This document shows positions 1 through 64,000 of a DNA stretch of 64,000 nucleotides, one piece after another; position 1 is the stretch's first letter; each line of letters starts with the position of its first letter. Location: assembly GCA_035530515.1 (NCBI GenBank), contig DATKUO010000042.1, forward strand, positions 22,945-86,944, read 5' to 3'. The notes under the pieces were generated by a model. It had not been told where the DNA came from. It did no database searches and saw only the letters and a list, made by a program, of their open reading frames with translations. Origin of the DNA: Bacteroidales bacterium (GTDB lineage: Bacteria; Bacteroidota; Bacteroidia; Bacteroidales; VadinHA17). The position numbers were made by a program, and so were the translations under genes.

Positions 1-648
1 GGCGGGGTAAAAAACATACACGTTTCCAATTGCACTTTTCTGGGAACAGATGTTGGGTTGCGTTTTAAAAGCAACCGCGGACGAGGTGGTATTGTTGAAA
101 ATATCTTTATTTCCGGTATCCGTATGACCAATATTCCTACAAATGCCATTTCATTTAACTTATATTATGGTGGGCAATCGATTTCAGAAATGATTGAAGA
201 AGGAGAAACAAGACTTACTTCACAGGCAGAACCTGTTACAGAAGAGACTCCACAATTCAAAAATATTTCAATAAAAAATGTAATTATAAAAGGGGCACAT
301 AAGGCGGTATTCCTGCAAGGTTTGCCTGAAATGAACCTTGAAAATGTTGAAATTAGTAATTTGATTGTTGAAGCCGATAATGGATTTTCAGTTGTTGATG
401 CAAACGGAGTTCAAATCAAAAATATTAAAATGGTAATAAAAAATATAGCTGTATTTGACATCATTAATTGCAAAAATGTGCAACTGGAAGATATTGAATT
501 CAATTCAACTTCGTCGGCTGCCGTTTCTATTAATGGCGAATTCAGCGAAAAAATAGAATTGATTTCTTCCTCTAAAATGAATTTTACTAAAAATACGGTT
601 ATTGGCGAAAATGTTCCTGCAGGAGAAGTACAACTAAAAACAAAATGA
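1..648 (+). CDS. Glycoside hydrolase family 28 (polygalacturonase-like), 3' part; gene starts before the window
   Basis: Frame is open from base 1: GGVKNIHVSNCTFLGTDVGLRFKSNRGRGG (GH28 RxK motif), followed by beta-helix-like repeats; next to pectin genes. Confidence 0.85.
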   Translation, partial: GGVKNIHVSNCTFLGTDVGLRFKSNRGRGGIVENIFISGIRMTNIPTNAISFNLYYGGQSISEMIEEGETRLTSQAEPVTEETPQFKNISIKNVIIKGAHKAVFLQGLPEMNLENVEISNLIVEADNGFSVVDANGVQIKNIKMVIKNIAVFDIINCKNVQLEDIEFNSTSSAAVSINGEFSEKIELISSSKMNFTKNTVIGENVPAGEVQLKTK

Positions 649-960
649 AACGAGCCATCACAATATGCACCTTAAGAAAAGTAGCATGATTATGGTGACT
701 ATCCAATAGCCACCAGAAAAGTAGCTGCCGAAATGAAAGTACCAGTCATCGATTTGCAAAAACTTACCGAAGATTGGGTTACTGGTTTGGGCGATGAACC
801 CTCAAAAGCAATGTACCTTTGGTTAGAACCTGACGGAAAATTTCCTGAAGGTCGAAAAGATGATACTCACCTATCTGAAAAAGGGGCAAGGGAAGTAGTC
901 CTGCTGGCCATGGAAGAATGTAAAAAACTAAATCTGCCGTTTGTAAAAGAATTAAAATAA
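645..960 (+). pseudogene. Rhamnogalacturonan acetylesterase (SGNH/CE12) remnant; N-terminal and central part deleted
   Basis: ATG at 645 overlaps the GH28 stop but terminates after 14 codons. The C-terminal GDYPIATRKVAAEMKVPVIDL...DDTHL (DxxH catalytic motif) follows directly, with no GDS motif. Confidence 0.7.
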
Positions 961-992
961 GAATTGTTAGTATTGTATTTGCAATTGTAAAA

Positions 993-1955
993 ATGAAAGG
1001 AATCGCTGTTCAATTTTTGTTGATATTTCTGTTTTCAACGTCATCTGCACAAACCCATATTCAATATAAAATGATAGTTGCACAAGACGGTTCAGGTGCT
1101 TATACAACAATCCAGGATGCCATTGATGCCACTAAAGCATTTCCCGATAAACGGATTACCATATTCATTAAAAATGGCATTTACCATGAAAAAGTTAGAG
1201 TCCCTTCTTGGAATAGCATGTTATCGCTGATAGGAGAAGATGTTGATAAAACAATTATTACTTTCGATGACTATTTTGATAAAATTAACCGCGGACGCAA
1301 CAGCACCTTTTTTACTTCAACCTTTTTGGTTGAGGCGAACGATTTTTATGCTGAAAACCTGACGATTGAAAATTCAGCAGGGAAAGTTGGACAGGCAGTG
1401 GCACTGCATGTTGGAGGCGACCGTTGCGTTTTTAAAAACTGCCGGATACTTGGTAACCAGGACACTGTTTACTTATATGGAGAAAAAAGCAATCACTATT
1501 TTAGTGGCTGCACTATTGAAGGAACAACCGATTTTATTTTTGGCTCAGCAACCGCCGTTTTCAGTAATTGTGATATTATTAGCAAAACCAATTCATTCAT
1601 TACAGCAGCAAGTACCCCGCAAGGAAAGGTTTTCGGATTGGTTTTTCTCGAATGTAACTTATTGGCAAAAGAGGAAGCAAAAAAAGTTTATCTGGGCCGA
1701 CCATGGCGTTTGTATGCCAAAACAGTTTTTATAAACTGCTTCATGGGTGAACATATAAGACCTGAGGGTTGGCAGAATTGGGGTAAATCAGAAGCCGAAT
1801 CAAATACATATTATGCTGAATACAACAATTCCGGAGCTGGTGCTAAAACTGAAAAACGTGTTATTTGGTCACACCTGTTAACCGGAGATGAGGCCCAAAA
1901 ATATACTGTCGAAAATATTTTAGGAGATTGGTTTTTAACTTTTACAAAAAAATAG
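993..1955 (+). CDS. Pectinesterase (CE8)
   Basis: Signal peptide; VAQDGSG, QAVAL, QDT, GTTDFIFG and LGRPW motifs. Confidence 0.93.
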   Translation: MKGIAVQFLLIFLFSTSSAQTHIQYKMIVAQDGSGAYTTIQDAIDATKAFPDKRITIFIKNGIYHEKVRVPSWNSMLSLIGEDVDKTIITFDDYFDKINRGRNSTFFTSTFLVEANDFYAENLTIENSAGKVGQAVALHVGGDRCVFKNCRILGNQDTVYLYGEKSNHYFSGCTIEGTTDFIFGSATAVFSNCDIISKTNSFITAASTPQGKVFGLVFLECNLLAKEEAKKVYLGRPWRLYAKTVFINCFMGEHIRPEGWQNWGKSEAESNTYYAEYNNSGAGAKTEKRVIWSHLLTGDEAQKYTVENILGDWFLTFTKK

Positions 1956-1971
1956 TTTTTTCATCGTATTG

Positions 1972-3150
1972 TTATTTATTTAATTCAATAGCTGCAAGAA
2001 TAAACGGGGCAATACCTTTTTGGTCGTTGTCTATCTGTTTTTCATTTACATAGTAATTGTAATCTGCCTCGCGGTAAGGATTCCCGCCCAGACCACATGC
2101 ACCACAGGTGTTAGTTAACACAGGCAATCCGTCATCTCCGGTTTTGACCATGTTTTTAACCATGCTCTCAAATACTTTACCGGCAATATCGAGGTATTTT
2201 TTATCGAGATACCCCTTTTTTGCACCTTTTGCAAAAGTGTAAATAAACATAGCGGTTCCCGAAGCTTCAAGATAATTGCCTTCTATTCCACCCCTATTAA
2301 GCACCTGGTACCATAAGCCGGTTTTTTCATCCTGAACTTTCATTAATGCATCACTGAGATTGTTTAAAATTTTAATCAGGGCAGGGCGTTTCGGATGATT
2401 TTCAGGTAAGTAATCCAGTACATCAACAACTGCCATCATATACCAGCCTGTTCCGCGGCTCCAAAAATGTTTGCTTTGCCCTGTTTCAGGGTTACACCAA
2501 CGCTGCTCGCGGCTTTCGTCCCAGGCATGATAAACCAGTCCGGTTTTTGCATCAAGGGTTTCTTTGTAAACTTCCTGAATCTGAAACGTCACTTCATCGA
2601 ACCATTTTGGCTGATTAAAATCGTGCGCATACCTCGCCAAAAAAGGAGAAGCCATATAAAGTCCGTCGAGCCACATTTGATACTGGTATATTTTTTTATG
2701 CCAAAATCCCCCGGCATTTGTGCGGGGCTGGGCTTCCATCTGGCTTACCAGTATTTCAATTGCTTTTTTATATTTTTCATTACCGGTGCGCGCGTACAAT
2801 TCGAGCATATTTAATCCGGGACGAATACGGTCGATGTTGTAATCTGAAAGATTATATCCGTTAATAGTACCATCTTCCTGCACAAAATAATCGATGTATG
2901 CTTTCATGTATGCAGAATACTTTTTATCTGTACTTCCCAATCGGTCAATTGCTGTTCCAAGAAAGGCATAATCGTATTCGTACTTAGGCATATCTCTTAA
3001 ATAGTAAATCATACTGTCGGATCGGTGCATCACACCATCCGCTAACTTAATTGCCCAGGGGGAATTAGTTACTCCTTTTCTGTCATTTTTGGTTTTAGTA
3101 GAGCAACTTAAAATCAAACAGAGGATTAGGGAGATAGTTGATATTTTCAT
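1972..3150 (-). CDS. Unsaturated rhamnogalacturonyl hydrolase (GH105), lipoprotein
   Basis: Lipobox ILSC; WHK..Y..QMWLDGLYM, HAWDES, FWSRGxGW and YLEASGTAMF motifs. Confidence 0.9.
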   Translation of the reverse strand: MKISTISLILCLILSCSTKTKNDRKGVTNSPWAIKLADGVMHRSDSMIYYLRDMPKYEYDYAFLGTAIDRLGSTDKKYSAYMKAYIDYFVQEDGTINGYNLSDYNIDRIRPGLNMLELYARTGNEKYKKAIEILVSQMEAQPRTNAGGFWHKKIYQYQMWLDGLYMASPFLARYAHDFNQPKWFDEVTFQIQEVYKETLDAKTGLVYHAWDESREQRWCNPETGQSKHFWSRGTGWYMMAVVDVLDYLPENHPKRPALIKILNNLSDALMKVQDEKTGLWYQVLNRGGIEGNYLEASGTAMFIYTFAKGAKKGYLDKKYLDIAGKVFESMVKNMVKTGDDGLPVLTNTCGACGLGGNPYREADYNYYVNEKQIDNDQKGIAPFILAAIELNK

Positions 3151-3224
3151 GTTTAGTTTTATAGTTTGAATGTAAAATTAGCTATTTCAGAGTTATAATT
3201 ACGGGCTGAAAATCTCATTTTGCG

Positions 3225-3413
3225 GGTAATTTTTATCAGGAACCCATGCAAGCCCTTATGCTGATTTGGATCTTTGAGGATCAGATATTAGATTTCCTTT
3301 ATTAAGGACTGTAATTTTGCCATCATCACGAAGTGTGTATGTAGCTGATGTACACTTTAGTTTTCTTTCAAAAGAATTGGGCAGTCGTGCTATCTCATAC
3401 CAGGTGCCTGTAT
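3225..3413 (-). pseudogene. Lipocalin (Blc-like) fragment
   Basis: Manual translation YTGTWYEIARLPNSFERKLKCTSATYTLRDDGKITVLN (GxWYEIAR motif); in-frame TAA at 3256-3258; both termini missing. Confidence 0.75.
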
Positions 3414-3464
3414 AATAGAATTAAAATATAGACCAGTAAAAGAAAAGTATTTCGTTTTGAAAAA

Positions 3465-4265
3465 TCAATTCTTCCTGATTAATGATCTCATGATGAAAAG
3501 GAATAGCTTATAGATTGCAAATATAATCACTGTAATGAGTGAAAGTATAATAACAGTTAACAGGAACGGATAGTTCAAGATAAATAGAATAAAATGGATT
3601 GTTCCATTCATTTTTCTCTGTTTTTCGATTTCTAAACTAATATCCGGAGATTCCTGAGTGAAATCAAGACTTCTGATAGAATCCAAATATCCTTTTTGTA
3701 CTGATGTCTCCAGGCAAAATATATGAATTTCATCAGTAAGTTTTGAAGCTATAAGGATGTCCCTTTCCAGTTCTTCCCAGGTTAGCGATGCAAGTTCAAT
3801 CCCCTCAATTTTTACTCCGCCGCCTGTGCTGCCCAGGGCAACAGGTTGCCCATCATGGCAATTTAAAGGGATAATCCCCGGATTACCCATGGCACTTGTA
3901 TAGAGCATAGGAATTTCTATGTCTGTATCAATATCAACAATCCCGAGGAGCTTTTGGAAAGAGGAAGTTTTCATTGCTCTTTCTTCGTAGATCAATGAAA
4001 TAAGATAAGATTCAACTGTGTATCCATCAACTTTCATCCGGTAGACAAGCTTCTGGTAAATGTCTTTTCCTTCTCTGAGTGATTTATTATCATAGAGTCT
4101 TTTATATACTTTCCAACCAAATTTCCAGGGATGTGAAAGGGCTAATTTGGCATCATTCATATCAGGTTCAATATCTATCCCAATAGCTTTCCAGTTCAAC
4201 TGATATTCTGCTGTCCATTTTTTAAAATCATCATAGCGTTTTTCAGCTTCTCCGAAACTTCCCAA
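3465..4265 (-). pseudogene. Hypothetical protein with C-terminal membrane anchor, probably 5'-truncated
   Basis: Long ORF whose 5' end merges into the end of the SDR fragment; no convincing start of its own. Confidence 0.5.
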
Positions 4266-4595
4266 AGCTGTTTTGCAATATCTTCATTATGGGAAAGAGC
4301 TGTCGATTCTGCTTTCCCTGGTTTTCCAGTCATTTCTGATCGCCCCTGAGGACCAAAATAGTCCCCGCCACGAACATCAGTCCTTGGTGCAGCGTACAAA
4401 ACTGGTAATGCTCCTTTTTCTTGTGAGTGTGAAAATAAAGGGAATAATGGACTTGAAACAAACATTAGCCACTTTGGGTAATGTCTTACCAGTTCCGTAA
4501 TGCTTACTCCCGGATGTGCAGCAACTGAAATTGTTTTCATTAGTGTGCTTTCAAATCGTCTTTGCAATTCATAAGCAAACATCAGGCAGGCCAGG
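4196..4595 (-). pseudogene. Short-chain dehydrogenase/reductase, C-terminal fragment
   Basis: FAYELQRR...SVAAHPGVSITEL...GALPVLYAA...LWEVSEKL is typical of the retinol-dehydrogenase-like SDR C-terminus; Rossmann motif and YxxxK missing. Confidence 0.8.
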
Positions 4596-4624
4596 GGAGA
4601 AGGTTGTTTTTAGGGTCTGAAAGA

Positions 4625-4700
4625 TGCTTGTTGCTGGTTGCTTGTTGCTGGTTGTTTCTTAACCACGGAGTTACACGGAGAACACGGAGGGTTCACGGAG
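4625..4700. repeat. Short tandem/REP-like repeats (TTGTTGCTGG-type, then CACGGAG x4)
   Basis: gcttgttgctggttgcttgttgctggttg followed by aaccacggagttacacggagaacacggagggttcacggag; related copy at 5538-5582. Confidence 0.7.
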
Positions 4701-4723
4701 TCTATATTTTCCCACTCTCCCCA

Positions 4724-5371
4724 TCACCCAATAACCCTTTCCTCCGGATTGAGCTCGTACGTAAATCCCTTTTCTGAGGAATTCATTATCAGGACTTTAA
4801 AAATAATGAGGTTGGCAAGTATCGATTCGGCTCTGTAAGCCTTAATGCGGGCAATTTTTCTGAATTTTGAAAGGGTGATTGATCCGTTCTCTTTCAGATA
4901 ATCCATAAGGGAATTTTCAGCCTCTCCAAATTTTACCATCACGCCCAAGGGCTTCTCCTTTTTTCGCCAGACCTGGAGCAATACCCTGTTTGCTACAAGG
5001 TTCTGATCATGGTTTCTGAAGTATGTCAGCCACTTTCCGTTTTCATCTTTTGACTGGTATGGCCTTTTGTCTCCTCTCTTGACCTCAACCTCAAGAATGG
5101 TCTTTCCACCAGTAGTATGTTGCTTTATGGTATAAGAAATTTCAGGCCTGCAAAAGAGGTGCGCAGCAGTATCTACCATATATAACTCTTCATCCGATTT
5201 AATTCCTGCTATACTGCCATTATCCCTTACCCCTATAAGTAACCTGCCTCCATCTCTATTTGCAAATGCTGTTAATGTTCTGGCTATCTTTCTGCTATCC
5301 GAAACGCAGTACTTAAAATCAAGCTTTTGATTTTCACCCTCTGCGATTAAATTTTTCAGATAGTTATCCAT
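4724..5371 (-). CDS. AlbA_2 (Schlafen-like) domain protein with probable C-terminal winged HTH
   Basis: GENQKLDFK...IARTLTAFAN.DGGRLLIGVRDNG signature. Confidence 0.85.
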   Translation of the reverse strand: MDNYLKNLIAEGENQKLDFKYCVSDSRKIARTLTAFANRDGGRLLIGVRDNGSIAGIKSDEELYMVDTAAHLFCRPEISYTIKQHTTGGKTILEVEVKRGDKRPYQSKDENGKWLTYFRNHDQNLVANRVLLQVWRKKEKPLGVMVKFGEAENSLMDYLKENGSITLSKFRKIARIKAYRAESILANLIIFKVLIMNSSEKGFTYELNPEERVIG

Positions 5372-5444
5372 GATTATGGTCTTAAAAATAAGGAATCACT
5401 CAAACACAGAGGTAGCAAATATTTTATAAATCTCCAATATTTAC

Positions 5445-5500
5445 GGCGACAGGCGTGCCACCTTTGCTAAAGCTACGGTGGCCAAAGCAGGCGACAGGTG
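5445..5500. repeat. REP-like palindrome
   Basis: GCCACC-tttgctaaagctac-GGTGGC hairpin flanked by two GGCGACAGG copies. Confidence 0.55.
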
Positions 5501-5740
5501 GTTAGAAGATTAAATTCATTATTAAAATGTTCTTCGTCTGGTTGTTTTAACCACGGAGTTACACTGAGTCAACACGGAGTAACAAGAAGTATTATACTCA
5601 TCCAATCTTGCCTGCAGTAAGTCGCCTTTTTACGGCTTGCGGTCTTGCACTTCTTAAGACTTCTGATTTCATGCTTCGTTTGATTTGTCATCCGGATCCG
5701 CCAATTGGCTGAGAAGGCTGGCGGTCATGCGCCAGGTTTA

Positions 5741-6082
5741 TTATATTAATTTTTCTTTCGCAAGTAATGCCTTTAGATGGTTATGACTATTCCAGAATTT
5801 GGCTTCTATATCATTAAAAATCTTCTTGAATTCAGGAAGATCTTTAATATTATCGATTAATGGATCAATTTTAAGAAAAACCACAGTCCAGTAATGATAA
5901 TTGTTCTGCTCCGAAAACAACCTGATATTTTCCATAGCCCGATCAGTTTCACCCTTAAAGGAATAATAGCAGGCCAAACTCAGATGCTTATAAATAGATT
6001 TATCGTTATCAGCATATTCTTTATATTCACTGAAGATCCTTTCAGATTCCTCCTTGAGTCCCATTTTTAAAAATACAACCAT
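5741..6082 (-). pseudogene. C-terminal TPR-like fragment (TolB-like/TPR regulator type)
   Basis: LACYYSFKGETDRAM...LKIDPLIDNIKDLPEFKKI tail; 5' part absent. Confidence 0.6.
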
Positions 6083-6287
6083 CGCACCGGATAAACAAAA
6101 AACCTGTCAGGAATCTTTCTCATTTATCATTCCGGGGCACATGCGTCATAGTTTATACTCCTGCGTCATAATTACAACTGCATCACCAAACTTGATAAAG
6201 TTAGAAGCATTGATGATATGTTCTGCATCACGGTTTGCCGGACCTTTACATTGTCAAATAGATGTCAAATTTTAAATAAATTAATTA

Positions 6288-6511
6288 TGAAAACTCGAAT
6301 CAATCTTTTAATTAAAACAGGTATTGCAGCAATCCTGATCAGTACCAGTCTCATGTTTGTCTCTTGTAGCGACAAGCAGGGGAAAGTAAGTAGCGAGAAT
6401 GGGTCATCTGTCACACAAACAAGACCTCAGCCTCCGGCTATGGGCATCCATACCGCTACTGTAACAGGGGATCTTAAGGTTATCCGGCAACTTACGAGAC
6501 CTATTCAATGA
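6288..6511 (+). pseudogene. Lipoprotein N-terminus (probably ankyrin-repeat protein), truncated
   Basis: MKTRINL...MFVSC signal, then IHTATVTGDLKVIRQ (start of an ankyrin-like repeat), ending abruptly near 6490. Confidence 0.5.
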
Positions 6512-6987
6512 CACTGCATGGGTTTTTGCTTGGGTTGCTTGCATTTCTGTTTGGATTCTTAATGGTTTACAGTGGTGATGATTTCTGGCAGACAGTACTC
6601 AAATGGAGATGGCTTTATTTATCTGTAGCTATCATACTATTTGTATTTCGTTACTATGAATTCCAGCTGCAGGCGCCCAACATTCTCAAATCTATTGAAT
6701 CTAACTTCTGGATATTTTCACTGTTTGGTTTTGCATACAAATACCTTAATCGTCCAAGTAGAACTTTAACCTATTTAAGCCAGGCTGCATACCCGGTCTA
6801 TATTATACATATGATCTTTCTGTACCTTGCTTCCCTGCTGATAATGCCATTGAATATTCCGGCTGGAGTGAGATTTATCTCAGTTGTAATTTTTACAATT
6901 GCAGGATGTTTTGTAACTTATGAATTCTTTATCAAAAGAGTAAGTTTTTTAAGGCCATTATTTGGATTAAGGAAAAATGAGACTTAA
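6508..6987 (+). pseudogene. Acyltransferase family 3 (OpgC/MdoC-like), C-terminal half only
   Basis: Multiple TM helices; YLSQAAYPVYIIH and LRPLFGL motifs; N-terminal half absent. Confidence 0.75.
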
Positions 6988-8203
6988 TAATCAACCAAAA
7001 ATCAGGAAAATGAATAACTGCAAATTTTTTGAATTGAAAAAATCAATCCTGCTGTTTTTTGTCCTCTCATTAATATTTTTCGGTTGTGCAAAAAATATCT
7101 CATGTCAATGGACCTATTACTCTCCGGCGAATATTAATGATGGAATTCAGGTTGGCTCTTTAAAGGAGGTAAATATGGATTCAAATCTGATCGCAAAAGC
7201 TGTAGGGAGAATATGTCGTGGTAAATATAAAGAGCTACATTCCATGCTTATTTACAAAAACGACAAACTTGTACTGGAAGAGTACTTCTCGGGGCATAAA
7301 TACCAGTGGGATGCACAGGGCTACAGAGGCGAACTGGTTAACTGGAACAGGGATATGTTCCATTCTACTATGTCATGTACCAAAAGTTTTACATCGGCTT
7401 GCATTGGGATTGCTGTTTATCAAGGCTTTATAGCTGATGTCCATCAATCAATATTTGACTACTTGCCTGATCATCAGTACCTGAAAACAGACAACAGAGA
7501 GTATATTACCATCGAACATCTGCTTACAATGACCTCTGGTTTAGCCTGGGATGAGTGGGGAGCTGCACATGGTACCTCAGCAAATGATATTGACAGACTA
7601 TATTTTGAATGTGAAGATCCGGTAAAATGTGTTCTGGAAAGACCATGGTGGAAAGAACCGGGTCAACTATTCACCTATAATGGAGGAGGCATGGTTATTC
7701 TGGCTGAGATCCTGAGAAATGCCACCAATATGAATATTGATGAATTTTCAATGAAGTATTTGTTTCAACCACTTGGTATTGACAGCACGCAATGGACGCA
7801 ATATGAAAATGGAATGTATGACGCTGCAGGATCCCTGAAGCTTACCCCAAGAGATATGTTAAAATTAGGTGTAACCTATCTAAATGACGGAGTCTGGAAT
7901 GGGACAAGAATTATTTCTTCAGAATGGGTTGAAAAGAGTTCAAAATCTTATAACAATAATGTCGGAATTAAACCCCCCCTTGAGGATTCAGGGGAAAGTG
8001 GTTACGCCTATTCATGGTGGACAAGTGTACTTTCCCATGCAGGTGACGAAATACAAATTTTTAGAGCTGATGGCTGGGGCGGTCAGGCAATTATGGTTTT
8101 TCCTGAGCTTGATATGGTGGTAGTCTTTACCGGTGGAAATTATTCAGCTAAATCATCTCTTTTTGAGATAATTGAAAAATATGTTTTACCGGCAGTTCAA
8201 TAA
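6977..8203 (+). CDS. Serine hydrolase, beta-lactamase (class C-like) family lipoprotein
   Basis: SCTK (SxxK), HLLTMTSGL, FTYN and ADGWGGQ motifs; lipobox IFFGC; true start may be 7010. Confidence 0.9.
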   Translation: MRLNNQPKIRKMNNCKFFELKKSILLFFVLSLIFFGCAKNISCQWTYYSPANINDGIQVGSLKEVNMDSNLIAKAVGRICRGKYKELHSMLIYKNDKLVLEEYFSGHKYQWDAQGYRGELVNWNRDMFHSTMSCTKSFTSACIGIAVYQGFIADVHQSIFDYLPDHQYLKTDNREYITIEHLLTMTSGLAWDEWGAAHGTSANDIDRLYFECEDPVKCVLERPWWKEPGQLFTYNGGGMVILAEILRNATNMNIDEFSMKYLFQPLGIDSTQWTQYENGMYDAAGSLKLTPRDMLKLGVTYLNDGVWNGTRIISSEWVEKSSKSYNNNVGIKPPLEDSGESGYAYSWWTSVLSHAGDEIQIFRADGWGGQAIMVFPELDMVVVFTGGNYSAKSSLFEIIEKYVLPAVQ

Positions 8204-8269
8204 AAAAGGTATAAATTGTTAATCCGAAAAATCTAACAGGGATGAAATCACAACTACTGCAAGGAAGAA

Positions 8270-8387
8270 TTTTGGTGTATTTCTGGGTCTGCCAATGCTT
8301 CTTAATGAGCTTGTTTTAGGAATATGGCTAATAGCTAAAGTGTTCAATGTATCTATAATGGATTCAGCCTCTGCTAAACAGATTTAA
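8270..8387 (+). pseudogene. DUF4386-like membrane protein, C-terminal remnant
   Basis: Manual translation FLGLPMLLNELVLGIWLIAKVFN, resembling the ExxLxxWLxxKGF tail. Confidence 0.5.
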
Positions 8388-8522
8388 ATGATATAAACTG
8401 AGTTGATAAATGAATAAACCAATGAAAGCTATACCCCAGGAATGGAGTTTTCGGGGAAGTTGAATATGCACGGGGGGAAAGTAATCTTTAAATATACTTA
8501 ACTTAATTAAAAGGAGGATGAT

Positions 8523-8642
8523 ATGGAAAATGCGTTATTGGCAACTAAATTGTTGTTTTATCTCATGGGTGGTTTAGGAATATTCTTTATTGGAATTGGA
8601 GTACTATGGTTTGTGTCAGTTTATAAGGATAACCATAAGTAG
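8523..8642 (+). CDS. 39-aa single-pass membrane protein (not in ORF track)
   Basis: MENALLATKLLFYLMGGLGIFFIGIGVLWFVSVYKDNHK, preceded by AAGGAGG at 8511-8517. Confidence 0.55.
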   Translation: MENALLATKLLFYLMGGLGIFFIGIGVLWFVSVYKDNHK

Positions 8643-8663
8643 TATCGGGAGCCCGGCGCCTAT

Positions 8664-8711
8664 TACTGTGTTATGCTGTTATGTTGTTATGTTGTTATGT
8701 CGTTATATTGT
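8664..8711. repeat. Degenerate 8-bp tandem repeat (TGTTATGT)n
   Basis: tgttatgc tgttatgt tgttatgt tgttatgt cgttatat. Confidence 0.75.
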
Positions 8712-8905
8712 ACCATCATTGCGCCCAGCCTCCGCTGTCCTTTGGTCAGCTATGACTGGCAAAGCATTGTCTTCTTCCTGACGCCTGACGCCCTCTTTTT
8801 CCTTTGTGCCATTCCTTCGGGTTAGCGTTGCACGTTTATTTTTAAAATACCATAAATTTTGTAAATTTACTATCTGAACAGAGAGATTAAGAATTGAAAT
8901 TTATT

Positions 8906-10092
8906 ATGAAGAATTTAACAGGAAGTCCGAAGTCCGAAGTCAGAAAACGCTATTAATATTAGTTCTTTTACTCCTTGTCCTGCCAGGATGTAAGAAACAT
9001 AGTGAAATCCCTGATTATTTGTATAATACTCCACAAAGTTATGATGACGGAATAGAAACTGCGTCATTGAACAGCGTAGGGATGGATTCACTCCCGGTTA
9101 TAGAAATGATGAACTACCTGAATTCAAAGGATGGACATAAAATCCATAACATCTTAATTATTAAAGATAACAAACTGGTATTCGAAGAGTATTTTGAAGG
9201 CTATGCATTGGATATGAATGCACCCGGACGTAATGGTGCTGTAATGGAATATAATAAAGATACAGATCATTTTATGGCATCTGTATCAAAGAGTGTTACC
9301 TCAGTTATATTCGGGATAGCAGTTAAAGAGGGATATATAGATGATTTAAACAAAAAGGTCATTGATTACTTTCCTGAGTATACCGCAATCCTTACCGGCG
9401 GGAAGGCAGATATTACTATTGCCCATTTGCTCACAATGACCTGCGGACTGACATTTGATGAGAATTCCTATCCTTATGGTGATTCAAGAAATGATGTAAC
9501 ACGGCTATTTTCGGAAGATGATCCCATAAAGTTTATTCTTTCAAAAGAACTGACTTCCACACCCGGCACACAATTCTTTTATAACAGCGGCGCTGTAAAT
9601 GTTCTTGCCGCTATCGTTGAGAAGGCGACAGGGATGAAATTTCTGGATTATGCCAATGCTAAACTATTTGATCCTTTAAGATCTGTGGGAGGGGTGTGGA
9701 GCGCTTTAAACAGTGGTCTTGTATTTGCTTCCGGTGGTCTCAGTTTTAAAGCCCGGGAACTCTCCAAGATAGGGCTGCTGTTTTTAAATGAGGGAATGTG
9801 GGAAGGCAATCAGATAATCACACCAGAGTGGATCGCTGCATCCCAGGAAGAGTATATAGTTACACATGCGATTTTTCCGGATACATCATATGGATACTAT
9901 TGGTGGATCATGAATTATATTGTGAATGGGGTATCTTATAAATGTTTTTTTGCTGCAGGATGGGGAGACCAGTATATGTTTATTATCCCCGGACTCGAAA
10001 TGATCGTTGTAATTAATAGTGGTAATTATGATGGCAGTGGAAGTGTATCGGCATATAACCTGATGAAAGACCACATATTAAAAGCTCTTTAG
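8906..10092 (+). CDS. Serine hydrolase (beta-lactamase family) lipoprotein; start ATG out of frame across a heptamer repeat
   Basis: SVSK (SxxK), HLLTMTCGL, FFYN, AAGWGDQ. Signal LLILVLLLLVLPGC is in the 9019 frame, but ATG 8906 is in another frame. Confidence 0.8.
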
Positions 10093-10328
10093 TATTTTAA
10101 CCATATTGGACTGACTCACGACGCTCGACGCTCGGTATGCGGCGTGTGGCCTTGAAGTGCTTAGCTAATATTGATTTCAGCTGCCTGGCAGCGAACTATT
10201 TTTAGAACCGCTGTGGATGAGGCAAACACAACATTCCCCCCTTTTAAAAAATCCGTATGATTTACATCTCTCTTGCTTATTTCTCTAAAAAGTATAGCTT
10301 TATAACCCTGGATTTTACACATTTTGTT

Positions 10329-11102
10329 ATGAAAGTTGCTGTTACCGGAGCCAGTGGACATATCGGAAATTGCCTTGTACGGGAACTGAAAAAACAGGGA
10401 GCCATGATAAAAGCAGCTAATTACGCAGGGGCAAAAAAATTCATTCACTTTAGCAGTATTCATGCTTTTCAGACTGAACCCTCAGATATGATACTGGACG
10501 AAAGCAGATCACTGGTTGAATCAGACAAAACTATATATGAGTTTACCAAAGCTGAAGGAGAAAGGGAGGTGATGAAAGCGGTGAAGGAAGGGCTGAATGC
10601 TGTAATTATAAATCCTACTGCTGTAATTGGTCCGTTTGATAGCAGAGGCTCTCTGCTGGGCCAGGCACTTCTTAAAATTTATCAGAATAAATTACCCTTT
10701 CTGGTATCCGGCGGATACAACTGGGTTGATGTACGTGATGTGGTGTCAGCTTCAATACAGGCAATTGAATCGGGAAACAAAGGGGAGAGATATATCCTTT
10801 CCGGGGAGTTCTGCACTCTCCAGGAGTTATCTGCCATGATTAGTAAAATATCGGGGAATAAAATTCCCGTTATTGTTCCGGTTTCCCTGGCACGTCTGGC
10901 ATGTCCGTTTTTTCAGATTTACTCGTCAGTTACAAAAAAGGAGCCTTTATATACATATCAGTCTCTTGACATTCTGGTCAATTCCCCGGTAAATATTTCA
11001 AATGCAAAAGCCAGAAAAGATATGGGGTATGAACCTCGTCCACTGGAACAAACACTAATAGACACATTTAACTGGTACAGGGGAAACAATTTTATAAACT
11101 GA
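10329..11102 (+). pseudogene. NAD-dependent epimerase/dehydratase with in-frame internal deletion
   Basis: MKVAVTGASGHIG and YEFTK motifs present. The segment normally holding the HxAA and NVxGT motifs is missing at ...GAMIK/AANYAGAKKFIHFSS (about 10410). Confidence 0.7.
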
Positions 11103-11103
11103 T

Positions 11104-11865
11104 ATGATATCGCACGAAATATTTAATATGATTTGCTGGATCTGGATCGCTGTTGCGGCTATATTATTTCCAATATTATTAAAAGCCACTCAACCCTATG
11201 GAAGACATTCGAATAAAAACTGGGGGCCAATGATTAACAACAGGCTGGGATGGTTTTTAATGGAGTTGCCTGCTTTGGTCATTTTTGGATATTTCCTGGG
11301 TTTTAAAGCAAATCTGTTCAACATGCTTATTCTGCTACCTGCCTTGCTCTGGGGATTACATTATACTCACCGTGTCCTTATTTACCCGCTGCAGATAAGG
11401 ACAGTCAGAAAGAAAATACCGGTTATAATTGCACTGTTTGCTTTCATATTTAATATCATGAATGGGTTTTTGAATGGCTACTGGTTTGTACATTTTGCAA
11501 TAGAATACAGATCGGGTTTATTAATTGATTTTCGCTTGACTATAGGTGTAATTTTATTTTTAACGGGCTTTGTAATTAACAAATATCATGATTCTATACT
11601 TATTAAACTCAGGTCAGTATCAGGTAATGGTTACAAAATCCCTTATAGCGGACTTTTTAAATATGTTTCCTGCCCTAATTTTCTTGGTGAAATTATTTCG
11701 TGGACAGGGTTTGCACTTGTAGCTTTTAATCTTCCTGCTCTCTCTTTTTTAATCTGGACTTTAATAAATCTTACAACACGAACTCTTGATCATCACCGAT
11801 GGTACATCAAGGAATTTCCCGAATACAGCAAGGAGAGGAAAGCCATAATTCCTTATTTATTATAA
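11104..11865 (+). CDS. 3-oxo-5-alpha-steroid 4-dehydrogenase family protein
   Basis: PYGRH, WFLMELPA, GYKIP..GLFKYVSCPNFLGEII.W and HHRWY motifs. Confidence 0.9.
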   Translation: MISHEIFNMICWIWIAVAAILFPILLKATQPYGRHSNKNWGPMINNRLGWFLMELPALVIFGYFLGFKANLFNMLILLPALLWGLHYTHRVLIYPLQIRTVRKKIPVIIALFAFIFNIMNGFLNGYWFVHFAIEYRSGLLIDFRLTIGVILFLTGFVINKYHDSILIKLRSVSGNGYKIPYSGLFKYVSCPNFLGEIISWTGFALVAFNLPALSFLIWTLINLTTRTLDHHRWYIKEFPEYSKERKAIIPYLL

Positions 11866-11866
11866 A

Positions 11867-11969
11867 TTGAGTATCGGTTATCAATAATAATCTCAAATTC
11901 ATTTAGCAGGATAGTTAATAAAAATTGATTTTCTCATTTTACACATTATTTATGATAACCGATACTCAA
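11867..11969. mobile_element. 103-bp MITE or internally deleted IS
   Basis: Perfect 17-bp TIR TTGAGTATCGGTTATCA (11867-11883 / 11953-11969), flanked by a TAAA duplication (11863-11866 / 11970-11973). Confidence 0.75.
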
Positions 11970-12125
11970 TAAACATTTTAAATCCACCAATACAATTGTA
12001 AGTCTATAACTGGCGGATTCCATACCATATTTTTTTTAGTCTATTCTTTTCACTATAACATTATATTTTGAGAAATTTATTTAATTTGGTGGTAAATACC
12101 GGACTTAACCAAAATAACAAAGACC

Positions 12126-12569
12126 ATGAAACAAAAAATGCTGTTTTTGATCCTGATATTAGTGTGATCATTGATTTTAGCTCTTGCTTTACCGAGTGTC
12201 CTCAAGTCTGTCAAACTTAAGAAACATGGAGTTTCAACTGAGAGTACAGTCCTTACTTCAAAGAGAAGAAGCAGTTCCAAAGGCTCTACTACATATGAAG
12301 TTACGGTTTCTTTTAATACTCCTGACGGGAGTGAAGCGACTGCAAAAGCACAAAAACGCAGCAGTATATCGGAGGGAGAGAAAGTAATGATCTGGTATGA
12401 CCCTGCAAAACCGCAAAAAATAGATTTTGGAGACAGTATTGGTTATAATATGAGAGGTGTTTTTATTGGCAGCTTCCTTATTCTTTTGGGTTTTTATCTT
12501 TTATTTCGCCTTATTATCAGGGATTCATCCGGTATGAAGAAGATCATATTAAATATCCTGAACGTGTAA
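12126..12569 (+). pseudogene. DUF3592-like membrane protein with nonsense codon and fused 3' end
   Basis: ATG 12126, in-frame TGA 12165-12167. TM - beta domain (GEKVMIWYDPAKPQ) - TM layout; tail runs into GH2-derived DNA near 12530. Confidence 0.65.
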
Positions 12570-13558
12570 TGGTTGGGACTGAAACGAATCCTCCCTTAGC
12601 ATTGGAAAACTATGAAATGGTTAAGAAGCATCCATACGTTATAGGGTATTTTGTCTGGACTGCGACAGATAACATTGGTGAGGCAGGGGTTGGGGCGCCT
12701 TTGCTAAAGGACATTACAGGTCCAGCAGTCCGAAACCAGCAGGGACCTCCGGCAACTAATGCACCCGGGCCTCCACCAGATATGCCGGAAATGGGATTCT
12801 TCAGACGGGATACCTGGCCTTTATTTAACAATTACCAGGGTGATATTGACCTTATTGGAAACAGAAAAGTACCTTCATATTATCAGCATGTTGTTTGGGG
12901 TAAAAGCAAAATTGAAATGTTCGTGCACCGTCCGATACCGGAAGGGAAAAAAGAGGTTACAAGCCCGTGGGGATTTCCCGATGAGCTTAAAAGCTGGAAC
13001 TGGCCGGGACAGGAAGGTAAAAAACTCCAGATACATGTTTACACCCGCTCTCAGCAGGTTAAAATTGAGCTGAATGGTAAGATTATTGGTAATCAGAATG
13101 TGGATCAGGGAAAGTCCATTACAGCTACTTTCGAGGTCCTATTTGAGGCGGGAACACTTGTTGCACGTTGTTATGATAATGGCAGGGAGACTGCATCACA
13201 GACTCTGGAAACAACAGGTAAACCTTTGGCAATAAGGCTGGTTGCTGACAGAACAAGTATCAGAGCAGACAGGAATGATCTATCATATGTGAGGGCTGAG
13301 ATAATCGATTCCAAAGGTAATATTGTACCTGATGCAGATGATATAATGGTAAACTTTGAGGTAACTGGCAATGGAAAGGTAGCAGGGGTAGGAAGTGGTA
13401 ATCCCAGAGATATGTCAAGCTTTCAACTGCCAAAGAAAAAAGCATATCAGGGAATATGTCTGGCTATAATTCGTCCTGAAATAACTCCGGGAAAAATCAG
13501 CGTCAGGGCTACTGCTGAAGGATTGAAGGAAGCTTCTCTGGCTATTTCAACTAAATGA
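12533..13558 (+). pseudogene. GH2 beta-galactosidase, C-terminal fragment
   Basis: YEEDHIKYPERVMVGTE...GYFVWTATDNIGE...GDIDLIG plus C-terminal Ig-like domains; N-terminal half absent. Confidence 0.85.
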
Positions 13559-13573
13559 ATCAGGTCATTATGC

Positions 13574-15614
13574 CTACTGCGTTGTTATCTCGACTACAGC
13601 AGCAGGAATGCCTTCTGACTCAGCAGTCACGATTATTGAACCTGCTTTTGTAAACGGTCTGATAATAGCAAGGCACTTCCCGTTATATGTCTTACATTCA
13701 GGTTTGCGAAAGCTTTTCATATCATCGGGTGCAGCGTTTCCTGAGGCCAGTAATTCTCCATCACCTGTGACAGTGAATTTAACATGGATGTCTGAATCAG
13801 GTACAAGGTTCCCGTCTTTGTCCCTTACTTCAACTGTAACATAAGCCAGATCATTTCGATCAGCATTTATCTTGATCCTGTCAGATATTAATCCCAGGGA
13901 AGCTGGTTTTCCTGCAGTTTTGAGTAGCTTAGTCGCAACCTCTTTCCCGTCAATCAACCCAACAGCTTTTAATTCGCCTGCAGAGTATGGTACATCAAAT
14001 TTGGCAGTCAGACGGGTATTGTCAGATGTTTTCTTTTGTCCTATCACCTTACCATTTAGCTCCAGACGGACTTCCTGACAACTCGAATATAAAGAAACCT
14101 GCAAACTATTTTCTTCCTCTCCGGGCCAGGTCCATCTCTGGTATTCCTGAGGCCATCCCCAGAGAGATGTACCCTCTGTTTTACCATTGGGAAGGGGAGC
14201 ATGGACAGCCATCTCCAGCTTACTCCTGTTCCATACTACATCCCTGAAAAAGGATTGAGCTTTTTTCTGCCCGATGATATCAATATCCCCGCACCATGCG
14301 TTATATCATGGCCAGGGCATAATGAATCCGGGATTTTTTTTGTCATAATATGCATGTCCAATACCCGACTCTCCAAGATAATCCATTCCGGTCCATACAA
14401 AATCACCTATTACCCATGGATATTTTTCCACCTGCTGCCAGTTTTCAAATGCTTCAATCGGGAAAGACTCCGTACCTGCCATTATTCTATCGGGGTATTT
14501 TTTATGATCGTTTTCATACTCTCTCCATACGTAATTATATCCTCCCACGTCAAGGCTGGCAAAAGCCGCTTCAGAAGCGGACCATTCCATTCCCGGATGT
14601 TCCCAGAAGAAGCAAACTGCTGCAGTTACGGGCCGGGTATTATCAAGGGACTTAACCACGTTTATCAACTGGTGGGCAATACGCTGTCCGGAGGTGTCTG
14701 CGCGTTCATAAATTTCATTTCCGATACTCCATGCAATAACGCCTGGGTGGTTGCGATCGCGAAGGATTATCGACTGACCAGAGAGATGGTTGAGAAATTG
14801 TCAGCGTCTGGTCAATCGAAAGTGTACCATCTGACCCTATCTTTACAGGTTTCTCAGTCTTATCAATTACACTGGCATCTGAATCACTGATAAAAGTAAC
14901 CAGACTGGCCTCTATGTTTTCAGAGCCACTGTTTTTCAGCTGTACTGAAATATGAATCTTTGCTGAATCCTTTGAAGTTAAATCTGTAGTAACAAAAAGA
15001 CCGTTTTCGGCCACTCTCAAAGGATTTGTAACTGTAAGCCAGACATGACGGTAGATACCTGATCCGCTGTACCAGCGACTGTTTCTTCCCGGGTTCTTTA
15101 CCTCAACAGCAATTACATTATCCTTTCCCGGGGAAAGATAATCAGTAATATCATATGAAAATGGAGTATAACCGTAATAATGATCCCCTGCCTTTTTCCC
15201 GTTAACCCACACGCTTGAAATCATATAAACACCGTCGAAGCAAAGGGAAACCTGTTTCTTACTATAAGTCTTATCTGCTATGAAATGTTTTCTGTACCAT
15301 GCAGTACCTCCTTTAACCTGACCTGTGGAACTGCCTCCTTCGCTGGTTTTGGTAAAAGGACCGATATGATCTTCATTATCGTTATCAGCAAAATTCTCAA
15401 TACTCCAATCATGAGGCAGATCGATGTTTCGCCAGCCGGAGTCGTCAAAAGATGGGTTTTCTGCTCCGGCCACACTGTCGCGCAGAAATTTCCAATCGCT
15501 ATCTAAAGGTAGATTGCGGTTCAATACGGATCCATCTTTTATATTATCAGATGAACAAGAAAAAAGTAATATGCTTAAAAATAAGGAGAGTTGAAGTACA
15601 AATTTCTTCATCAT
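13574..15614 (-). pseudogene. GH2 beta-galactosidase lipoprotein broken by an internal deletion/frameshift and a nonsense codon
   Basis: LPHDWSIE and RWYSGSGIYR. LWSVDNP is joined out of frame to LRDRNHPGVIAWSIGNE near 14765. In-frame TGA at 14306-14308 in PWP*YNAWCGD. Confidence 0.85.
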
Positions 15615-15756
15615 TTTTGGTTTTAGGAATAATTATTAAACAAAATAAGTTTTTAAGATACAATATTTTGTAAAGAGTTAAAACTTTAGAAAGGTAATTT
15701 GTCTTAAAAACATGAATAGAATTATAAATATAGGAGAGGTTTTATAAACAATTAGT

Positions 15757-16572
15757 CTATTCAATCAATCTTATCATATTAGATGGCATATTACGATTCA
15801 GAATTGATATTTGCGGATGACCGTTTAGAATAATACCCCTCTCCAGGAAGTTCTGCTGCAGGGTCTGAAGAACAATTTCGGGGGTATTATTATTTTTACT
15901 CAGATGGGCAAGACAAATATTGCTGAGATTGTCACTAATAATATCTGCCAGGAAAGCCGAGGTTTGATGATTCCCTAAATGTCCATGGTCTGATTGTATC
16001 CTTGCTTTTAAGAAATGAGGATATTTGCCATTCACCAGCATCTGTTCATCGTAATTTGACTCTATAACAAGCAAGTTAGCTGCCTGAATATAAGGTGCAG
16101 CCGTTTGGCATATATGTCCAAGGTCGGTGGCAATTGTTATTTTTTTACCTCCGGCACAAATGTGGAACCCTATGGTTTCAGGAGCATCATGACAAACCGG
16201 GAATGCTTCTATATCAAAACCTGCCAGATGGAATTTTTGCTGTAATGGAATTTCGCGGATACAGTCTTGAGTTATTTTCTTTTGCGAAGTGAGAATACTT
16301 TTCCAAATTTTAAAGGTAGTGAATGCAGGAAGATTGTCTTTTCTTGTAAGAACTTCCAATCCTCTGACATGATCTATATGATTGTGTGTTACCAGTACAC
16401 CCATAATAGTCTGCATGGATATATCCATATCCTTCAGGAATTTACGAATCGCAGTGGCTGAAATTCCGGCATCGATCAATATACCATGAAACTCATTACC
16501 TATGTAATAACAATTTCCACTACTTCCACTGCTAAGACTGCAAAAATTCAATTTCATCAATACTTTATTCAT
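15757..16572 (-). CDS. MBL-fold metallo-hydrolase (YycJ/WalJ-like)
   Basis: SLSSGSSGN, THNHIDH (HxHxDH), ATDLG, ESNYD, GHLGN and AHLS motifs. Confidence 0.9.
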   Translation of the reverse strand: MNKVLMKLNFCSLSSGSSGNCYYIGNEFHGILIDAGISATAIRKFLKDMDISMQTIMGVLVTHNHIDHVRGLEVLTRKDNLPAFTTFKIWKSILTSQKKITQDCIREIPLQQKFHLAGFDIEAFPVCHDAPETIGFHICAGGKKITIATDLGHICQTAAPYIQAANLLVIESNYDEQMLVNGKYPHFLKARIQSDHGHLGNHQTSAFLADIISDNLSNICLAHLSKNNNTPEIVLQTLQQNFLERGIILNGHPQISILNRNMPSNMIRLIE

Positions 16573-16820
16573 TGGAGTCAAAGGTATATATAAGTAAAAT
16601 GGAAAAGGCAAGTCGTCCGGCTTTTGCAGTCAAGGGCTGAATACATCAAGGAAACCCTGGCCAGGCTGGACAGGTATCTGGGGCCGGTGAGAAGATCTGG
16701 TAATAAAGTATTCACTGAGGGCATGATCCTCATTGGGAAACAGCCCAAAGAAAAAGCCACGCAACGCTATCTTTTGGACTATTTAGTCATGACATTAAGT
16801 AATTATATATGATAGATTTA

Positions 16821-16845
16821 AGCCCCCTTTAGGGGGTTTGGGGGC
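16821..16845. repeat. REP-like palindrome GCCCCCTTTAGGGGGTTTGGGGG
   Basis: Near-identical inverted copy at 58660-58685. Confidence 0.6.
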
Positions 16846-16955
16846 AAAAAATAGAGGATTACAGCCCAAAGAAAAAGCCCTGCATCCGCCTTCGGCATCT
16901 GCGGCATTTTTTATTGTTCAATCCTTACAAAAGCAAGCTTTTGACGGATTTCCAA

Positions 16956-16990
16956 TAAAAAACCCCGGTGCTTTCGCACCAGAGCTTTTT
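16956..16990 (-). terminator. Probable original tRNA-Met terminator, displaced by the integration
   Basis: A-run, then GGTGC-tttc-GCACC hairpin, directly next to the duplicated tRNA 3' end. Confidence 0.55.
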
Positions 16991-17016
16991 CTTTGTAGCG
17001 GAGGGAGCGCTAAAAA
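16989..17016. repeat. Left attachment junction (displaced tRNA 3' end) with full integrase core
   Basis: TTCTTTGTAGCGGAGGGAG (16989-17007) is identical to 29536-29554. Core is TTTGTAGCG-GAGGGAG-CGCTAAAAA (9-bp inverted half-sites, 7-bp overlap). Confidence 0.9.
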
Positions 17017-17134
17017 TACCTTGATTGTTCTATATTCATACTTTACAGAAAATTACTTAAAATATTGAAATATCAGTATGTTATGAATATTGAGTGTAAA
17101 CAAAAGTAAAGAATTGTTAATAAATAAGCGGTAA

Positions 17135-17156
17135 ATGTTTCCAATATGTTTCCAAT
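17135..17156 (+). promoter_or_regulatory. Tandem 11-bp repeat, candidate integrase arm-type sites (left end)
   Basis: ATGTTTCCAAT x2; matching pair at 29463-29484. Confidence 0.7.
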
Positions 17157-17160
17157 TGCT

Positions 17161-17168
17161 TATATTTG
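17161..17168 (+). promoter_or_regulatory. Bacteroidota -7 promoter box for the integrase
   Basis: TATATTTG matches TAnnTTTG, 117 bp upstream of the ATG and abutting the arm repeats. Confidence 0.55.
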
Positions 17169-17285
17169 CATTGTGAAAACACCGGGAAAAAATATTAATG
17201 CTTCGGATTCCGGGATCAGTAATGACCTGGGAGGTCCCTGTGACCTTCACAAATCCGAGGCATTTATTTATTAAATCTAATTGAA

Positions 17286-18710
17286 ATGGCGACAACAAAA
17301 TTACTATTGCAGGCACCGTATAAGCCAGTCCCCAAAAAGGACAAGGCAGAACACGACCCCCAGGGACAAAATGGCTTAAACGGCACGAAAACAGGCAAAA
17401 AACTTAATCCGTATGAAACCCGCTTATATTGTTTCTTAATCATCGATCGGATACGTATTATTAAAATTAAGACCGAACATGTTATTTATCCGAACCAATG
17501 GGATTTTAGTAAACAACTGAAAAAAGATAAGCTTGCAGGAGCCCCGGAGTTTAACAAGAAACTTCTGGAACTAAAAGATGAAATTTTATTGAAGTATCAG
17601 AATATTATTAAGGATTTTCCGGATCTGCCATTCTCTAAAGTTGCTGAGTTATTGAAACAATATGGCAAAGGAAAAGAAATCCCTTTTTTGAATAATGATA
17701 AAGATTTTATTCAGGTATTGGATGAGTTCATTTTATCAATGGAGGGAGAAGTTGCACCCGGTACAATCAAAAAATTTATTACTCTAAAAAAGAGTTTGCA
17801 GGAACTCGGAAAGGTTAACAAGAAATATGAAACTTTATCATTCAGCACTATTGACCACGCCTTTAAAGATGCTTTCACTAAGTATTTAAGGAACCAGGCA
17901 CCAAGAGGACGGCAGAAAACACGGCCTGAGGGCTTTCAGTATGGATTATTGAATGATACCATAGGGAAGTATATTGAATGCCTTAAAACATTTTGTAAGT
18001 GGTCTGAGGAGCGAAATTACAACCTTAATGATACCTATAAAGAATTTTCCAATTTTACAAAAGCAAACAGAAAGCGGAAAAAACAAGGCCATGATATTGT
18101 TACCCTGACATTGCAGGAACTAAAGCATTTTTACACTTTTGATTTTTCAGACAGGCCGACTTTAGACCGTGTTCGGGATCTGTTTTGTTTTGGTGCATAT
18201 ACCGGACAACGCTGGAGCGATATTGAACGGCTCGACAAACTGGAAATACATGACGACATTTGGAGTTTCAATGCTTATAAAACAAAAAAAGAAACTGAGA
18301 TTGACCTGATAGGATATGCAGCCCCAGCGCTGGATATACTGAAAAAATACGATTATCAGTTGCCAAAGATAAGCCTTCAAAAATTTAACTTATACCTGAA
18401 GGATGCTGCAAGGATTGCCGGGATTGATACTCAGGTAAAAATACGGCGCTATGTAGGCGATAAAGAAATAGAAATATCAAAGCCAAAGCATGAATATTTG
18501 GGAAGCCATACGGCTCGAAAAACGTGTGTTTCAATTTTGCTGAATAACTACAATATGAACGTTACCCATGTACTTGAAATTACCGGACATTCAGATTTAA
18601 AAACGCTGCAAAAATACATTAACAAAGATCGGAAAGCCCGGAGGGATGCAATAAGCAAAACGAAAAGTATTACAGAAGCATTGACCATCGTAAAGGAGAA
18701 AGCAGGATGA
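17286..18710 (+). CDS. int: Tyrosine integrase (Bacteroidota type: arm-binding, SAM-like and catalytic domains)
   Basis: RDLFCFGAYTGQRWSD (R), YKTK (K), HTARKT (HxxR), ITGH and LQKY (Y); N-terminal KT...IYPNQWD. Confidence 0.95.
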   Translation: MATTKLLLQAPYKPVPKKDKAEHDPQGQNGLNGTKTGKKLNPYETRLYCFLIIDRIRIIKIKTEHVIYPNQWDFSKQLKKDKLAGAPEFNKKLLELKDEILLKYQNIIKDFPDLPFSKVAELLKQYGKGKEIPFLNNDKDFIQVLDEFILSMEGEVAPGTIKKFITLKKSLQELGKVNKKYETLSFSTIDHAFKDAFTKYLRNQAPRGRQKTRPEGFQYGLLNDTIGKYIECLKTFCKWSEERNYNLNDTYKEFSNFTKANRKRKKQGHDIVTLTLQELKHFYTFDFSDRPTLDRVRDLFCFGAYTGQRWSDIERLDKLEIHDDIWSFNAYKTKKETEIDLIGYAAPALDILKKYDYQLPKISLQKFNLYLKDAARIAGIDTQVKIRRYVGDKEIEISKPKHEYLGSHTARKTCVSILLNNYNMNVTHVLEITGHSDLKTLQKYINKDRKARRDAISKTKSITEALTIVKEKAG

Positions 18711-19510
18711 AAACAGAAGATAAATATAAAGACTTTCGGGATTTGCCGGATAATTATGACGAACAGACATTAATCGAATTATTTATAAAAAGGAATTATG
18801 TTCGCCAAGGTTTTGATAACCGTGATGCAAATGATATAATTATTTCAAAGGATATTACGGAGGGGAAAATAGACGGAAAATTTATTTATAATCCAGACAA
18901 AAAAATTTCGTTCAGGGCTTCAACTCATAAGGAACGTATGATATACTGGAAAGAACTACTTACCGGGGGTTTGCAGTTCCCCGAAAACTTTGAAATTGAA
19001 CAGGCAAATTTTGAATTATCATTTCTGAATCTTTCTGAAGTTCCAAATCGTTATTTAAGAAAGAAAGTTGAAGCATATCTGGAATTATGTAAGAAGATTA
19101 TTAAAGAAAACAGGCCGGGGAAAGATGAAAAGTTTATACAAATTGAAGGATTTAATATTTCGGGATTAATTAGCGAGTTACAAAGTTGGAAATTTTTTGA
19201 TGAAAGTTACTATTATGGTTATCGTAAAGATATTCATAATTGGTTTGTTGGTGTGCCTCCTAAAAAACCGATTATTATAAACGTCCATGCTAATATTTTT
19301 ATTAGTGTCATTGCAGATCTCATAGACCAGGGATTTATAAAAAATTCTAAGAAATTCTATTGCTCCTATATAGAAAAATCCTTTTTATTTAAAGGAGGAA
19401 AGCGAAAATTTAAATATATTGATAAGGTCATGAGACCAAATGGTAAAAATCGTGTTTCAGCTCGCAATAAACAGATACCTAATATTCAAATACATAACAC
19501 GTCCGCATAG
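18707..19510 (+). CDS. Hypothetical protein between int and xis (possible regulator)
   Basis: 267-aa ORF, ATGA overlap with int; no motif recognised. Confidence 0.7.
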   Translation: MKTEDKYKDFRDLPDNYDEQTLIELFIKRNYVRQGFDNRDANDIIISKDITEGKIDGKFIYNPDKKISFRASTHKERMIYWKELLTGGLQFPENFEIEQANFELSFLNLSEVPNRYLRKKVEAYLELCKKIIKENRPGKDEKFIQIEGFNISGLISELQSWKFFDESYYYGYRKDIHNWFVGVPPKKPIIINVHANIFISVIADLIDQGFIKNSKKFYCSYIEKSFLFKGGKRKFKYIDKVMRPNGKNRVSARNKQIPNIQIHNTSA

Positions 19511-19519
19511 TCCGAAACG

Positions 19520-19527
19520 TACCTTTG
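19520..19527 (+). promoter_or_regulatory. Candidate -7 promoter box for the xis/replication operon
   Basis: TACCTTTG lying within a CGTACC direct repeat (19518-19533). Confidence 0.4.
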
Positions 19528-19583
19528 CGTACCCTATTTTACTGAAATTCAAGTAATTATATCAAATTTATTTCTGAATCTTT

Positions 19584-19874
19584 GTGAATACAATGCACGA
19601 AGGTATGGAACTAATTGTAACAACACCCGACGAGATCAGAGCGATTTTTAATGATTGCCTGAGAAATGCAAATCTTATTTCGAAACCGGACCCTCCAAAG
19701 AAACAGGAGCTGGAGCGACCTATTTCTCAGCCGGAAGCTATTGAATTTCTCGGTAAAAGCCGTCAAACCCTGATCGCATGGCGAAAGAAAGGAATCATAA
19801 GGGGACACAAATTGTCAGGCCGAATTTATTATTTAAAGAGTGAATTGCTGGCAGCAATAAAAAGTAACATATAG
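19584..19874 (+). CDS. Excisionase-like HTH (HTH_17/MerR-type) protein
   Basis: ISQPEAIEFLGKSRQTLIAWRKKGII...GRIYYLKSEL; start may be 19605. Confidence 0.88.
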   Translation: MNTMHEGMELIVTTPDEIRAIFNDCLRNANLISKPDPPKKQELERPISQPEAIEFLGKSRQTLIAWRKKGIIRGHKLSGRIYYLKSELLAAIKSNI

Positions 19875-19965
19875 CTGTTTGTCCGCTATAAAATTTGATG
19901 TAACAAACAGTAAATGAAACAGATGAAATTAAAAAGTGAAAATATTGGAAACCGACTGGAAACAA
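19868..19965 (+). repeat. Internal att-like site A
   Basis: CATATAGCT-GTTTGTC-CGCTATAAA core, 51-bp gap, then ATTGGAAACCG ACTGGAAACAA arm-like pair. Confidence 0.65.
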
Positions 19966-19978
19966 CAGGGAGGTAATC

Positions 19979-20158
19979 ATGAGCAACTTAAACAGCAAAG
20001 GTGAATTTTTTGAGGGGAAGACATTTGACTATACAACGCATTATCGAATGCCAAAGATTCGAATTAATAAGAAGCGGCGGCGGGTTGCTTATAAAGGAAT
20101 CGTGAATCAGGAGCCTGAAAAGATTGTGAAAACTGTTTTACCCTTTGATGTTTTATAG
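19979..20158 (+). CDS. 59-aa basic protein (not in ORF track), paralogue of the C-terminus of 23996..24358
   Basis: MSNLNSKGEFFEGKTFDYTTHYRMPKIRINKKRRRVAYKGIVNQEPEKIVKTVLPFDVL; GGAGG upstream; stop 2 bp before the next ATG. Confidence 0.7.
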   Translation: MSNLNSKGEFFEGKTFDYTTHYRMPKIRINKKRRRVAYKGIVNQEPEKIVKTVLPFDVL

Positions 20159-20160
20159 AT

Positions 20161-21228
20161 ATGAGCGAATTAGACACCATAACAGCAACAAAGATTAACA
20201 CCTTGCCAGAATTAAGGAGTCTGATACCTTCATTGACAATAGATGAATATGATATACTTGAAAATAGCATCAAATCAGAAGGATGCCGGGATGCTTTAAT
20301 GCTATGGGGCGAAATTCTTGTTGACGGCCACAATAGGTATGAAATATGCCAGAGGTACGGGATAGGGTTTAAAACGGCTCAAAAGTGCTTTAATAACGTC
20401 CAGGAGGCAAAAGAATGGATCATATTTAACCAGTTCGGTAGAAGGAACTTAAATAACTATCAGCGGGCAGAACTGGCCTTGAAACTTGAGGATATTTACA
20501 GTCAGAAGGCAAAAGATAGAATGTTATCCGGTAAGGAAATAGACCCTATGCAGATTTCTGCACAGGGTACAACAAGAGATGTATTATCAAAGATAGCTGG
20601 AGTTTCGCATGATACTATTGACAAGGTAAAAAAGATCGAAGCAAAAGCAACTGATGAAATTAAGCAATATTTACGAATCGGGGATCTTAGTATAAACGAG
20701 GTTCATCAACAAATTAATGGGAAGATAATCATGTCCAAATGCTTTACTGGGGACAATGAATGGTTTACGCCTGCTGAATATGTAGAGAAGTCCCGTAATG
20801 TAATGGGTAGCATAGACATTGATCCTGCAAGCAGTGATGCAGCACAACAAATTGTTAAGGCAAAACAATACTATACTGTTAATGACAATGGCCTCGATAA
20901 GAATTGGATCGGGAATATATTTTTGAACCCCCCTTATTCCTGTACAAAAATCAAAGCATTTACAGATAAAATAATCGAAGAATATAAAGCAGGCCATATA
21001 AAACAGGCCATTGTCTTAACAAACAACAACACCGATACAACTTGGTTCCATAAATTGGCTCAAATATCAACTGTCATGTGTTTTACAAAAGGCAGAATCA
21101 AATTTTATAATGGCGAAGAAATAAGTGATCCAATGTACGGCCAGGTATTTTTTTACATAGGAAATGACTCTGCAAAATTCAAAGAGTATTTTTCAGAAGT
21201 TGGACTAATAATGCAAGATGCCTCATAA
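20161..21228 (+). CDS. ParB-like N-terminal domain fused to phage Dam-type N6-adenine DNA methyltransferase
   Basis: ILVDGHNRYEIC and NQFGRRNL (ParB-like); NEWFTP, DIDPAS and FLNPPY (MTase). Confidence 0.87.
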   Translation: MSELDTITATKINTLPELRSLIPSLTIDEYDILENSIKSEGCRDALMLWGEILVDGHNRYEICQRYGIGFKTAQKCFNNVQEAKEWIIFNQFGRRNLNNYQRAELALKLEDIYSQKAKDRMLSGKEIDPMQISAQGTTRDVLSKIAGVSHDTIDKVKKIEAKATDEIKQYLRIGDLSINEVHQQINGKIIMSKCFTGDNEWFTPAEYVEKSRNVMGSIDIDPASSDAAQQIVKAKQYYTVNDNGLDKNWIGNIFLNPPYSCTKIKAFTDKIIEEYKAGHIKQAIVLTNNNTDTTWFHKLAQISTVMCFTKGRIKFYNGEEISDPMYGQVFFYIGNDSAKFKEYFSEVGLIMQDAS

Positions 21229-21261
21229 TGTTTTGAAATGATAAATTAAATTCTGCTACAA

Positions 21262-21912
21262 GTGGAAACAAAAAACGGATATAAATATACAAAACAATGG
21301 TTCGACTTTATACATGAAACAACAGAAATAGTAACGCCGATGCATACTTCATTATATACATGGATTGTGGAATTGAATAATCAATTACAATGGAAGGCAG
21401 TTTTTGGATTGCCTACAAATAGCGCAATGGAAAGCAGTTGTATCAAATCATATAAATACTATAAAAAAACATTGGATGACCTAATAAGATGGGGTTTTGT
21501 AATTTTAATTGCAAAGGCATATAATCAATACACTTGCAACCAAATTGCTTTAGTAGTGAGTACCAAAGCAGTTGCGAAGCAAGTACCAAAGCAGTTGCAT
21601 CATAGTAAAACAGTAAAAACAGTAAAAACAATATATAATGTTTTTTATGATTCAGAGATTGAAAAAAACAATGATGAGAATTATAAAGACTTTGTGAAAT
21701 TCCTGTTTGGTAAGGTTGATTTAGGCCGGCCATTCAATAAGCTTTTAAAAATGGATGACCAGATAGACTATGAAAAATTTCTAAAGCTTAAGGCAGTATC
21801 AGAACAAAACGGAACATTGATTTATGATAAATGCCGCGCTCTGGAAAACAGCACTAAAAAATATGTTTCATTGTATTTAACACTTAATAATTGGCTAAAA
21901 AATGTACGTTGA
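21262..21912 (+). CDS. Phage-type replication initiator/replisome organiser-like protein (wHTH N-terminus)
   Basis: NGYKYTKQWFDF...HTSLY...N.LQWK..FGLP...YKKTLDDLIRWGFV resembles Bacteroidota phage rep N-termini; directly upstream of the primase-helicase. Confidence 0.55.
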   Translation: METKNGYKYTKQWFDFIHETTEIVTPMHTSLYTWIVELNNQLQWKAVFGLPTNSAMESSCIKSYKYYKKTLDDLIRWGFVILIAKAYNQYTCNQIALVVSTKAVAKQVPKQLHHSKTVKTVKTIYNVFYDSEIEKNNDENYKDFVKFLFGKVDLGRPFNKLLKMDDQIDYEKFLKLKAVSEQNGTLIYDKCRALENSTKKYVSLYLTLNNWLKNVR

Positions 21913-23677
21913 ACATTCAAAAGGAGTTGATACCGGTCGCGGACAGATAACAGAGTATTCCACAGTAACTACTGAGGCCAGAGGACATGAATATTATATT
22001 TCTCATTTTCCTTTTGACAAGTCAATTATAGAGTACGTAAATATTCATAAATCTGTAAAGGATCATAAAGGGAAGCACTTTTGCTCTTTTATTCTTGTGG
22101 ACATTGATTCAGATGATTTGTCAGAAGCAAAGTCACGCGTTTTGGATCTTATAACATACTGGCAATCGGAATACTCATTAAGTCCTGAGGACCTTTCTAT
22201 TTACTTCTCCGGATCAAAAGGTTTTCACCTGGTTATTAATCTGAATACGTTTGGTTCACCTGATCCGCATGAAGAAATGGGATCACTGATAAAAATAGCA
22301 GTTAAAGAGCTCTGCGGCGACATTAAACATGATCCGGTAATTTATGAGAATCATAGGTTAATGAGGGTTGAAAATTCACTTAATGCAAAGTCAGTGCTTT
22401 ATAAAATTCAACTTTCTTATTCTGAATTATTCTCTTTATCGGTTGACGAAATAAAAGAACTGGCAAAACGTCCGCGGACATTCACGCGTAAACGTCCTAT
22501 TTCAGAGATCCGTTTGAATGAAAAAATCAATCGTATTGTAAGGAGTGTATTCCTAAAGTCAGATGAACCGGAAAAGAAACAAATAGATGAAGGATTCTTT
22601 TTACCGGGCCCGCGAGGCGAAAGGAATAATAAACTTTATAAGCAGGCTTTTTATCTTTTCGTAAATACGGACCTACATGAAAAGAGTATTAAAGAGATCA
22701 TCTCTTGTGTAAACAATGCCGCGCCTGATCCATTACCATTATCTGAAATCAATACTTTGGTTAATTCCGCACGGTCCAATCGTAAGAACAAACAGAAAGA
22801 GCCATTAAAGATTAGTATGTTCTCAGATATGTGGCAATCCTTTAAAGACTCCATGAATGAGGAGAATAATAAGATAAAATTAGTTTTTAAAAGTCTGGAT
22901 GAATTATTCAAAGGGAAACAACGTGGTAAGCTCGGAATTATCCTGGGTTACGGTGGTTCAAAGAAATCTTTATACGGTCAAAATGCCTGCTATGAAAATA
23001 TTGTCAGAGGTAATCGCTGCATCTATTCAAATATGGAAATGGGGACTTCTGAGCTTGCTACAAGGTTTATTAATATAGGATTGTCAGGACGCACCGGATT
23101 AGCCTCACAGGACCTTGAAACGATATACAAAGAGGGTCGGGACATTACCGGATCATTAGAAACAATGAAAGAACTATTATCAGATAAACTAATTGTATCT
23201 GAAAATTCAAATATGACTTCAGAGAGGTATGATGAATTAATAGAAAAAATCACTAATGATATTGGTCGCGTGGATCTGCTTATCGTGGACGGAATGTCAA
23301 TGATGGGAGGTACCGGAACCGAAGTTGAACGTGCTAATGAACATTCAAAAAGTCTAAAGGAACTATCTAAAAAATGGAATATTCTTGTACTTGCTATCTG
23401 TCACGTGTCAAAGGGTGATGATCTATTGACTAAGGATCTGACACGAAAAGCACGTGGATCTGAAAAGATAGTGGATAATGCAGACTGGATAATGACACTA
23501 TCACAGATAAAGCAGGGCAAAGATTATATTTCAAATGTAGGTTATTATCATCTATGGGATAAACGCGGCACAGGTCTGCGAAAGGAACATCTTTGGGAAT
23601 TTCAGGAAAGGACTTTGAGAATGTTTGAAAGTGATAAGGATGAATCTTATTTCGGAATTAATCAGAAGGAACAATGA
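21902..23677 (+). CDS. AEP primase-polymerase + PriCT-1 + SF4 (DnaB/RecA-fold) helicase fusion
   Basis: LVDID, YFSGSKGFH and RLMR (AEP); GERNNKLY...PLPLSEI (PriCT-1); GYGGSKKS, LLIVDG, AICH and RGSEKIVDNADW (SF4). Confidence 0.87.
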   Translation: MYVEHSKGVDTGRGQITEYSTVTTEARGHEYYISHFPFDKSIIEYVNIHKSVKDHKGKHFCSFILVDIDSDDLSEAKSRVLDLITYWQSEYSLSPEDLSIYFSGSKGFHLVINLNTFGSPDPHEEMGSLIKIAVKELCGDIKHDPVIYENHRLMRVENSLNAKSVLYKIQLSYSELFSLSVDEIKELAKRPRTFTRKRPISEIRLNEKINRIVRSVFLKSDEPEKKQIDEGFFLPGPRGERNNKLYKQAFYLFVNTDLHEKSIKEIISCVNNAAPDPLPLSEINTLVNSARSNRKNKQKEPLKISMFSDMWQSFKDSMNEENNKIKLVFKSLDELFKGKQRGKLGIILGYGGSKKSLYGQNACYENIVRGNRCIYSNMEMGTSELATRFINIGLSGRTGLASQDLETIYKEGRDITGSLETMKELLSDKLIVSENSNMTSERYDELIEKITNDIGRVDLLIVDGMSMMGGTGTEVERANEHSKSLKELSKKWNILVLAICHVSKGDDLLTKDLTRKARGSEKIVDNADWIMTLSQIKQGKDYISNVGYYHLWDKRGTGLRKEHLWEFQERTLRMFESDKDESYFGINQKEQ

Positions 23678-23789
23678 ATAAAGCAATTTCACTGATGCGA
23701 GTAGCAGCGCTAAAGTGGAGGAGTTTTAGCTCCTGGGTGCGACTCAACCCGCACCTTCGGAGCTTTTAAACGAATTAATAAATAAAAAC

Positions 23790-23978
23790 ATGAAACATTT
23801 TGGCATGATTGAATTTCAATTTGTAGAGGGTAGTAAGGCGCCTACAATAAGCGATCAGTTTAATAGCTGGTCAGATGATAATGAAGATGTAACAGTTTTA
23901 CAAATAAATTCGCACGTTATACAGAACCATGAAGGTTTGGTGGTGGAAACAATGTTTGTATTATTTAGTTTCAAATAA
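23790..23978 (+). CDS. Small hypothetical protein (weak Cse60-like pattern)
   Basis: 62 aa, A-rich leader, co-oriented; FNSWSDDNEDVTVLQI pattern. Confidence 0.55.
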   Translation: MKHFGMIEFQFVEGSKAPTISDQFNSWSDDNEDVTVLQINSHVIQNHEGLVVETMFVLFSFK

Positions 23979-23995
23979 CGATTAAAACTGATGAT

Positions 23996-24358
23996 ATGGA
24001 AAACACAGTAATAGTAAAAGAGCTTCTCGACCAGTTATATATCTGTGAGAAGCAACTAACATCGGGTCAAATGAATTTTATCCATAGTTGCAAAAAGGAA
24101 TTCACCAGGGAAAAGACTTTGAGTGAAAAACAAATTGCAGTACTGAAAGAAATACGGAAGTTTTTGCCGGATCAGGAACCTCGGTTTTCTGGATCAACAG
24201 CAGATAAAAAAACTTACGTCCACGATACGCATTTCAAAATGCCAAAGATCAGGTATAACAATAAGAGATCCCGGAGGGTGAAATACCAAGGAATTATAGG
24301 GCAGCAACCGGAGTTACCCACTGATGAAGACCAATTATCAATTAAACTTAATAGCTAA
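23996..24358 (+). CDS. Two-module hypothetical protein
   Basis: N-half resembles 24579..24806; C-half resembles 19979..20158. Confidence 0.75.
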   Translation: MENTVIVKELLDQLYICEKQLTSGQMNFIHSCKKEFTREKTLSEKQIAVLKEIRKFLPDQEPRFSGSTADKKTYVHDTHFKMPKIRYNNKRSRRVKYQGIIGQQPELPTDEDQLSIKLNS

Positions 24359-24467
24359 AGGCAATGATCGAAGAAAGTAAAAATATTGCACGTCGCCGGA
24401 GTCGTCGCCGGTTTGTGCTTTGCTCCGGGAGGGTTGGTTACTCTCCCCTTTCGGGGCTTTTTATTAA

Positions 24468-24566
24468 AGTATAGCGTATATGCAGCTACAAAATGCTGAT
24501 GTAACATACAGGAATTAAAGTTGATAGGATTAAGAAATAATGAATTTGGAAACATATTGGAAATAA
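24468..24566 (+). repeat. Internal att-like site B
   Basis: AGTATAGCG-TATATGC-AGCTACAAA core, 52-bp gap, then TTTGGAAACAT ATTGGAAATAA arm-like pair. Confidence 0.72.
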
Positions 24567-24578
24567 AAGGTAAAACCG

Positions 24579-24806
24579 ATGAGAAAAATATCAATATCGG
24601 AAGCGGAGAATATGAGAATTCGGGATCTTCTGGAGTATTTTGAAATGCATGAAACAGAACTCCCCGATGCGCAACTGGCATTTATTTCTTCATTGAAAAA
24701 GGAATTTCGCTGGAAGGGAGGGTTGACTGAAACCCAGTCAAAACGATTATTTGGCATCCGGAAATTTCTGGCTCCTGATGAAGAATTGATAATAAGAAAT
24801 TTTTAA
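24579..24806 (+). CDS. Hypothetical protein, paralogue of the N-half of 23996..24358
   Basis: IRDLLEYF...QLAFISSLKKEF...LTETQ...IRKFL. Confidence 0.7.
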   Translation: MRKISISEAENMRIRDLLEYFEMHETELPDAQLAFISSLKKEFRWKGGLTETQSKRLFGIRKFLAPDEELIIRNF

Positions 24807-24822
24807 TTAATAATTTTGTATA

Positions 24823-25380
24823 ATGAAAAAAGAAACATCTTTAGAACAAAGAACCCGACTCCTGGCAGGAATTCGCGGTCAAAGGCACAATATTATGGGT
24901 TTGGAACTGGAAGAGGAAGTGAAAGTACCGAGCTTGTTCTTTTTCACGGTTTACACACTTGTCGAGCATGATGCTTTTTCGACATTAGATGAAGACTCAG
25001 CAATAAGCAAGCTGGCGGACCTTACTTCTGATGAGATGGAAGTTTATTTCTGTAAAAGTCCCGGCAATATTGAAGGTCCTCCGCCTTCTATGAAAGGTAG
25101 AAAGAAGCTACATATTGAAACAATTAACGATCATCGGGCCTTATCTGACCTTATTTTTCAAATGACAGGGATAAGGATTATTGAGGCTGATCTAATGAAA
25201 TCCCAGAACCAGGCTTTTAAAGCAATGGGCGGAGAATCCGGAGCTCATAAGAAAATTCGCATCCTGGCGGAAATAAGACTTGGTGAGCTTACAAGGAAAA
25301 TGGATATTTCAATTGCCGGGCCCAGAATCGACCTTGCAAAAGTCCGTAAAAGCCAGGAAGAAAAATATAAATCCAAATAA
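24823..25380 (+). CDS. Hypothetical protein
   Basis: 185-aa ORF in a tightly packed operon. Confidence 0.7.
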   Translation: MKKETSLEQRTRLLAGIRGQRHNIMGLELEEEVKVPSLFFFTVYTLVEHDAFSTLDEDSAISKLADLTSDEMEVYFCKSPGNIEGPPPSMKGRKKLHIETINDHRALSDLIFQMTGIRIIEADLMKSQNQAFKAMGGESGAHKKIRILAEIRLGELTRKMDISIAGPRIDLAKVRKSQEEKYKSK

Positions 25381-25388
25381 TTGACAAA

Positions 25389-26030
25389 ATGAAAAATGAA
25401 TCAAAACTCGTTTGTGTTTATGAAGATGCAAATTATCATCAAAAGGTAAAGAGAGACCTGGAAATTGCCAGGGTCGCTTGTCAAAGGCTCCTGAATGAAT
25501 GGCTCCGGCTCGATCTTGGAAAAATTACGGATATGGATGAGCTTCAGATTTATCCGGAAAAGTGTTTTAAACGGGCAATAGATTTAATTCCAATGCCTGA
25601 AAGCGACCAAAAGTATAAAGTGAAAAGAGAAGCATTTTTAGCTACTCTTGACCTTCCTGATCCGACTGATTTATATTACCTGGCAAAAGAAACTATGAAA
25701 GTTCTTTATTGTAGTGTGCCTGGTTTGTTTATAACGGATGGGCAAACAGTCACTTTAGACGAAGGAATAGCCAATTTTTATATGACCATGAATGATATTG
25801 TTATTCCGGAATCTGAGTCGGTTAAAATTGCTCTCGCATCTGATTTGAAGACATGGGTAGATTTAACAAATAGCCTGAACATCCGATTAAATCAGGAACT
25901 GTTTGATAGTAGTTCACCGGTTACTAACAAATTTATGATGCAGAAATTCGGATGGGAAGGCGGAGATGGTAGAGGCTGTAATGCGACATTAACGCTTCTC
26001 CCCGAAAAGCTCCGGGCATGGCTGGCATAA
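25389..26030 (+). CDS. Hypothetical protein
   Basis: 213-aa ORF, 8 bp after the previous stop. Confidence 0.7.
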   Translation: MKNESKLVCVYEDANYHQKVKRDLEIARVACQRLLNEWLRLDLGKITDMDELQIYPEKCFKRAIDLIPMPESDQKYKVKREAFLATLDLPDPTDLYYLAKETMKVLYCSVPGLFITDGQTVTLDEGIANFYMTMNDIVIPESESVKIALASDLKTWVDLTNSLNIRLNQELFDSSSPVTNKFMMQKFGWEGGDGRGCNATLTLLPEKLRAWLA

Positions 26031-26112
26031 AAATTGAATACTTTTGTATTTGTAAACAACAAAGATTCCCTCTATTTTCCACTATTATAGAGGAATAAAA
26101 AACGTTTCAATT

Positions 26113-26400
26113 ATGGCACGATTTAAAAAAGGAACACTAAAAACAGGAGGCCGGGAAGCCGGAACGCCAAATAAAACTACCAGTGAGGTACAGAATGCCT
26201 TATTGAAGATATTATATGACAATCTGGATCAGCTGAAGATAGATATAAAAAGCATGAAAGACAAAGATAGGGCTTTGTTACTAATCAGTTTGGCAAAGCA
26301 CTGTACCCCTCCAGCTTTGAACCCGGAGAAACTTACAGAAGAGCAATTAATTCAAATCATTGATTATTTAGAAAAAAGAGAACATGAGAACAAATCTTAA
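26113..26400 (+). CDS. Terminase small subunit-like protein
   Basis: N-terminal FKKG..KTGGR..GTPNK motif typical of TerS-like phage proteins, followed by a helical region. Confidence 0.6.
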   Translation: MARFKKGTLKTGGREAGTPNKTTSEVQNALLKILYDNLDQLKIDIKSMKDKDRALLLISLAKHCTPPALNPEKLTEEQLIQIIDYLEKREHENKS

Positions 26401-26605
26401 AATGAGAGTAAAAATCCTTATTGCCGGTAAAGGCAGGCCAGTACGCTTTGCATCGCAAAAGTTCGGGGTCTTGTATGGAAAGCCGGGGCAAGAGTTTTTT
26501 GAAACTGTTGATAAAAAGGTGGTTAGTAAAGATGATCAAGCAAAATATTTGCCTGAATCACTTGTTATCATTAATGTTTCCAAACAATTTCCCGATGAGT
26601 TATAA
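26384..26605 (+). CDS. Small protein, array member 1
   Basis: Starts MRTNLKMRVKILIAGK. Confidence 0.7.
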   Translation: MRTNLKMRVKILIAGKGRPVRFASQKFGVLYGKPGQEFFETVDKKVVSKDDQAKYLPESLVIINVSKQFPDEL

Positions 26606-26629
26606 AAATTATTTAGAAAAGAGAACATC

Positions 26630-26842
26630 ATGAAGCAGAAATTAAAAAATGAAATCCGAAATTTGTTAAATGGATCTGAATTGAAAAAAGGAATTCTAGT
26701 TGTCGCTGAAACTGACAAACCCGGATTTTACAAATTCAGAGATAAAATTATTAGTAAAAGGGAATTGGACGTTTTGAAATTAGGTTACAAAGATCTTCTG
26801 ATATTTGAGAAGATTTCTAATGATTTAAAATTTGGAAGATAA
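26630..26842 (+). CDS. Small protein, array member 2
   Basis: Starts MKQKLKNEIRNLLNGS. Confidence 0.7.
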   Translation: MKQKLKNEIRNLLNGSELKKGILVVAETDKPGFYKFRDKIISKRELDVLKLGYKDLLIFEKISNDLKFGR

Positions 26843-27042
26843 TGAGAACGAATCTTAAAAACAGAGTAAAAACCTTAATTTCAGGTAAAACCGAACAAAA
26901 CACAATGAAAATATATTATGTAAATCCCATAACAGGAGAAAAGACGTTATACGGTCAATATCCTAATGATAAAGATCTAAATGTAACTGTTGATTCTCCT
27001 GAAACGGCTGCAACGATGATAAAATTAAGATCCCATGAATAA
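26842..27042 (+). CDS. Small protein, array member 3
   Basis: Starts MRTNLKNRVKTLISGK; TAATG stop-start coupling. Confidence 0.7.
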   Translation: MRTNLKNRVKTLISGKTEQNTMKIYYVNPITGEKTLYGQYPNDKDLNVTVDSPETAATMIKLRSHE

Positions 27043-27310
27043 GACGATTTTAAAAAAACAAGTGCGGAAATTGATTAATAGCGGAGCTGAAAAGCATTTT
27101 ATTAATTTTTTTGTTAAAGATGAATTTTATAAAAAAATACCATCAGATAATTTGAAGCCTGGTATGTTTATAAACCATTGCGAAAAGGAAAACGGCGAAA
27201 CTCCGATATTGATATTTTTTGATATGGACCAGGAAGATAACTTTTGTGTTCAGGATACAAAAAAAAGATGCGATGAAGTTATTGCTTTCCTTTACGATCC
27301 TGATCGGTAG
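27035..27310 (+). CDS. Small protein, array member 4
   Basis: Starts MNKTILKKQVRKLINSG; overlaps the previous stop. Confidence 0.7.
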   Translation: MNKTILKKQVRKLINSGAEKHFINFFVKDEFYKKIPSDNLKPGMFINHCEKENGETPILIFFDMDQEDNFCVQDTKKRCDEVIAFLYDPDR

Positions 27311-27329
27311 TTTTTGTTTGTTGGTGTCC

Positions 27330-27416
27330 TGGGGGGGGTGTTGTCATTTGCACCTCCTTTTTTTATCCATTTGGTTTGGATCGGGAGCTTATCCGGAAGG
27401 AAGGCTCCCTTCTTTT
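27330..27416 (+). terminator. Two tandem hairpin plus U-tract terminators closing the array operon
   Basis: GGGGGTG...CACCTCC-TTTTTTT and GGGAGCTT...AGGCTCCC-TTCTTTT. Confidence 0.6.
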
Positions 27417-27517
27417 GATTTTCAGAATAAAATATATTTTGGAATAATGGTAAAAAGTTATAAATTGCCTTTCATTTTAAAAGTAATATATGATAAAATA
27501 GAAAACTAAAGACATAT

Positions 27518-27680
27518 AAAAATTAGCGTTAAGCAAATTCTCGCATCAGAAAACTGAAAATTTCAATGTGTACGAGGAAAAAGCAAGACGCTCACTTAAA
27601 GGCGTGGGCTTTTGTTTATTTCGTACACGGGTATTTCAGTACCTCTGATGCGGATATTCAGAATGTCCACGCTGATTTTT
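27518..27680 (+). ncRNA. Candidate structured RNA (long nested inverted repeats)
   Basis: Stems AAAAATTAGCGT/ACGCTGATTTTT, CGCATCAGA/TCTGATGCG, CTGAAA/TTTCAG, GTGTACGA/TCGTACAC, AAAGC/GCTTT and ACGC/GCGT. Confidence 0.55.
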
Positions 27681-27703
27681 TTGTGCCAGTCACAAAGAAG
27701 CGT

Positions 27704-27850
27704 ATGAAAGATTATTACATCATTAAAAAAGAATTTCAACACGACGAATTAAATGAAATGCTAATTTCTTTAATGTATGAAGGCTGGCAGCTATGCATAG
27801 TTAATGAAATTCAGGTAAGTTACCAGGTTGTTTTCAAAAAGCGTCTATAA
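27704..27850 (+). CDS. DUF4177-like small protein (48 aa)
   Basis: ELNEML..L..EGWQL......VVFKKR pattern; the longer ORF from 27566 runs through the RNA structure. Confidence 0.5.
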   Translation: MKDYYIIKKEFQHDELNEMLISLMYEGWQLCIVNEIQVSYQVVFKKRL

Positions 27851-27861
27851 AAAAGGAAGTT

Positions 27862-28248
27862 ATGAAAAAACAGTTATTTATATTTTTGGTAGTGGTACTT
27901 TCTTCATGTGCTACTGTCAGAGAATCTTCATTACCTGAAGATGAACTATTTCTGACACGTAAATATGTAGGCAATTTTATTGAATATCGACATACAGAAC
28001 CTGAAAGACTTGGAGATCCACACCTTATTTGGATTAAAACTACACAAGATACCATATACAATAAAATTTCAGCTTATAGCAAGGATTGTCAGTTTAATGT
28101 TAATGATCGCTTATATATCAGGAGAATCTATTACAGCCCTGGCATTACTAATCATTATTGGATGTACCAAATAGAATCTGATAAACTTTTATATCGGTTA
28201 AGTAAATTTCAATTTGATAATAAAATATTGGTTCAGACTTGGTTTTAA
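27862..28248 (+). CDS. Hypothetical lipoprotein
   Basis: MKKQLFIFLVVVLSSC signal and lipobox. Confidence 0.8.
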   Translation: MKKQLFIFLVVVLSSCATVRESSLPEDELFLTRKYVGNFIEYRHTEPERLGDPHLIWIKTTQDTIYNKISAYSKDCQFNVNDRLYIRRIYYSPGITNHYWMYQIESDKLLYRLSKFQFDNKILVQTWF

Positions 28249-28259
28249 TACGAACAATT

Positions 28260-28574
28260 ATGAAAACACTGTGTTCTTTTATTCGCAAATTAAAATATCC
28301 TGCCACAACTGAAGGCCGGCGAAAGTTTATTCTGGATTCACTAAAACTTAATGATATGAAAAAAAAAGTAATGAAACTCATTAATCCATCAACCGGATTA
28401 GCAGAATGCAAAGTATGTGGTGCAACAAAGTATATAAGCTTTGTTAACAAACCCTTTTCGAGTAAAAGCAGGTATCCACGTGGCTCCTGGCAGTGTGTCA
28501 ACGGATGTAACCTCGATCCTGAAACAGTACCAACCATCATGCCTGATGGTAGTGTCGGAGAACGTTTAATTTGA
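28260..28574 (+). CDS. Small Zn-ribbon-like protein
   Basis: CKVCG...WQCVNGC; start may be 28355. Confidence 0.55.
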   Translation: MKTLCSFIRKLKYPATTEGRRKFILDSLKLNDMKKKVMKLINPSTGLAECKVCGATKYISFVNKPFSSKSRYPRGSWQCVNGCNLDPETVPTIMPDGSVGERLI

Positions 28575-28616
28575 TATATAGGGAAGTGATTAGCCCTGTA
28601 TGCTGTTTTCATTTGA

Positions 28617-28647
28617 CCCCGGAACTAAAAAGCCGGGGCTTTTTTTA
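28617..28647 (+). terminator. Intrinsic terminator
   Basis: CCCCGG-aactaaaag-CCGGGG-CTTTTTTT. Confidence 0.75.
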
Positions 28648-28807
28648 TAAAAGAGGTGGCAAATGTTAAATTCATAAATAATTGGCATGGATATTGAATA
28701 TTTGTGAAAAAGAGTAATATTTGCAAACTTTAATAAACATTTTTTATAATAAAACCGTTTGTATTTAAGAAATACTTCTTAACTTAACAAGGTCTAAGCA
28801 ATAAATT

Positions 28808-29386
28808 ATGATACTGGGTATATTAACATCAGGCGATTGGATAGCAATTTGTTCAATAGGTACAGTTGTTATTCTTGCATTTTTAGGTTTGCTCGGGAAA
28901 ATAATTTTTAAATGGGGAGCTCTGGATAAAGGTATTACAAGTCTTGAGGGGGTTCTGGATAAAGGTATTACAAGTCTTGATAGAAAATTTGATAAACTCG
29001 ATGAGAAATTTGATAAATTTATTCTCCAACCCCTTGCCACTAATAAAAGTCCTTTAAATCTTACCGAACCTGGTCGGAAAATATTTATTCGTTTAAAAAT
29101 TCAAGAGTTCGTCAAAGATAATACTGAGGAGATTTTCTTGAAAATGAAGGAAACAAAATATGAATCTGCTTATCAGGCCCAAGAAAAGCTTTTTGAGGTA
29201 GTCGACAGTTACAAAACAGGAAGATATCAAATTAACCTTGAGAACGAGGCTTTTGAAACAGGTCAGCATATTGACATATTAATGAAAGTTATTGCCATTG
29301 GAATCAGAAATGAAATATTTGCAAAACTTGGGTTAAAGGTGGAAGATATTGATAATAGCAAACCTACAGAGACTAAGACCCCATAA
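28808..29386 (+). CDS. Membrane-anchored coiled-coil hypothetical protein (cargo)
   Basis: N-terminal TM, heptad region LDKGITSL x2, then SPLNLT..G motif; has its own terminator at 29422-29448. Confidence 0.75.
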   Translation: MILGILTSGDWIAICSIGTVVILAFLGLLGKIIFKWGALDKGITSLEGVLDKGITSLDRKFDKLDEKFDKFILQPLATNKSPLNLTEPGRKIFIRLKIQEFVKDNTEEIFLKMKETKYESAYQAQEKLFEVVDSYKTGRYQINLENEAFETGQHIDILMKVIAIGIRNEIFAKLGLKVEDIDNSKPTETKTP

Positions 29387-29462
29387 AAGGGTATAACAAT
29401 GATATAAAACAGGTTGAAGATGCTCTGATTAATTCAGGGCCTTTTTTATGTAAAACAGGTCA

Positions 29463-29484
29463 ATATTTCCAATATGCTTCCAAT
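29463..29484 (+). promoter_or_regulatory. Tandem 11-bp repeat, candidate arm-type sites (right end)
   Basis: ATATTTCCAAT ATGCTTCCAAT, 54 bp from the core half-site. Confidence 0.7.
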
Positions 29485-29492
29485 TCAACAAT

Positions 29493-29527
29493 AAAAAAAC
29501 CCGTAAACGATTAGTTTACAGGTTTTT
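29493..29527 (-). terminator. Element-supplied terminator for tRNA-Met
   Basis: On the minus strand: AAAAACCTGTAAAC-taatc-GTTTACGGGTTTTTTT. Confidence 0.7.
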
Positions 29528-29542
29528 AGTTGTTGTTCTTTG

Positions 29543-29614
<72 letters not shown>

Positions 29615-29678
29615 ATATCGAGGGGCAAAGGTAGTACATTGAAAACAATTAACAAAACTATTTTAGAAAAAATTAAAA

Positions 29679-29757
29679 AGAGTCGGAAGTCCGGAGTCAG
29701 AAGTCCGAAGTATATTCTTCCAATTCTAGCAGCGTCCGTCTTCCGACTTCCGTCTTC
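29679..29757. repeat. Inverted heptamer (GAAGTCC-type) REP-like element
   Basis: gagtcggaagtccggagtcagaagtccgaag ... cgtcttccgacttccgtcttc; same unit as 8922-8942. Confidence 0.65.
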
Positions 29758-29852
29758 AATGCGAATTTGGATAATAATTACTAAGTTTGTCTGAACATTT
29801 GCTCTTTTAATGTTGTTCAAATTAATCAGATATCACCTTAAATCATACAACT

Positions 29853-30236
29853 ATGCCAAGGGTATTTAAAGCTACAGAAATTGAGAGAGAAGAAAAAGAG
29901 GTGAAACGCGACTATCTGGACAGGCATATGCCACATGTTTTTTGTCAGGATACAGTACAAAGTGGTGAGAAATTTGAAGTTAAGGTGAAGCTTGGAGAGG
30001 ATTATCCTCACCCCGATGAACATGACCATTTCATAAGCGTCATTCAACTCTGGAACAGGGAAACTCTTCTAGCTGAAGCAAGATATACTGCAGGAGTATA
30101 TGGTAATTTACCTTCCCATTTTGAAATTGATTTTTATATTGTTGCTCCCGAGGTATCAATGAATCTTTCAGCTATGGCCGTTTGTACTAAACACGGACTC
30201 TGGCAGAGTGAAGATAAACAGGTTAAAGTGGTATAG
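29853..30236 (+). CDS. Superoxide reductase-like (desulfoferrodoxin ferrous domain) protein
   Basis: RHMP, HPDEHDHFI and CTKHGLW metal ligands. Confidence 0.8.
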   Translation: MPRVFKATEIEREEKEVKRDYLDRHMPHVFCQDTVQSGEKFEVKVKLGEDYPHPDEHDHFISVIQLWNRETLLAEARYTAGVYGNLPSHFEIDFYIVAPEVSMNLSAMAVCTKHGLWQSEDKQVKVV

Positions 30237-30321
30237 CAGGGTAATATTCCTGTTTTTACTTCCGTTAGCTTAATAGATGATGCAGGATTATTATCTTTGC
30301 AGGCCTGTTATTTTATAAAGT

Positions 30322-31185
30322 ATGGCAAAAAACGATAAGAAAAAACGCAATTGGCGCGATAAATACAGATTTGCTGTATCAAACGATACCACTTTTGAGG
30401 AGGTCTGGAGGGTAAGATTAACACAATATAATGCTTTCCTCCTGATAACATTTCTGGTTATTTTTATTATTGGTGCTACAACTTCACTTATTGCTTTAAC
30501 AAATCTGAGGGAGTTTATCCCCGGATATCCTGATGTTACAATGCGACGTAATATTCTTATGAGCGCTATCCTTCTTGATTCTCTCGATCAGGAGCTTGCT
30601 AAACGTGATAGATATTTCGCTAACCTTAATGCAATAATATCTGGTAATAAGCCTGTTGAAATAACTGTTCGTCAGGATGCGTCAAAAAATTATAAAGAGA
30701 TAGAATTTAATTCTTCACCTGAAGATTCTGAGCTGCGGGCAAGGGTCGAAAATGAAGAACGGTATAACCTGACTCTCGGCCCATCATCTCCGGGATCAGT
30801 TACAAGTCTTGCAGGTCTGCATTTTTTTCCTCCTGTAAAAGGAATTATTTCAGGAAGGTTTGATGTCACAACAAAACATTTTGGAACTGACATTGTTACA
30901 CAGCCTAAGGCTGTTGTATCTTCTGCTCTTGATGGGACTGTTATCTTCACAGGTTGGACTATGGAGACAGGATTTGTTATTGAAGTTCAACATCCGAATA
31001 ATATTGTATCTGTCTATAAACATAATGCAAGTCTTCTAAAGGAGACAGGTGATCTTGTTCGCGCCGGCGAAGCCATTTCAGTTGTTGGTGACTCAGGTGA
31101 AATGTATACTTCTGGTCCTCATCTCCATTTTGAAATTTGGTACAAAGGAAGTCCTCTTGACCCTGAAAAACATATATTCTTCTAA
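30322..31185 (+). CDS. M23 family metallopeptidase
   Basis: HFGTD, YKHN and GPHLHFE; TATCTTTG box at 30292-30299. Confidence 0.92.
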   Translation: MAKNDKKKRNWRDKYRFAVSNDTTFEEVWRVRLTQYNAFLLITFLVIFIIGATTSLIALTNLREFIPGYPDVTMRRNILMSAILLDSLDQELAKRDRYFANLNAIISGNKPVEITVRQDASKNYKEIEFNSSPEDSELRARVENEERYNLTLGPSSPGSVTSLAGLHFFPPVKGIISGRFDVTTKHFGTDIVTQPKAVVSSALDGTVIFTGWTMETGFVIEVQHPNNIVSVYKHNASLLKETGDLVRAGEAISVVGDSGEMYTSGPHLHFEIWYKGSPLDPEKHIFF

Positions 31186-32366
31186 TGGTAAGGATACCGG
31201 ATATGCCAGAAAGAATTGCATTGTTAGGATCAACAGGATCAATCGGCTCACAGTCGTTGGATGTTATCTCCAGATTTCCCGGAGAGTTTATTGTTGAGGT
31301 CCTTATCGCTGGAAATAATGTTGATCTTCTGACTAAACAGGCAAAGCAGTTCCATCCTGACACAGTGGTTATTGGGAATGTTGACCATTATCATCAACTG
31401 AAAGAAAATCTTAAGGATACAAATGTCAAAGTATATGCTGGCAACAAAGCAATTGAACAGGTTGTGACCTCAACAAATGTTGATGTTGTTATAGCTTCTA
31501 TAGTGGGCTATTCAGGATTGAGACCCACCATAGCGGCAATTGAAGCAGGGAAGAAAATTGCATTGGCGAATAAAGAGACTCTTGTTGTAGCAGGAGAAAT
31601 TATTGGCAGGCTGGTTAAGGAATCGGGAAGTCGGATTATTCCTGTCGATTCAGAACATTCAGCAATTTTTCAGTGCCTGGTTGGTGAAGCAGGTAATCCC
31701 ATAGAGAAAATTACTCTGACAGCTTCCGGTGGTCCATTCCTCAGCTGGACTGGGGAGATGTTGAAAAATATAAAGCCTGTGGATGCTCTGAAACACCCAA
31801 ACTGGGATATGGGTAGTAAGATCACAATCGATTCAGCCTCACTCATGAATAAAGGCCTTGAGGTGATTGAAGCAAAATGGCTTTTCGACCTTTCACCAGA
31901 ACAAATTTCTGTTATAATACATCCGCAATCGGTAATTCATTCATTTGTTCATTTTGCTGATGGATCAGTAAAAGCTCAATTGGGAGTGCCCGATATGAGA
32001 GTACCTATTCTTTATGCTCTGACCTATCCCGACCGACTGAAATCTGACCTGCCACGACTCAAATTGAATGAATATAAAACTCTTACTTTCAATGAGCCGG
32101 ACATAAAAAATTTTCGTAATCTTTCACTTGCCTATGATGCTTTAAAGGAGGGAGGGAATATGCCCTGCATCTTAAATGCAGCTAATGAAATGGCTGTTGA
32201 AGCATTCCTTTCTGAGGAAATTGATTTCATGCAGATGCCTGATGTTGTAGAATATACAATGGAATCCGCCTTGTATTCAAATAAACCTGATCTTGATTTT
32301 CTTGAAGTTACTGATGGTAACGCAAGGAAGATAGCAAAAACTTATATTAATAAACTTCATAAATAA
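31185..32366 (+). CDS. dxr: 1-deoxy-D-xylulose 5-phosphate reductoisomerase
   Basis: LLGSTGSIG, LANKE, PVDSEHSA, HPNWDMG and NKGLEVIEA. Confidence 0.97.
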   Translation: MVRIPDMPERIALLGSTGSIGSQSLDVISRFPGEFIVEVLIAGNNVDLLTKQAKQFHPDTVVIGNVDHYHQLKENLKDTNVKVYAGNKAIEQVVTSTNVDVVIASIVGYSGLRPTIAAIEAGKKIALANKETLVVAGEIIGRLVKESGSRIIPVDSEHSAIFQCLVGEAGNPIEKITLTASGGPFLSWTGEMLKNIKPVDALKHPNWDMGSKITIDSASLMNKGLEVIEAKWLFDLSPEQISVIIHPQSVIHSFVHFADGSVKAQLGVPDMRVPILYALTYPDRLKSDLPRLKLNEYKTLTFNEPDIKNFRNLSLAYDALKEGGNMPCILNAANEMAVEAFLSEEIDFMQMPDVVEYTMESALYSNKPDLDFLEVTDGNARKIAKTYINKLHK

Positions 32367-32368
32367 AG

Positions 32369-33703
32369 ATGACTATACTAATAAAAATACTACAGTTTAT
32401 TTTGAGCCTCTCTATTCTGGTAATAATCCATGAATTAGGACATTTTGCACTGGCCAAGCTATTTAAAACGAGGGTTGAAAAATTTTACCTGTTCTTCGAT
32501 CCATGGTTTTCACTATTTAAATATAAAAAGGGTGAAACTGAATATGGTATTGGATGGCTCCCTCTTGGCGGTTATGTAAAGATTTCAGGGATGATCGATG
32601 AATCGATGGACAAGGAACAGATGAAACTACCTCCCCAGCCTTATGAGTTCAGGTCGAAGACATCATGGCAGCGACTTCTGATAATGACAGGAGGAGTGGT
32701 CTTCAATTTTATTTCCGCGATGTTGATATATGTTTTTGTGCTTTTTGCATGGGGCGAGACATACCTTCCAACAGCAAATGTTAAATATGGTATTGTAACT
32801 GACTCAGTCGGATATGAAATAGGACTCAGAAACGGTGACAAAATAATTACTATCGACAATCAGCATGTTGAGGATTTTCTTCAGATAACCGGCGATATTG
32901 TATTGAATAACCGCAAAACAATACAGGTTGAACGCGATGGGAACCTCTTAAATATTGAAATTCCAAAACAATATATCCCACAAATGATTAAGGGGAAAGG
33001 CCATATTAGCTACCGGACACCGTTCAGTCCGATGCTAATAAAAACTTTTGGAAAGGAATCTCTGGCCAAAAATGCTGGTGTACTTCCAGGTGATGAAATT
33101 ACTGGTATCGACAGTCTGCAATTTAAGTATTCCGATGAGTTTCAGAGTTACTTACTTCAAAACAGATCCAGACAGATAGTGTTGAATGTATTACGTAATG
33201 GTAATATGGAGAATATTGCTGTGACTCCGAATAGTGCAGGATTGCTTGGAATAAGCTATGCCGGACGAGCGCTGGATCAGGTATTTGATCTAAAAACTAT
33301 AAAATATGGGTTTTTGGAATCATTCCCCGCAGGTATTAATATGGGATTCAAGACAATTGGCGATTACCTTAAACAATTTAAACTCCTCTTTTCAAAAGAT
33401 TCAAAAGCCTACGAATCATTAGGTGGTTTTATCACTATCGGCAATATATTCCCCGGGGTTTGGGATTGGCAAAAGTTCTGGATACTGACAGCATTCCTCT
33501 CTATAATTCTTGCAGTCATGAATATTCTTCCTATACCAGCTCTCGATGGTGGGCATGTTATGTTTTTACTATTTGAGGTAATAACCGATCGAAAGCCAAG
33601 TGATAAATTTCTAGAATATGCACAGATAGCAGGTATGATAATACTATTTTCACTTCTTCTTTTTGCCAACGGAAATGATATTCTGAGGCTTATTAGGAAG
33701 TAG
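32369..33703 (+). CDS. rseP: RIP metalloprotease RseP
   Basis: HELGH, PLGGYV, PDZ domains, NILPIPALDGG; follows dxr. Confidence 0.95.
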   Translation: MTILIKILQFILSLSILVIIHELGHFALAKLFKTRVEKFYLFFDPWFSLFKYKKGETEYGIGWLPLGGYVKISGMIDESMDKEQMKLPPQPYEFRSKTSWQRLLIMTGGVVFNFISAMLIYVFVLFAWGETYLPTANVKYGIVTDSVGYEIGLRNGDKIITIDNQHVEDFLQITGDIVLNNRKTIQVERDGNLLNIEIPKQYIPQMIKGKGHISYRTPFSPMLIKTFGKESLAKNAGVLPGDEITGIDSLQFKYSDEFQSYLLQNRSRQIVLNVLRNGNMENIAVTPNSAGLLGISYAGRALDQVFDLKTIKYGFLESFPAGINMGFKTIGDYLKQFKLLFSKDSKAYESLGGFITIGNIFPGVWDWQKFWILTAFLSIILAVMNILPIPALDGGHVMFLLFEVITDRKPSDKFLEYAQIAGMIILFSLLLFANGNDILRLIRK

Positions 33704-33775
33704 AATTTATTTTTATCATGGCTTGTAAATATTTAAAGTATTTATACCTTTGCATAAATTCTAATACTAAAGAAG

Positions 33776-33952
33776 ATGGGAAAGTTAGGTTTAACAGAGA
33801 TAATTCTGATATTACTTGTAGTAGTTCTGCTTTTTGGTGGCCGTAAGATTCCTGAACTTATGAAAGGAATTGGTCAGGGAATGAAAGAATTTAAGAAAGC
33901 TTCAAAATTTGATACTGCAGAGGAGAATAAAGATCTGACGGGTAAGGACTAA
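33776..33952 (+). CDS. tatA: Twin-arginine translocase TatA/E (58 aa; not in ORF track)
   Basis: [50 protein letters not shown] at 33745-33752. Confidence 0.93.
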
Positions 33953-33974
33953 TTTTTTTATTAAGATATAAGGG

Positions 33975-34000
33975 GAGATCTGCATGAAGATGCAGGTCTC
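33975..34000. terminator. Hairpin between convergent tatA and mqnC
   Basis: GAGATCTGCAT-gaag-ATGCAGGTCTC. Confidence 0.6.
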
Positions 34001-34005
34001 TTGCT

Positions 34006-35094
34006 TTATTCCATAAGCTCATATTTCTGATTTCTTCTGACTGGAATAAATCCGGATTCTTTTATTATCGCTTGCATCTCACTGGCATTAAACCTGTTGG
34101 TCGATCCGGCTGCGCTTACTACATTCTCCTCAATCATTATAGAACCCAGATCGTTAGCCCCGGCATGGAGCGACAACATTCCGACCTCTTTCCCTACTGT
34201 AAGTATTGAGGCTTGTATATTCCTTATGTTATTCAGTAATATACGACTTATGGCGATTATGCGGAGATAGTCGGGTCCGTTGTAGCTGCTACTGATGCCA
34301 TGTTTCTGTAAAAGAACTGTTCCTTCATCCTGAAATGGCCATGGGATAAAGGTTATAAATCCATAATGGCTGTGAGGTTTCCCATCCTGGAGATCCCTCA
34401 ACCGGATAAGATGTTCAATCCTTTCATCGATTGTTTCTATATGGCCATACATCATAGTGGCAGAAGTAGGCAGGTTTAATATGTGGGCTTCTCTCATCAC
34501 CTCAAGCCATTCTGCCGAGGTTGCTTTTGCAGGAGATACTATTTTTCTGACACGGTCGGAGAGAATCTCTGAACCTGCACCCGGCAGACTGTCAAGACCC
34601 GCTTCTATCAGTTGTGAAAGCACATCATTGAATGATAACTGCTCTTTATTTGCCAGGAATACAATTTCAGGGGGGCCTAGTGCATGCAGCTTTATTGAAG
34701 GGTATAGCCTTTTCAGATTTTTAAAAAGATCAATATAGAATCCGATGCCTAGGTCCGGATTCATCCCTCCCTGTAAAAGAAGCTGATCACCACCTAAAGA
34801 GTATAGTTCATCAATTTTGCTTATATAGTCATTTATCGAGGTGATGTATGTATCAACAGATCCTTTTTTCCTGCAAAAATTACAAAATGAGCATTGGGAA
34901 ATACAAACATTGGTAATATTAACATTTCTGTCGATCATCCAACCTACATTATTACCAGGATTATGTAAATGTCTGAGGTTATTGGCAACATACATCAGCT
35001 CCTCAAGAGGAGCGTTTTTATAAAGAGCAACTCCCTCCTTCGCATTCAATGGAATGAGTCCGAGAGCTTTCTCATATAATCGTTGTAAAACCAT
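34006..35094 (-). CDS. mqnC: CofH/MqnC-family radical SAM (cyclic dehypoxanthine futalosine synthase)
   Basis: DRNVNITNVC..QCSFC, LQGG, PGAGSEIL, FIPWPFQ and GANDLGSIMIEENVVSAAG; start taken at MVLQRL. Confidence 0.85.
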   Translation of the reverse strand: MVLQRLYEKALGLIPLNAKEGVALYKNAPLEELMYVANNLRHLHNPGNNVGWMIDRNVNITNVCISQCSFCNFCRKKGSVDTYITSINDYISKIDELYSLGGDQLLLQGGMNPDLGIGFYIDLFKNLKRLYPSIKLHALGPPEIVFLANKEQLSFNDVLSQLIEAGLDSLPGAGSEILSDRVRKIVSPAKATSAEWLEVMREAHILNLPTSATMMYGHIETIDERIEHLIRLRDLQDGKPHSHYGFITFIPWPFQDEGTVLLQKHGISSSYNGPDYLRIIAISRILLNNIRNIQASILTVGKEVGMLSLHAGANDLGSIMIEENVVSAAGSTNRFNASEMQAIIKESGFIPVRRNQKYELME

Positions 35095-35238
35095 AGATCT
35101 TAACAAATTATTATAATTCTTGCATACATTAAAGTAGCTATCTAACTTTTGGATTATTAAGACAAAGGTAAGGCTTTGAAAATGAAACATTCAATATTTT
35201 AATTAACTTTACGTCTTCAAAAATCTCATGAATATAAT

Positions 35239-36696
35239 ATGAAGCCAGAAATTTTTAAAATATCACAAATAGCACCTGGTCAGTCAGTTATATGTATAAT
35301 TGGAAGTGATCATGTTCCTGAAAGATTGGCACTCAGTAAATCAGAAAAGGAATTTGCTCAAAAACAGCTTCAGGCGAAGGGAAAATATGTTTATCTTAAT
35401 TCTTATAATAAGTTCACTTATCTGATAAGGCTGAAAGAGGAGGCAAGTCATTATAAAACCAGGGAAAAACTTCGCAAAACTTCTTATAGTTTGAGGGACC
35501 AGATAAAAGCTAATAACCTTTCAGATCTGGTAATTACTTCTGAAGATGTTTATAATGGAGCTATTGAAGATTTTGTTGAAGGATTTCTTTTAAGCATCTA
35601 TTCGTTCGAAAAGTACAAGACAATAAGAGAAGAGGATGCCAGGCAAAAATATCCATCAAAACTTCTTCTATATGGTGATATAGATGATTCAGCTGTTAAG
35701 TGGCTTCATGATCTTACTGATGCAGTATATTTTACGCGCGATCTGATTAATGAACCTGTTAACCATTTAAATGCTACAGCTCTGGCCAGGGAGATAAAAA
35801 AAATCGGAGATTTGGCCGGATTTAATGTTGAAGTGTTAACTAAGGGTAAAATTGAGGCGCTTAAAATGGGAGGACTTCTTGCCGTAAACAAAGGAAGTGT
35901 TGACCCTCCGGTTTTCTGTATCCTTGAGTGGCACCCCGATAACTGCCTTAATAAGAAGCCTATTATACTGGTTGGTAAAGGAGTAGTGTACGATACAGGA
36001 GGGTTAAATCTTAAAACAGGCGATTATATGGCCGGTATGAATGGAGATATGGCTGGTGCTGCTGTTGTTACAGGTGTCTTATATACAATGGCCATGGCAG
36101 GTATCCCTCTTCATATAATTGGATTGGTTCCTTCAACGGATAACCGGCCGGGCGGAAATGCATATTTACAGGGCGACATTATAACAATGCATAATAAATT
36201 GACAGTTGAAGTTGGTAATACCGATGCTGAAGGAAGACTTATTTTGGCCGATGCTATTAGTTATTCATCAAAATATTCCCCTGAACTTATAATTGATATT
36301 GCTACTCTGACTGGATCAGCAGCAATGACCTTTGGAAATCAGGCAATTGCTGTGATGACCAATGCAAATAGAAAATATATCAAACTCCTGGATGAATCTG
36401 GCAATGAGGTATATGAAAGAATTGCAGAATTACCACTCTGGGACGAATATGGTGATTTGCTGAAATCTGATATCGCTGATCTGAAAAATATTGGTGGCCG
36501 TGAAGCAGGAGCTATTACGGCCGGGAAGTTCCTTGAACGATTTGCAGAATTCCCATTAATACATTTGGATATTGCCGGAACGGAGATGTTGAAAAAGGAT
36601 GATTCTTATAGGTTAAAGAATGGAGCCGGATCAGGTCTCAGGCTCCTTTCAACCTTTTTGAGAAAGGTTGCAGCCAACTATAAAGAAAAGAAATAA
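35239..36696 (+). CDS. pepA: Leucyl aminopeptidase (M17)
   Basis: VGKGVVYDTGG, NTDAEGRL, DIATLTG and HLDIAG. Confidence 0.93.
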   Translation: MKPEIFKISQIAPGQSVICIIGSDHVPERLALSKSEKEFAQKQLQAKGKYVYLNSYNKFTYLIRLKEEASHYKTREKLRKTSYSLRDQIKANNLSDLVITSEDVYNGAIEDFVEGFLLSIYSFEKYKTIREEDARQKYPSKLLLYGDIDDSAVKWLHDLTDAVYFTRDLINEPVNHLNATALAREIKKIGDLAGFNVEVLTKGKIEALKMGGLLAVNKGSVDPPVFCILEWHPDNCLNKKPIILVGKGVVYDTGGLNLKTGDYMAGMNGDMAGAAVVTGVLYTMAMAGIPLHIIGLVPSTDNRPGGNAYLQGDIITMHNKLTVEVGNTDAEGRLILADAISYSSKYSPELIIDIATLTGSAAMTFGNQAIAVMTNANRKYIKLLDESGNEVYERIAELPLWDEYGDLLKSDIADLKNIGGREAGAITAGKFLERFAEFPLIHLDIAGTEMLKKDDSYRLKNGAGSGLRLLSTFLRKVAANYKEKK

Positions 36697-36702
36697 TTAT
36701 TT

Positions 36703-37803
36703 ATGGAAAAGAAAACAATAATTGCCGGCATCTCTCATGGAGATATTAATGGTATTGGATATGAGGTTATTATTAAGGCTCTCTCGGATCCTGTTATAAA
36801 TGATATTTGCATACCAGTTGTATATGGCTCTCCAAAAGTAGCAGCATATCACCGTAAAGCATTGAATGTTAATAATTTCAGCTTTAATAATATCCGAACG
36901 GCTGATGAAGCTCATGCAAAGAAGATTAATATGATCAATTGTCTTGATGATAATGTCAGGGTTGAACTTGGTAAGTCAACACCACAGGGGGGAGAGGCCG
37001 CACTTATCTCTCTTGAAAGAGCTGTTGAAGATCTGAAAGGCGGTAAAATAGATGTTCTTATTACTGCACCTATTGATAAACAAAATGTTCAATCTGAAAA
37101 TTTTAATTTCAAAGGGCATACAGAGTATCTTAAATCGGAAGCAGGTGTTGATGAGGTTCTCATGTTCATGATCGGGGAGAGTATGAGAATTGGTATTGCA
37201 ACGGGGCATGTACCTCTCAGGGAAGTTTCAGATCTTATAACTATTGAATCACTTTTAAGTAAAATGAGATTGATGAATCAATCTCTTATCCTTGATTTTG
37301 GAATCCGTAAACCAAAAATAGCAATACTTGGACTTAACCCACATGCGGGTGATAATTCTCTGCTGGGAACAGAAGAAGTTGAAATTATTATTCCGGCAAT
37401 TCAACAGGCTCAGAAAGAAGGGATTCTGGCCTTTGGTACTTTCGCGGCTGACGGCTTTTTCGGGGCTGGATCATTTACTAAATTCGATGGGATACTCGCA
37501 ATGTACCATGATCAGGGTCTCACTCCATTTAAAGCATTATCGTTCGATTCAGGAGTTAATTTCACTGCAGGATTACCTTTTGTCAGAACTTCCCCCGTTC
37601 ATGGAACAGCATTTGCAATTGCAGGACGAGGAGAAGCATCTGAAAATTCATTCCGTCAGGCCATTTATCTTGCATGCGACATTTTCAGAAACAGGCAGAT
37701 TTACTCAGAAATATCGCAAAATCCTTTGAAGCATCAGGATATCGAGTTTCATAGTGACAGGGTTGATGAACTGCCTCCGGATATTAATAATGTCGAACAG
37801 TAA
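36703..37803 (+). CDS. pdxA: 4-hydroxythreonine-4-phosphate dehydrogenase
   Basis: GDINGIGYE, GHTEYL, LNPHAG, MYHDQG and RTSPVHGTA. Confidence 0.95.
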   Translation: MEKKTIIAGISHGDINGIGYEVIIKALSDPVINDICIPVVYGSPKVAAYHRKALNVNNFSFNNIRTADEAHAKKINMINCLDDNVRVELGKSTPQGGEAALISLERAVEDLKGGKIDVLITAPIDKQNVQSENFNFKGHTEYLKSEAGVDEVLMFMIGESMRIGIATGHVPLREVSDLITIESLLSKMRLMNQSLILDFGIRKPKIAILGLNPHAGDNSLLGTEEVEIIIPAIQQAQKEGILAFGTFAADGFFGAGSFTKFDGILAMYHDQGLTPFKALSFDSGVNFTAGLPFVRTSPVHGTAFAIAGRGEASENSFRQAIYLACDIFRNRQIYSEISQNPLKHQDIEFHSDRVDELPPDINNVEQ

Positions 37804-37805
37804 TT

Positions 37806-38387
37806 ATGATTGATTATATTAAAGGTGACATAATACAGATCACTCCAATGTTTCTGATTATTGAAACAGCGGGTGTCGGCTATTTTATAAATATTTCACT
37901 TACCACATTTTCCAGCCTTGAAGGCAAGAAAGATTATAAAGTTCTTGTTCATGAGGTTATAAGGGAGGACAGTCACCTGCTTTTCGGATTTGCCGATAGT
38001 GTGGAACGTGATATTTTTAAGCTACTGATTTCTGTTAGTGGTGTCGGCGCAAACACTGCAAGGATGATGCTTTCTTCCCTGAGCCCGGGTGAACTTGAGA
38101 AAGCAATTGTTGTTTCAGATGTTGATATTCTTAAGAGTATAAAAGGAATTGGACTAAAAACCGCTCAGAGGATAATTGTTGACCTGAAAGATAAACTGGG
38201 GAAACAGGCTGGAAGTGATGAAATATTTGCCTTTTCAGACAATACAATCCGGGATGAGGCGTTATCTGCTTTAGTAATGCTTGGGTTTGCCAAAAGCACT
38301 GTCTTTAAAGTCCTTGATAAAATAGTCAGAGAAGAAAAAAATCTGACAGTTGAGGATTTAATTAAGAGAGCGCTTAAAAACTTGTAA
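37806..38387 (+). CDS. ruvA: Holliday junction branch migration protein RuvA
   Basis: REDSHLLFGF, VSGVG, GIGLKTAQRI and ALVMLGF. Confidence 0.96.
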   Translation: MIDYIKGDIIQITPMFLIIETAGVGYFINISLTTFSSLEGKKDYKVLVHEVIREDSHLLFGFADSVERDIFKLLISVSGVGANTARMMLSSLSPGELEKAIVVSDVDILKSIKGIGLKTAQRIIVDLKDKLGKQAGSDEIFAFSDNTIRDEALSALVMLGFAKSTVFKVLDKIVREEKNLTVEDLIKRALKNL

Positions 38388-38405
38388 TTCTGAATTTAAG
38401 CCGGA

Positions 38406-41400
38406 TTGAGATTAGGAATATCATATAAGAATATTCTGGTATTTTCATATCTTGTACTATTCGTTTCTTTCCTATTAAGGTCTACAGAAGCAAGTGGGCA
38501 GACTGCATTGGAGACTATCGGAGCCGCAGATACATCGAGAAAATCATTTCTGAAATTGCAGGATGAATCAGGAATCCCATGGGAATCAAAACAGAAATCA
38601 CCACTTTTTCTCGATAATCCATCAAACATTAAATCATCAGCAAATTATGATCCTGAAAAGAATGAATATATCCTTTATCAGAAAGTTGGTGCATTAGATT
38701 ATCGAACACCAGTCTATATGAGTCCGGCAGAGTTCCGGAAATATGAGTATAGCAGAGCAATGAGCGATTATTGGCAATCTCGTATCTCCGGCAATGAATC
38801 AGGTTTCAGGTCAACACTTATCCCACAGATTGAAGTTGGGGGAGCAGCTTTTGATAAAATATTTGGAAGCAACACAATAAATATTATTCCTCAGGGGTCG
38901 GCAGAACTTATTTTTGGGATAAATATTTCCAAAACTCAAAACCCGACTCTTCCGGTAAAACTCCAGACAATACCAACCTTTGATTTCAAGGAAAAAATAC
39001 AAATGAATGTTACCGGTACAATCGGTGATAAAATGCAGCTGGGTATAAATTACAACACCGATGCCATGTTCGAATTTGAGAACAGGGCTAAACTGCAATA
39101 CGCTGGTAAAGAAGATGAAATTCTCAAAAAAATTGAAGCGGGAGATGTAACACTTCCTCTTTCAGGGACTCTGATCACAGGAAGCTATAGCCTGTTTGGA
39201 CTTAAAACAGAGATGCAATTTGGCAAGCTGACAGTGACAACAGTGCTCTCCCAGCAAAAGGGTGAATCATCAGTAATTGATGTTAAGGGTGGTGCTCAAC
39301 TATCAGAATTTGAGTTGTATGCCGACGAATATGAGGCGAACAGGCATTTCTTCCTTTCGCAATATTTCAGGGATACTTATGATGATGCATTGAAAAACCT
39401 TCCGGTTGTTAGTTCAGGTATTAATATTGAACGGATTGAAGTATGGGTTACAAATAAGTCGAGCCGCTTTGAGGAAGCCAGTAATAGAAATATAGTTGCT
39501 TTTATGGACCTTGCTGAAAACGGAAGCCATATTTTTAATAATGTCCCGGCATTTCAGCAATCCCCGGGTGCCATGATATATCCCGATAATAATGCCAATA
39601 GATTATATGAGCAGCTTACTACCGCTTATGGATTAATAAGAGATGTTGATCAGGTCACAAATACGTTTGACCCATTATATCCGGATTTCCAGATTGGCAG
39701 AGATTTTGAGAAAATTGAGAACGCCAGGAAACTTAATGAAAGAGAATATTATTTCAACAGACAGTTAGGGTATATATCGTTGAACACTTCTCTGAATACT
39801 GATGAAGTACTGGCAGTTGCTTATGAATATACCTTTGGTGGTCAGGTGTTTAAGGTAGGAGAGTTTTCAACTGATGGTATCAGTGCACCACAAACACTGA
39901 TACTTAAACTTCTTAAAGGTACAACCTTAAGCCCCAAATTGCCAACATGGAGTCTGATGATGAAAAACGTATATTCCCTTGGCTCCGGTAAGCTTGAAAG
40001 AAAAGACTTTGAGTTGAACGTTCTTTACCAGGATGATAAGACAGGAAACTCTATCAACTACCTCCCTGAAGGAAAGCTCGAAAATCAGATTCTCCTGCAG
40101 GTCATGAGGCTCGATAACCTGAATTCGCAGCTTGACAGAGAACCAGACGGTTATTTCGATTTTATTGAAGGTGTTACTGTTATGATTGACAGGGGGAAAA
40201 TAATCTTTCCTGTTATTGAACCTTTTGGGAGCCATCTTAAAAGGATGATCGCCGATCCCGGACTGGCCAGCAAATATGTCTTTCAGGAGCTCTATGATTC
40301 AACACAGACAGTTGCCCGTCAGATGGCTGAAAAAAATAAATTCTTACTGACCGGTCAATATTCATCAGAGTCAGGATCAGAGATAAGGCTTAATGCAGCC
40401 AGTATCCCTCAGGGAGCGGTGAAGGTAACAGCAGGTGGAGTGCCTCTGACTGAAAATACTGATTATACTGTTGATTATAATATGGGTACTGTAAGAATAA
40501 TCAACAGTGCCCTTATTGAATCGCAAACACCGATTCAGGTATCATTAGAGAGTAATCAGTTTTTTGGATTTCAGACAAAAACTCTTGTTGGCACGCATCT
40601 TGACTATAGGGTATCAGATAATTTTGATATTGGCGGAACAATCCTTCATCTTACTGAGAGGCCTTATACTCAGAAAGTTAATTTTGGCGAGGAGCCTATA
40701 TCAAATACTATCTGGGGTTTAAATACCTCGTATAAAACCCAATCACAGTTACTTACAAATATTATTGACAAAATACCCCTTCTTGATACTAAAACTCCAT
40801 CAACATTCTCTTTTTTCGGGGAGTTCGCCAATCTGATACCGGGTCATTCAAGGGCGATTTCAAGTGCAGGTAATTCGTATATCGATGACTTTGAAGCCAG
40901 TGAAATACCCCTTGATCTGAAATCGTTTAATGCATGGACCATAGCCAGTATACCACAAGGCCAGGATTTACTTTTCCCCGAAGCAAGGTTGAATAATGAC
41001 CTGGCTAGTGGGTTCAACAGGGCTAAATTAGCCTGGTATGTTATTGACCCTCTTTTTTTAAGAAACGGATCTTCAACCCCCGATTATATTAAGCAACATG
41101 CTGATGAACAATCGAGCCATTTTGTAAGAGAGGTTTACGAAAATGAAATTTTCCCTTACAGAGAAAGCCCAAGTGGAATACCAACAAATATTACAGTTCT
41201 GAACCTTGCCTATTACCCCGATGAAAAAGGACCCTATAATTACGATACCAGTCCTGGAGCATATTCCGGAGGGATGAATGCAAGCGGGAATCTTAATGAT
41301 CCTAAATCAAGATGGGGAGGTATAATGAGGGAGGTGCTCACCAGCGATTTTGAAACTGCTAATATACAGTATGTTAAGTTTTGGGTGATGGATCCATTTG

Positions 41401-44400
41401 TTGAGAATCCTGATCAAGAGGGAGGAGACCTCTATATTAACCTTGGTAATATTTCTGAAGATATATTGCGCGACTCAAGGAAAAGCTTTGAAAATGGACT
41501 CCCCGGATCATCTGTTCCAAAAAATATTGATACTACTGCATGGGGAAGAGTACCCACCATTCAAGCTGTAGTTCATGCTTTTGACAATGCTCCTGAGTCG
41601 AGGTTATATCAGGATGTCGGGCTGGATGGTCTCAGGGATTTAGATGAACAGGAATTTTTCAATGACTATCTTCAGAGATCGTTGCTTATTACAAATCCGG
41701 ATGTATACCAGGAGATTTTTGATGACCCATCTAATGATAATTTTCACTACTTCAGAGGATCAGGTTATGATTTTCAGCAACTTGGGATCCTCGAAAGGTA
41801 TAAAAAGTATAATGGACAGGATGGGAACTCTCCAACTTCGGAAATGTCGAATGAATCATATCCAACTTCCGGATCGACCTTACCTGATATGGAAGACATC
41901 AACCGCGATAATACATTGAGCGAAACGGAAAGCTACTATCAGTACAAGGTTAGTATTCGTCCGGGAGATATAAAAGTGGGATCGAATTACGTTGTCGATG
42001 AGATTGAATATGAAGCGACACTTGCAAATGGTACAAAATCAAAAGTAAAATGGTACCAATTCAAAATTCCTATAACTGAATATCAAAAGATTATTGGTCC
42101 GATTAAAGACTTCAAATCAATCCGTTTTATGAGGATATTTCTTCGTGATTTCGATGAACCAGTTATAATGCGTTTTGCCAAACTCGATCTTGTGAGAGCT
42201 GAATGGAGAAAATATAATATCTCATTTATGGAAGGTGGTGAAAGAGTTACAATCCCAGAGTCCACCGACGGTACATTCGAAATAAGTTCGGTCAGCATTG
42301 AGGAGAATTCAGGTAAAGAACCGGTTAATTACGTTCTCCCTCCGGGTTTCGACAGAATTACTGATCCGCAAAACCCTCAACTGAGACAATTGAACGAACA
42401 GTCAATGGTTCTTAAAGTTCTGAATCTTGAAGATGGAGATGCCAGGGCAGCTTTCAGGAATGTAAATCTCGATATACGGCAATACAGAAGGTTAAGAATG
42501 GAGGTTCATGCTGAAGCTATGATAGGCCAGCCCTTGCAAAATGATGAACTGACAGCTTTCATAAGAATCGGATCGGATTATAAAGGGAACTTTTATGAAT
42601 ATGAAATACCCTTGAAACTTACTCCACCTTCTCCGTCAGGCAAGTATGATAATAAATCGGAAGCACATAGAGAAATTGTTTGGCCAATCGAAAACAGCAT
42701 CAATATTGATCTCTCACTTTTACAGGAAGCTAAACAGGAACGCAACCGCCAGATGCAGGAGCCCGGATCATCATTAAGTGTCTCCGATGTATTTGTGTAT
42801 GCACGCGATGGTGCTCGTGTTTCTATTTCAGGTAATCCTAATCTGAGTAATGTGAGAGTTATTATGATAGGCGTTAGGAATCCTATCAGAACAAGAAATA
42901 TGTTAGTTGATGACGGAAATCCTAAATATGGTGAAGTATGGATTAATGAATTACGCCTAAGCGATTTTATTGAAAACGGGGGATGGGCTGCAAATGCTCA
43001 TTTACAAGCGCGCCTGGCCGACCTGGGTACTGTCGATATGGTGGGACAGACAAGTACCCCCGGATGGGGAAGCATCGAGAAAAAGGTGAATGAACGAAGC
43101 AAGGAGCAGATCATGAAATATGATATTTCATCTAGTATCGAATTAGGGAAATTTTTTCCTGAAGAACTAGGTGTGAGGTTACCTGTTTATGTTGGCTATT
43201 CAGAAACCAGGATCAAACCTCAATATAACCCGCTCGATCCGGATATCCCTTTGCAGGATGCATTAGATGGGGCGATAAATAAGAATGTTAGAGATTCTAT
43301 TAAGGCAATTTCTGAGGATTTCTCGAGGCGGAAAACAATTACAGTAAGTAATGCAGGTATAACAAAACGGGGAGAGAAACCCCATATATGGGACGTGGCG
43401 AACTTAAGTGTGAACTATACATATAATGAAATTTATAGGAGTAATACCAAAACTGAAATTAATCTTGAAAAAAACTACAGAGGAGGTATTAACTATGATT
43501 ACCAGGCACAACCAGCCAATATAATGCCTTTTAAGAGTTTTAGATTCTTAAGTTCCCCGGTCTTTAGGATAATAAAAGACTTTAATTTCTACGCTTTCCC
43601 AAAGAGCTTGTCATTCAGAACAGACCTGAGCCGGTTTTATAATGAAGTTAAAACAAGAAATATTAACAATCCTTATCTGAAGGTTAATCCTTCATTTAGA
43701 AAGGATTTTGAATGGAGCCGAATTTATGATTTTAAATATGATATAACACGGCAGCTGAAATTTGATTTTACAGCGACTAACCTTGCACGAATTGATGAAC
43801 CTTTTGGTGGTGTTGATAAAAAAAGGTATAGTAACAGTTATGATAACTGGCGTGATTCGGTGATGATTAATTTAAGAAATTTTGGAAGGACAACCACCTA
43901 TAATCACTTTATAAATGTAACATACACAGTACCAATAAATAAACTGCCTCTGCTCTCGTGGGTAAATGCTAATGCAAGATATGGAGCCGACTACACATGG
44001 CTTGCCGGCCCTGTTTTTCCTGATAGCATGAACATTAATCTGGGGAACTCGATTAAAAATCATAACGAAATGACCCTGACTGGTATGGCGAACTTGTCAA
44101 CGCTCTATAATAAGTCGAAATTTCTAAAGAAAATTGAGAATAATACTCGTCCCGATGCAGCACAAAGGATGAAAGCTGAATATAAAAAAGTTACATATTC
44201 AAAGAATAATGTGAATTTCAAGGCAGAAGCTGTAAGGGCCATCTATCATAATTTAAAAACGAAGGATGTTAAAGTAAGGGTTGTTGGAAAGGATGGAACA
44301 GAGGTGAAAGGCAAAATGGATATTGTAAATGAGAATAGGGTTAATTTCACTGCGGCGGAAAAGATAGATGGGGCACAGGTGTTTGTCGAGGGGAATGTGA

Positions 44401-45854
44401 AGAAAAACAGGGATCCGTTTACTGTTGCAGGCGAATATTTGATCAGAGCAATGATGGGTGTAAGGTCAGTTAGTCTGACTTATACATCTTCCCAAGGACA
44501 ATTTCTTCCCGGGTATATGCCTGAAACAAAATACATGGGAATGTCGGATAATAATGATCTCCTTGCACCAGGATGGCCTTTTATTCTTGGATACAGTGAC
44601 AAAAGTTTTTTTGATAAAGCTGTTTCAAACGGTTGGCTTTCAACAGATACTTTACTTAATACTCCTGCATTATACAATAATAAACTCGATATTTCAGCGC
44701 GAAGCCTGATCGAACCCTTTCCTGGCTTGAGAATCGATCTTAATGCTGATAGAAGATTTCTTGAAGCTGTAAGCTCTTATTATATTGCTGATTATAATGG
44801 AAATTTCCCCGACAGCACACGAAACCGTATTGTGTCTGGAAATTTCTCAATATCAGTTATTTCATGGGGAACAGCTTTTGAAAAGATATCGAAGGATAAT
44901 GACTATGTATCCCCCACATTTGAAGCTTTTAAGGATAATGCCATTATTATATCGGAAAGGAGAGCTGCAGAACGGCAAAAAATAGACCCGGGTTATGACC
45001 CGAATAGCGATCCAATAACAGGTGATCCGGTTGAAGGACCATATAAAAGTGGATATGGAAGTACATCAAGGGAGGTGTTAATACCTGCGTTTATTGCTGC
45101 TTACACAAAATCAAATCCTGAAAGGGTAGGTCTTGAAACATTCCCGTCGGCATTAAAAATGATGCCTAACTGGAGAATTAATTTTGATGGGTTATCAAAA
45201 TTTGAGTTTGTTCAACGAACATTCAGATCTATAAACTTAACGCATCAGTATAGAAGCACTTATCAGATTGGATCATATACAACAAATATGACTTATGAAG
45301 TGGATGGGAGTGGCATAAACCGGATTCGGGACCTGCAGAACAATTATATACAGCAATATGAAATTAATGTTGTGACAATCAACGAGCAATTCAGTCCGCT
45401 GATAAATGTTGATATGAACTGGAAAAACAGTCTGACAACAAGGTTTGAATGGAGAAAGTCGCGAACAGTTTCTCTTAATCTGACCAGTAACCAAATAGCT
45501 GATGCACGGATTAATGAACTTATTTTCGGAGCAGGATACCGGTTTGACAATGTTCAGATAATTCTTAAAACAGGTGGCAGGCAAAGAGCACTTAAAAGCG
45601 ATTTGAATGTACGGTTCGATCTTTCAATACGCGATAATAAAACTCTTGCACGTAAGTTGGTTGAAAACGTTAACCAGCCGGTTGTAGGACAAAAAGTGTT
45701 TACTATAGGCACAAGTGCTGATTATGTATTGAGCGATAGGTTCAATCTTCAGATATTTGCTGATCATAGCATGAATAATCCATTTGTTGCATCTACTTTT
45801 CCCACTTCAAATACTAACTTCGGGTTCAGCCTTAAGTTTACACTCGTTCAATAG
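38406..45854 (+). CDS. sprA: Type IX secretion translocon SprA/Sov
   Basis: 2482 aa; PQGSAEL, EDEILKKIEAG, SLFG, YIDDFE, EDINRDN and WINELRL; follows ruvA. Confidence 0.95.
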   Translation: MRLGISYKNILVFSYLVLFVSFLLRSTEASGQTALETIGAADTSRKSFLKLQDESGIPWESKQKSPLFLDNPSNIKSSANYDPEKNEYILYQKVGALDYRTPVYMSPAEFRKYEYSRAMSDYWQSRISGNESGFRSTLIPQIEVGGAAFDKIFGSNTINIIPQGSAELIFGINISKTQNPTLPVKLQTIPTFDFKEKIQMNVTGTIGDKMQLGINYNTDAMFEFENRAKLQYAGKEDEILKKIEAGDVTLPLSGTLITGSYSLFGLKTEMQFGKLTVTTVLSQQKGESSVIDVKGGAQLSEFELYADEYEANRHFFLSQYFRDTYDDALKNLPVVSSGINIERIEVWVTNKSSRFEEASNRNIVAFMDLAENGSHIFNNVPAFQQSPGAMIYPDNNANRLYEQLTTAYGLIRDVDQVTNTFDPLYPDFQIGRDFEKIENARKLNEREYYFNRQLGYISLNTSLNTDEVLAVAYEYTFGGQVFKVGEFSTDGISAPQTLILKLLKGTTLSPKLPTWSLMMKNVYSLGSGKLERKDFELNVLYQDDKTGNSINYLPEGKLENQILLQVMRLDNLNSQLDREPDGYFDFIEGVTVMIDRGKIIFPVIEPFGSHLKRMIADPGLASKYVFQELYDSTQTVARQMAEKNKFLLTGQYSSESGSEIRLNAASIPQGAVKVTAGGVPLTENTDYTVDYNMGTVRIINSALIESQTPIQVSLESNQFFGFQTKTLVGTHLDYRVSDNFDIGGTILHLTERPYTQKVNFGEEPISNTIWGLNTSYKTQSQLLTNIIDKIPLLDTKTPSTFSFFGEFANLIPGHSRAISSAGNSYIDDFEASEIPLDLKSFNAWTIASIPQGQDLLFPEARLNNDLASGFNRAKLAWYVIDPLFLRNGSSTPDYIKQHADEQSSHFVREVYENEIFPYRESPSGIPTNITVLNLAYYPDEKGPYNYDTSPGAYSGGMNASGNLNDPKSRWGGIMREVLTSDFETANIQYVKFWVMDPFVENPDQEGGDLYINLGNISEDILRDSRKSFENGLPGSSVPKNIDTTAWGRVPTIQAVVHAFDNAPESRLYQDVGLDGLRDLDEQEFFNDYLQRSLLITNPDVYQEIFDDPSNDNFHYFRGSGYDFQQLGILERYKKYNGQDGNSPTSEMSNESYPTSGSTLPDMEDINRDNTLSETESYYQYKVSIRPGDIKVGSNYVVDEIEYEATLANGTKSKVKWYQFKIPITEYQKIIGPIKDFKSIRFMRIFLRDFDEPVIMRFAKLDLVRAEWRKYNISFMEGGERVTIPESTDGTFEISSVSIEENSGKEPVNYVLPPGFDRITDPQNPQLRQLNEQSMVLKVLNLEDGDARAAFRNVNLDIRQYRRLRMEVHAEAMIGQPLQNDELTAFIRIGSDYKGNFYEYEIPLKLTPPSPSGKYDNKSEAHREIVWPIENSINIDLSLLQEAKQERNRQMQEPGSSLSVSDVFVYARDGARVSISGNPNLSNVRVIMIGVRNPIRTRNMLVDDGNPKYGEVWINELRLSDFIENGGWAANAHLQARLADLGTVDMVGQTSTPGWGSIEKKVNERSKEQIMKYDISSSIELGKFFPEELGVRLPVYVGYSETRIKPQYNPLDPDIPLQDALDGAINKNVRDSIKAISEDFSRRKTITVSNAGITKRGEKPHIWDVANLSVNYTYNEIYRSNTKTEINLEKNYRGGINYDYQAQPANIMPFKSFRFLSSPVFRIIKDFNFYAFPKSLSFRTDLSRFYNEVKTRNINNPYLKVNPSFRKDFEWSRIYDFKYDITRQLKFDFTATNLARIDEPFGGVDKKRYSNSYDNWRDSVMINLRNFGRTTTYNHFINVTYTVPINKLPLLSWVNANARYGADYTWLAGPVFPDSMNINLGNSIKNHNEMTLTGMANLSTLYNKSKFLKKIENNTRPDAAQRMKAEYKKVTYSKNNVNFKAEAVRAIYHNLKTKDVKVRVVGKDGTEVKGKMDIVNENRVNFTAAEKIDGAQVFVEGNVKKNRDPFTVAGEYLIRAMMGVRSVSLTYTSSQGQFLPGYMPETKYMGMSDNNDLLAPGWPFILGYSDKSFFDKAVSNGWLSTDTLLNTPALYNNKLDISARSLIEPFPGLRIDLNADRRFLEAVSSYYIADYNGNFPDSTRNRIVSGNFSISVISWGTAFEKISKDNDYVSPTFEAFKDNAIIISERRAAERQKIDPGYDPNSDPITGDPVEGPYKSGYGSTSREVLIPAFIAAYTKSNPERVGLETFPSALKMMPNWRINFDGLSKFEFVQRTFRSINLTHQYRSTYQIGSYTTNMTYEVDGSGINRIRDLQNNYIQQYEINVVTINEQFSPLINVDMNWKNSLTTRFEWRKSRTVSLNLTSNQIADARINELIFGAGYRFDNVQIILKTGGRQRALKSDLNVRFDLSIRDNKTLARKLVENVNQPVVGQKVFTIGTSADYVLSDRFNLQIFADHSMNNPFVASTFPTSNTNFGFSLKFTLVQ

Positions 45855-45912
45855 CAATAATTGATCAGGTGAATTATTCTTTTATTGACTTATCGCAATC
45901 AGGTACAAAAAC

Positions 45913-45966
45913 TCATTGATTTTATTCGTTTACCCCGACCCCATAGGGAGCGAATAAAATCAATGA
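45913..45966. repeat. Perfect 16-bp inverted repeat with 22-nt spacer
   Basis: TCATTGATTTTATTCG / CGAATAAAATCAATGA. Confidence 0.8.
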
Positions 45967-46075
45967 CTCTACCTTAAAATAAATGACCTATGAGTTGAAT
46001 TAATCAAACCATTTTCTCTATTTTTGAATAGAATCCATTGAGATTTTTTTTGTTTTTCAAATGAAATAGATATAT

Positions 46076-47599
46076 ATGAAAAGATCAAAACCACGTTTAA
46101 CCTTCTGGCAGATCTGGAACATGAGTTTTGGATTTCTTGGAATACAGTTTGGATTTGCACTTCAAAATGCAAATGTCAGCAGGATCTTTGAAACACTTGG
46201 AGCTAAAGTAGAAAATATTCCGATTTTGTGGATCGCGGCACCAGTCACAGGGCTTATAATTCAACCGATAATAGGACATATGAGTGATAACACCTGGAAC
46301 AAGCTCGGACGGCGGCGTCCTTATTTTCTTTTTGGTGCTATCCTTGCATCTCTTGCGTTACTTATTATGCCAAATTCACCTGCACTATGGATAGCGGCAG
46401 GAATGCTCTGGATAATGGATGCTTCGATTAACATATCAATGGAACCATTCAGAGCTTTTGTTGGTGATATGCTGCCTTCAGAACAACGGACAGCAGGTTT
46501 TGCAACCCAGAGCTTTTTTATTGGTACAGGAGCTGTTATTGCATCATTATTGCCTTACGTGCTTACAAACTGGTTTCATGTTGAAAATACTGCTCCCGCC
46601 GGACAAATACCATTATCGGTAAAACTGTCTTTTTACATTGGGGGAGCTGTTTTTATTTCCGCAGTGCTATGGACTATTATCAGAACTAAAGAGTACTCTC
46701 CGGAGGAACTACGTGAATTTTCGACAGAAAATAAACTGATAGAGAATGATGAGGTGGATTCTGTAAAATCACTTGGCACCGCAGCATTTTTAAAGAGAGG
46801 AGTTTATTGGATCGCAGCGGGATTGGTAATAAGTCTTATAATATTCTTCTATTCGCTTGAAAAAGAATTATATATTTTGTCTGTTGGGATAGGAATTTTT
46901 GGAATGATTCAGATCATTACCGGCCTGCTAATCTCGAGTGGAAATGTAAATAACGGGTTAGTAATTGTATTGAGAGATCTCTTCGTAATGCCAAAGACCA
47001 TGGGGCAACTGGCTGTCGTACAGTTTTTTTCGTGGTTTGCCCTTTTCTCTATGTGGATATATACAACCTCAGCAGTAACAAGTCACATATATGGCACAAA
47101 CGATCCAACGAGTGAACTGTATAACCAGGGTGCAAACTGGGTTGGTGTTCTCTTTGCTGTTTATAATGGCTTTGCGGCATTGGTTGCATTTCTGCTCCCT
47201 GTCATTGCAAAACTGACAAACAGACGTATTACTCATTCTATATGTCTTGTTGCAGGAGGACTTGGGTTGCTATCCATTATCCTGTTCCACAGTCCGGGAA
47301 TGTTAATAATATCCATGCTTGGTATTGGCCTTGCCTGGGCAAGTATTCTTGCAATGCCTTATGCAATACTTACAGGATCACTCCCTGTAAATAAGATGGG
47401 GACCTATATGGGTATTTTTAACTTTTTTATAGTCATACCTCAGATACTGGCAGCAAGCATCCTTGGCTTTCTGGTCAGAGATCTTTTTGGAGGAGAGAGC
47501 ATTTACGCCCTGGTAGCAGGAGGAATTTCTTTATTCATTGCTGCTCTCCTAATTCTGTTTGTGAATGATGTGGATGAAGAAAAATCAAAAAAAATGTGA
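46076..47599 (+). CDS. MFS sugar transporter (GPH/SLC45-like, probable maltose permease)
   Basis: QIWNMSFGFLGIQFGFALQ, GRRRPY and MGIFNFFIVIPQ; maltose gene context. Confidence 0.9.
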   Translation: MKRSKPRLTFWQIWNMSFGFLGIQFGFALQNANVSRIFETLGAKVENIPILWIAAPVTGLIIQPIIGHMSDNTWNKLGRRRPYFLFGAILASLALLIMPNSPALWIAAGMLWIMDASINISMEPFRAFVGDMLPSEQRTAGFATQSFFIGTGAVIASLLPYVLTNWFHVENTAPAGQIPLSVKLSFYIGGAVFISAVLWTIIRTKEYSPEELREFSTENKLIENDEVDSVKSLGTAAFLKRGVYWIAAGLVISLIIFFYSLEKELYILSVGIGIFGMIQIITGLLISSGNVNNGLVIVLRDLFVMPKTMGQLAVVQFFSWFALFSMWIYTTSAVTSHIYGTNDPTSELYNQGANWVGVLFAVYNGFAALVAFLLPVIAKLTNRRITHSICLVAGGLGLLSIILFHSPGMLIISMLGIGLAWASILAMPYAILTGSLPVNKMGTYMGIFNFFIVIPQILAASILGFLVRDLFGGESIYALVAGGISLFIAALLILFVNDVDEEKSKKM

Positions 47600-48264
47600 T
47601 GTTGAATAGTGCATGTATTTTCGATCTTGACGGTGTAATTGTTGATACTGCCAAGTACCATTTTATGGCTTGGAAAAGACTGGCCGATCAACTTGGGATT
47701 CACTTTACAGAAAATGATAATGAACAGCTTAAGGGGGTAAGCCGGATAGATTCTCTGGAGATAATACTCGATATTGGAAACAGGAAACTGAACCAGCAAC
47801 AAAAAAATGAATATGCAACACTCAAGAATAATTGGTATGTAGAATATATAAGTAAGATGACTCCGGATGAAATTCTTCCTGGGTGCCTCGAGTTTATTAA
47901 CGAACTCAGAAATGCAGGTATCCCTGTTGCAATCGGATCGGCAAGTAAAAACACTCCGATGATACTTAACAAGGTTGGTATTAAGAATCTGTTTGATGCT
48001 GTGGTAGACGGTAATGTAGTAAGTAAAGCTAAGCCAGACCCGGAGGTTTTTATAAAAGCTGCAAATATGGTTGGCGTTGAACCTGTAAACTGTTTCGTTT
48101 TTGAGGATGCACTTGCTGGTGTGCAGGCTGCCATTAATGCAGGAATGATGTGTGTTGGAATAGGCTCTGCACAGGTCTTGACAAAGGCACATCTTGTCGT
48201 GTCAGGATTAAATGAGATGAGCCTGGAAAAATTAAAAACTATAGAAAGAGATATTCGGTTATGA
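47596..48264 (+). CDS. pgmB: Beta-phosphoglucomutase
   Basis: FDLDGVIVDTA, SASKN, KPDPEVF and FEDA. Confidence 0.93.
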   Translation: MMLNSACIFDLDGVIVDTAKYHFMAWKRLADQLGIHFTENDNEQLKGVSRIDSLEIILDIGNRKLNQQQKNEYATLKNNWYVEYISKMTPDEILPGCLEFINELRNAGIPVAIGSASKNTPMILNKVGIKNLFDAVVDGNVVSKAKPDPEVFIKAANMVGVEPVNCFVFEDALAGVQAAINAGMMCVGIGSAQVLTKAHLVVSGLNEMSLEKLKTIERDIRL

Positions 48265-50579
48265 ATAGTTATTATAAAAAGGATGCATGGCTCATTATAG
48301 AAGAGGGTTTCCACCCTGAAATAAACAGGGAATCGGAAAGTATCTTTTCCTTAGGGAACGGTTACATGGGTCAGAGAGCCAACTTTGAAGAACATTATTC
48401 AGGTGATAGTATGCAAGGAAATTATATTGCAGGGGTATATTATCCTGACAAAACACGTGTGGGGTGGTGGAAAAATGGTTATCCTGAATATTTTGCTAAA
48501 GTCCTGAATGCTCCAAGTTGGATCGGTATTGATATCTCAGTGAATGAAGAGGTAATTGATCTGGCAACAACAAAGATTATATCATTCTCCAGAATCCTGA
48601 ATATGAAAGAAGGTTATCTTGAAAGATCTTTCAAAGTATCCGTTTCAGGAGATAAAACAATTGAAATTAATACCAGGAGATTTCTAAGCATGGCAGAACC
48701 TGACCTGGGAATAATCCGGTATGCCGTGAAATCTATTGATTTTGAAGGCACGGTTGGCTTTAAGGGTTATATTGATGCCGATATCAGGAATGAAGACACC
48801 AATTATGGGAAAAAATTCTGGAAAGAGATTAGCAGGGAGATAACTGACGAATCGGGAGCTCTTACAGCCAGTACATTGAAAACAGATTTTCATGTAGCAA
48901 CCGGAATGTGTTATGAACTGCACAGAGATAGGAAAACTTTTTCTGTAAAGTCTGATATAATAAATCGTAAAAAATATATTGCCAATGTCTTTTCTGTCAG
49001 CATAAAGGCTGGAGAGGAGTGGTCTCTCCATAAGTATGTTTCAGTACTTTCCTCTCTTAATAATCCAAAAGAACAGTTAAAGTATGATATTAATCTTCGT
49101 CTGAAAGAAGCAAAAGCAAAAGGATATGACAAATTATTCACTGATCATATAAAAGAATGGAGGAAAATTTGGGCTGCTTCGGATGTGGTTATTGAAGGTG
49201 ATCTGGCAGCTCAACAGGCTATACGTTTTAATATTTTTCACCTTAACCAGACTTATACCGGGAAGGATGAACGTCTTAATATTGGTCCAAAAGGTTTTAC
49301 AGGTGAGAAATACGGTGGTAGCACATATTGGGACACAGAAGCATTTTGCCTGCCATTTTTCTTAAAAACAGCAGATCAGAATGTTGGAAGAAATCTATTG
49401 TTATACCGGTACAAACATCTTGAAAAAAGTATTGCCAACGCTGCAAAACTTGGTTTTAAAAACGGCGCAGCACTTTATCCGATGGTGACAATGAACGGAG
49501 AAGAATGTCATAATGAATGGGAAATTACATTTGAAGAAATACACCGTAATGGTGCAGTAGCCTATGCTATATTCAATTATATAAGGCATACCGGTGACGA
49601 AAAATATATGGCAGAATACGGATTAGAGGTGTTAATTGGTATTTCGCGATTCTGGAGCCAGAGAGCAACTTTTTCTGAAAGCCTTCAAAAGCATGTGATA
49701 TTGGGAGTGACCGGACCAAACGAATATGAAAACAATGTAAATAATAACTGGTATACCAATTCATTAGCTGAATGGACTTTAACTTATACTCTATCAAACA
49801 TAGAGATTCTTGAGAAGGTAAATCCGGATAAACTTGAAGAAGTCTTCCGTAAAACAGGATTCAACTCTCCGGGAGAAACAGAGAGGTGGAGAGATCTGGT
49901 TAGCAATATGCACTTTTCAATAGATAACAAACGTAAAGTCTTTCTTCAGCAGGATGGATTCCTTGATAAGGAGTTAGTTCCGGCAAATAGTATCCCCTCT
50001 GCTGAAAGACCCATTAATCAGAATTGGTCGTGGGACAGGATATTAAGATCATGCTTTTTAAAACAGGCAGATGTGGTGCAGGGTTTATACCTCTTTGAAG
50101 ATAAATTTGACACTGAGACTATTAAACGTAATTTTGATTTTTACGAACCAATGACTCTGCATGAATCATCATTGTCGGCATGTATTCATTCAATAGTAGC
50201 TTCAAGGATAGGAAATATCGGGAAAGCTTATGAGCTTTATCTTCGTACTGCCAGGCTGGATCTTGATGATTATAATAATGAAGTCTCTGACGGTTTGCAT
50301 ATTACAAGTATGGCAGGAACATGGCTAGCAATAGTAGAGGGATTCGGTGGGATGAGGATTCTGGATGGGAAGATACAATTGAATCCACTTATTCCGGTGA
50401 ATTGGAAATCATATTCATTTCATGCCCGTTTCCGTGGAGCACTTTTCGAGGTCAAGGTAACAAAGGATTATGTTAATGTCAATAATATTTCAGATAAACC
50501 AATTCAACTGGTTATTTACGCCAATGATTACCAGATTAAAGGATCAGGAAAAATTGTCCTTAAATCGAAAGCAAGTTAA
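48261..50579 (+). CDS. GH65 maltose phosphorylase
   Basis: ESIFSLGNG, GPKGFTGEKYGG..YWDTE, GPNEY, KQAD and HESSLS. Confidence 0.93.
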   Translation: MNSYYKKDAWLIIEEGFHPEINRESESIFSLGNGYMGQRANFEEHYSGDSMQGNYIAGVYYPDKTRVGWWKNGYPEYFAKVLNAPSWIGIDISVNEEVIDLATTKIISFSRILNMKEGYLERSFKVSVSGDKTIEINTRRFLSMAEPDLGIIRYAVKSIDFEGTVGFKGYIDADIRNEDTNYGKKFWKEISREITDESGALTASTLKTDFHVATGMCYELHRDRKTFSVKSDIINRKKYIANVFSVSIKAGEEWSLHKYVSVLSSLNNPKEQLKYDINLRLKEAKAKGYDKLFTDHIKEWRKIWAASDVVIEGDLAAQQAIRFNIFHLNQTYTGKDERLNIGPKGFTGEKYGGSTYWDTEAFCLPFFLKTADQNVGRNLLLYRYKHLEKSIANAAKLGFKNGAALYPMVTMNGEECHNEWEITFEEIHRNGAVAYAIFNYIRHTGDEKYMAEYGLEVLIGISRFWSQRATFSESLQKHVILGVTGPNEYENNVNNNWYTNSLAEWTLTYTLSNIEILEKVNPDKLEEVFRKTGFNSPGETERWRDLVSNMHFSIDNKRKVFLQQDGFLDKELVPANSIPSAERPINQNWSWDRILRSCFLKQADVVQGLYLFEDKFDTETIKRNFDFYEPMTLHESSLSACIHSIVASRIGNIGKAYELYLRTARLDLDDYNNEVSDGLHITSMAGTWLAIVEGFGGMRILDGKIQLNPLIPVNWKSYSFHARFRGALFEVKVTKDYVNVNNISDKPIQLVIYANDYQIKGSGKIVLKSKAS

Positions 50580-50643
50580 TTTGCTTAAACAAATGTGATT
50601 CAGAAGAACAATAAATTAAAAGTAGAACTAAATTATTCAGATT

Positions 50644-52023
50644 ATGGAAAGATTTCCCGTTGGTTTGCTGGTATTGTTACTGGCAATAGTATTAACAATA
50701 GCAGGATGTTCGATTTTTAAAGGTAAAAAAGAAGTTAAACCTTTCGTTTCAGAAGTAGTACATCCCGAATGGTCAAAAAACTCTGTCATTTACGAAGTTA
50801 ATATACGGCAGTTTACACCAGAAGGTACATTCGATGCATTTGCAGGACATCTGCCTCGCTTGAAGGAACTTGGCGTTGATGTATTATGGCTTATGCCTAT
50901 AAATCCTATTGGGATTAAAAACCGTAAGGAACCACTTGGTAGCTATTATTCCGTCAGGGATTATAAAGATGTTAATCCGGAATTTGGAAATATTGATGAT
51001 TTCAAAGATTTGGTTTCAAAGGCTCATGAGCTCGGTTTTCATCTGATTATCGATTGGGTTCCCAATCATTCATCCTGGGATAACAATCTCACAGTTGAAC
51101 ATCCTGAGTGGTATGTGAAAGATTCAAAAGGGAGCTTCATTCCTCCTATCGAGTTCGACTGGACGGACGTTATTCAGTTTGACTGGTTAAATATGGCATT
51201 GCAGGATTATATGATTGAGGCATTGAAATTCTGGGTTAACATTGGTGTTGATGGCTTCAGGGTTGATCATCCGCATCAAACGCCCTATGAATTCTGGGAA
51301 AGAGCCAGGGTCGAATTAAACAAGATCAAACCGGTTTTTATGATTGCAGAAAATGAGGAACAGACTGATTTCATGAAAAATGGCTTCGACATGAGTTACG
51401 CCTGGGAATTGCATCATCTCATAAACAGGATAGCACAGGGGAAAGACAGCGTAAAAAGTCTTAATAGATACTATACAAAAGAGTGGTCTCTGTTTCCTCT
51501 GAATGTTTACAGGATGGTATTTCTGGATAATCATGATGAGAACTCATGGAACGGAACCATCAACTCCAGGATGGGTGCGGCTCAGGTTGCTTTTGCTGTA
51601 TTTACTTTTACAACGCAGGGAGTTCCATTGTTGTATAACGGACAGGAAGTGTGCCTCGATAAAAGCCTGAAATTTTTTGAAAGAGATACTATAAAATGGG
51701 ATACCTGCCGGTTGACAGGTTTTTATAAAGATCTTATTGACCTGAAAAAATCAAATATTGCTCTCTGGAATGGAGAATCAGGAGGGAAGATGGAAATGAT
51801 TAAAACAAATAAGGATAGTAAAGTATTCTGTTTTTACAGGGAAAAAGAAGAAAACAGGGTGATTGTCTTTCTAAACCTGAGTAAAAAGAATCTTGCTGTA
51901 AAACCTGAAATGACAAACCTTGAAGGAGAATATAAAGATTATTTTAGCAGCCAGGAAACAGTTTTCCCTTTAACGGATTCGCTGAGGCTTGAACCATGGG
52001 GGTACAAGGTTTTTGTTAAATGA
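50644..52023 (+). CDS. GH13 alpha-amylase family lipoprotein
   Basis: Lipobox IAGC; DWVPNH, GFRVD, AE and NHDE motifs. Confidence 0.92.
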   Translation: MERFPVGLLVLLLAIVLTIAGCSIFKGKKEVKPFVSEVVHPEWSKNSVIYEVNIRQFTPEGTFDAFAGHLPRLKELGVDVLWLMPINPIGIKNRKEPLGSYYSVRDYKDVNPEFGNIDDFKDLVSKAHELGFHLIIDWVPNHSSWDNNLTVEHPEWYVKDSKGSFIPPIEFDWTDVIQFDWLNMALQDYMIEALKFWVNIGVDGFRVDHPHQTPYEFWERARVELNKIKPVFMIAENEEQTDFMKNGFDMSYAWELHHLINRIAQGKDSVKSLNRYYTKEWSLFPLNVYRMVFLDNHDENSWNGTINSRMGAAQVAFAVFTFTTQGVPLLYNGQEVCLDKSLKFFERDTIKWDTCRLTGFYKDLIDLKKSNIALWNGESGGKMEMIKTNKDSKVFCFYREKEENRVIVFLNLSKKNLAVKPEMTNLEGEYKDYFSSQETVFPLTDSLRLEPWGYKVFVK

Positions 52024-52039
52024 GCCTCACGACCAATGA

Positions 52040-52200
52040 TGGATTACAAACGTGAATTATGAGACCATCTTATCCTGATAAGATACCGAATGACTGGAAG
52101 ATAGCATGGTTTCAATATTATAGCAAAGAGTCGTGACCTATTTTCCCAGGCAATAGTCATTAAGACTGAGATGGTAGTCAAGGAATCTTCAGACATCTTC
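52040..52200 (+). pseudogene. Possible eroded LacI-family regulator C-terminus
   Basis: Manual reading gives KIPNDWKIAWF and AIVIKTEMVVKESS (LacI-like L..R.S tail), interrupted by stops. Confidence 0.4.
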
Positions 52201-52306
52201 AAAAAAAGATATATATCACTATGGATAAACAAAAAATTATTTATTTTTAGCTGGCGTTAACGAAGGCTAAATTGATTTATTATAATGATCTAAAACCATC
52301 TAAATT

Positions 52307-52681
52307 ATGAATGTTCCTGAAAATTTATTATACACCAAAGACCATGAGTGGCTTCGGGTAGAAGGAGAAATGGGTTATGTCGGAGTAACTGATTTTGCAC
52401 AGGGTGAATTAGGTGATATCGTTTTCATTGAAATTGAAACAGTGGGTGAGACTCTTGAGATAGAGGAAATCTTTGGCACCATTGAGGCAGTAAAAACTGT
52501 TTCAGATATGTTTATGCCTGTAAGTGGAGAGATTCTTGAGGTGAATCCTGCAATTGAAGATTCGCCTGATCTTGTTAATAAGGATCCTTATGGCAAAGGT
52601 TGGATGGTTAAGATAAAGATCAATGATCCCTCAGAGGTTAATGACCTCCTTTCAGCAGAGAAGTATAAAGCTCTGTTATAG
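52307..52681 (+). CDS. gcvH: Glycine cleavage system H protein
   Basis: [17 protein letters not shown] lipoyl-Lys and DPYGKGW. Confidence 0.97.
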
Positions 52682-55600
52682 CGTCTTTTTGACCTCTGTT
52701 TCCGTGTAGCCTTCAACTACATCGCCAACTTTTATGTCGTTAAAATTATGGATGTTAAGGCCACATTCATAACCTCCAACGACCTCTTTAACATCATCCT
52801 TAAAACGTTTAAGTGATCCAAGCTCTCCGGAGTAAATTACTATTCCATCGCGTATTATCCTGACCCTGGTGTTCCTTGTAATTTTACCTTCTTTAACATA
52901 ACAACCGGCTATTGTTCCAACTTTAGTAACCTTGAACACTTCACGTATTTCAAGTGTTGCTACAATTTCCTCTTTAACTTCCGGCATAAGCATTCCTTCC
53001 ATTGCTGACCTAATCTCCTCTATCGCATTATAGATGATGGAATAAAGTCGAACGTCAATCTCTTCTTTTTCAGCAAGTTTGCGTGCGCTTAATGAGGGTC
53101 GGACCTGGAATCCAACTATAATAGCATTTGATGCTGCTGCAAGCAGAATATCCGATTCGGAAATCTGTCCAACAGCTTGATGAATGACGTTAAGCTGTAT
53201 TTCCTGGGTTGAAAGTTTAATAAGCGAGTCGCTCAAAGCTTCTACTGAACCGTCAACATCTCCTTTAACAATAATGTTAAGCTCCTGGAAGTTGCCAATT
53301 GCAATTCGACGGCCTATCTCATCAAGGGTGATATGTTTCTGAGTACGGAGACCCTGTTCTCTCTGTAGTTGGGATCTCTTGGTAGCAATATCTTTTGCAT
53401 CATGGTCGCTCGCCATTACATTAAAATTATCTCCGGCTTGTGGAGCCCCGTTTAATCCCAATATGAGTGTGGGAGTAGCCGGGCCAACTTTTTCTACTTT
53501 ATGGCCTCTTTCATTGTACATGGCTTTTATATGTCCAAAGCAGCTGCCAGCAAGCATAATATCTCCAATTTCTAGTGTTCCGGCTTTGACTAGTACTGTT
53601 GCAGTAAACCCTTTTCCTTTATCGAGAGATGATTCAATAACTGTTCCGGTAGCTGCTTTGTTAGGATTTGCTTTTAATTCGAGCATTTCAGCTTCAAGAA
53701 GGACCTTTTCAAGGAGAACATCAATATTGAGTCCGTTCTTTGCCGATATTTCCTGTGATTGATACTTGCCTCCCCAATCTTCAACCAGATAATTCATATT
53801 TGCCAGAGCCTCTTTGATTTTCTCAGGATTGGCACTTTGTTTATCTATTTTGTTAATTGCAAATATCATTGGGACACCTGCTGCGGAGGCATGATTGATA
53901 GCTTCAATTGTTTGAGGCATAATGCCGTCGTCGGCTGCAACAACAATGATAGCAATATCTGTTATCTGTGCCCCACGGGCACGCATTGCTGTAAAGGCCT
54001 CATGCCCAGGCGTATCCAGAAATGTAATCTGACGTCCGTCAGAAAGGATAACTCCATATGCACCTATATGCTGGGTTATACCACCTGCTTCCCCGGCAAT
54101 AACGTTGGCGCTCCTTATATAGTCAAGTAACTTTGTCTTCCCATGGTCAACATGTCCCATTACAGTAACAATGGGAGGTCGTGGCATTAAATCCTTCTCG
54201 TCATCTTCCTCTTCCCTTACTGCTTCCAGTAATTCAGCACTGACAAATTCCACTTTAAAACCAAATTCATCAGCAAGAAGTGACATTGTTTCAGCATCAA
54301 GACGCTGGTTTATAGAGACAAAAAGCCCAAGATTCATACATGTAGAAATGATATCAGTAACAGGTGTATTCATCATCGATGAAAGTTCATTAACTGACAC
54401 AAATTCTGTTACCTTAAGGATATTCTTATCCTGTTCTATCTTATCTACTGACTCTTTATGTTTCTGGCTAATAGCCTCTCTTTTGTCCCTTCTATACCTC
54501 GAGCCTTTTGATTTACCTTTGGTAGTGAGCCGGGCAAGAGTCTCTTTAATCTGCTTCTGAACTTCTTCTTCATTCACCTCAGCTCTTATGGGTTTTTTCT
54601 TAATAACCTTTTTGGTGCCGGGCTTATCTTTCTTATCAGTAGGGATAGGTTTAACGACAGATGTTCCCTCATTTTCTTTTAATATTCTTTTTCTTCTCTT
54701 CTTCCTCCTGAAGTCAGAATCGCTGCTAACTCTTACTGGCTGGAATGAATTTGATTTCTTTTTTTCCTCAACAGGCAAATCTATTTTTCCTACAACTCTG
54801 GGGCCTGCCAGTTTTTTAAAATCTGTCTTATAGAGTGCTACAACATCTTCTTCTGGATCAGGAATGAGAATGTCATCAATTATTTCATCATCAGAGAGAT
54901 CTTCATTCAAAGGATCGGGTAAAATTTCTTCAATTATATCCGGTTTTTTCTTATTGTCTGCCTTCGTCTCTTTCTTTTCAGGAGTATCTTTTTCTTTACT
55001 TTTCTCTGCCTCAGGCTCTTTCTCTTCAGATATATTTTCAGGTTTATTTTTCTTTACCTCTTTTATTACCGGTTTAGGCTTTTTCTTAATTGTATCGAGG
55101 TCAACCTTTCCAACAATATGAAGATCAATATTTGTTTTTATATTTTTTTCTTCAGTAGCAGGAGTGGCAGCAGGCTCTTTCTTCTCAGGTGGTTGTATTT
55201 CCTTTTCATCTTTTTCAGCTTCAACCGGGATTACAGAAGTCTTATTAGTGGGCTCCTCTTTTGGTGTAACAATTTTTTCGAGAGTTGGTTTTAATGTCTT
55301 TTCGAGGTCGATTTTACCAACAAGTTTAATATCAGGTTTTTTAATTTCAGTTTTTATATCAACAGTCGTTTTAACGCCTGAGGAATCTTTAACGAGAACA
55401 TCTGCATCGCCTTCAGAATCTTCAATTTCAGTCTTTTCTGAGAAATCATCGATTGTAACAGTTTCCTTATTTCTGTGAAGATCTTTAAGAATGAGTTTTT
55501 CAGATTCCTTTTTTACGCTGATATCAATACTGTATTCTTTTACAAGCAAAATATAAGCTTCATGCGGAAGTTTAGTATTTGGGCTTGGATCAAGATCGAA

Positions 55601-55696
55601 CCCTTTTTTATGCAGAAATTCCACAATAGTGGATATTCCCACATTGAATTCGCGGGCTGCTTTGCTTAATCTTGTAACCTTAATATCCTCTGTCAT
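52676..55696 (-). CDS. infB: Translation initiation factor IF-2
   Basis: [26 protein letters not shown] and NKID. Confidence 0.98.
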
Positions 55697-55763
55697 AAAT
55701 ATGGCTTGCCTTTATTAAAACCTCAAAAAAACAACTTGATTTTGAATGGTTAATATTTATATC

Positions 55764-57002
55764 TTATTCAAATTCGGCCTTTAGTATGTTAACAACCTCT
55801 TTGACGGTTTCCTCTTCAAGATCAGTTCTTTTAACAAGATCACTTATAGATAGATTCAGAACGCTTCTTGCAGTATCACAACCAATAGCTTTGAACTCTT
55901 CAATTATCCAATCTTCGATTTCATCTCCAAATTCCTCAAGATCAACATCTTCTTCATCTGCCCCGCCTGGTTCTCTGTAAACATCAATCTCATAGCCTGT
56001 AAGCTGGCTGGCAAGTTTAATATTAAGGCCGCCTTTACCAATAGCAAGAGATACTTCATTTGGTTTCAGATATATTTCTGCCCTCATTGTCTCTTCAACA
56101 AGTTTGATTGAAGTAATTTTCGCCGGACTGAGTGCTCTTTGGATGAAAAGCTGATTATTGGAGGTATAGTTTATTACATCAATATTCTCATTACGTAATT
56201 CTCTTACAATACCATGAATTCTGGATCCTTTCATTCCGACACATGCTCCCACCGGATCAATTCTCTCATCATATGACTCAACAGCTACTTTGGCACGTTC
56301 TCCGGGAACCCTTACTATATTCTTAATGGTAATAAGACCATCAAAAATTTCAGGAACTTCCAGTTCAAATAACCTTTCAAGGAATACAGGTGATGTACGA
56401 CTGAGAATAATGAATGGTGTATTATTTCTCATTTCAACTTTGATCACCACTGCACGTATTGAATCGCCTTTTCGGAAATGATCAGAAGGGATCTGTTCGC
56501 TCTTGGGCAAAATGAGTTCATTCCCATCATCATCCAGGACAAGAATCTCTCTCTTCCATACCTGATAAACTTCTCCGGTAACTATTTCTCCGATCCTGTC
56601 TTTGTACTTTAAATAGACATTATTCTTCTCAAGATCAAGGATCCGTGCTGTAAGGTTTTGCCTTAATGAAAGAATGGCTCTTCTCCCGAAGTCAAGAAAT
56701 TTGACCTCATCTGATACCTCTTCGCCAACTTCATAATCTTCATCAATCTCTTTGGCCGTTGAAAGTGGTATCTGAATTATGGGGTCAGTCAACTCGGAAT
56801 CCTCAACAACAACCCTGTTTCTCCATATTTCAAAGTCACCTTTATCAATATTGACAATTATGTCAAAATTATCAGCTGAACCGTACTTCTTTGCGAGCAT
56901 GCTTCTGAATACATCTTCAAGAACGCTCATCATAGTAGGGCGATCAATATTTTTCAGCTCCTTAAATTCCGAAAAGGTGTCGATCAAATTAACATTTTCC
57001 AT
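55764..57002 (-). CDS. nusA: Transcription factor NusA
   Basis: S1 and KH domains; FELEVPEI, DPVGACVG and AIGKGG. Confidence 0.97.
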   Translation of the reverse strand: MENVNLIDTFSEFKELKNIDRPTMMSVLEDVFRSMLAKKYGSADNFDIIVNIDKGDFEIWRNRVVVEDSELTDPIIQIPLSTAKEIDEDYEVGEEVSDEVKFLDFGRRAILSLRQNLTARILDLEKNNVYLKYKDRIGEIVTGEVYQVWKREILVLDDDGNELILPKSEQIPSDHFRKGDSIRAVVIKVEMRNNTPFIILSRTSPVFLERLFELEVPEIFDGLITIKNIVRVPGERAKVAVESYDERIDPVGACVGMKGSRIHGIVRELRNENIDVINYTSNNQLFIQRALSPAKITSIKLVEETMRAEIYLKPNEVSLAIGKGGLNIKLASQLTGYEIDVYREPGGADEEDVDLEEFGDEIEDWIIEEFKAIGCDTARSVLNLSISDLVKRTDLEEETVKEVVNILKAEFE

Positions 57003-57019
57003 CTGTTGTAAACCTCTTA

Positions 57020-57481
57020 TTAGTACTTAATTGTTAAAATAACTCTTGTTGATATTATCTGGTCAAAATTGAAAGACAGATCCTTCAACTCTTTTGTTTT
57101 TCCTTTAACTTTAACTTCTGTCACAATTTCAAATCCACCTTCTGTAACATTTTTGAGCGTGCCTGTGAATTTTGATCCATCCTTGTCAACAACTTCTACT
57201 TTTCTGCTTTCATTCTTATAGAATTGTTCTATAACTATGAACGGCATATCAAGACCTGGGGAAGATACCTGTAATTCAAAATCCTCTTTTTTGCGGTCAA
57301 TGCTGTTTTCAATATGTTTGTGCATTGCAGCACATTCATCAATAGTGATACCTTCATTTTTGTCTATCAGCACAGTAATCCTGTTTGCGCTGCTTACTTT
57401 TACAGCAACAAGAAATTGTCCGGTTCCTTTTATGAACTCTTCAACTATTTCTTTTATGTACTGTTTTTCCACCATTTTCAA
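57020..57481 (-). CDS. rimP: Ribosome maturation factor RimP
   Basis: GITIDEC and LQVSSPGL; rimP-nusA-infB order. Confidence 0.93.
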   Translation of the reverse strand: MKMVEKQYIKEIVEEFIKGTGQFLVAVKVSSANRITVLIDKNEGITIDECAAMHKHIENSIDRKKEDFELQVSSPGLDMPFIVIEQFYKNESRKVEVVDKDGSKFTGTLKNVTEGGFEIVTEVKVKGKTKELKDLSFNFDQIISTRVILTIKY

Positions 57482-57496
57482 AAACTGATAATAAAA

Positions 57497-57552
57497 CAGG
57501 GGACTCTGGTCCCCTGGATCTCACAACTCCCCTCAATTCGGTTGCAAAGGTA
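57497..57552 (-). promoter_or_regulatory. rimP leader hairpin and promoter box
   Basis: CAGGGGAC-tctg-GTCCCCTG at 57497-57516; TACCTTTG (-) at 57545-57552. Confidence 0.6.
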
Positions 57553-57650
57553 CATATTAATATTAAATCACCAAAATTATTAACAATATTGTGAGTTATT
57601 ATGCTTGTTACTCAAAGAACTAGCTTGATAATCAGCAAACATTTTGATAT

Positions 57651-58649
57651 TTGGGATTACGGAAATACTTCCTTTTATTTGAGAAAAGATTATCTGTGAT
57701 CATTATGACACAAAAAAGTTTATATGACGATAATGACCGTCTAATTCTTGAAAAATGTACTTTATGTCCAAAAGAGTGCCGCATTAACAGATTTAAAGGG
57801 GGAACGGGTTATTGTGGGATTGATGCAGGTTTTAACATTGCATCAATCTGTGTACATAGAGGAGAAGAACCTTACATAAGCGGTATGAATGGGATCTGTA
57901 ATATTTTTTTCGCCGGGTGTAATCTTCGTTGTCTTTATTGTCAGAATCACGAAATAAGTCGATCCGGCTCAGTTGGAAGAAATGGGAAAATGCTTCTTGA
58001 TAATGTATTAGATCAAATCGAGGAGATATTGTCGAAAGGAATTACATCTGTTGGCTTTGTTTCCCCTTCTCATGTAGTACCCCAGGTCAGGGTAATCATA
58101 AGAGGGTTGAATTTGCGTGGCCTTAAACCAATAACGGTATATAATACAAATAGTTATGATAAACCTGAGGTTCTCCGGAGTCTCTCTGGTTTAATTGATG
58201 TGTATTTGCCAGATTATAAGTATTGTACTCCGGAAATAGCGTCAGAGTATTCCGATGGCTATGATTATCCGCTGGTAGCATTAAAAGCTCTTAAAGAGAT
58301 GTATTATCAAAAAGGATCAGCGCTCAGGGTTAATGAAAATGGTATTGCAGAAAATGGATTACTGATAAGGCATCTTGTTTTGCCGGGCCATGTCAATGAG
58401 AGTAAAAGTGTTTTAAGGTCAATAGCAGAGGAGTTATCTCCGGATGTCCATCTTTCACTTATGTCCCAATATCATCCAACATCTGTTGTAAAAGATAATC
58501 CTCTACTTTGCCGGTCACTTTATAATGAAGAATACGATGCAGTTGTTGAGATGATGGAAAGTCTGGGTTTCAGAAATGGCTGGATTCAGGATATGGGTAG
58601 TAATAAGAATTACCGGCCTGACTTTAGCAAGGAGAATCCGTTTGAATAA
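57651..58649 (+). CDS. PflX-like radical SAM protein
   Basis: CTLCPKEC, HRGEEP, GCNLRCLYCQN, YLPDYKY and IRHLVLPG; start more likely 57705. Confidence 0.88.
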   Translation: MGLRKYFLLFEKRLSVIIMTQKSLYDDNDRLILEKCTLCPKECRINRFKGGTGYCGIDAGFNIASICVHRGEEPYISGMNGICNIFFAGCNLRCLYCQNHEISRSGSVGRNGKMLLDNVLDQIEEILSKGITSVGFVSPSHVVPQVRVIIRGLNLRGLKPITVYNTNSYDKPEVLRSLSGLIDVYLPDYKYCTPEIASEYSDGYDYPLVALKALKEMYYQKGSALRVNENGIAENGLLIRHLVLPGHVNESKSVLRSIAEELSPDVHLSLMSQYHPTSVVKDNPLLCRSLYNEEYDAVVEMMESLGFRNGWIQDMGSNKNYRPDFSKENPFE

Positions 58650-58659
58650 ATATATTTTA

Positions 58660-58685
58660 CCCCCCAACCCCCCTAAACGGGGGCA
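58660..58685. repeat. REP-like palindrome between convergent genes
   Basis: CCCCCAACCCCCTAAACGGGGGC; inverse of the copy at 16821. Confidence 0.6.
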
Positions 58686-58689
58686 TTAG

Positions 58690-59406
58690 TTACATAAATT
58701 TCTCCCTCTTCTGGAGATTATAAAGTGCAGCAAGCAGAAATAGTATTGAGCCTGTTATCAGGATTATACGATTCTTTAATGTGATAATCGCCCAGGTTGC
58801 TTCATTTACATCGTATGGCAGGTCATAAGGATTCAGGAATACATTCCACTGGCTTTTACGAAGAAAATCGGAGAGGATCATGAAGAATAACCCAAATATG
58901 ATCATCAGTACTGCTGTTCCATTTCCGTTCCTGACTACTGTTGATAACATGAAGGCCATAATTCCCAGAAACAGGACCGGAACCATTACCTGTGCTGTCA
59001 TGTTTACAAAACGGAATTTTACGATTAATACAGAGGAGAGAAAGGTAAAAACAAGCATTATCAGGAAAGCAATTACAAAGATAAGGGCTATCCTTACAAG
59101 CCAGACTTTATACCTGTAATTTGGTATACCGAACAGTATCTCGATGGTTCGTGCATCCTGATCATTCTGGATACCGAAAGCGGAAGGATAAAATACCAGT
59201 AATAGTCCTGAAAAAAGAAAGACACCGTAAAGATCATCCATTCGGGATACATTATTTGAAAAGACATAAATAACTGACAGACCCAGGTAAAACAATACAG
59301 ATCCGGCAAGAAACCAGATGAATCTGTTTGCAAAGATTATCCTAAGGTTATAAATAATCATTTTATAAATGAGACTGGAGATGTTATGTAAGTTATTTGA
59401 TTTCAT
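58690..59406 (-). CDS. ABC-2-like membrane permease (hypothetical)
   Basis: About 6 TM segments; overlaps the stop of the upstream ABC ATPase fusion. Confidence 0.65.
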   Translation of the reverse strand: MKSNNLHNISSLIYKMIIYNLRIIFANRFIWFLAGSVLFYLGLSVIYVFSNNVSRMDDLYGVFLFSGLLLVFYPSAFGIQNDQDARTIEILFGIPNYRYKVWLVRIALIFVIAFLIMLVFTFLSSVLIVKFRFVNMTAQVMVPVLFLGIMAFMLSTVVRNGNGTAVLMIIFGLFFMILSDFLRKSQWNVFLNPYDLPYDVNEATWAIITLKNRIILITGSILFLLAALYNLQKREKFM

Positions 59407-62400
59407 TTATTTACTGTTTCAATATTTGCAGAGTCTGAATTATTCTTCCTTCTTAACAGCCAAAGGTAAGCATCTTCGAGATTTGGGACTGCATTTACAG
59501 CCCCTTCCCATGGTGAGAATTCCGAAATTACCCTAACTCTTACTTTGTCACCTTCCGACATATGGTGTACAACAAGGTGTTTTTCAACAAAAATCCCAAA
59601 ATCTTTTGCTGGAATATTGAATTGCCATACATGCCCTTCTGCCTCTTTTGTCATGTCAATAGGTTTACCAAAGTATCTCAATTTACCTTTGTTAAGTACT
59701 GCAACCTGATTGCAAGAGCTTGAAATATCCTCAATAATATGTGTTGAAAATATTACTACCCTTTCACGACTGAGTTCAACAAGGAGATTTCTGAACCTTA
59801 TACGCTCTCTTGGATCAAGTCCCGCAGTAGGTTCATCCACAACAAGTATGCGCGGAAGGTGTAGGAGAATCAGTGCAATACCCATTCTCTGTTTCATGCC
59901 ACCGGAATAAGATCCTATTTTCTCATGCCTTCGTTCTTCCATATGGACTGCATTTAGAACATAAGTTACTCTCTTTTCCCTGGTCTTTACATCTAAAATA
60001 TTTTTCAGCATTGCCTGATAGTGAAGATACTCATGAGCTGTCATATTCTCATAGCTTCCAAATTCCTGAGGCAGGTAACCGATTAATCCCTGAAGCTCTT
60101 CTCTCATTTTTTGGGTGTCGAGCCCATTGATCCAAACCTTTCCATAGCTCTGCTCGAGTATTCCGCAGATTATTCTCATGAGGGTGGTTTTTCCTGCTCC
60201 GTTTGGTCCAAGCAATCCAAACATACCATTACCTATGTTAAGAGAAACACAACTTAATGCTTTAAATGGCTTCTTCTTTTTGCCAATTAAAGGTACTGCT
60301 GCCACAATTTTATAAATGTTTTTTCGCAAACCTTTAAACCTGCCTTCAAGCCGGTAGATATCAATATTATCCCTGGTAAGTTTTTGCCCTGTTTTGAAAA
60401 TAAACAACCCGGTGAGCCAGAGCAATCCAAGAATAATAACAACCACAAGGTTCTCCCATTTAAGCTGGAACCATACCAGGTTAAGCAGAGGAATTATCCA
60501 GAAAACAGCAAAATCGGTAACTCCGGAGACTCTTTTCAGCCATCGTCGCTGGCCATTTGTTGTAAGGTTGGCAAAGAGTTCACTGAAAGTCATCCATACT
60601 CCTGACAAGATGAACCATGTACCAATGCTGAAAATGAAAATCCAGAATCCCTTATCAAGGAAGAAATAGGTGAAATAAATTATGAAACCCAGTAATGGTA
60701 CCTGCCAGGTTATCTGGTTCATATCCTTCCATGAAGTATATTGTTTTTCCAATCCCAGCCTTTTTCTGCTTCTGGCACCTGCCCTCCATTCTCTTGTCCA
60801 CTTGTTTTCTCTTTCATATATTTTTACCAGGCTCTGAATATAAATGTTAATATTTTCATCCGGTGAGATAACTGTTTCCCGTGCTTTTCGCAAACTATTC
60901 ATTACGAACCATGAACCTGCAGGTATTAATATTAATACTAAGATTGTTGTAATAAGTTGCCAGATGAATTTGTCTATATAGTTGTAAATAAGAAATATCA
61001 TGACAGCAAATACAAGAAACTGAGTAACCTTATTTTTCCAGTTCAGTGAATAGAACCAATTCAATGATGTCTCAAGCCCGGTATAAAATGTTGGAATAAA
61101 AATTAACGTAAGAAGAGTACTAAGAGCTAAACCACCAATAACTGTAATAGCAAAAGCAGCTCCTATTAACGATACATACTCTCCCTGCCCCATGGCAAGG
61201 GGAAACATTGCAATTATTGTTGTAGAAGCTGTAATAATTACAGGACGTAACCTGGCAACGCCGGCTGTCATTAGCGCTCTATGAACCCTGTTGCCTCTTT
61301 TTCGCAAAATGTTGGTATAATCAATTAAAATAATGCCATTATTAACAACTACTCCAAGCAGGATCAGAAAACCTGTCAATGTATTTGCATTTATGAGGGA
61401 ATTTCCTGTAAGTATCAATGCAATAAGAGATCCCAGGGCAGCAAGAGGGATACTGAACATCAGAACAACGGGAGTTACAAGTGATTCAAATACTGAAGCA
61501 AGAATCATGTATATGAGACTAAACGCAACAGCTATCAGGTAGTAGTAATCTTTATACTGGTTTTCCTCATGGACGACCTCAACGGCAATTCCTGGGGGAA
61601 TATTCAATCCGGCTACTACTGATTCAATTTCCTGTCTGGCACCTTCAAGAAGATCTTTGGAGTTTCTGATCTCTTCATTGAAATTATATGTGACTGTAAC
61701 TCTTTTTTCCTGGTTTTCCCGGTGAATGTTTCCCATCCCCGATGAGAAAACAATATTGGAAAGTTCTTCCAGCTCCATTACCGAACCATTGTTTCCGGTA
61801 ACTTCCAGCTGTTTAAGATCATCTATGGTTTTATCTTTGTTTTCTGCTATTACACCTGCCTCATCAGCATATTTAATGATAATATCATAGTTTTCTGTAC
61901 CTTGTTTAAAAGTTGCACCGGAAGAATATTCCCTGCCGAATGTAGATAGGGATGATGCCAGATTATTTAATGTGAAATTATTTCTGCCAATAAAGTCCAT
62001 ATCAAAAAGAAGATGAACTTCCGGTTTATTATCCTGAACATTTACATTGGAGCTGTTGATTGTTGAAAGATCTTCGACATATGTTTTTATATCATCAGCC
62101 AGGTTCTTCATCTGCTTAAAATTCTGTCCCTTGATGATTATACTTTCTCTGGTCGAACCTATTCCTAACAGGTTCATGAAATCCGAACCAGGGTTAGATG
62201 TCTCACCTCCACCACCACCTGAGAAACCGCCACTTGTTGACAGCTCATCCATACTTATCTCTGCCGAAGAGATGTTTTTGGTCTTTTCAGAGATATCATT
62301 TTTAATTTCAGGGAGGCTCCTTTTACTTGTTTTATCCCATTCTTTTGAAAGATTGATAGTAACTGTTGCTTTTTCTTCTTCAATACGGCTTATGATGTCT

Positions 62401-64000
62401 TCTTTTTCTGTAATCGATGACAGCCTCGATTCAATCTCAGCAACAACTGCATCTGTTTTTTCCAATGTTGACCCTCCTGGCATTGTAACGGTAAGTCTGA
62501 AGTTAGGGGTTTCAACCTCCTGTGTTGTATTAATACTTAAAGTAAGACTGATAAGCAAGGCGGCAAAGAAAACAACAAGTGTACCTATTATCGTTGATGC
62601 CGGATTTCTCATACTTGCCTTTAATACAAGATGATATGCCTGAATTAGCCTGTTGTGGATGGAAAGTTTTTTAAATATTTCAGAGTTACTATTAGAAGAT
62701 CTGGTAAGAAGAAAGCAGGTTGCCATTGGGATAAGCAGCAACGCAACTGAGAGAGAAATAAAAAGCGTAGAGATGATGGAAACGCCGATATTTTTCCCTA
62801 TCATTTTTACCATGAAATTATTCGAAAAAATAAACGGCAGGAAAACAATTATGGTTGTAAGTGTTGCTGCAGATATTGATCTCCACACTTCGCTGGTCCC
62901 CTGCTTGACAGCTATATCGGGGCTCTTTCCCTGGCCTGCAAGCCGGTAAATATTCTCAAGAACCACTACGGAATTATCGACGAGCATCCCTATTGCCAGA
63001 GCCATACCCACAAGGGTGAGGCTGTTAATAGACACATCGAAAGCGTAGAAAAAATTGAAAGCAGCATATACTGAAACCGGAATTGAAAACGCAATGATAG
63101 TCACAAGTCGTATATTTCTAAGAAAGAACCAGAGTATCATTACCGCCAGCAAACCACCAATAATAGCAAGGTTAATGATCTGATTGATATTCTTTTCCAT
63201 TATTTCAGCATTGTTGTTCTGGACAACAATTTCGACTCCGGATGATTCCAATCTCTTGTTCAGTTCATTTACCTGGTCAAGAGCGTCGTGAGAGAGATTA
63301 ATCAGGTTAGCCTGGTTGTCATTGACAAGAGTGACAGTTACCGCATCCAGGCCGTTAACCCTGCTATAGGAGTTCTGTTCTTTTACTCCGAAAAATATCT
63401 CAGCAACATCACGTAATAAAACAGGGCCATCGTTCTTAACAATAATATTTCCGATTTCCTTTACATCGGTATATTCAGAAGTGACATTAACAAATAACTC
63501 ATTGCTGCCCTCAACTACCTTCCCTACAAATGTTTTATCTATTCCGTTATTATTGAGCAAACTACTAATTTGTCCCATCGAGATACCATTGGCTTTGCAG
63601 GCATTTTTATTTAAACGGATCTCAATTGAGTTCTCCTGGCCTCCATATACCTGGACTCCGGCAATCCCATCGATGTTTTCAAGGTCAGGTTTAATTTCCC
63701 TGTCGGCAATATTTCTGATTCTGTCAATTCCACCTTCACCTCTTACCTGCAGCTCCATGAACTGGTTGGTCAGATCTTCCAGATCGATCTTAATAACATT
63801 TATTATAAACTCTGAGGGGATAGAGCTCTTAACAATATTAATCTTCTCCTGTAGCTTCAGGTTTGCATATTTTAGATTTGCATTCTGATTATAATATATA
63901 AATATGGTCCCGGTTCTGGAAGTAATATTTGATTCGATCTTTTCAATACCTTCCAGGGTCCCGATTGCTCCTTCAATTGGAATGACTGCCTGAGTTTCAA
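59403..64000 (-). CDS. AcrB-family RND permease fused to extra TM helices and a C-terminal ABC ATPase; starts beyond the window end
   Basis: Frame open to 63998. GMLVDNSVVVLENI, GVVVNNGI and RLRPV (RND); GPNGAGKTT, YSGGMKQR, VVDEPTAGLD and STH (ABC). Confidence 0.9.
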   Translation of the reverse strand, partial: ETQAVIPIEGAIGTLEGIEKIESNITSRTGTIFIYYNQNANLKYANLKLQEKINIVKSSIPSEFIINVIKIDLEDLTNQFMELQVRGEGGIDRIRNIADREIKPDLENIDGIAGVQVYGGQENSIEIRLNKNACKANGISMGQISSLLNNNGIDKTFVGKVVEGSNELFVNVTSEYTDVKEIGNIIVKNDGPVLLRDVAEIFFGVKEQNSYSRVNGLDAVTVTLVNDNQANLINLSHDALDQVNELNKRLESSGVEIVVQNNNAEIMEKNINQIINLAIIGGLLAVMILWFFLRNIRLVTIIAFSIPVSVYAAFNFFYAFDVSINSLTLVGMALAIGMLVDNSVVVLENIYRLAGQGKSPDIAVKQGTSEVWRSISAATLTTIIVFLPFIFSNNFMVKMIGKNIGVSIISTLFISLSVALLLIPMATCFLLTRSSNSNSEIFKKLSIHNRLIQAYHLVLKASMRNPASTIIGTLVVFFAALLISLTLSINTTQEVETPNFRLTVTMPGGSTLEKTDAVVAEIESRLSSITEKEDIISRIEEEKATVTINLSKEWDKTSKRSLPEIKNDISEKTKNISSAEISMDELSTSGGFSGGGGGETSNPGSDFMNLLGIGSTRESIIIKGQNFKQMKNLADDIKTYVEDLSTINSSNVNVQDNKPEVHLLFDMDFIGRNNFTLNNLASSLSTFGREYSSGATFKQGTENYDIIIKYADEAGVIAENKDKTIDDLKQLEVTGNNGSVMELEELSNIVFSSGMGNIHRENQEKRVTVTYNFNEEIRNSKDLLEGARQEIESVVAGLNIPPGIAVEVVHEENQYKDYYYLIAVAFSLIYMILASVFESLVTPVVLMFSIPLAALGSLIALILTGNSLINANTLTGFLILLGVVVNNGIILIDYTNILRKRGNRVHRALMTAGVARLRPVIITASTTIIAMFPLAMGQGEYVSLIGAAFAITVIGGLALSTLLTLIFIPTFYTGLETSLNWFYSLNWKNKVTQFLVFAVMIFLIYNYIDKFIWQLITTILVLILIPAGSWFVMNSLRKARETVISPDENINIYIQSLVKIYERENKWTREWRAGARSRKRLGLEKQYTSWKDMNQITWQVPLLGFIIYFTYFFLDKGFWIFIFSIGTWFILSGVWMTFSELFANLTTNGQRRWLKRVSGVTDFAVFWIIPLLNLVWFQLKWENLVVVIILGLLWLTGLFIFKTGQKLTRDNIDIYRLEGRFKGLRKNIYKIVAAVPLIGKKKKPFKALSCVSLNIGNGMFGLLGPNGAGKTTLMRIICGILEQSYGKVWINGLDTQKMREELQGLIGYLPQEFGSYENMTAHEYLHYQAMLKNILDVKTREKRVTYVLNAVHMEERRHEKIGSYSGGMKQRMGIALILLHLPRILVVDEPTAGLDPRERIRFRNLLVELSRERVVIFSTHIIEDISSSCNQVAVLNKGKLRYFGKPIDMTKEAEGHVWQFNIPAKDFGIFVEKHLVVHHMSEGDKVRVRVISEFSPWEGAVNAVPNLEDAYLWLLRRKNNSDSANIETVNK

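Follow-up and report, generated by a model that had tools for sequence, protein, structure and literature searches.

The window, the whole 64,000-nucleotide stretch that was analysed, carries a 12.6-kb satellite-like element integrated in the tRNA-Met gene of a 5.03-Mb genome, and the element holds two internal attachment-like sites, A and B (Table 1). Its integrase retains the catalytic residues R309, K332, H408, R411, H435 and Y444. The N-terminal arm-binding domain Arm-DNA-bind_5 gave a weak signal in 17 of 50 family integrases and none in this integrase itself, and a search of solved structures returned no match for it. The position of orf2 is occupied by a variable gene in nearly all relatives; a repressor function of orf2 was considered and set aside, with no family and no useful fold neighbour to support it. 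The DUF5681-like ORF may encode a terminase small subunit, and terS, terL and tape-measure-like genes occupy the late-module position in relatives. The element is small and integrated, encodes an integrase, an excisionase and a primase/replicase and lacks a full virion gene set, as in PICI-like phage satellites; this element and seven of eight relatives measured range from 6 to 13 kb. Relatives also occur among viral contigs, which is not proof of packaging, and read depth over the stretch was flat. Among the annotated phages compared, the best match reached just 34% identity.

Table 1 Features of the integrated element and its target, in coordinates of the window
Feature	Coordinates	Strand	Details
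Left-end core	16992-17016	+	two half-sites round the 7-bp overlap 17001-17007; far from the tRNA gene
Long arm	17017-17156	+	118-bp spacer with GTAAA-type repeats; tandem 11-bp arm sites 17135-17156
TAnnTTTG box	17161-17168	+	right after the left-end arm sites
Tyrosine integrase (int)	17286-18710	+	474 aa
orf2	18707-19510	+	267 aa, no family
TAnnTTTG box	19520-19527	+	upstream of xis; candidate xis promoter
xis-like HTH_17 gene	19584-19874	+	stop codon inside site A core
Internal site A	19868-19965	+	core 19868-19892, overlap 19877-19883, IHF-like site ~19913-19925, gap 51, tandem arms 19944-19965
Replication module	19979-23677	+	59-aa ORF, methyltransferase, 216-aa ORF, primase-helicase
ParB-like/Dam-type methyltransferase	20161-21228	+	
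216-aa replication-region ORF	21262-21912	+	no family
Primase-DnaB helicase	21902-23677	+	
120-aa ORF	23996-24358	+	N-part resembles ORF after site B, C-part ORF after site A
Terminator-like hairpin	24418-24467	+	stable hairpin then T run directly before site B; z -2.76, 3/200 shuffles as stable; missed by simple terminator scan
Internal site B	24468-24566	+	core 24468-24492, overlap 24477-24483, IHF-like site ~24514-24526, gap 52, tandem arms 24545-24566
Late module	24579-27310	+	small ORFs
DUF5681-like ORF	26113-26400	+	phage-associated; within the late module
Short arm of tRNA end	29463-29538	-	tandem arms 29463-29484 and 54-bp spacer
Right-end core	29539-29563	-	overlap 29548-29554; outer half is tRNA T-arm sequence
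tRNA-Met(CAT)	29542-29614	-	integration target

The two ends of the element are unlike. The left-end core has the same geometry at 35 left ends of relatives and is followed by the long arm, whose repeats point towards the core and whose GTAAA-type repeats are likely candidate Xis sites. A TAnnTTTG box, which we take to be the Bacteroidota -7 promoter element, stands next to the arm sites at 32 of the 35 left ends, and the box behind the left-end arms here is likely the int promoter, overlapped by Int arm sites. At the tRNA end, the short-arm spacer contains the tRNA terminator hairpin (29495-29527). Sites A and B reproduce the short-arm layout (core, IHF-like site, tandem arms) in inverted orientation, each with two good half-sites, whereas the outer half of the right end is plain tRNA sequence. 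The original prediction had described the layout as the same at the ends and inside; this is correct for the short arm at the tRNA side and incorrect for the left end, so that A and B copy only the short arm, the left arm being long with its repeats oriented towards the core. Re-examination confirmed all positions and sequences given for the cores, gaps and arms. It likewise confirmed that A and B are direct repeats 4,600 bp apart, inverted relative to the right end and different in their 7-bp overlaps, and that site A overlaps the xis stop codon, whose TAG (19872-19874) is the TAG of the site A core. Cleavage positions were assumed from the 7 bp that match the tRNA at the ends. RNA structure at A and B was no more stable than in shuffled sequences (z -0.5 and -0.4).

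Such sites are rare by chance. The core motif TAGC-N9-GCTA occurs three times in the window (left end, A and B), the tandem arm TGGAAR-N5-TGGAAR four times (the two ends, A and B), and the strict combination of core and arms twice in the whole genome, at A and B. A genome-wide scan with a matrix trained solely on the left-end cores and arms of relatives gave five matches, namely A, B, the right end, a remnant end on C45 and a weak one. Two matches fell inside the element, against none in each of 500 dinucleotide shuffles.

The internal core-plus-arm motif is conserved in relatives, a scan that had been proposed with the original prediction: one to three internal sites per element were identified in 15 of 29 related elements with enough sequence. 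Duplicates (L001, L066, L083 and L088) were removed before counting, and L076 and L140, with an internal core and doubtful arms, were scored as site-free. Sites were positioned at 2.9 and 7.5 of 12.6 kb, 2.7 and 5.6 of 8.8 kb, 3.5 and 6.9 of 11.5 kb, and 2.6 and 4.6 of 6.7 kb. No internal-type site was found in 134 kb of host flank. There was also no match in 997 kb round integrases of less than 44% identity, a control that measures chance only, since the motifs of those integrases differ or their gap of 31 bp falls short of the scanned range of 38-60. In viral contigs, the long-arm pattern had no match and the short-arm pattern matched eight loci, of which just L145 and L146 score well by the matrix. 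An order-wide search gave matches in 2 of 400 other genomes and a family-wide search in 16 of 348, nearly all already in the element set. As judged by sequence comparison, internal sites are a family trait of Bacteroidales phage-satellite-like elements.

The architecture of these sites is that of lambda-type att half-sites, with inverted core half-sites round a 7-bp overlap and arm repeats that are distinct from the core and helically phased. Among 37 internal sites, 36 are oriented along the integrase direction. The core-to-arm gap is 51-55 in 23 and 42-43 in 8 of 31 hand-curated internal sites and 30-31 in three more distant elements, stepping by helical turns. With a pattern adapted after viewing the spacers, an IHF-like word was located at offset 20-22 in 15 of 23 long spacers, at offset 11 in 7 of 8 short ones and at the same offsets in 6 of 7 tRNA ends; at fixed offsets the value was 8.2 versus 7.2 in shuffles (0/300), again with a pattern adapted post hoc. 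Both half-sites were intact in all 21 internal matches of a scan that required the arm-side half only, and the outer half-site was poor at 7/7 tRNA ends. Furthermore, an element whose ends have the arm variant AAGAAAC (L062), GGGAAAC (L061) or GGACAC (L019) shows that variant at its internal sites as well. Gaps also agree: L019 and L164 have internal gaps of 30-31 and a tRNA-end gap of 31, and L002 has 43 inside and 42 at the tRNA end. Because the internal copies change in step with the element's own end sites, the integrase likely binds them. The initial assignment of A and B to the element's own integrase is supported by this conservation and co-variation.

The same observations bear on the fallback of the earlier account, that the sites are neutral relics of old duplications or tandem insertions. 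A and B are alike at 70% over a 74-nt stretch, nearby ORFs show duplication, and the presence of internal sites is patchy on the integrase tree, all of which fits relics. However, although the overlap drifts, the half-sites, their 7-bp spacing, the phasing and the arm variants have persisted among integrases of 40-78% identity and among unrelated gene sets. The tRNA terminator hairpin, which lies in the spacer of the real end, is also missing from the internal spacers. Conservation and co-variation largely refute the fallback, which we find hardly credible.

The 7-bp overlaps of the internal sites drift freely. None of 28 internal overlaps equals the terminal overlap of its own element, and no identical overlaps were found in 14 pairs of sites within one element. 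Each of the 35 left-end overlaps has the look of a tRNA sequence and none that of an internal site; they follow the target tRNA and are not variable coupling sequences of the IntDOT type. A 1-bp mismatch between left and right overlaps was seen in L010 and L164 only, among the ends compared. Internal overlaps were also considered as spare tRNA targets and rejected, 25 of 28 beginning with G or T and most tRNA-side overlaps with C by inspection.

These overlaps weigh on the proposal that recombination between A and B excises or swaps the methyltransferase-replication module as a cassette. Direct-repeat sites flank the replication module here and in L060, L064, L006, L074, L084 and L085, the modules between them differ widely, and paralogous small genes lie on both sides of site B in three elements, which speaks for a cassette. 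Nevertheless, A and B share only 2 of 7 overlap bases, identical pairs within elements are lacking, and L002, L004, L010 and L013 have one internal site only. Six elements with site A resemble each other over xis, the core and the arms, and the similarity breaks off where the arms end (+97/+98) instead of at the overlap, so that at site A no integron-like module breakpoints at the crossover point were found. The spacer identity of site A tracks xis (rho 0.49) and not the downstream DNA (rho -0.03) over 105 pairs. Since site A, spacer and arms included, shares the inheritance of xis and not that of the downstream module, and since inverted forms were not observed, cassette swapping is unlikely; we give it only a slight chance. 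Neither the cassette use put forward at first nor the expected module swaps in relatives found support.

A mismatch-tolerant inversion, in which the long arm pairs with A or B and flips int-xis or int-to-helicase, would serve as an expression switch or an amplification drive, either in the chromosome or from attP in the circle, where an attP x A flip regenerates attP and an internal-type site. Flp flips on the yeast 2-micron plasmid drive amplification in this manner. In the 36 of 37 sites noted above, the layout is an inverted version of the long arm's natural partner in excision. In inverted alignment, internal overlaps matched their own terminal overlap at 66 positions versus 50.1 in permutations (P 0.0005), and at least 2 bp of identity at the arm-side end occurred in 7 of 28 internal overlaps versus 2.8 expected (P 0.002), the seven cases representing about four lineages and not being independent; direct alignment gave no excess (P 0.17). 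IntDOT recombines across mismatched 7-bp overlaps according to the available text of two studies (PMC2817482, PMC5812530), and in the former 2 bp at one end suffices. Site A shares its last 2 bp with the terminal overlap. The 1-bp mismatches at the ends of L010 and L164 and the insertion of L086 in its tRNA in opposite orientation would also agree with a tolerant integrase. On the other hand, site B shares 1 bp, 21 of 28 internal overlaps lack even 2 bp of end identity, and the inverted form was found at none of 33 scorable left ends of relatives, rare or induced forms lying outside this coverage. L080, which has arms to either side, combines a tRNA overlap with a different arm variant and therefore probably represents a tandem junction.

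The runs listed as containing the stretch were five DNA runs and no RNA run; four of the five were compared as contigs, and two are possibly source samples. In two runs, A and B lie together on an unbroken contig of 10,334 bp, and the contigs of the four DNA runs had no joint at A or B and no 4.6-kb circle joint among the joints listed, with the limits that contigs drop rare forms and that the element was not amplified in those runs. For the inversion suggested originally, the slight excess of overlap matches speaks in favour, and the overlaps without 2 bp of identity, the uninverted left ends and the unbroken contig speak against; overall, we regard it as quite improbable.

A fourth use, missing from the three first considered, is recombination of each site exclusively with the copy of itself carried by another genome unit (A-A', B-B'), similar to Cre/loxP. 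This would close terminally redundant or concatemeric DNA after injection or resolve multimers, and the distinct overlaps would stop the sites from deleting the DNA between them. It is the main rival, although we consider it unlikely. It accounts for overlaps that drift freely without an identical pair in an element, for two good half-sites, intact phasing and several sites spread along the element, and for the missing footprint in genomes; a site's own copy is the only partner with an identical overlap. 'Bent-L' recombination between two lambda attL sites reportedly exists and was counted in its favour, as was TnpI, which resolves at an internal core with a tandem accessory site in the portion of the study available (PMC2847244). 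However, any intergenic place would serve for such exchange, yet the sites keep to the xis end and mostly to the replication/late border across unrelated gene sets, and packaging-type genes occur in elements both with and without internal sites. Overlap identity within elements (2.5/7, 14 pairs) equals that between elements (2.47; P 0.58); being no more different than by chance, the overlaps show no sign of selection against cross-reaction.

The sites could also be decoys that leave transcription unaffected: bound by Int, they would vie with the tRNA end for the Xis-loaded long arm, or would titrate Int as the circle multiplies, and in this way delay excision or prevent re-integration. They are exact mimics of the partner that the long arm needs and lie nearer to it than the real end, their overlaps should abort exchange, and surplus Int-binding sites per copy follow from the layout. 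Decoys leave the fixed position at gene ends and module borders unaccounted for, and about half of the family lacks the sites; their probability appears rather low.

In 12 of 16 cases, the first internal site has the xis stop codon inside the initial 7 bp of its core; in the remainder, xis reads through the core in two and ends before it in two. Later internal sites are mostly found at the replication/packaging (late) border. Any site placed between genes will touch a stop codon when the operon is compact, and site A may have arisen just once. Of 45 xis-like ORFs, 28 have a TAnnTTTG box in the 160 nt upstream, but a forward box was present near only 1 of 31 internal sites; the replication genes thus likely depend on read-through across A. 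A sigma-70 scan of the internal sites was at chance level (49 versus 46.6), leaving a version with operators over promoters unsupported. Strong terminator hairpins precede just 3 of 31 internal cores. In this element, a terminator-like hairpin already precedes site B and a TAnnTTTG box follows it at 24811, so that a roadblock at B looks redundant. Site A is absent in 21 of 36 scorable relatives, in which xis mostly runs straight into the next gene, and a block there would therefore be dispensable.

Of the three uses named at the outset, that of non-recombining operators or roadblocks at operon borders appears to fit best. Specifically, integrase-IHF complexes on the internal sites may act as transcription roadblocks downstream of the xis promoter, a tentative reading to which we assign somewhat less than an even chance. 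Int and a host IHF-like protein would bind each site as a bent two-subunit complex, normally without recombination. The tandem arm sites would bridge both half-sites as at lambda attL, for which a two-bridge Int-IHF complex is described in the available text (PMC4880445); the mismatched overlap would keep A and B from exchanging strands with the ends or with each other, and the inverted orientation would prevent partial excision with the long arm. The complex would probably block RNA polymerase arriving from the xis promoter. At A, it would end transcripts immediately before the xis stop codon and withhold the replication genes, and the resulting stop-less xis mRNA would have its product tagged by tmRNA; a block of RNA polymerase by DNA-bound proteins that leads to trans-translation has been described, as far as the available text goes (PMC13584721). 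Site B and further sites would hold back the late genes, and the blocks would lift once the excised circle multiplies and outnumbers an autorepressed integrase. That no CI-like repressor was found in the element was counted as support. The excess of matches to the own terminal overlap (66 versus 50) is not predicted by a purely non-recombining site.

We know of no role of lambda Int as a transcription roadblock and of no such internal sites in lambda, and internal att half-arms are to our knowledge not part of the description of phage-inducible chromosomal islands and other satellites. The element resembles the latter in its small size, int, xis and primase/helicase genes, tRNA insertion and the terS-, terL- and tape-measure-like genes of relatives, a likeness resting on genes, with putative helper dependence; the divergent repressor/regulator pair next to int of PICIs is absent, and all genes are co-oriented. 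Tn916 Int reportedly binds at oriT, an integrase at an internal site with a job other than integration. In contrast, neither oriT nor relaxase was seen in the present element, and its sites are whole att half-arms.

Closer comparisons, each limited to the available part of the source, are offered by four systems. Lambda attL (PMC4880445) has a core (B-O-C'), one bending-protein site (the IHF site H') and tandem arms (P'1-P'2) on one side, a heterobivalent tyrosine integrase and a longer second arm with Xis-type repeats as its natural partner, all of which the present element appears to share; here, one to three inverted internal copies per element are added, each with its own overlap and two consensus half-sites. 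KplE1 IntS (PMC2951348) belongs to an element that is likewise integrated in a tRNA gene; there the arm sites overlap the int promoter, as at the left ends here, and Int represses its own promoter from att sites. That case concerns a terminal att site and promoter occlusion, for which the core site is dispensable, whereas A and B are internal, lack a promoter box and would act on elongation. IntDOT of CTnDOT (PMC2817482, PMC5812530) is a Bacteroidota tyrosine integrase whose core and arm sites and use of a host bending factor resemble those proposed here. Its required 2-bp end identity is present at A, absent at B and found at 7 of 28 sites in the family; terminal overlaps here are tied to the tRNA, unlike those of IntDOT, and no internal att copies are described in these portions of the two papers. 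Tn4430 TnpI (PMC2847244) also uses an internal core with tandem accessory repeats and a site that recombines with its own copy, but it is a dedicated resolvase with one motif type and one site, whereas here the integrase's own site occurs in several versions with distinct arm motifs and an IHF-like site. A literature search for an internal half-att arrangement retrieved nothing relevant, with subscription papers and supplements thinly covered.

Both main readings might apply in turn, a conjunction that we hold to be fairly improbable. The integrase would then run a repressor-less satellite: in the chromosome, the sites would be roadblocks that cut the xis mRNA and silence replication and late genes, and in the circle, self-copy recombination would close or resolve packaged concatemers. 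Such a combination likens the internal sites to mutually exclusive loxP variants with private overlaps.

Attachment sites are usually viewed as the two ends of an integrated element. This satellite-like family maintains one to three additional, complete half-sites where modules meet, updated as integrase specificity changes, and such sites risk being mistaken for element ends or cassette borders during annotation. Their arm variants, helical-step gaps and drifting overlaps represent a natural data set on how a heterobivalent integrase reads its sites. They point to a second job of a lambda-type integrase, which may be repressor-free transcription control or Cre-like multimer handling.

The insertion in tRNA-Met encodes a tyrosine integrase (Int), the orphan orf2, an HTH_17 excisionase (Xis), a ParB-like/Dam methyltransferase, a primase-DnaB helicase and small late ORFs. 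At its left end, far from the tRNA gene, the arm is 118 bp long and carries GTAAA-type repeats, and its arm sites are directed toward the core; at the tRNA end the arm is 54 bp long, and its arm sites are directed away from the core. The short arm resembles in layout lambda attL, where IHF bends the arm so that two Int subunits form bridges from the tandem arm sites to the two half-sites of the core (PMC4880445). The original prediction had described two internal att-like sites, A and B, with core, spacer and tandem arms; this description was borne out on re-examination, and both are inverted copies of the short arm, not of the long arm. Core plus tandem arms in the strict form occurred twice in the 5.03-Mb genome, as A and B, and a core-plus-arm matrix trained only on the left ends of relatives detected 2 sites inside the element versus 0 in 500 shuffles. 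Elsewhere in the source genome, short-arm ends lie behind a degenerate tRNA-Met end copy (L172, contig C45) and at tRNA-Arg (L173, contig C135), and no close integrase was found for either. A second satellite-like element (L174, contig C70) has a 30% identical integrase, differs in its arm repeats and encodes homologues of three of the window's ORFs; no internal site was seen after its xis.

Coordinates of the element, its internal sites and related features (L-numbers, loci with related integrases)
Sequence	Feature	Position	Strand	Remark
Window	Element	16992 (core) to 3' end of tRNA-Met		12.6 kb
Window	tRNA-Met gene	29542-29614	minus	integration target
Window	Site A	19868-19965
Window	Short reading frame	19923-19976		begins in site A spacer, passes through arm sites; same frame is N-terminus of next gene in L006 and L074
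Window	Site B	24468-24566
Window	-7 box after B	24811
Window	ORFs with homologues in L174	21262, 27566, 27862
Window	70-78 aa family	23996-24358, 24579-24806		upstream copy fused to paralogue of ORF after site A
L074	70-78 aa family	8025-8261, 9414-9641
L076	70-78 aa family	4080-4298, 4615-4803
L010	70-78 aa family	13688-13924
Window	33-bp tandem duplication	28915-28980		within 192-aa ORF near right end
L003	Reverse-oriented site	19870-19990
L022	Second arm pair, opposite orientation	9835, 9941		upstream of int; more distant element
L060	Half-site-like word	1912
L079	Half-site-like word	2826
L080	Short arm joined to long arm	640-900		at tRNA-Met
L086	Reversed insertion	9687-9900
L172	Short-arm end	13570-13700

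Among the candidates scored, 342 integrase homologues reached E 1e-40 or better, and a search with an alignment of 50 of them yielded about 140 loci. Close loci bearing titles were mostly Bacteroidales genome bins, and within the window's own family the integrase was present in 16 of 348 other genomes. Since several relatives carry terminase and tape-measure-like genes, the elements were regarded as satellite-like. Across 50 loci that are not duplicates and whose integrase is at least 50% identical, the matrix scored 26 core-plus-arm sites in the 271.6 kb downstream of int, against none in 134.3 kb of host flank. Where the downstream sequence reached 4 kb or more (29 loci, window and L003 counted), 15 loci had one or more internal sites. 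The distribution of site A was patchy (15/36 scorable rows of the integrase tree), with well-supported branches forcing at least six gains or losses, and the genes between sites were unrelated from one element to the next. Internal sites occurred in five of eight elements with a DnaB-like helicase, a sixth (L140) having an internal core; L008, L009 and L015, which share one 340-425 aa replication-region protein family, had none.

Thirty-one internal sites were curated by hand, and five more plus that of L003 were added for the orientation count. All but the L003 site (36/37; 31/31 curated) were oriented along the direction of int. The L003 site, with a non-tRNA overlap 3 bp away from the left-end overlap, lies close to an IS21-like transposase and is possibly either a secondary right end or an internal site that was rearranged. 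Core-to-arm gaps were 51-55 in 23 curated sites and 42-43 in eight, with gaps of 30-31 in L018, L019 and L164, and neighbouring classes are one helical turn apart. An IHF-like word, from a pattern derived from the IHF consensus, lay at offset 20-22 in 15/23 long spacers, at offset 11 in 7/8 short spacers and at corresponding offsets in 6/7 tRNA ends; its mean best score was 8.2 versus 7.2 in shuffled spacers (0/300), the pattern having been adapted post hoc after the spacers were seen. Changed terminal arm motifs recurred in the element's own internal arms (L062, L061, L019), and tRNA-end gaps of 31 or 42 were paired with internal gaps of 30-31 or 43 (L019, L164, L002), although this agreement failed for some sites of L006 and L010. 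Internal spacers do not contain the tRNA terminator hairpin found at the real end, which argues that internal sites are not fresh copies of that end. A scan requiring only the arm-side half and strong arms picked up 21 internal sites and seven tRNA ends, plus one shifted duplicate; the outer half was good in every internal site and poor in every tRNA end. Since orientation, helical phasing, arm co-variation and good outer half-sites are retained, it is scarcely credible that the sites are neutral relics. Judged from sequence, their anatomy is under selection, and co-variation and phasing make it very probable that A and B are bound by Int.

None of 28 internal overlaps was identical to its own terminal overlap (best match 6/7 bp, in L004), nor were any of 14 pairs within one element identical, and identity within elements (2.5/7) equalled that between elements (2.47). 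The overlap thus drifts as if its only partner were itself. A and B are built like a lambda-type att site but, by this comparison, have among the other sites of the element no partner of identical overlap, as an ordinary att site would. We tentatively favour a roadblock reading, in which Int-IHF complexes would sit on A and B, normally without recombining, and block elongation; the overlaps suggest that they would recombine neither with the ends nor with each other. The strongest rival, which we consider doubtful, is that each internal site recombines with its own copy, its only perfect overlap partner, on another genome unit. P1 loxP recombines with its own copy in the way proposed here, and recombination of lambda attL with attL is reportedly on record. 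The Tn4430 resolution site likewise recombines with its own copy (PMC2847244). This rival accounts for the overlaps as well as the roadblock reading does but fails to explain the positions of the sites.

Drift without an outside partner is contradicted in part by an excess of matches to the element's own terminal overlap in inverted alignment, which mismatch-tolerant inversion would fit (66 versus 50.1 permuted, P 0.0005), with at least 2 bp at the arm-side end in 7/28 (2.8 expected from permutation, P 0.002), these cases representing about four lineages whose kin are not independent; the excess in direct alignment was not significant (P 0.17). The family has recombined across mismatches at some time, as left and right overlaps differ by 1 bp in L010 and in L164, and L086 sits in its tRNA in the reverse direction. 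In L086 the tRNA-Met lies on the integrase side, the overlap is reversed relative to the arms, and the long arm has a terminator-like hairpin. However, IntDOT requires 2 bp at one overlap end (PMC2817482), an identity found in A but not in B and 20 other internal sites. Had the long arm inverted with A, the host side of the left core would carry a short arm whose overlap is not of tRNA type, a trace seen at none of 33 scorable left ends. L080 does have a short arm in this place, but its overlap is that of the tRNA, the terminator hairpin is present and the arm variant is a different one; it fits a tandem junction, the short arm of one type being joined to the long arm of another. Further tandem junctions at tRNA-Met are seen in L071 and L078, where decayed tRNA-end remnants bearing short arms lie upstream of the left core. 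A 10,334-bp contig spanned A and B in two runs, possibly of the source samples, at a depth equal to its flanks, with the element not amplified, and none of the joints listed lay at A or B, contigs dropping rare forms. We hold the inversion proposed originally unlikely; that the sites act as decoys is no more probable.

If cassettes were exchanged at the overlap, spacer and arms should be inherited together with the module downstream. What was seen is nucleotide similarity that extends from xis across the core as far as +97/+98, the arm end (window, L062, L064, L074, L078 and L006). Over 105 pairs, which are not independent, spacer identity was correlated with that of the xis 3' end (rho 0.49) but not with that of the next 100 bp downstream (rho -0.03). 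As several elements also have a single internal site only, excision or swapping of a cassette between A and B, also predicted originally, is quite improbable. The readings need not exclude one another.

The positions of the sites bear on the roadblock reading. In 12 of the 16 elements that have site A, the end of the xis stop codon falls in the core's first 7 bp; in eight, the stop is the TAG of the core. Most of the later sites separate the replication module from the late module or one late sub-module from another (L064, L146), and many extend over a gene end as well. A 70-78 aa protein family, to which no function is assigned, adjoins the second site, with copies on both sides of it in three elements. 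The motif TAnnTTTG, the Bacteroidota -7 box, follows the left arm sites in 32/35 left ends, two duplicates among them. KplE1 has this arm-site/promoter layout in common with these left ends, and its IntS represses itself under it (PMC2951348). No repressor family was found among orf2 and its counterparts. A core half-site-like word lies immediately before or on the int start codon in L060 and L079 and upstream of int in L003, L063, L075 and L081, and is possibly an extra autoregulatory site.

Three observations count against a general roadblock: site A is absent from 21/36 scorable relatives, a terminator-like hairpin precedes B in the window, and a -7 box follows B. No relevant paper on a comparable internal arrangement was found in the open-access literature. 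LacI is reportedly a protein roadblock after which trans-translation acts. Stopping the polymerase immediately ahead of the xis stop codon would, in addition, yield a stop-less xis mRNA, of the kind that trans-translation handles after protein roadblocks (PMC13584721). The TAnnTTTG box was found upstream of 28/45 xis-like ORFs and, in forward orientation, near only 1/31 internal sites, so the replication genes likely depend on a transcript crossing site A, where the putative Int-IHF complex would block elongation.
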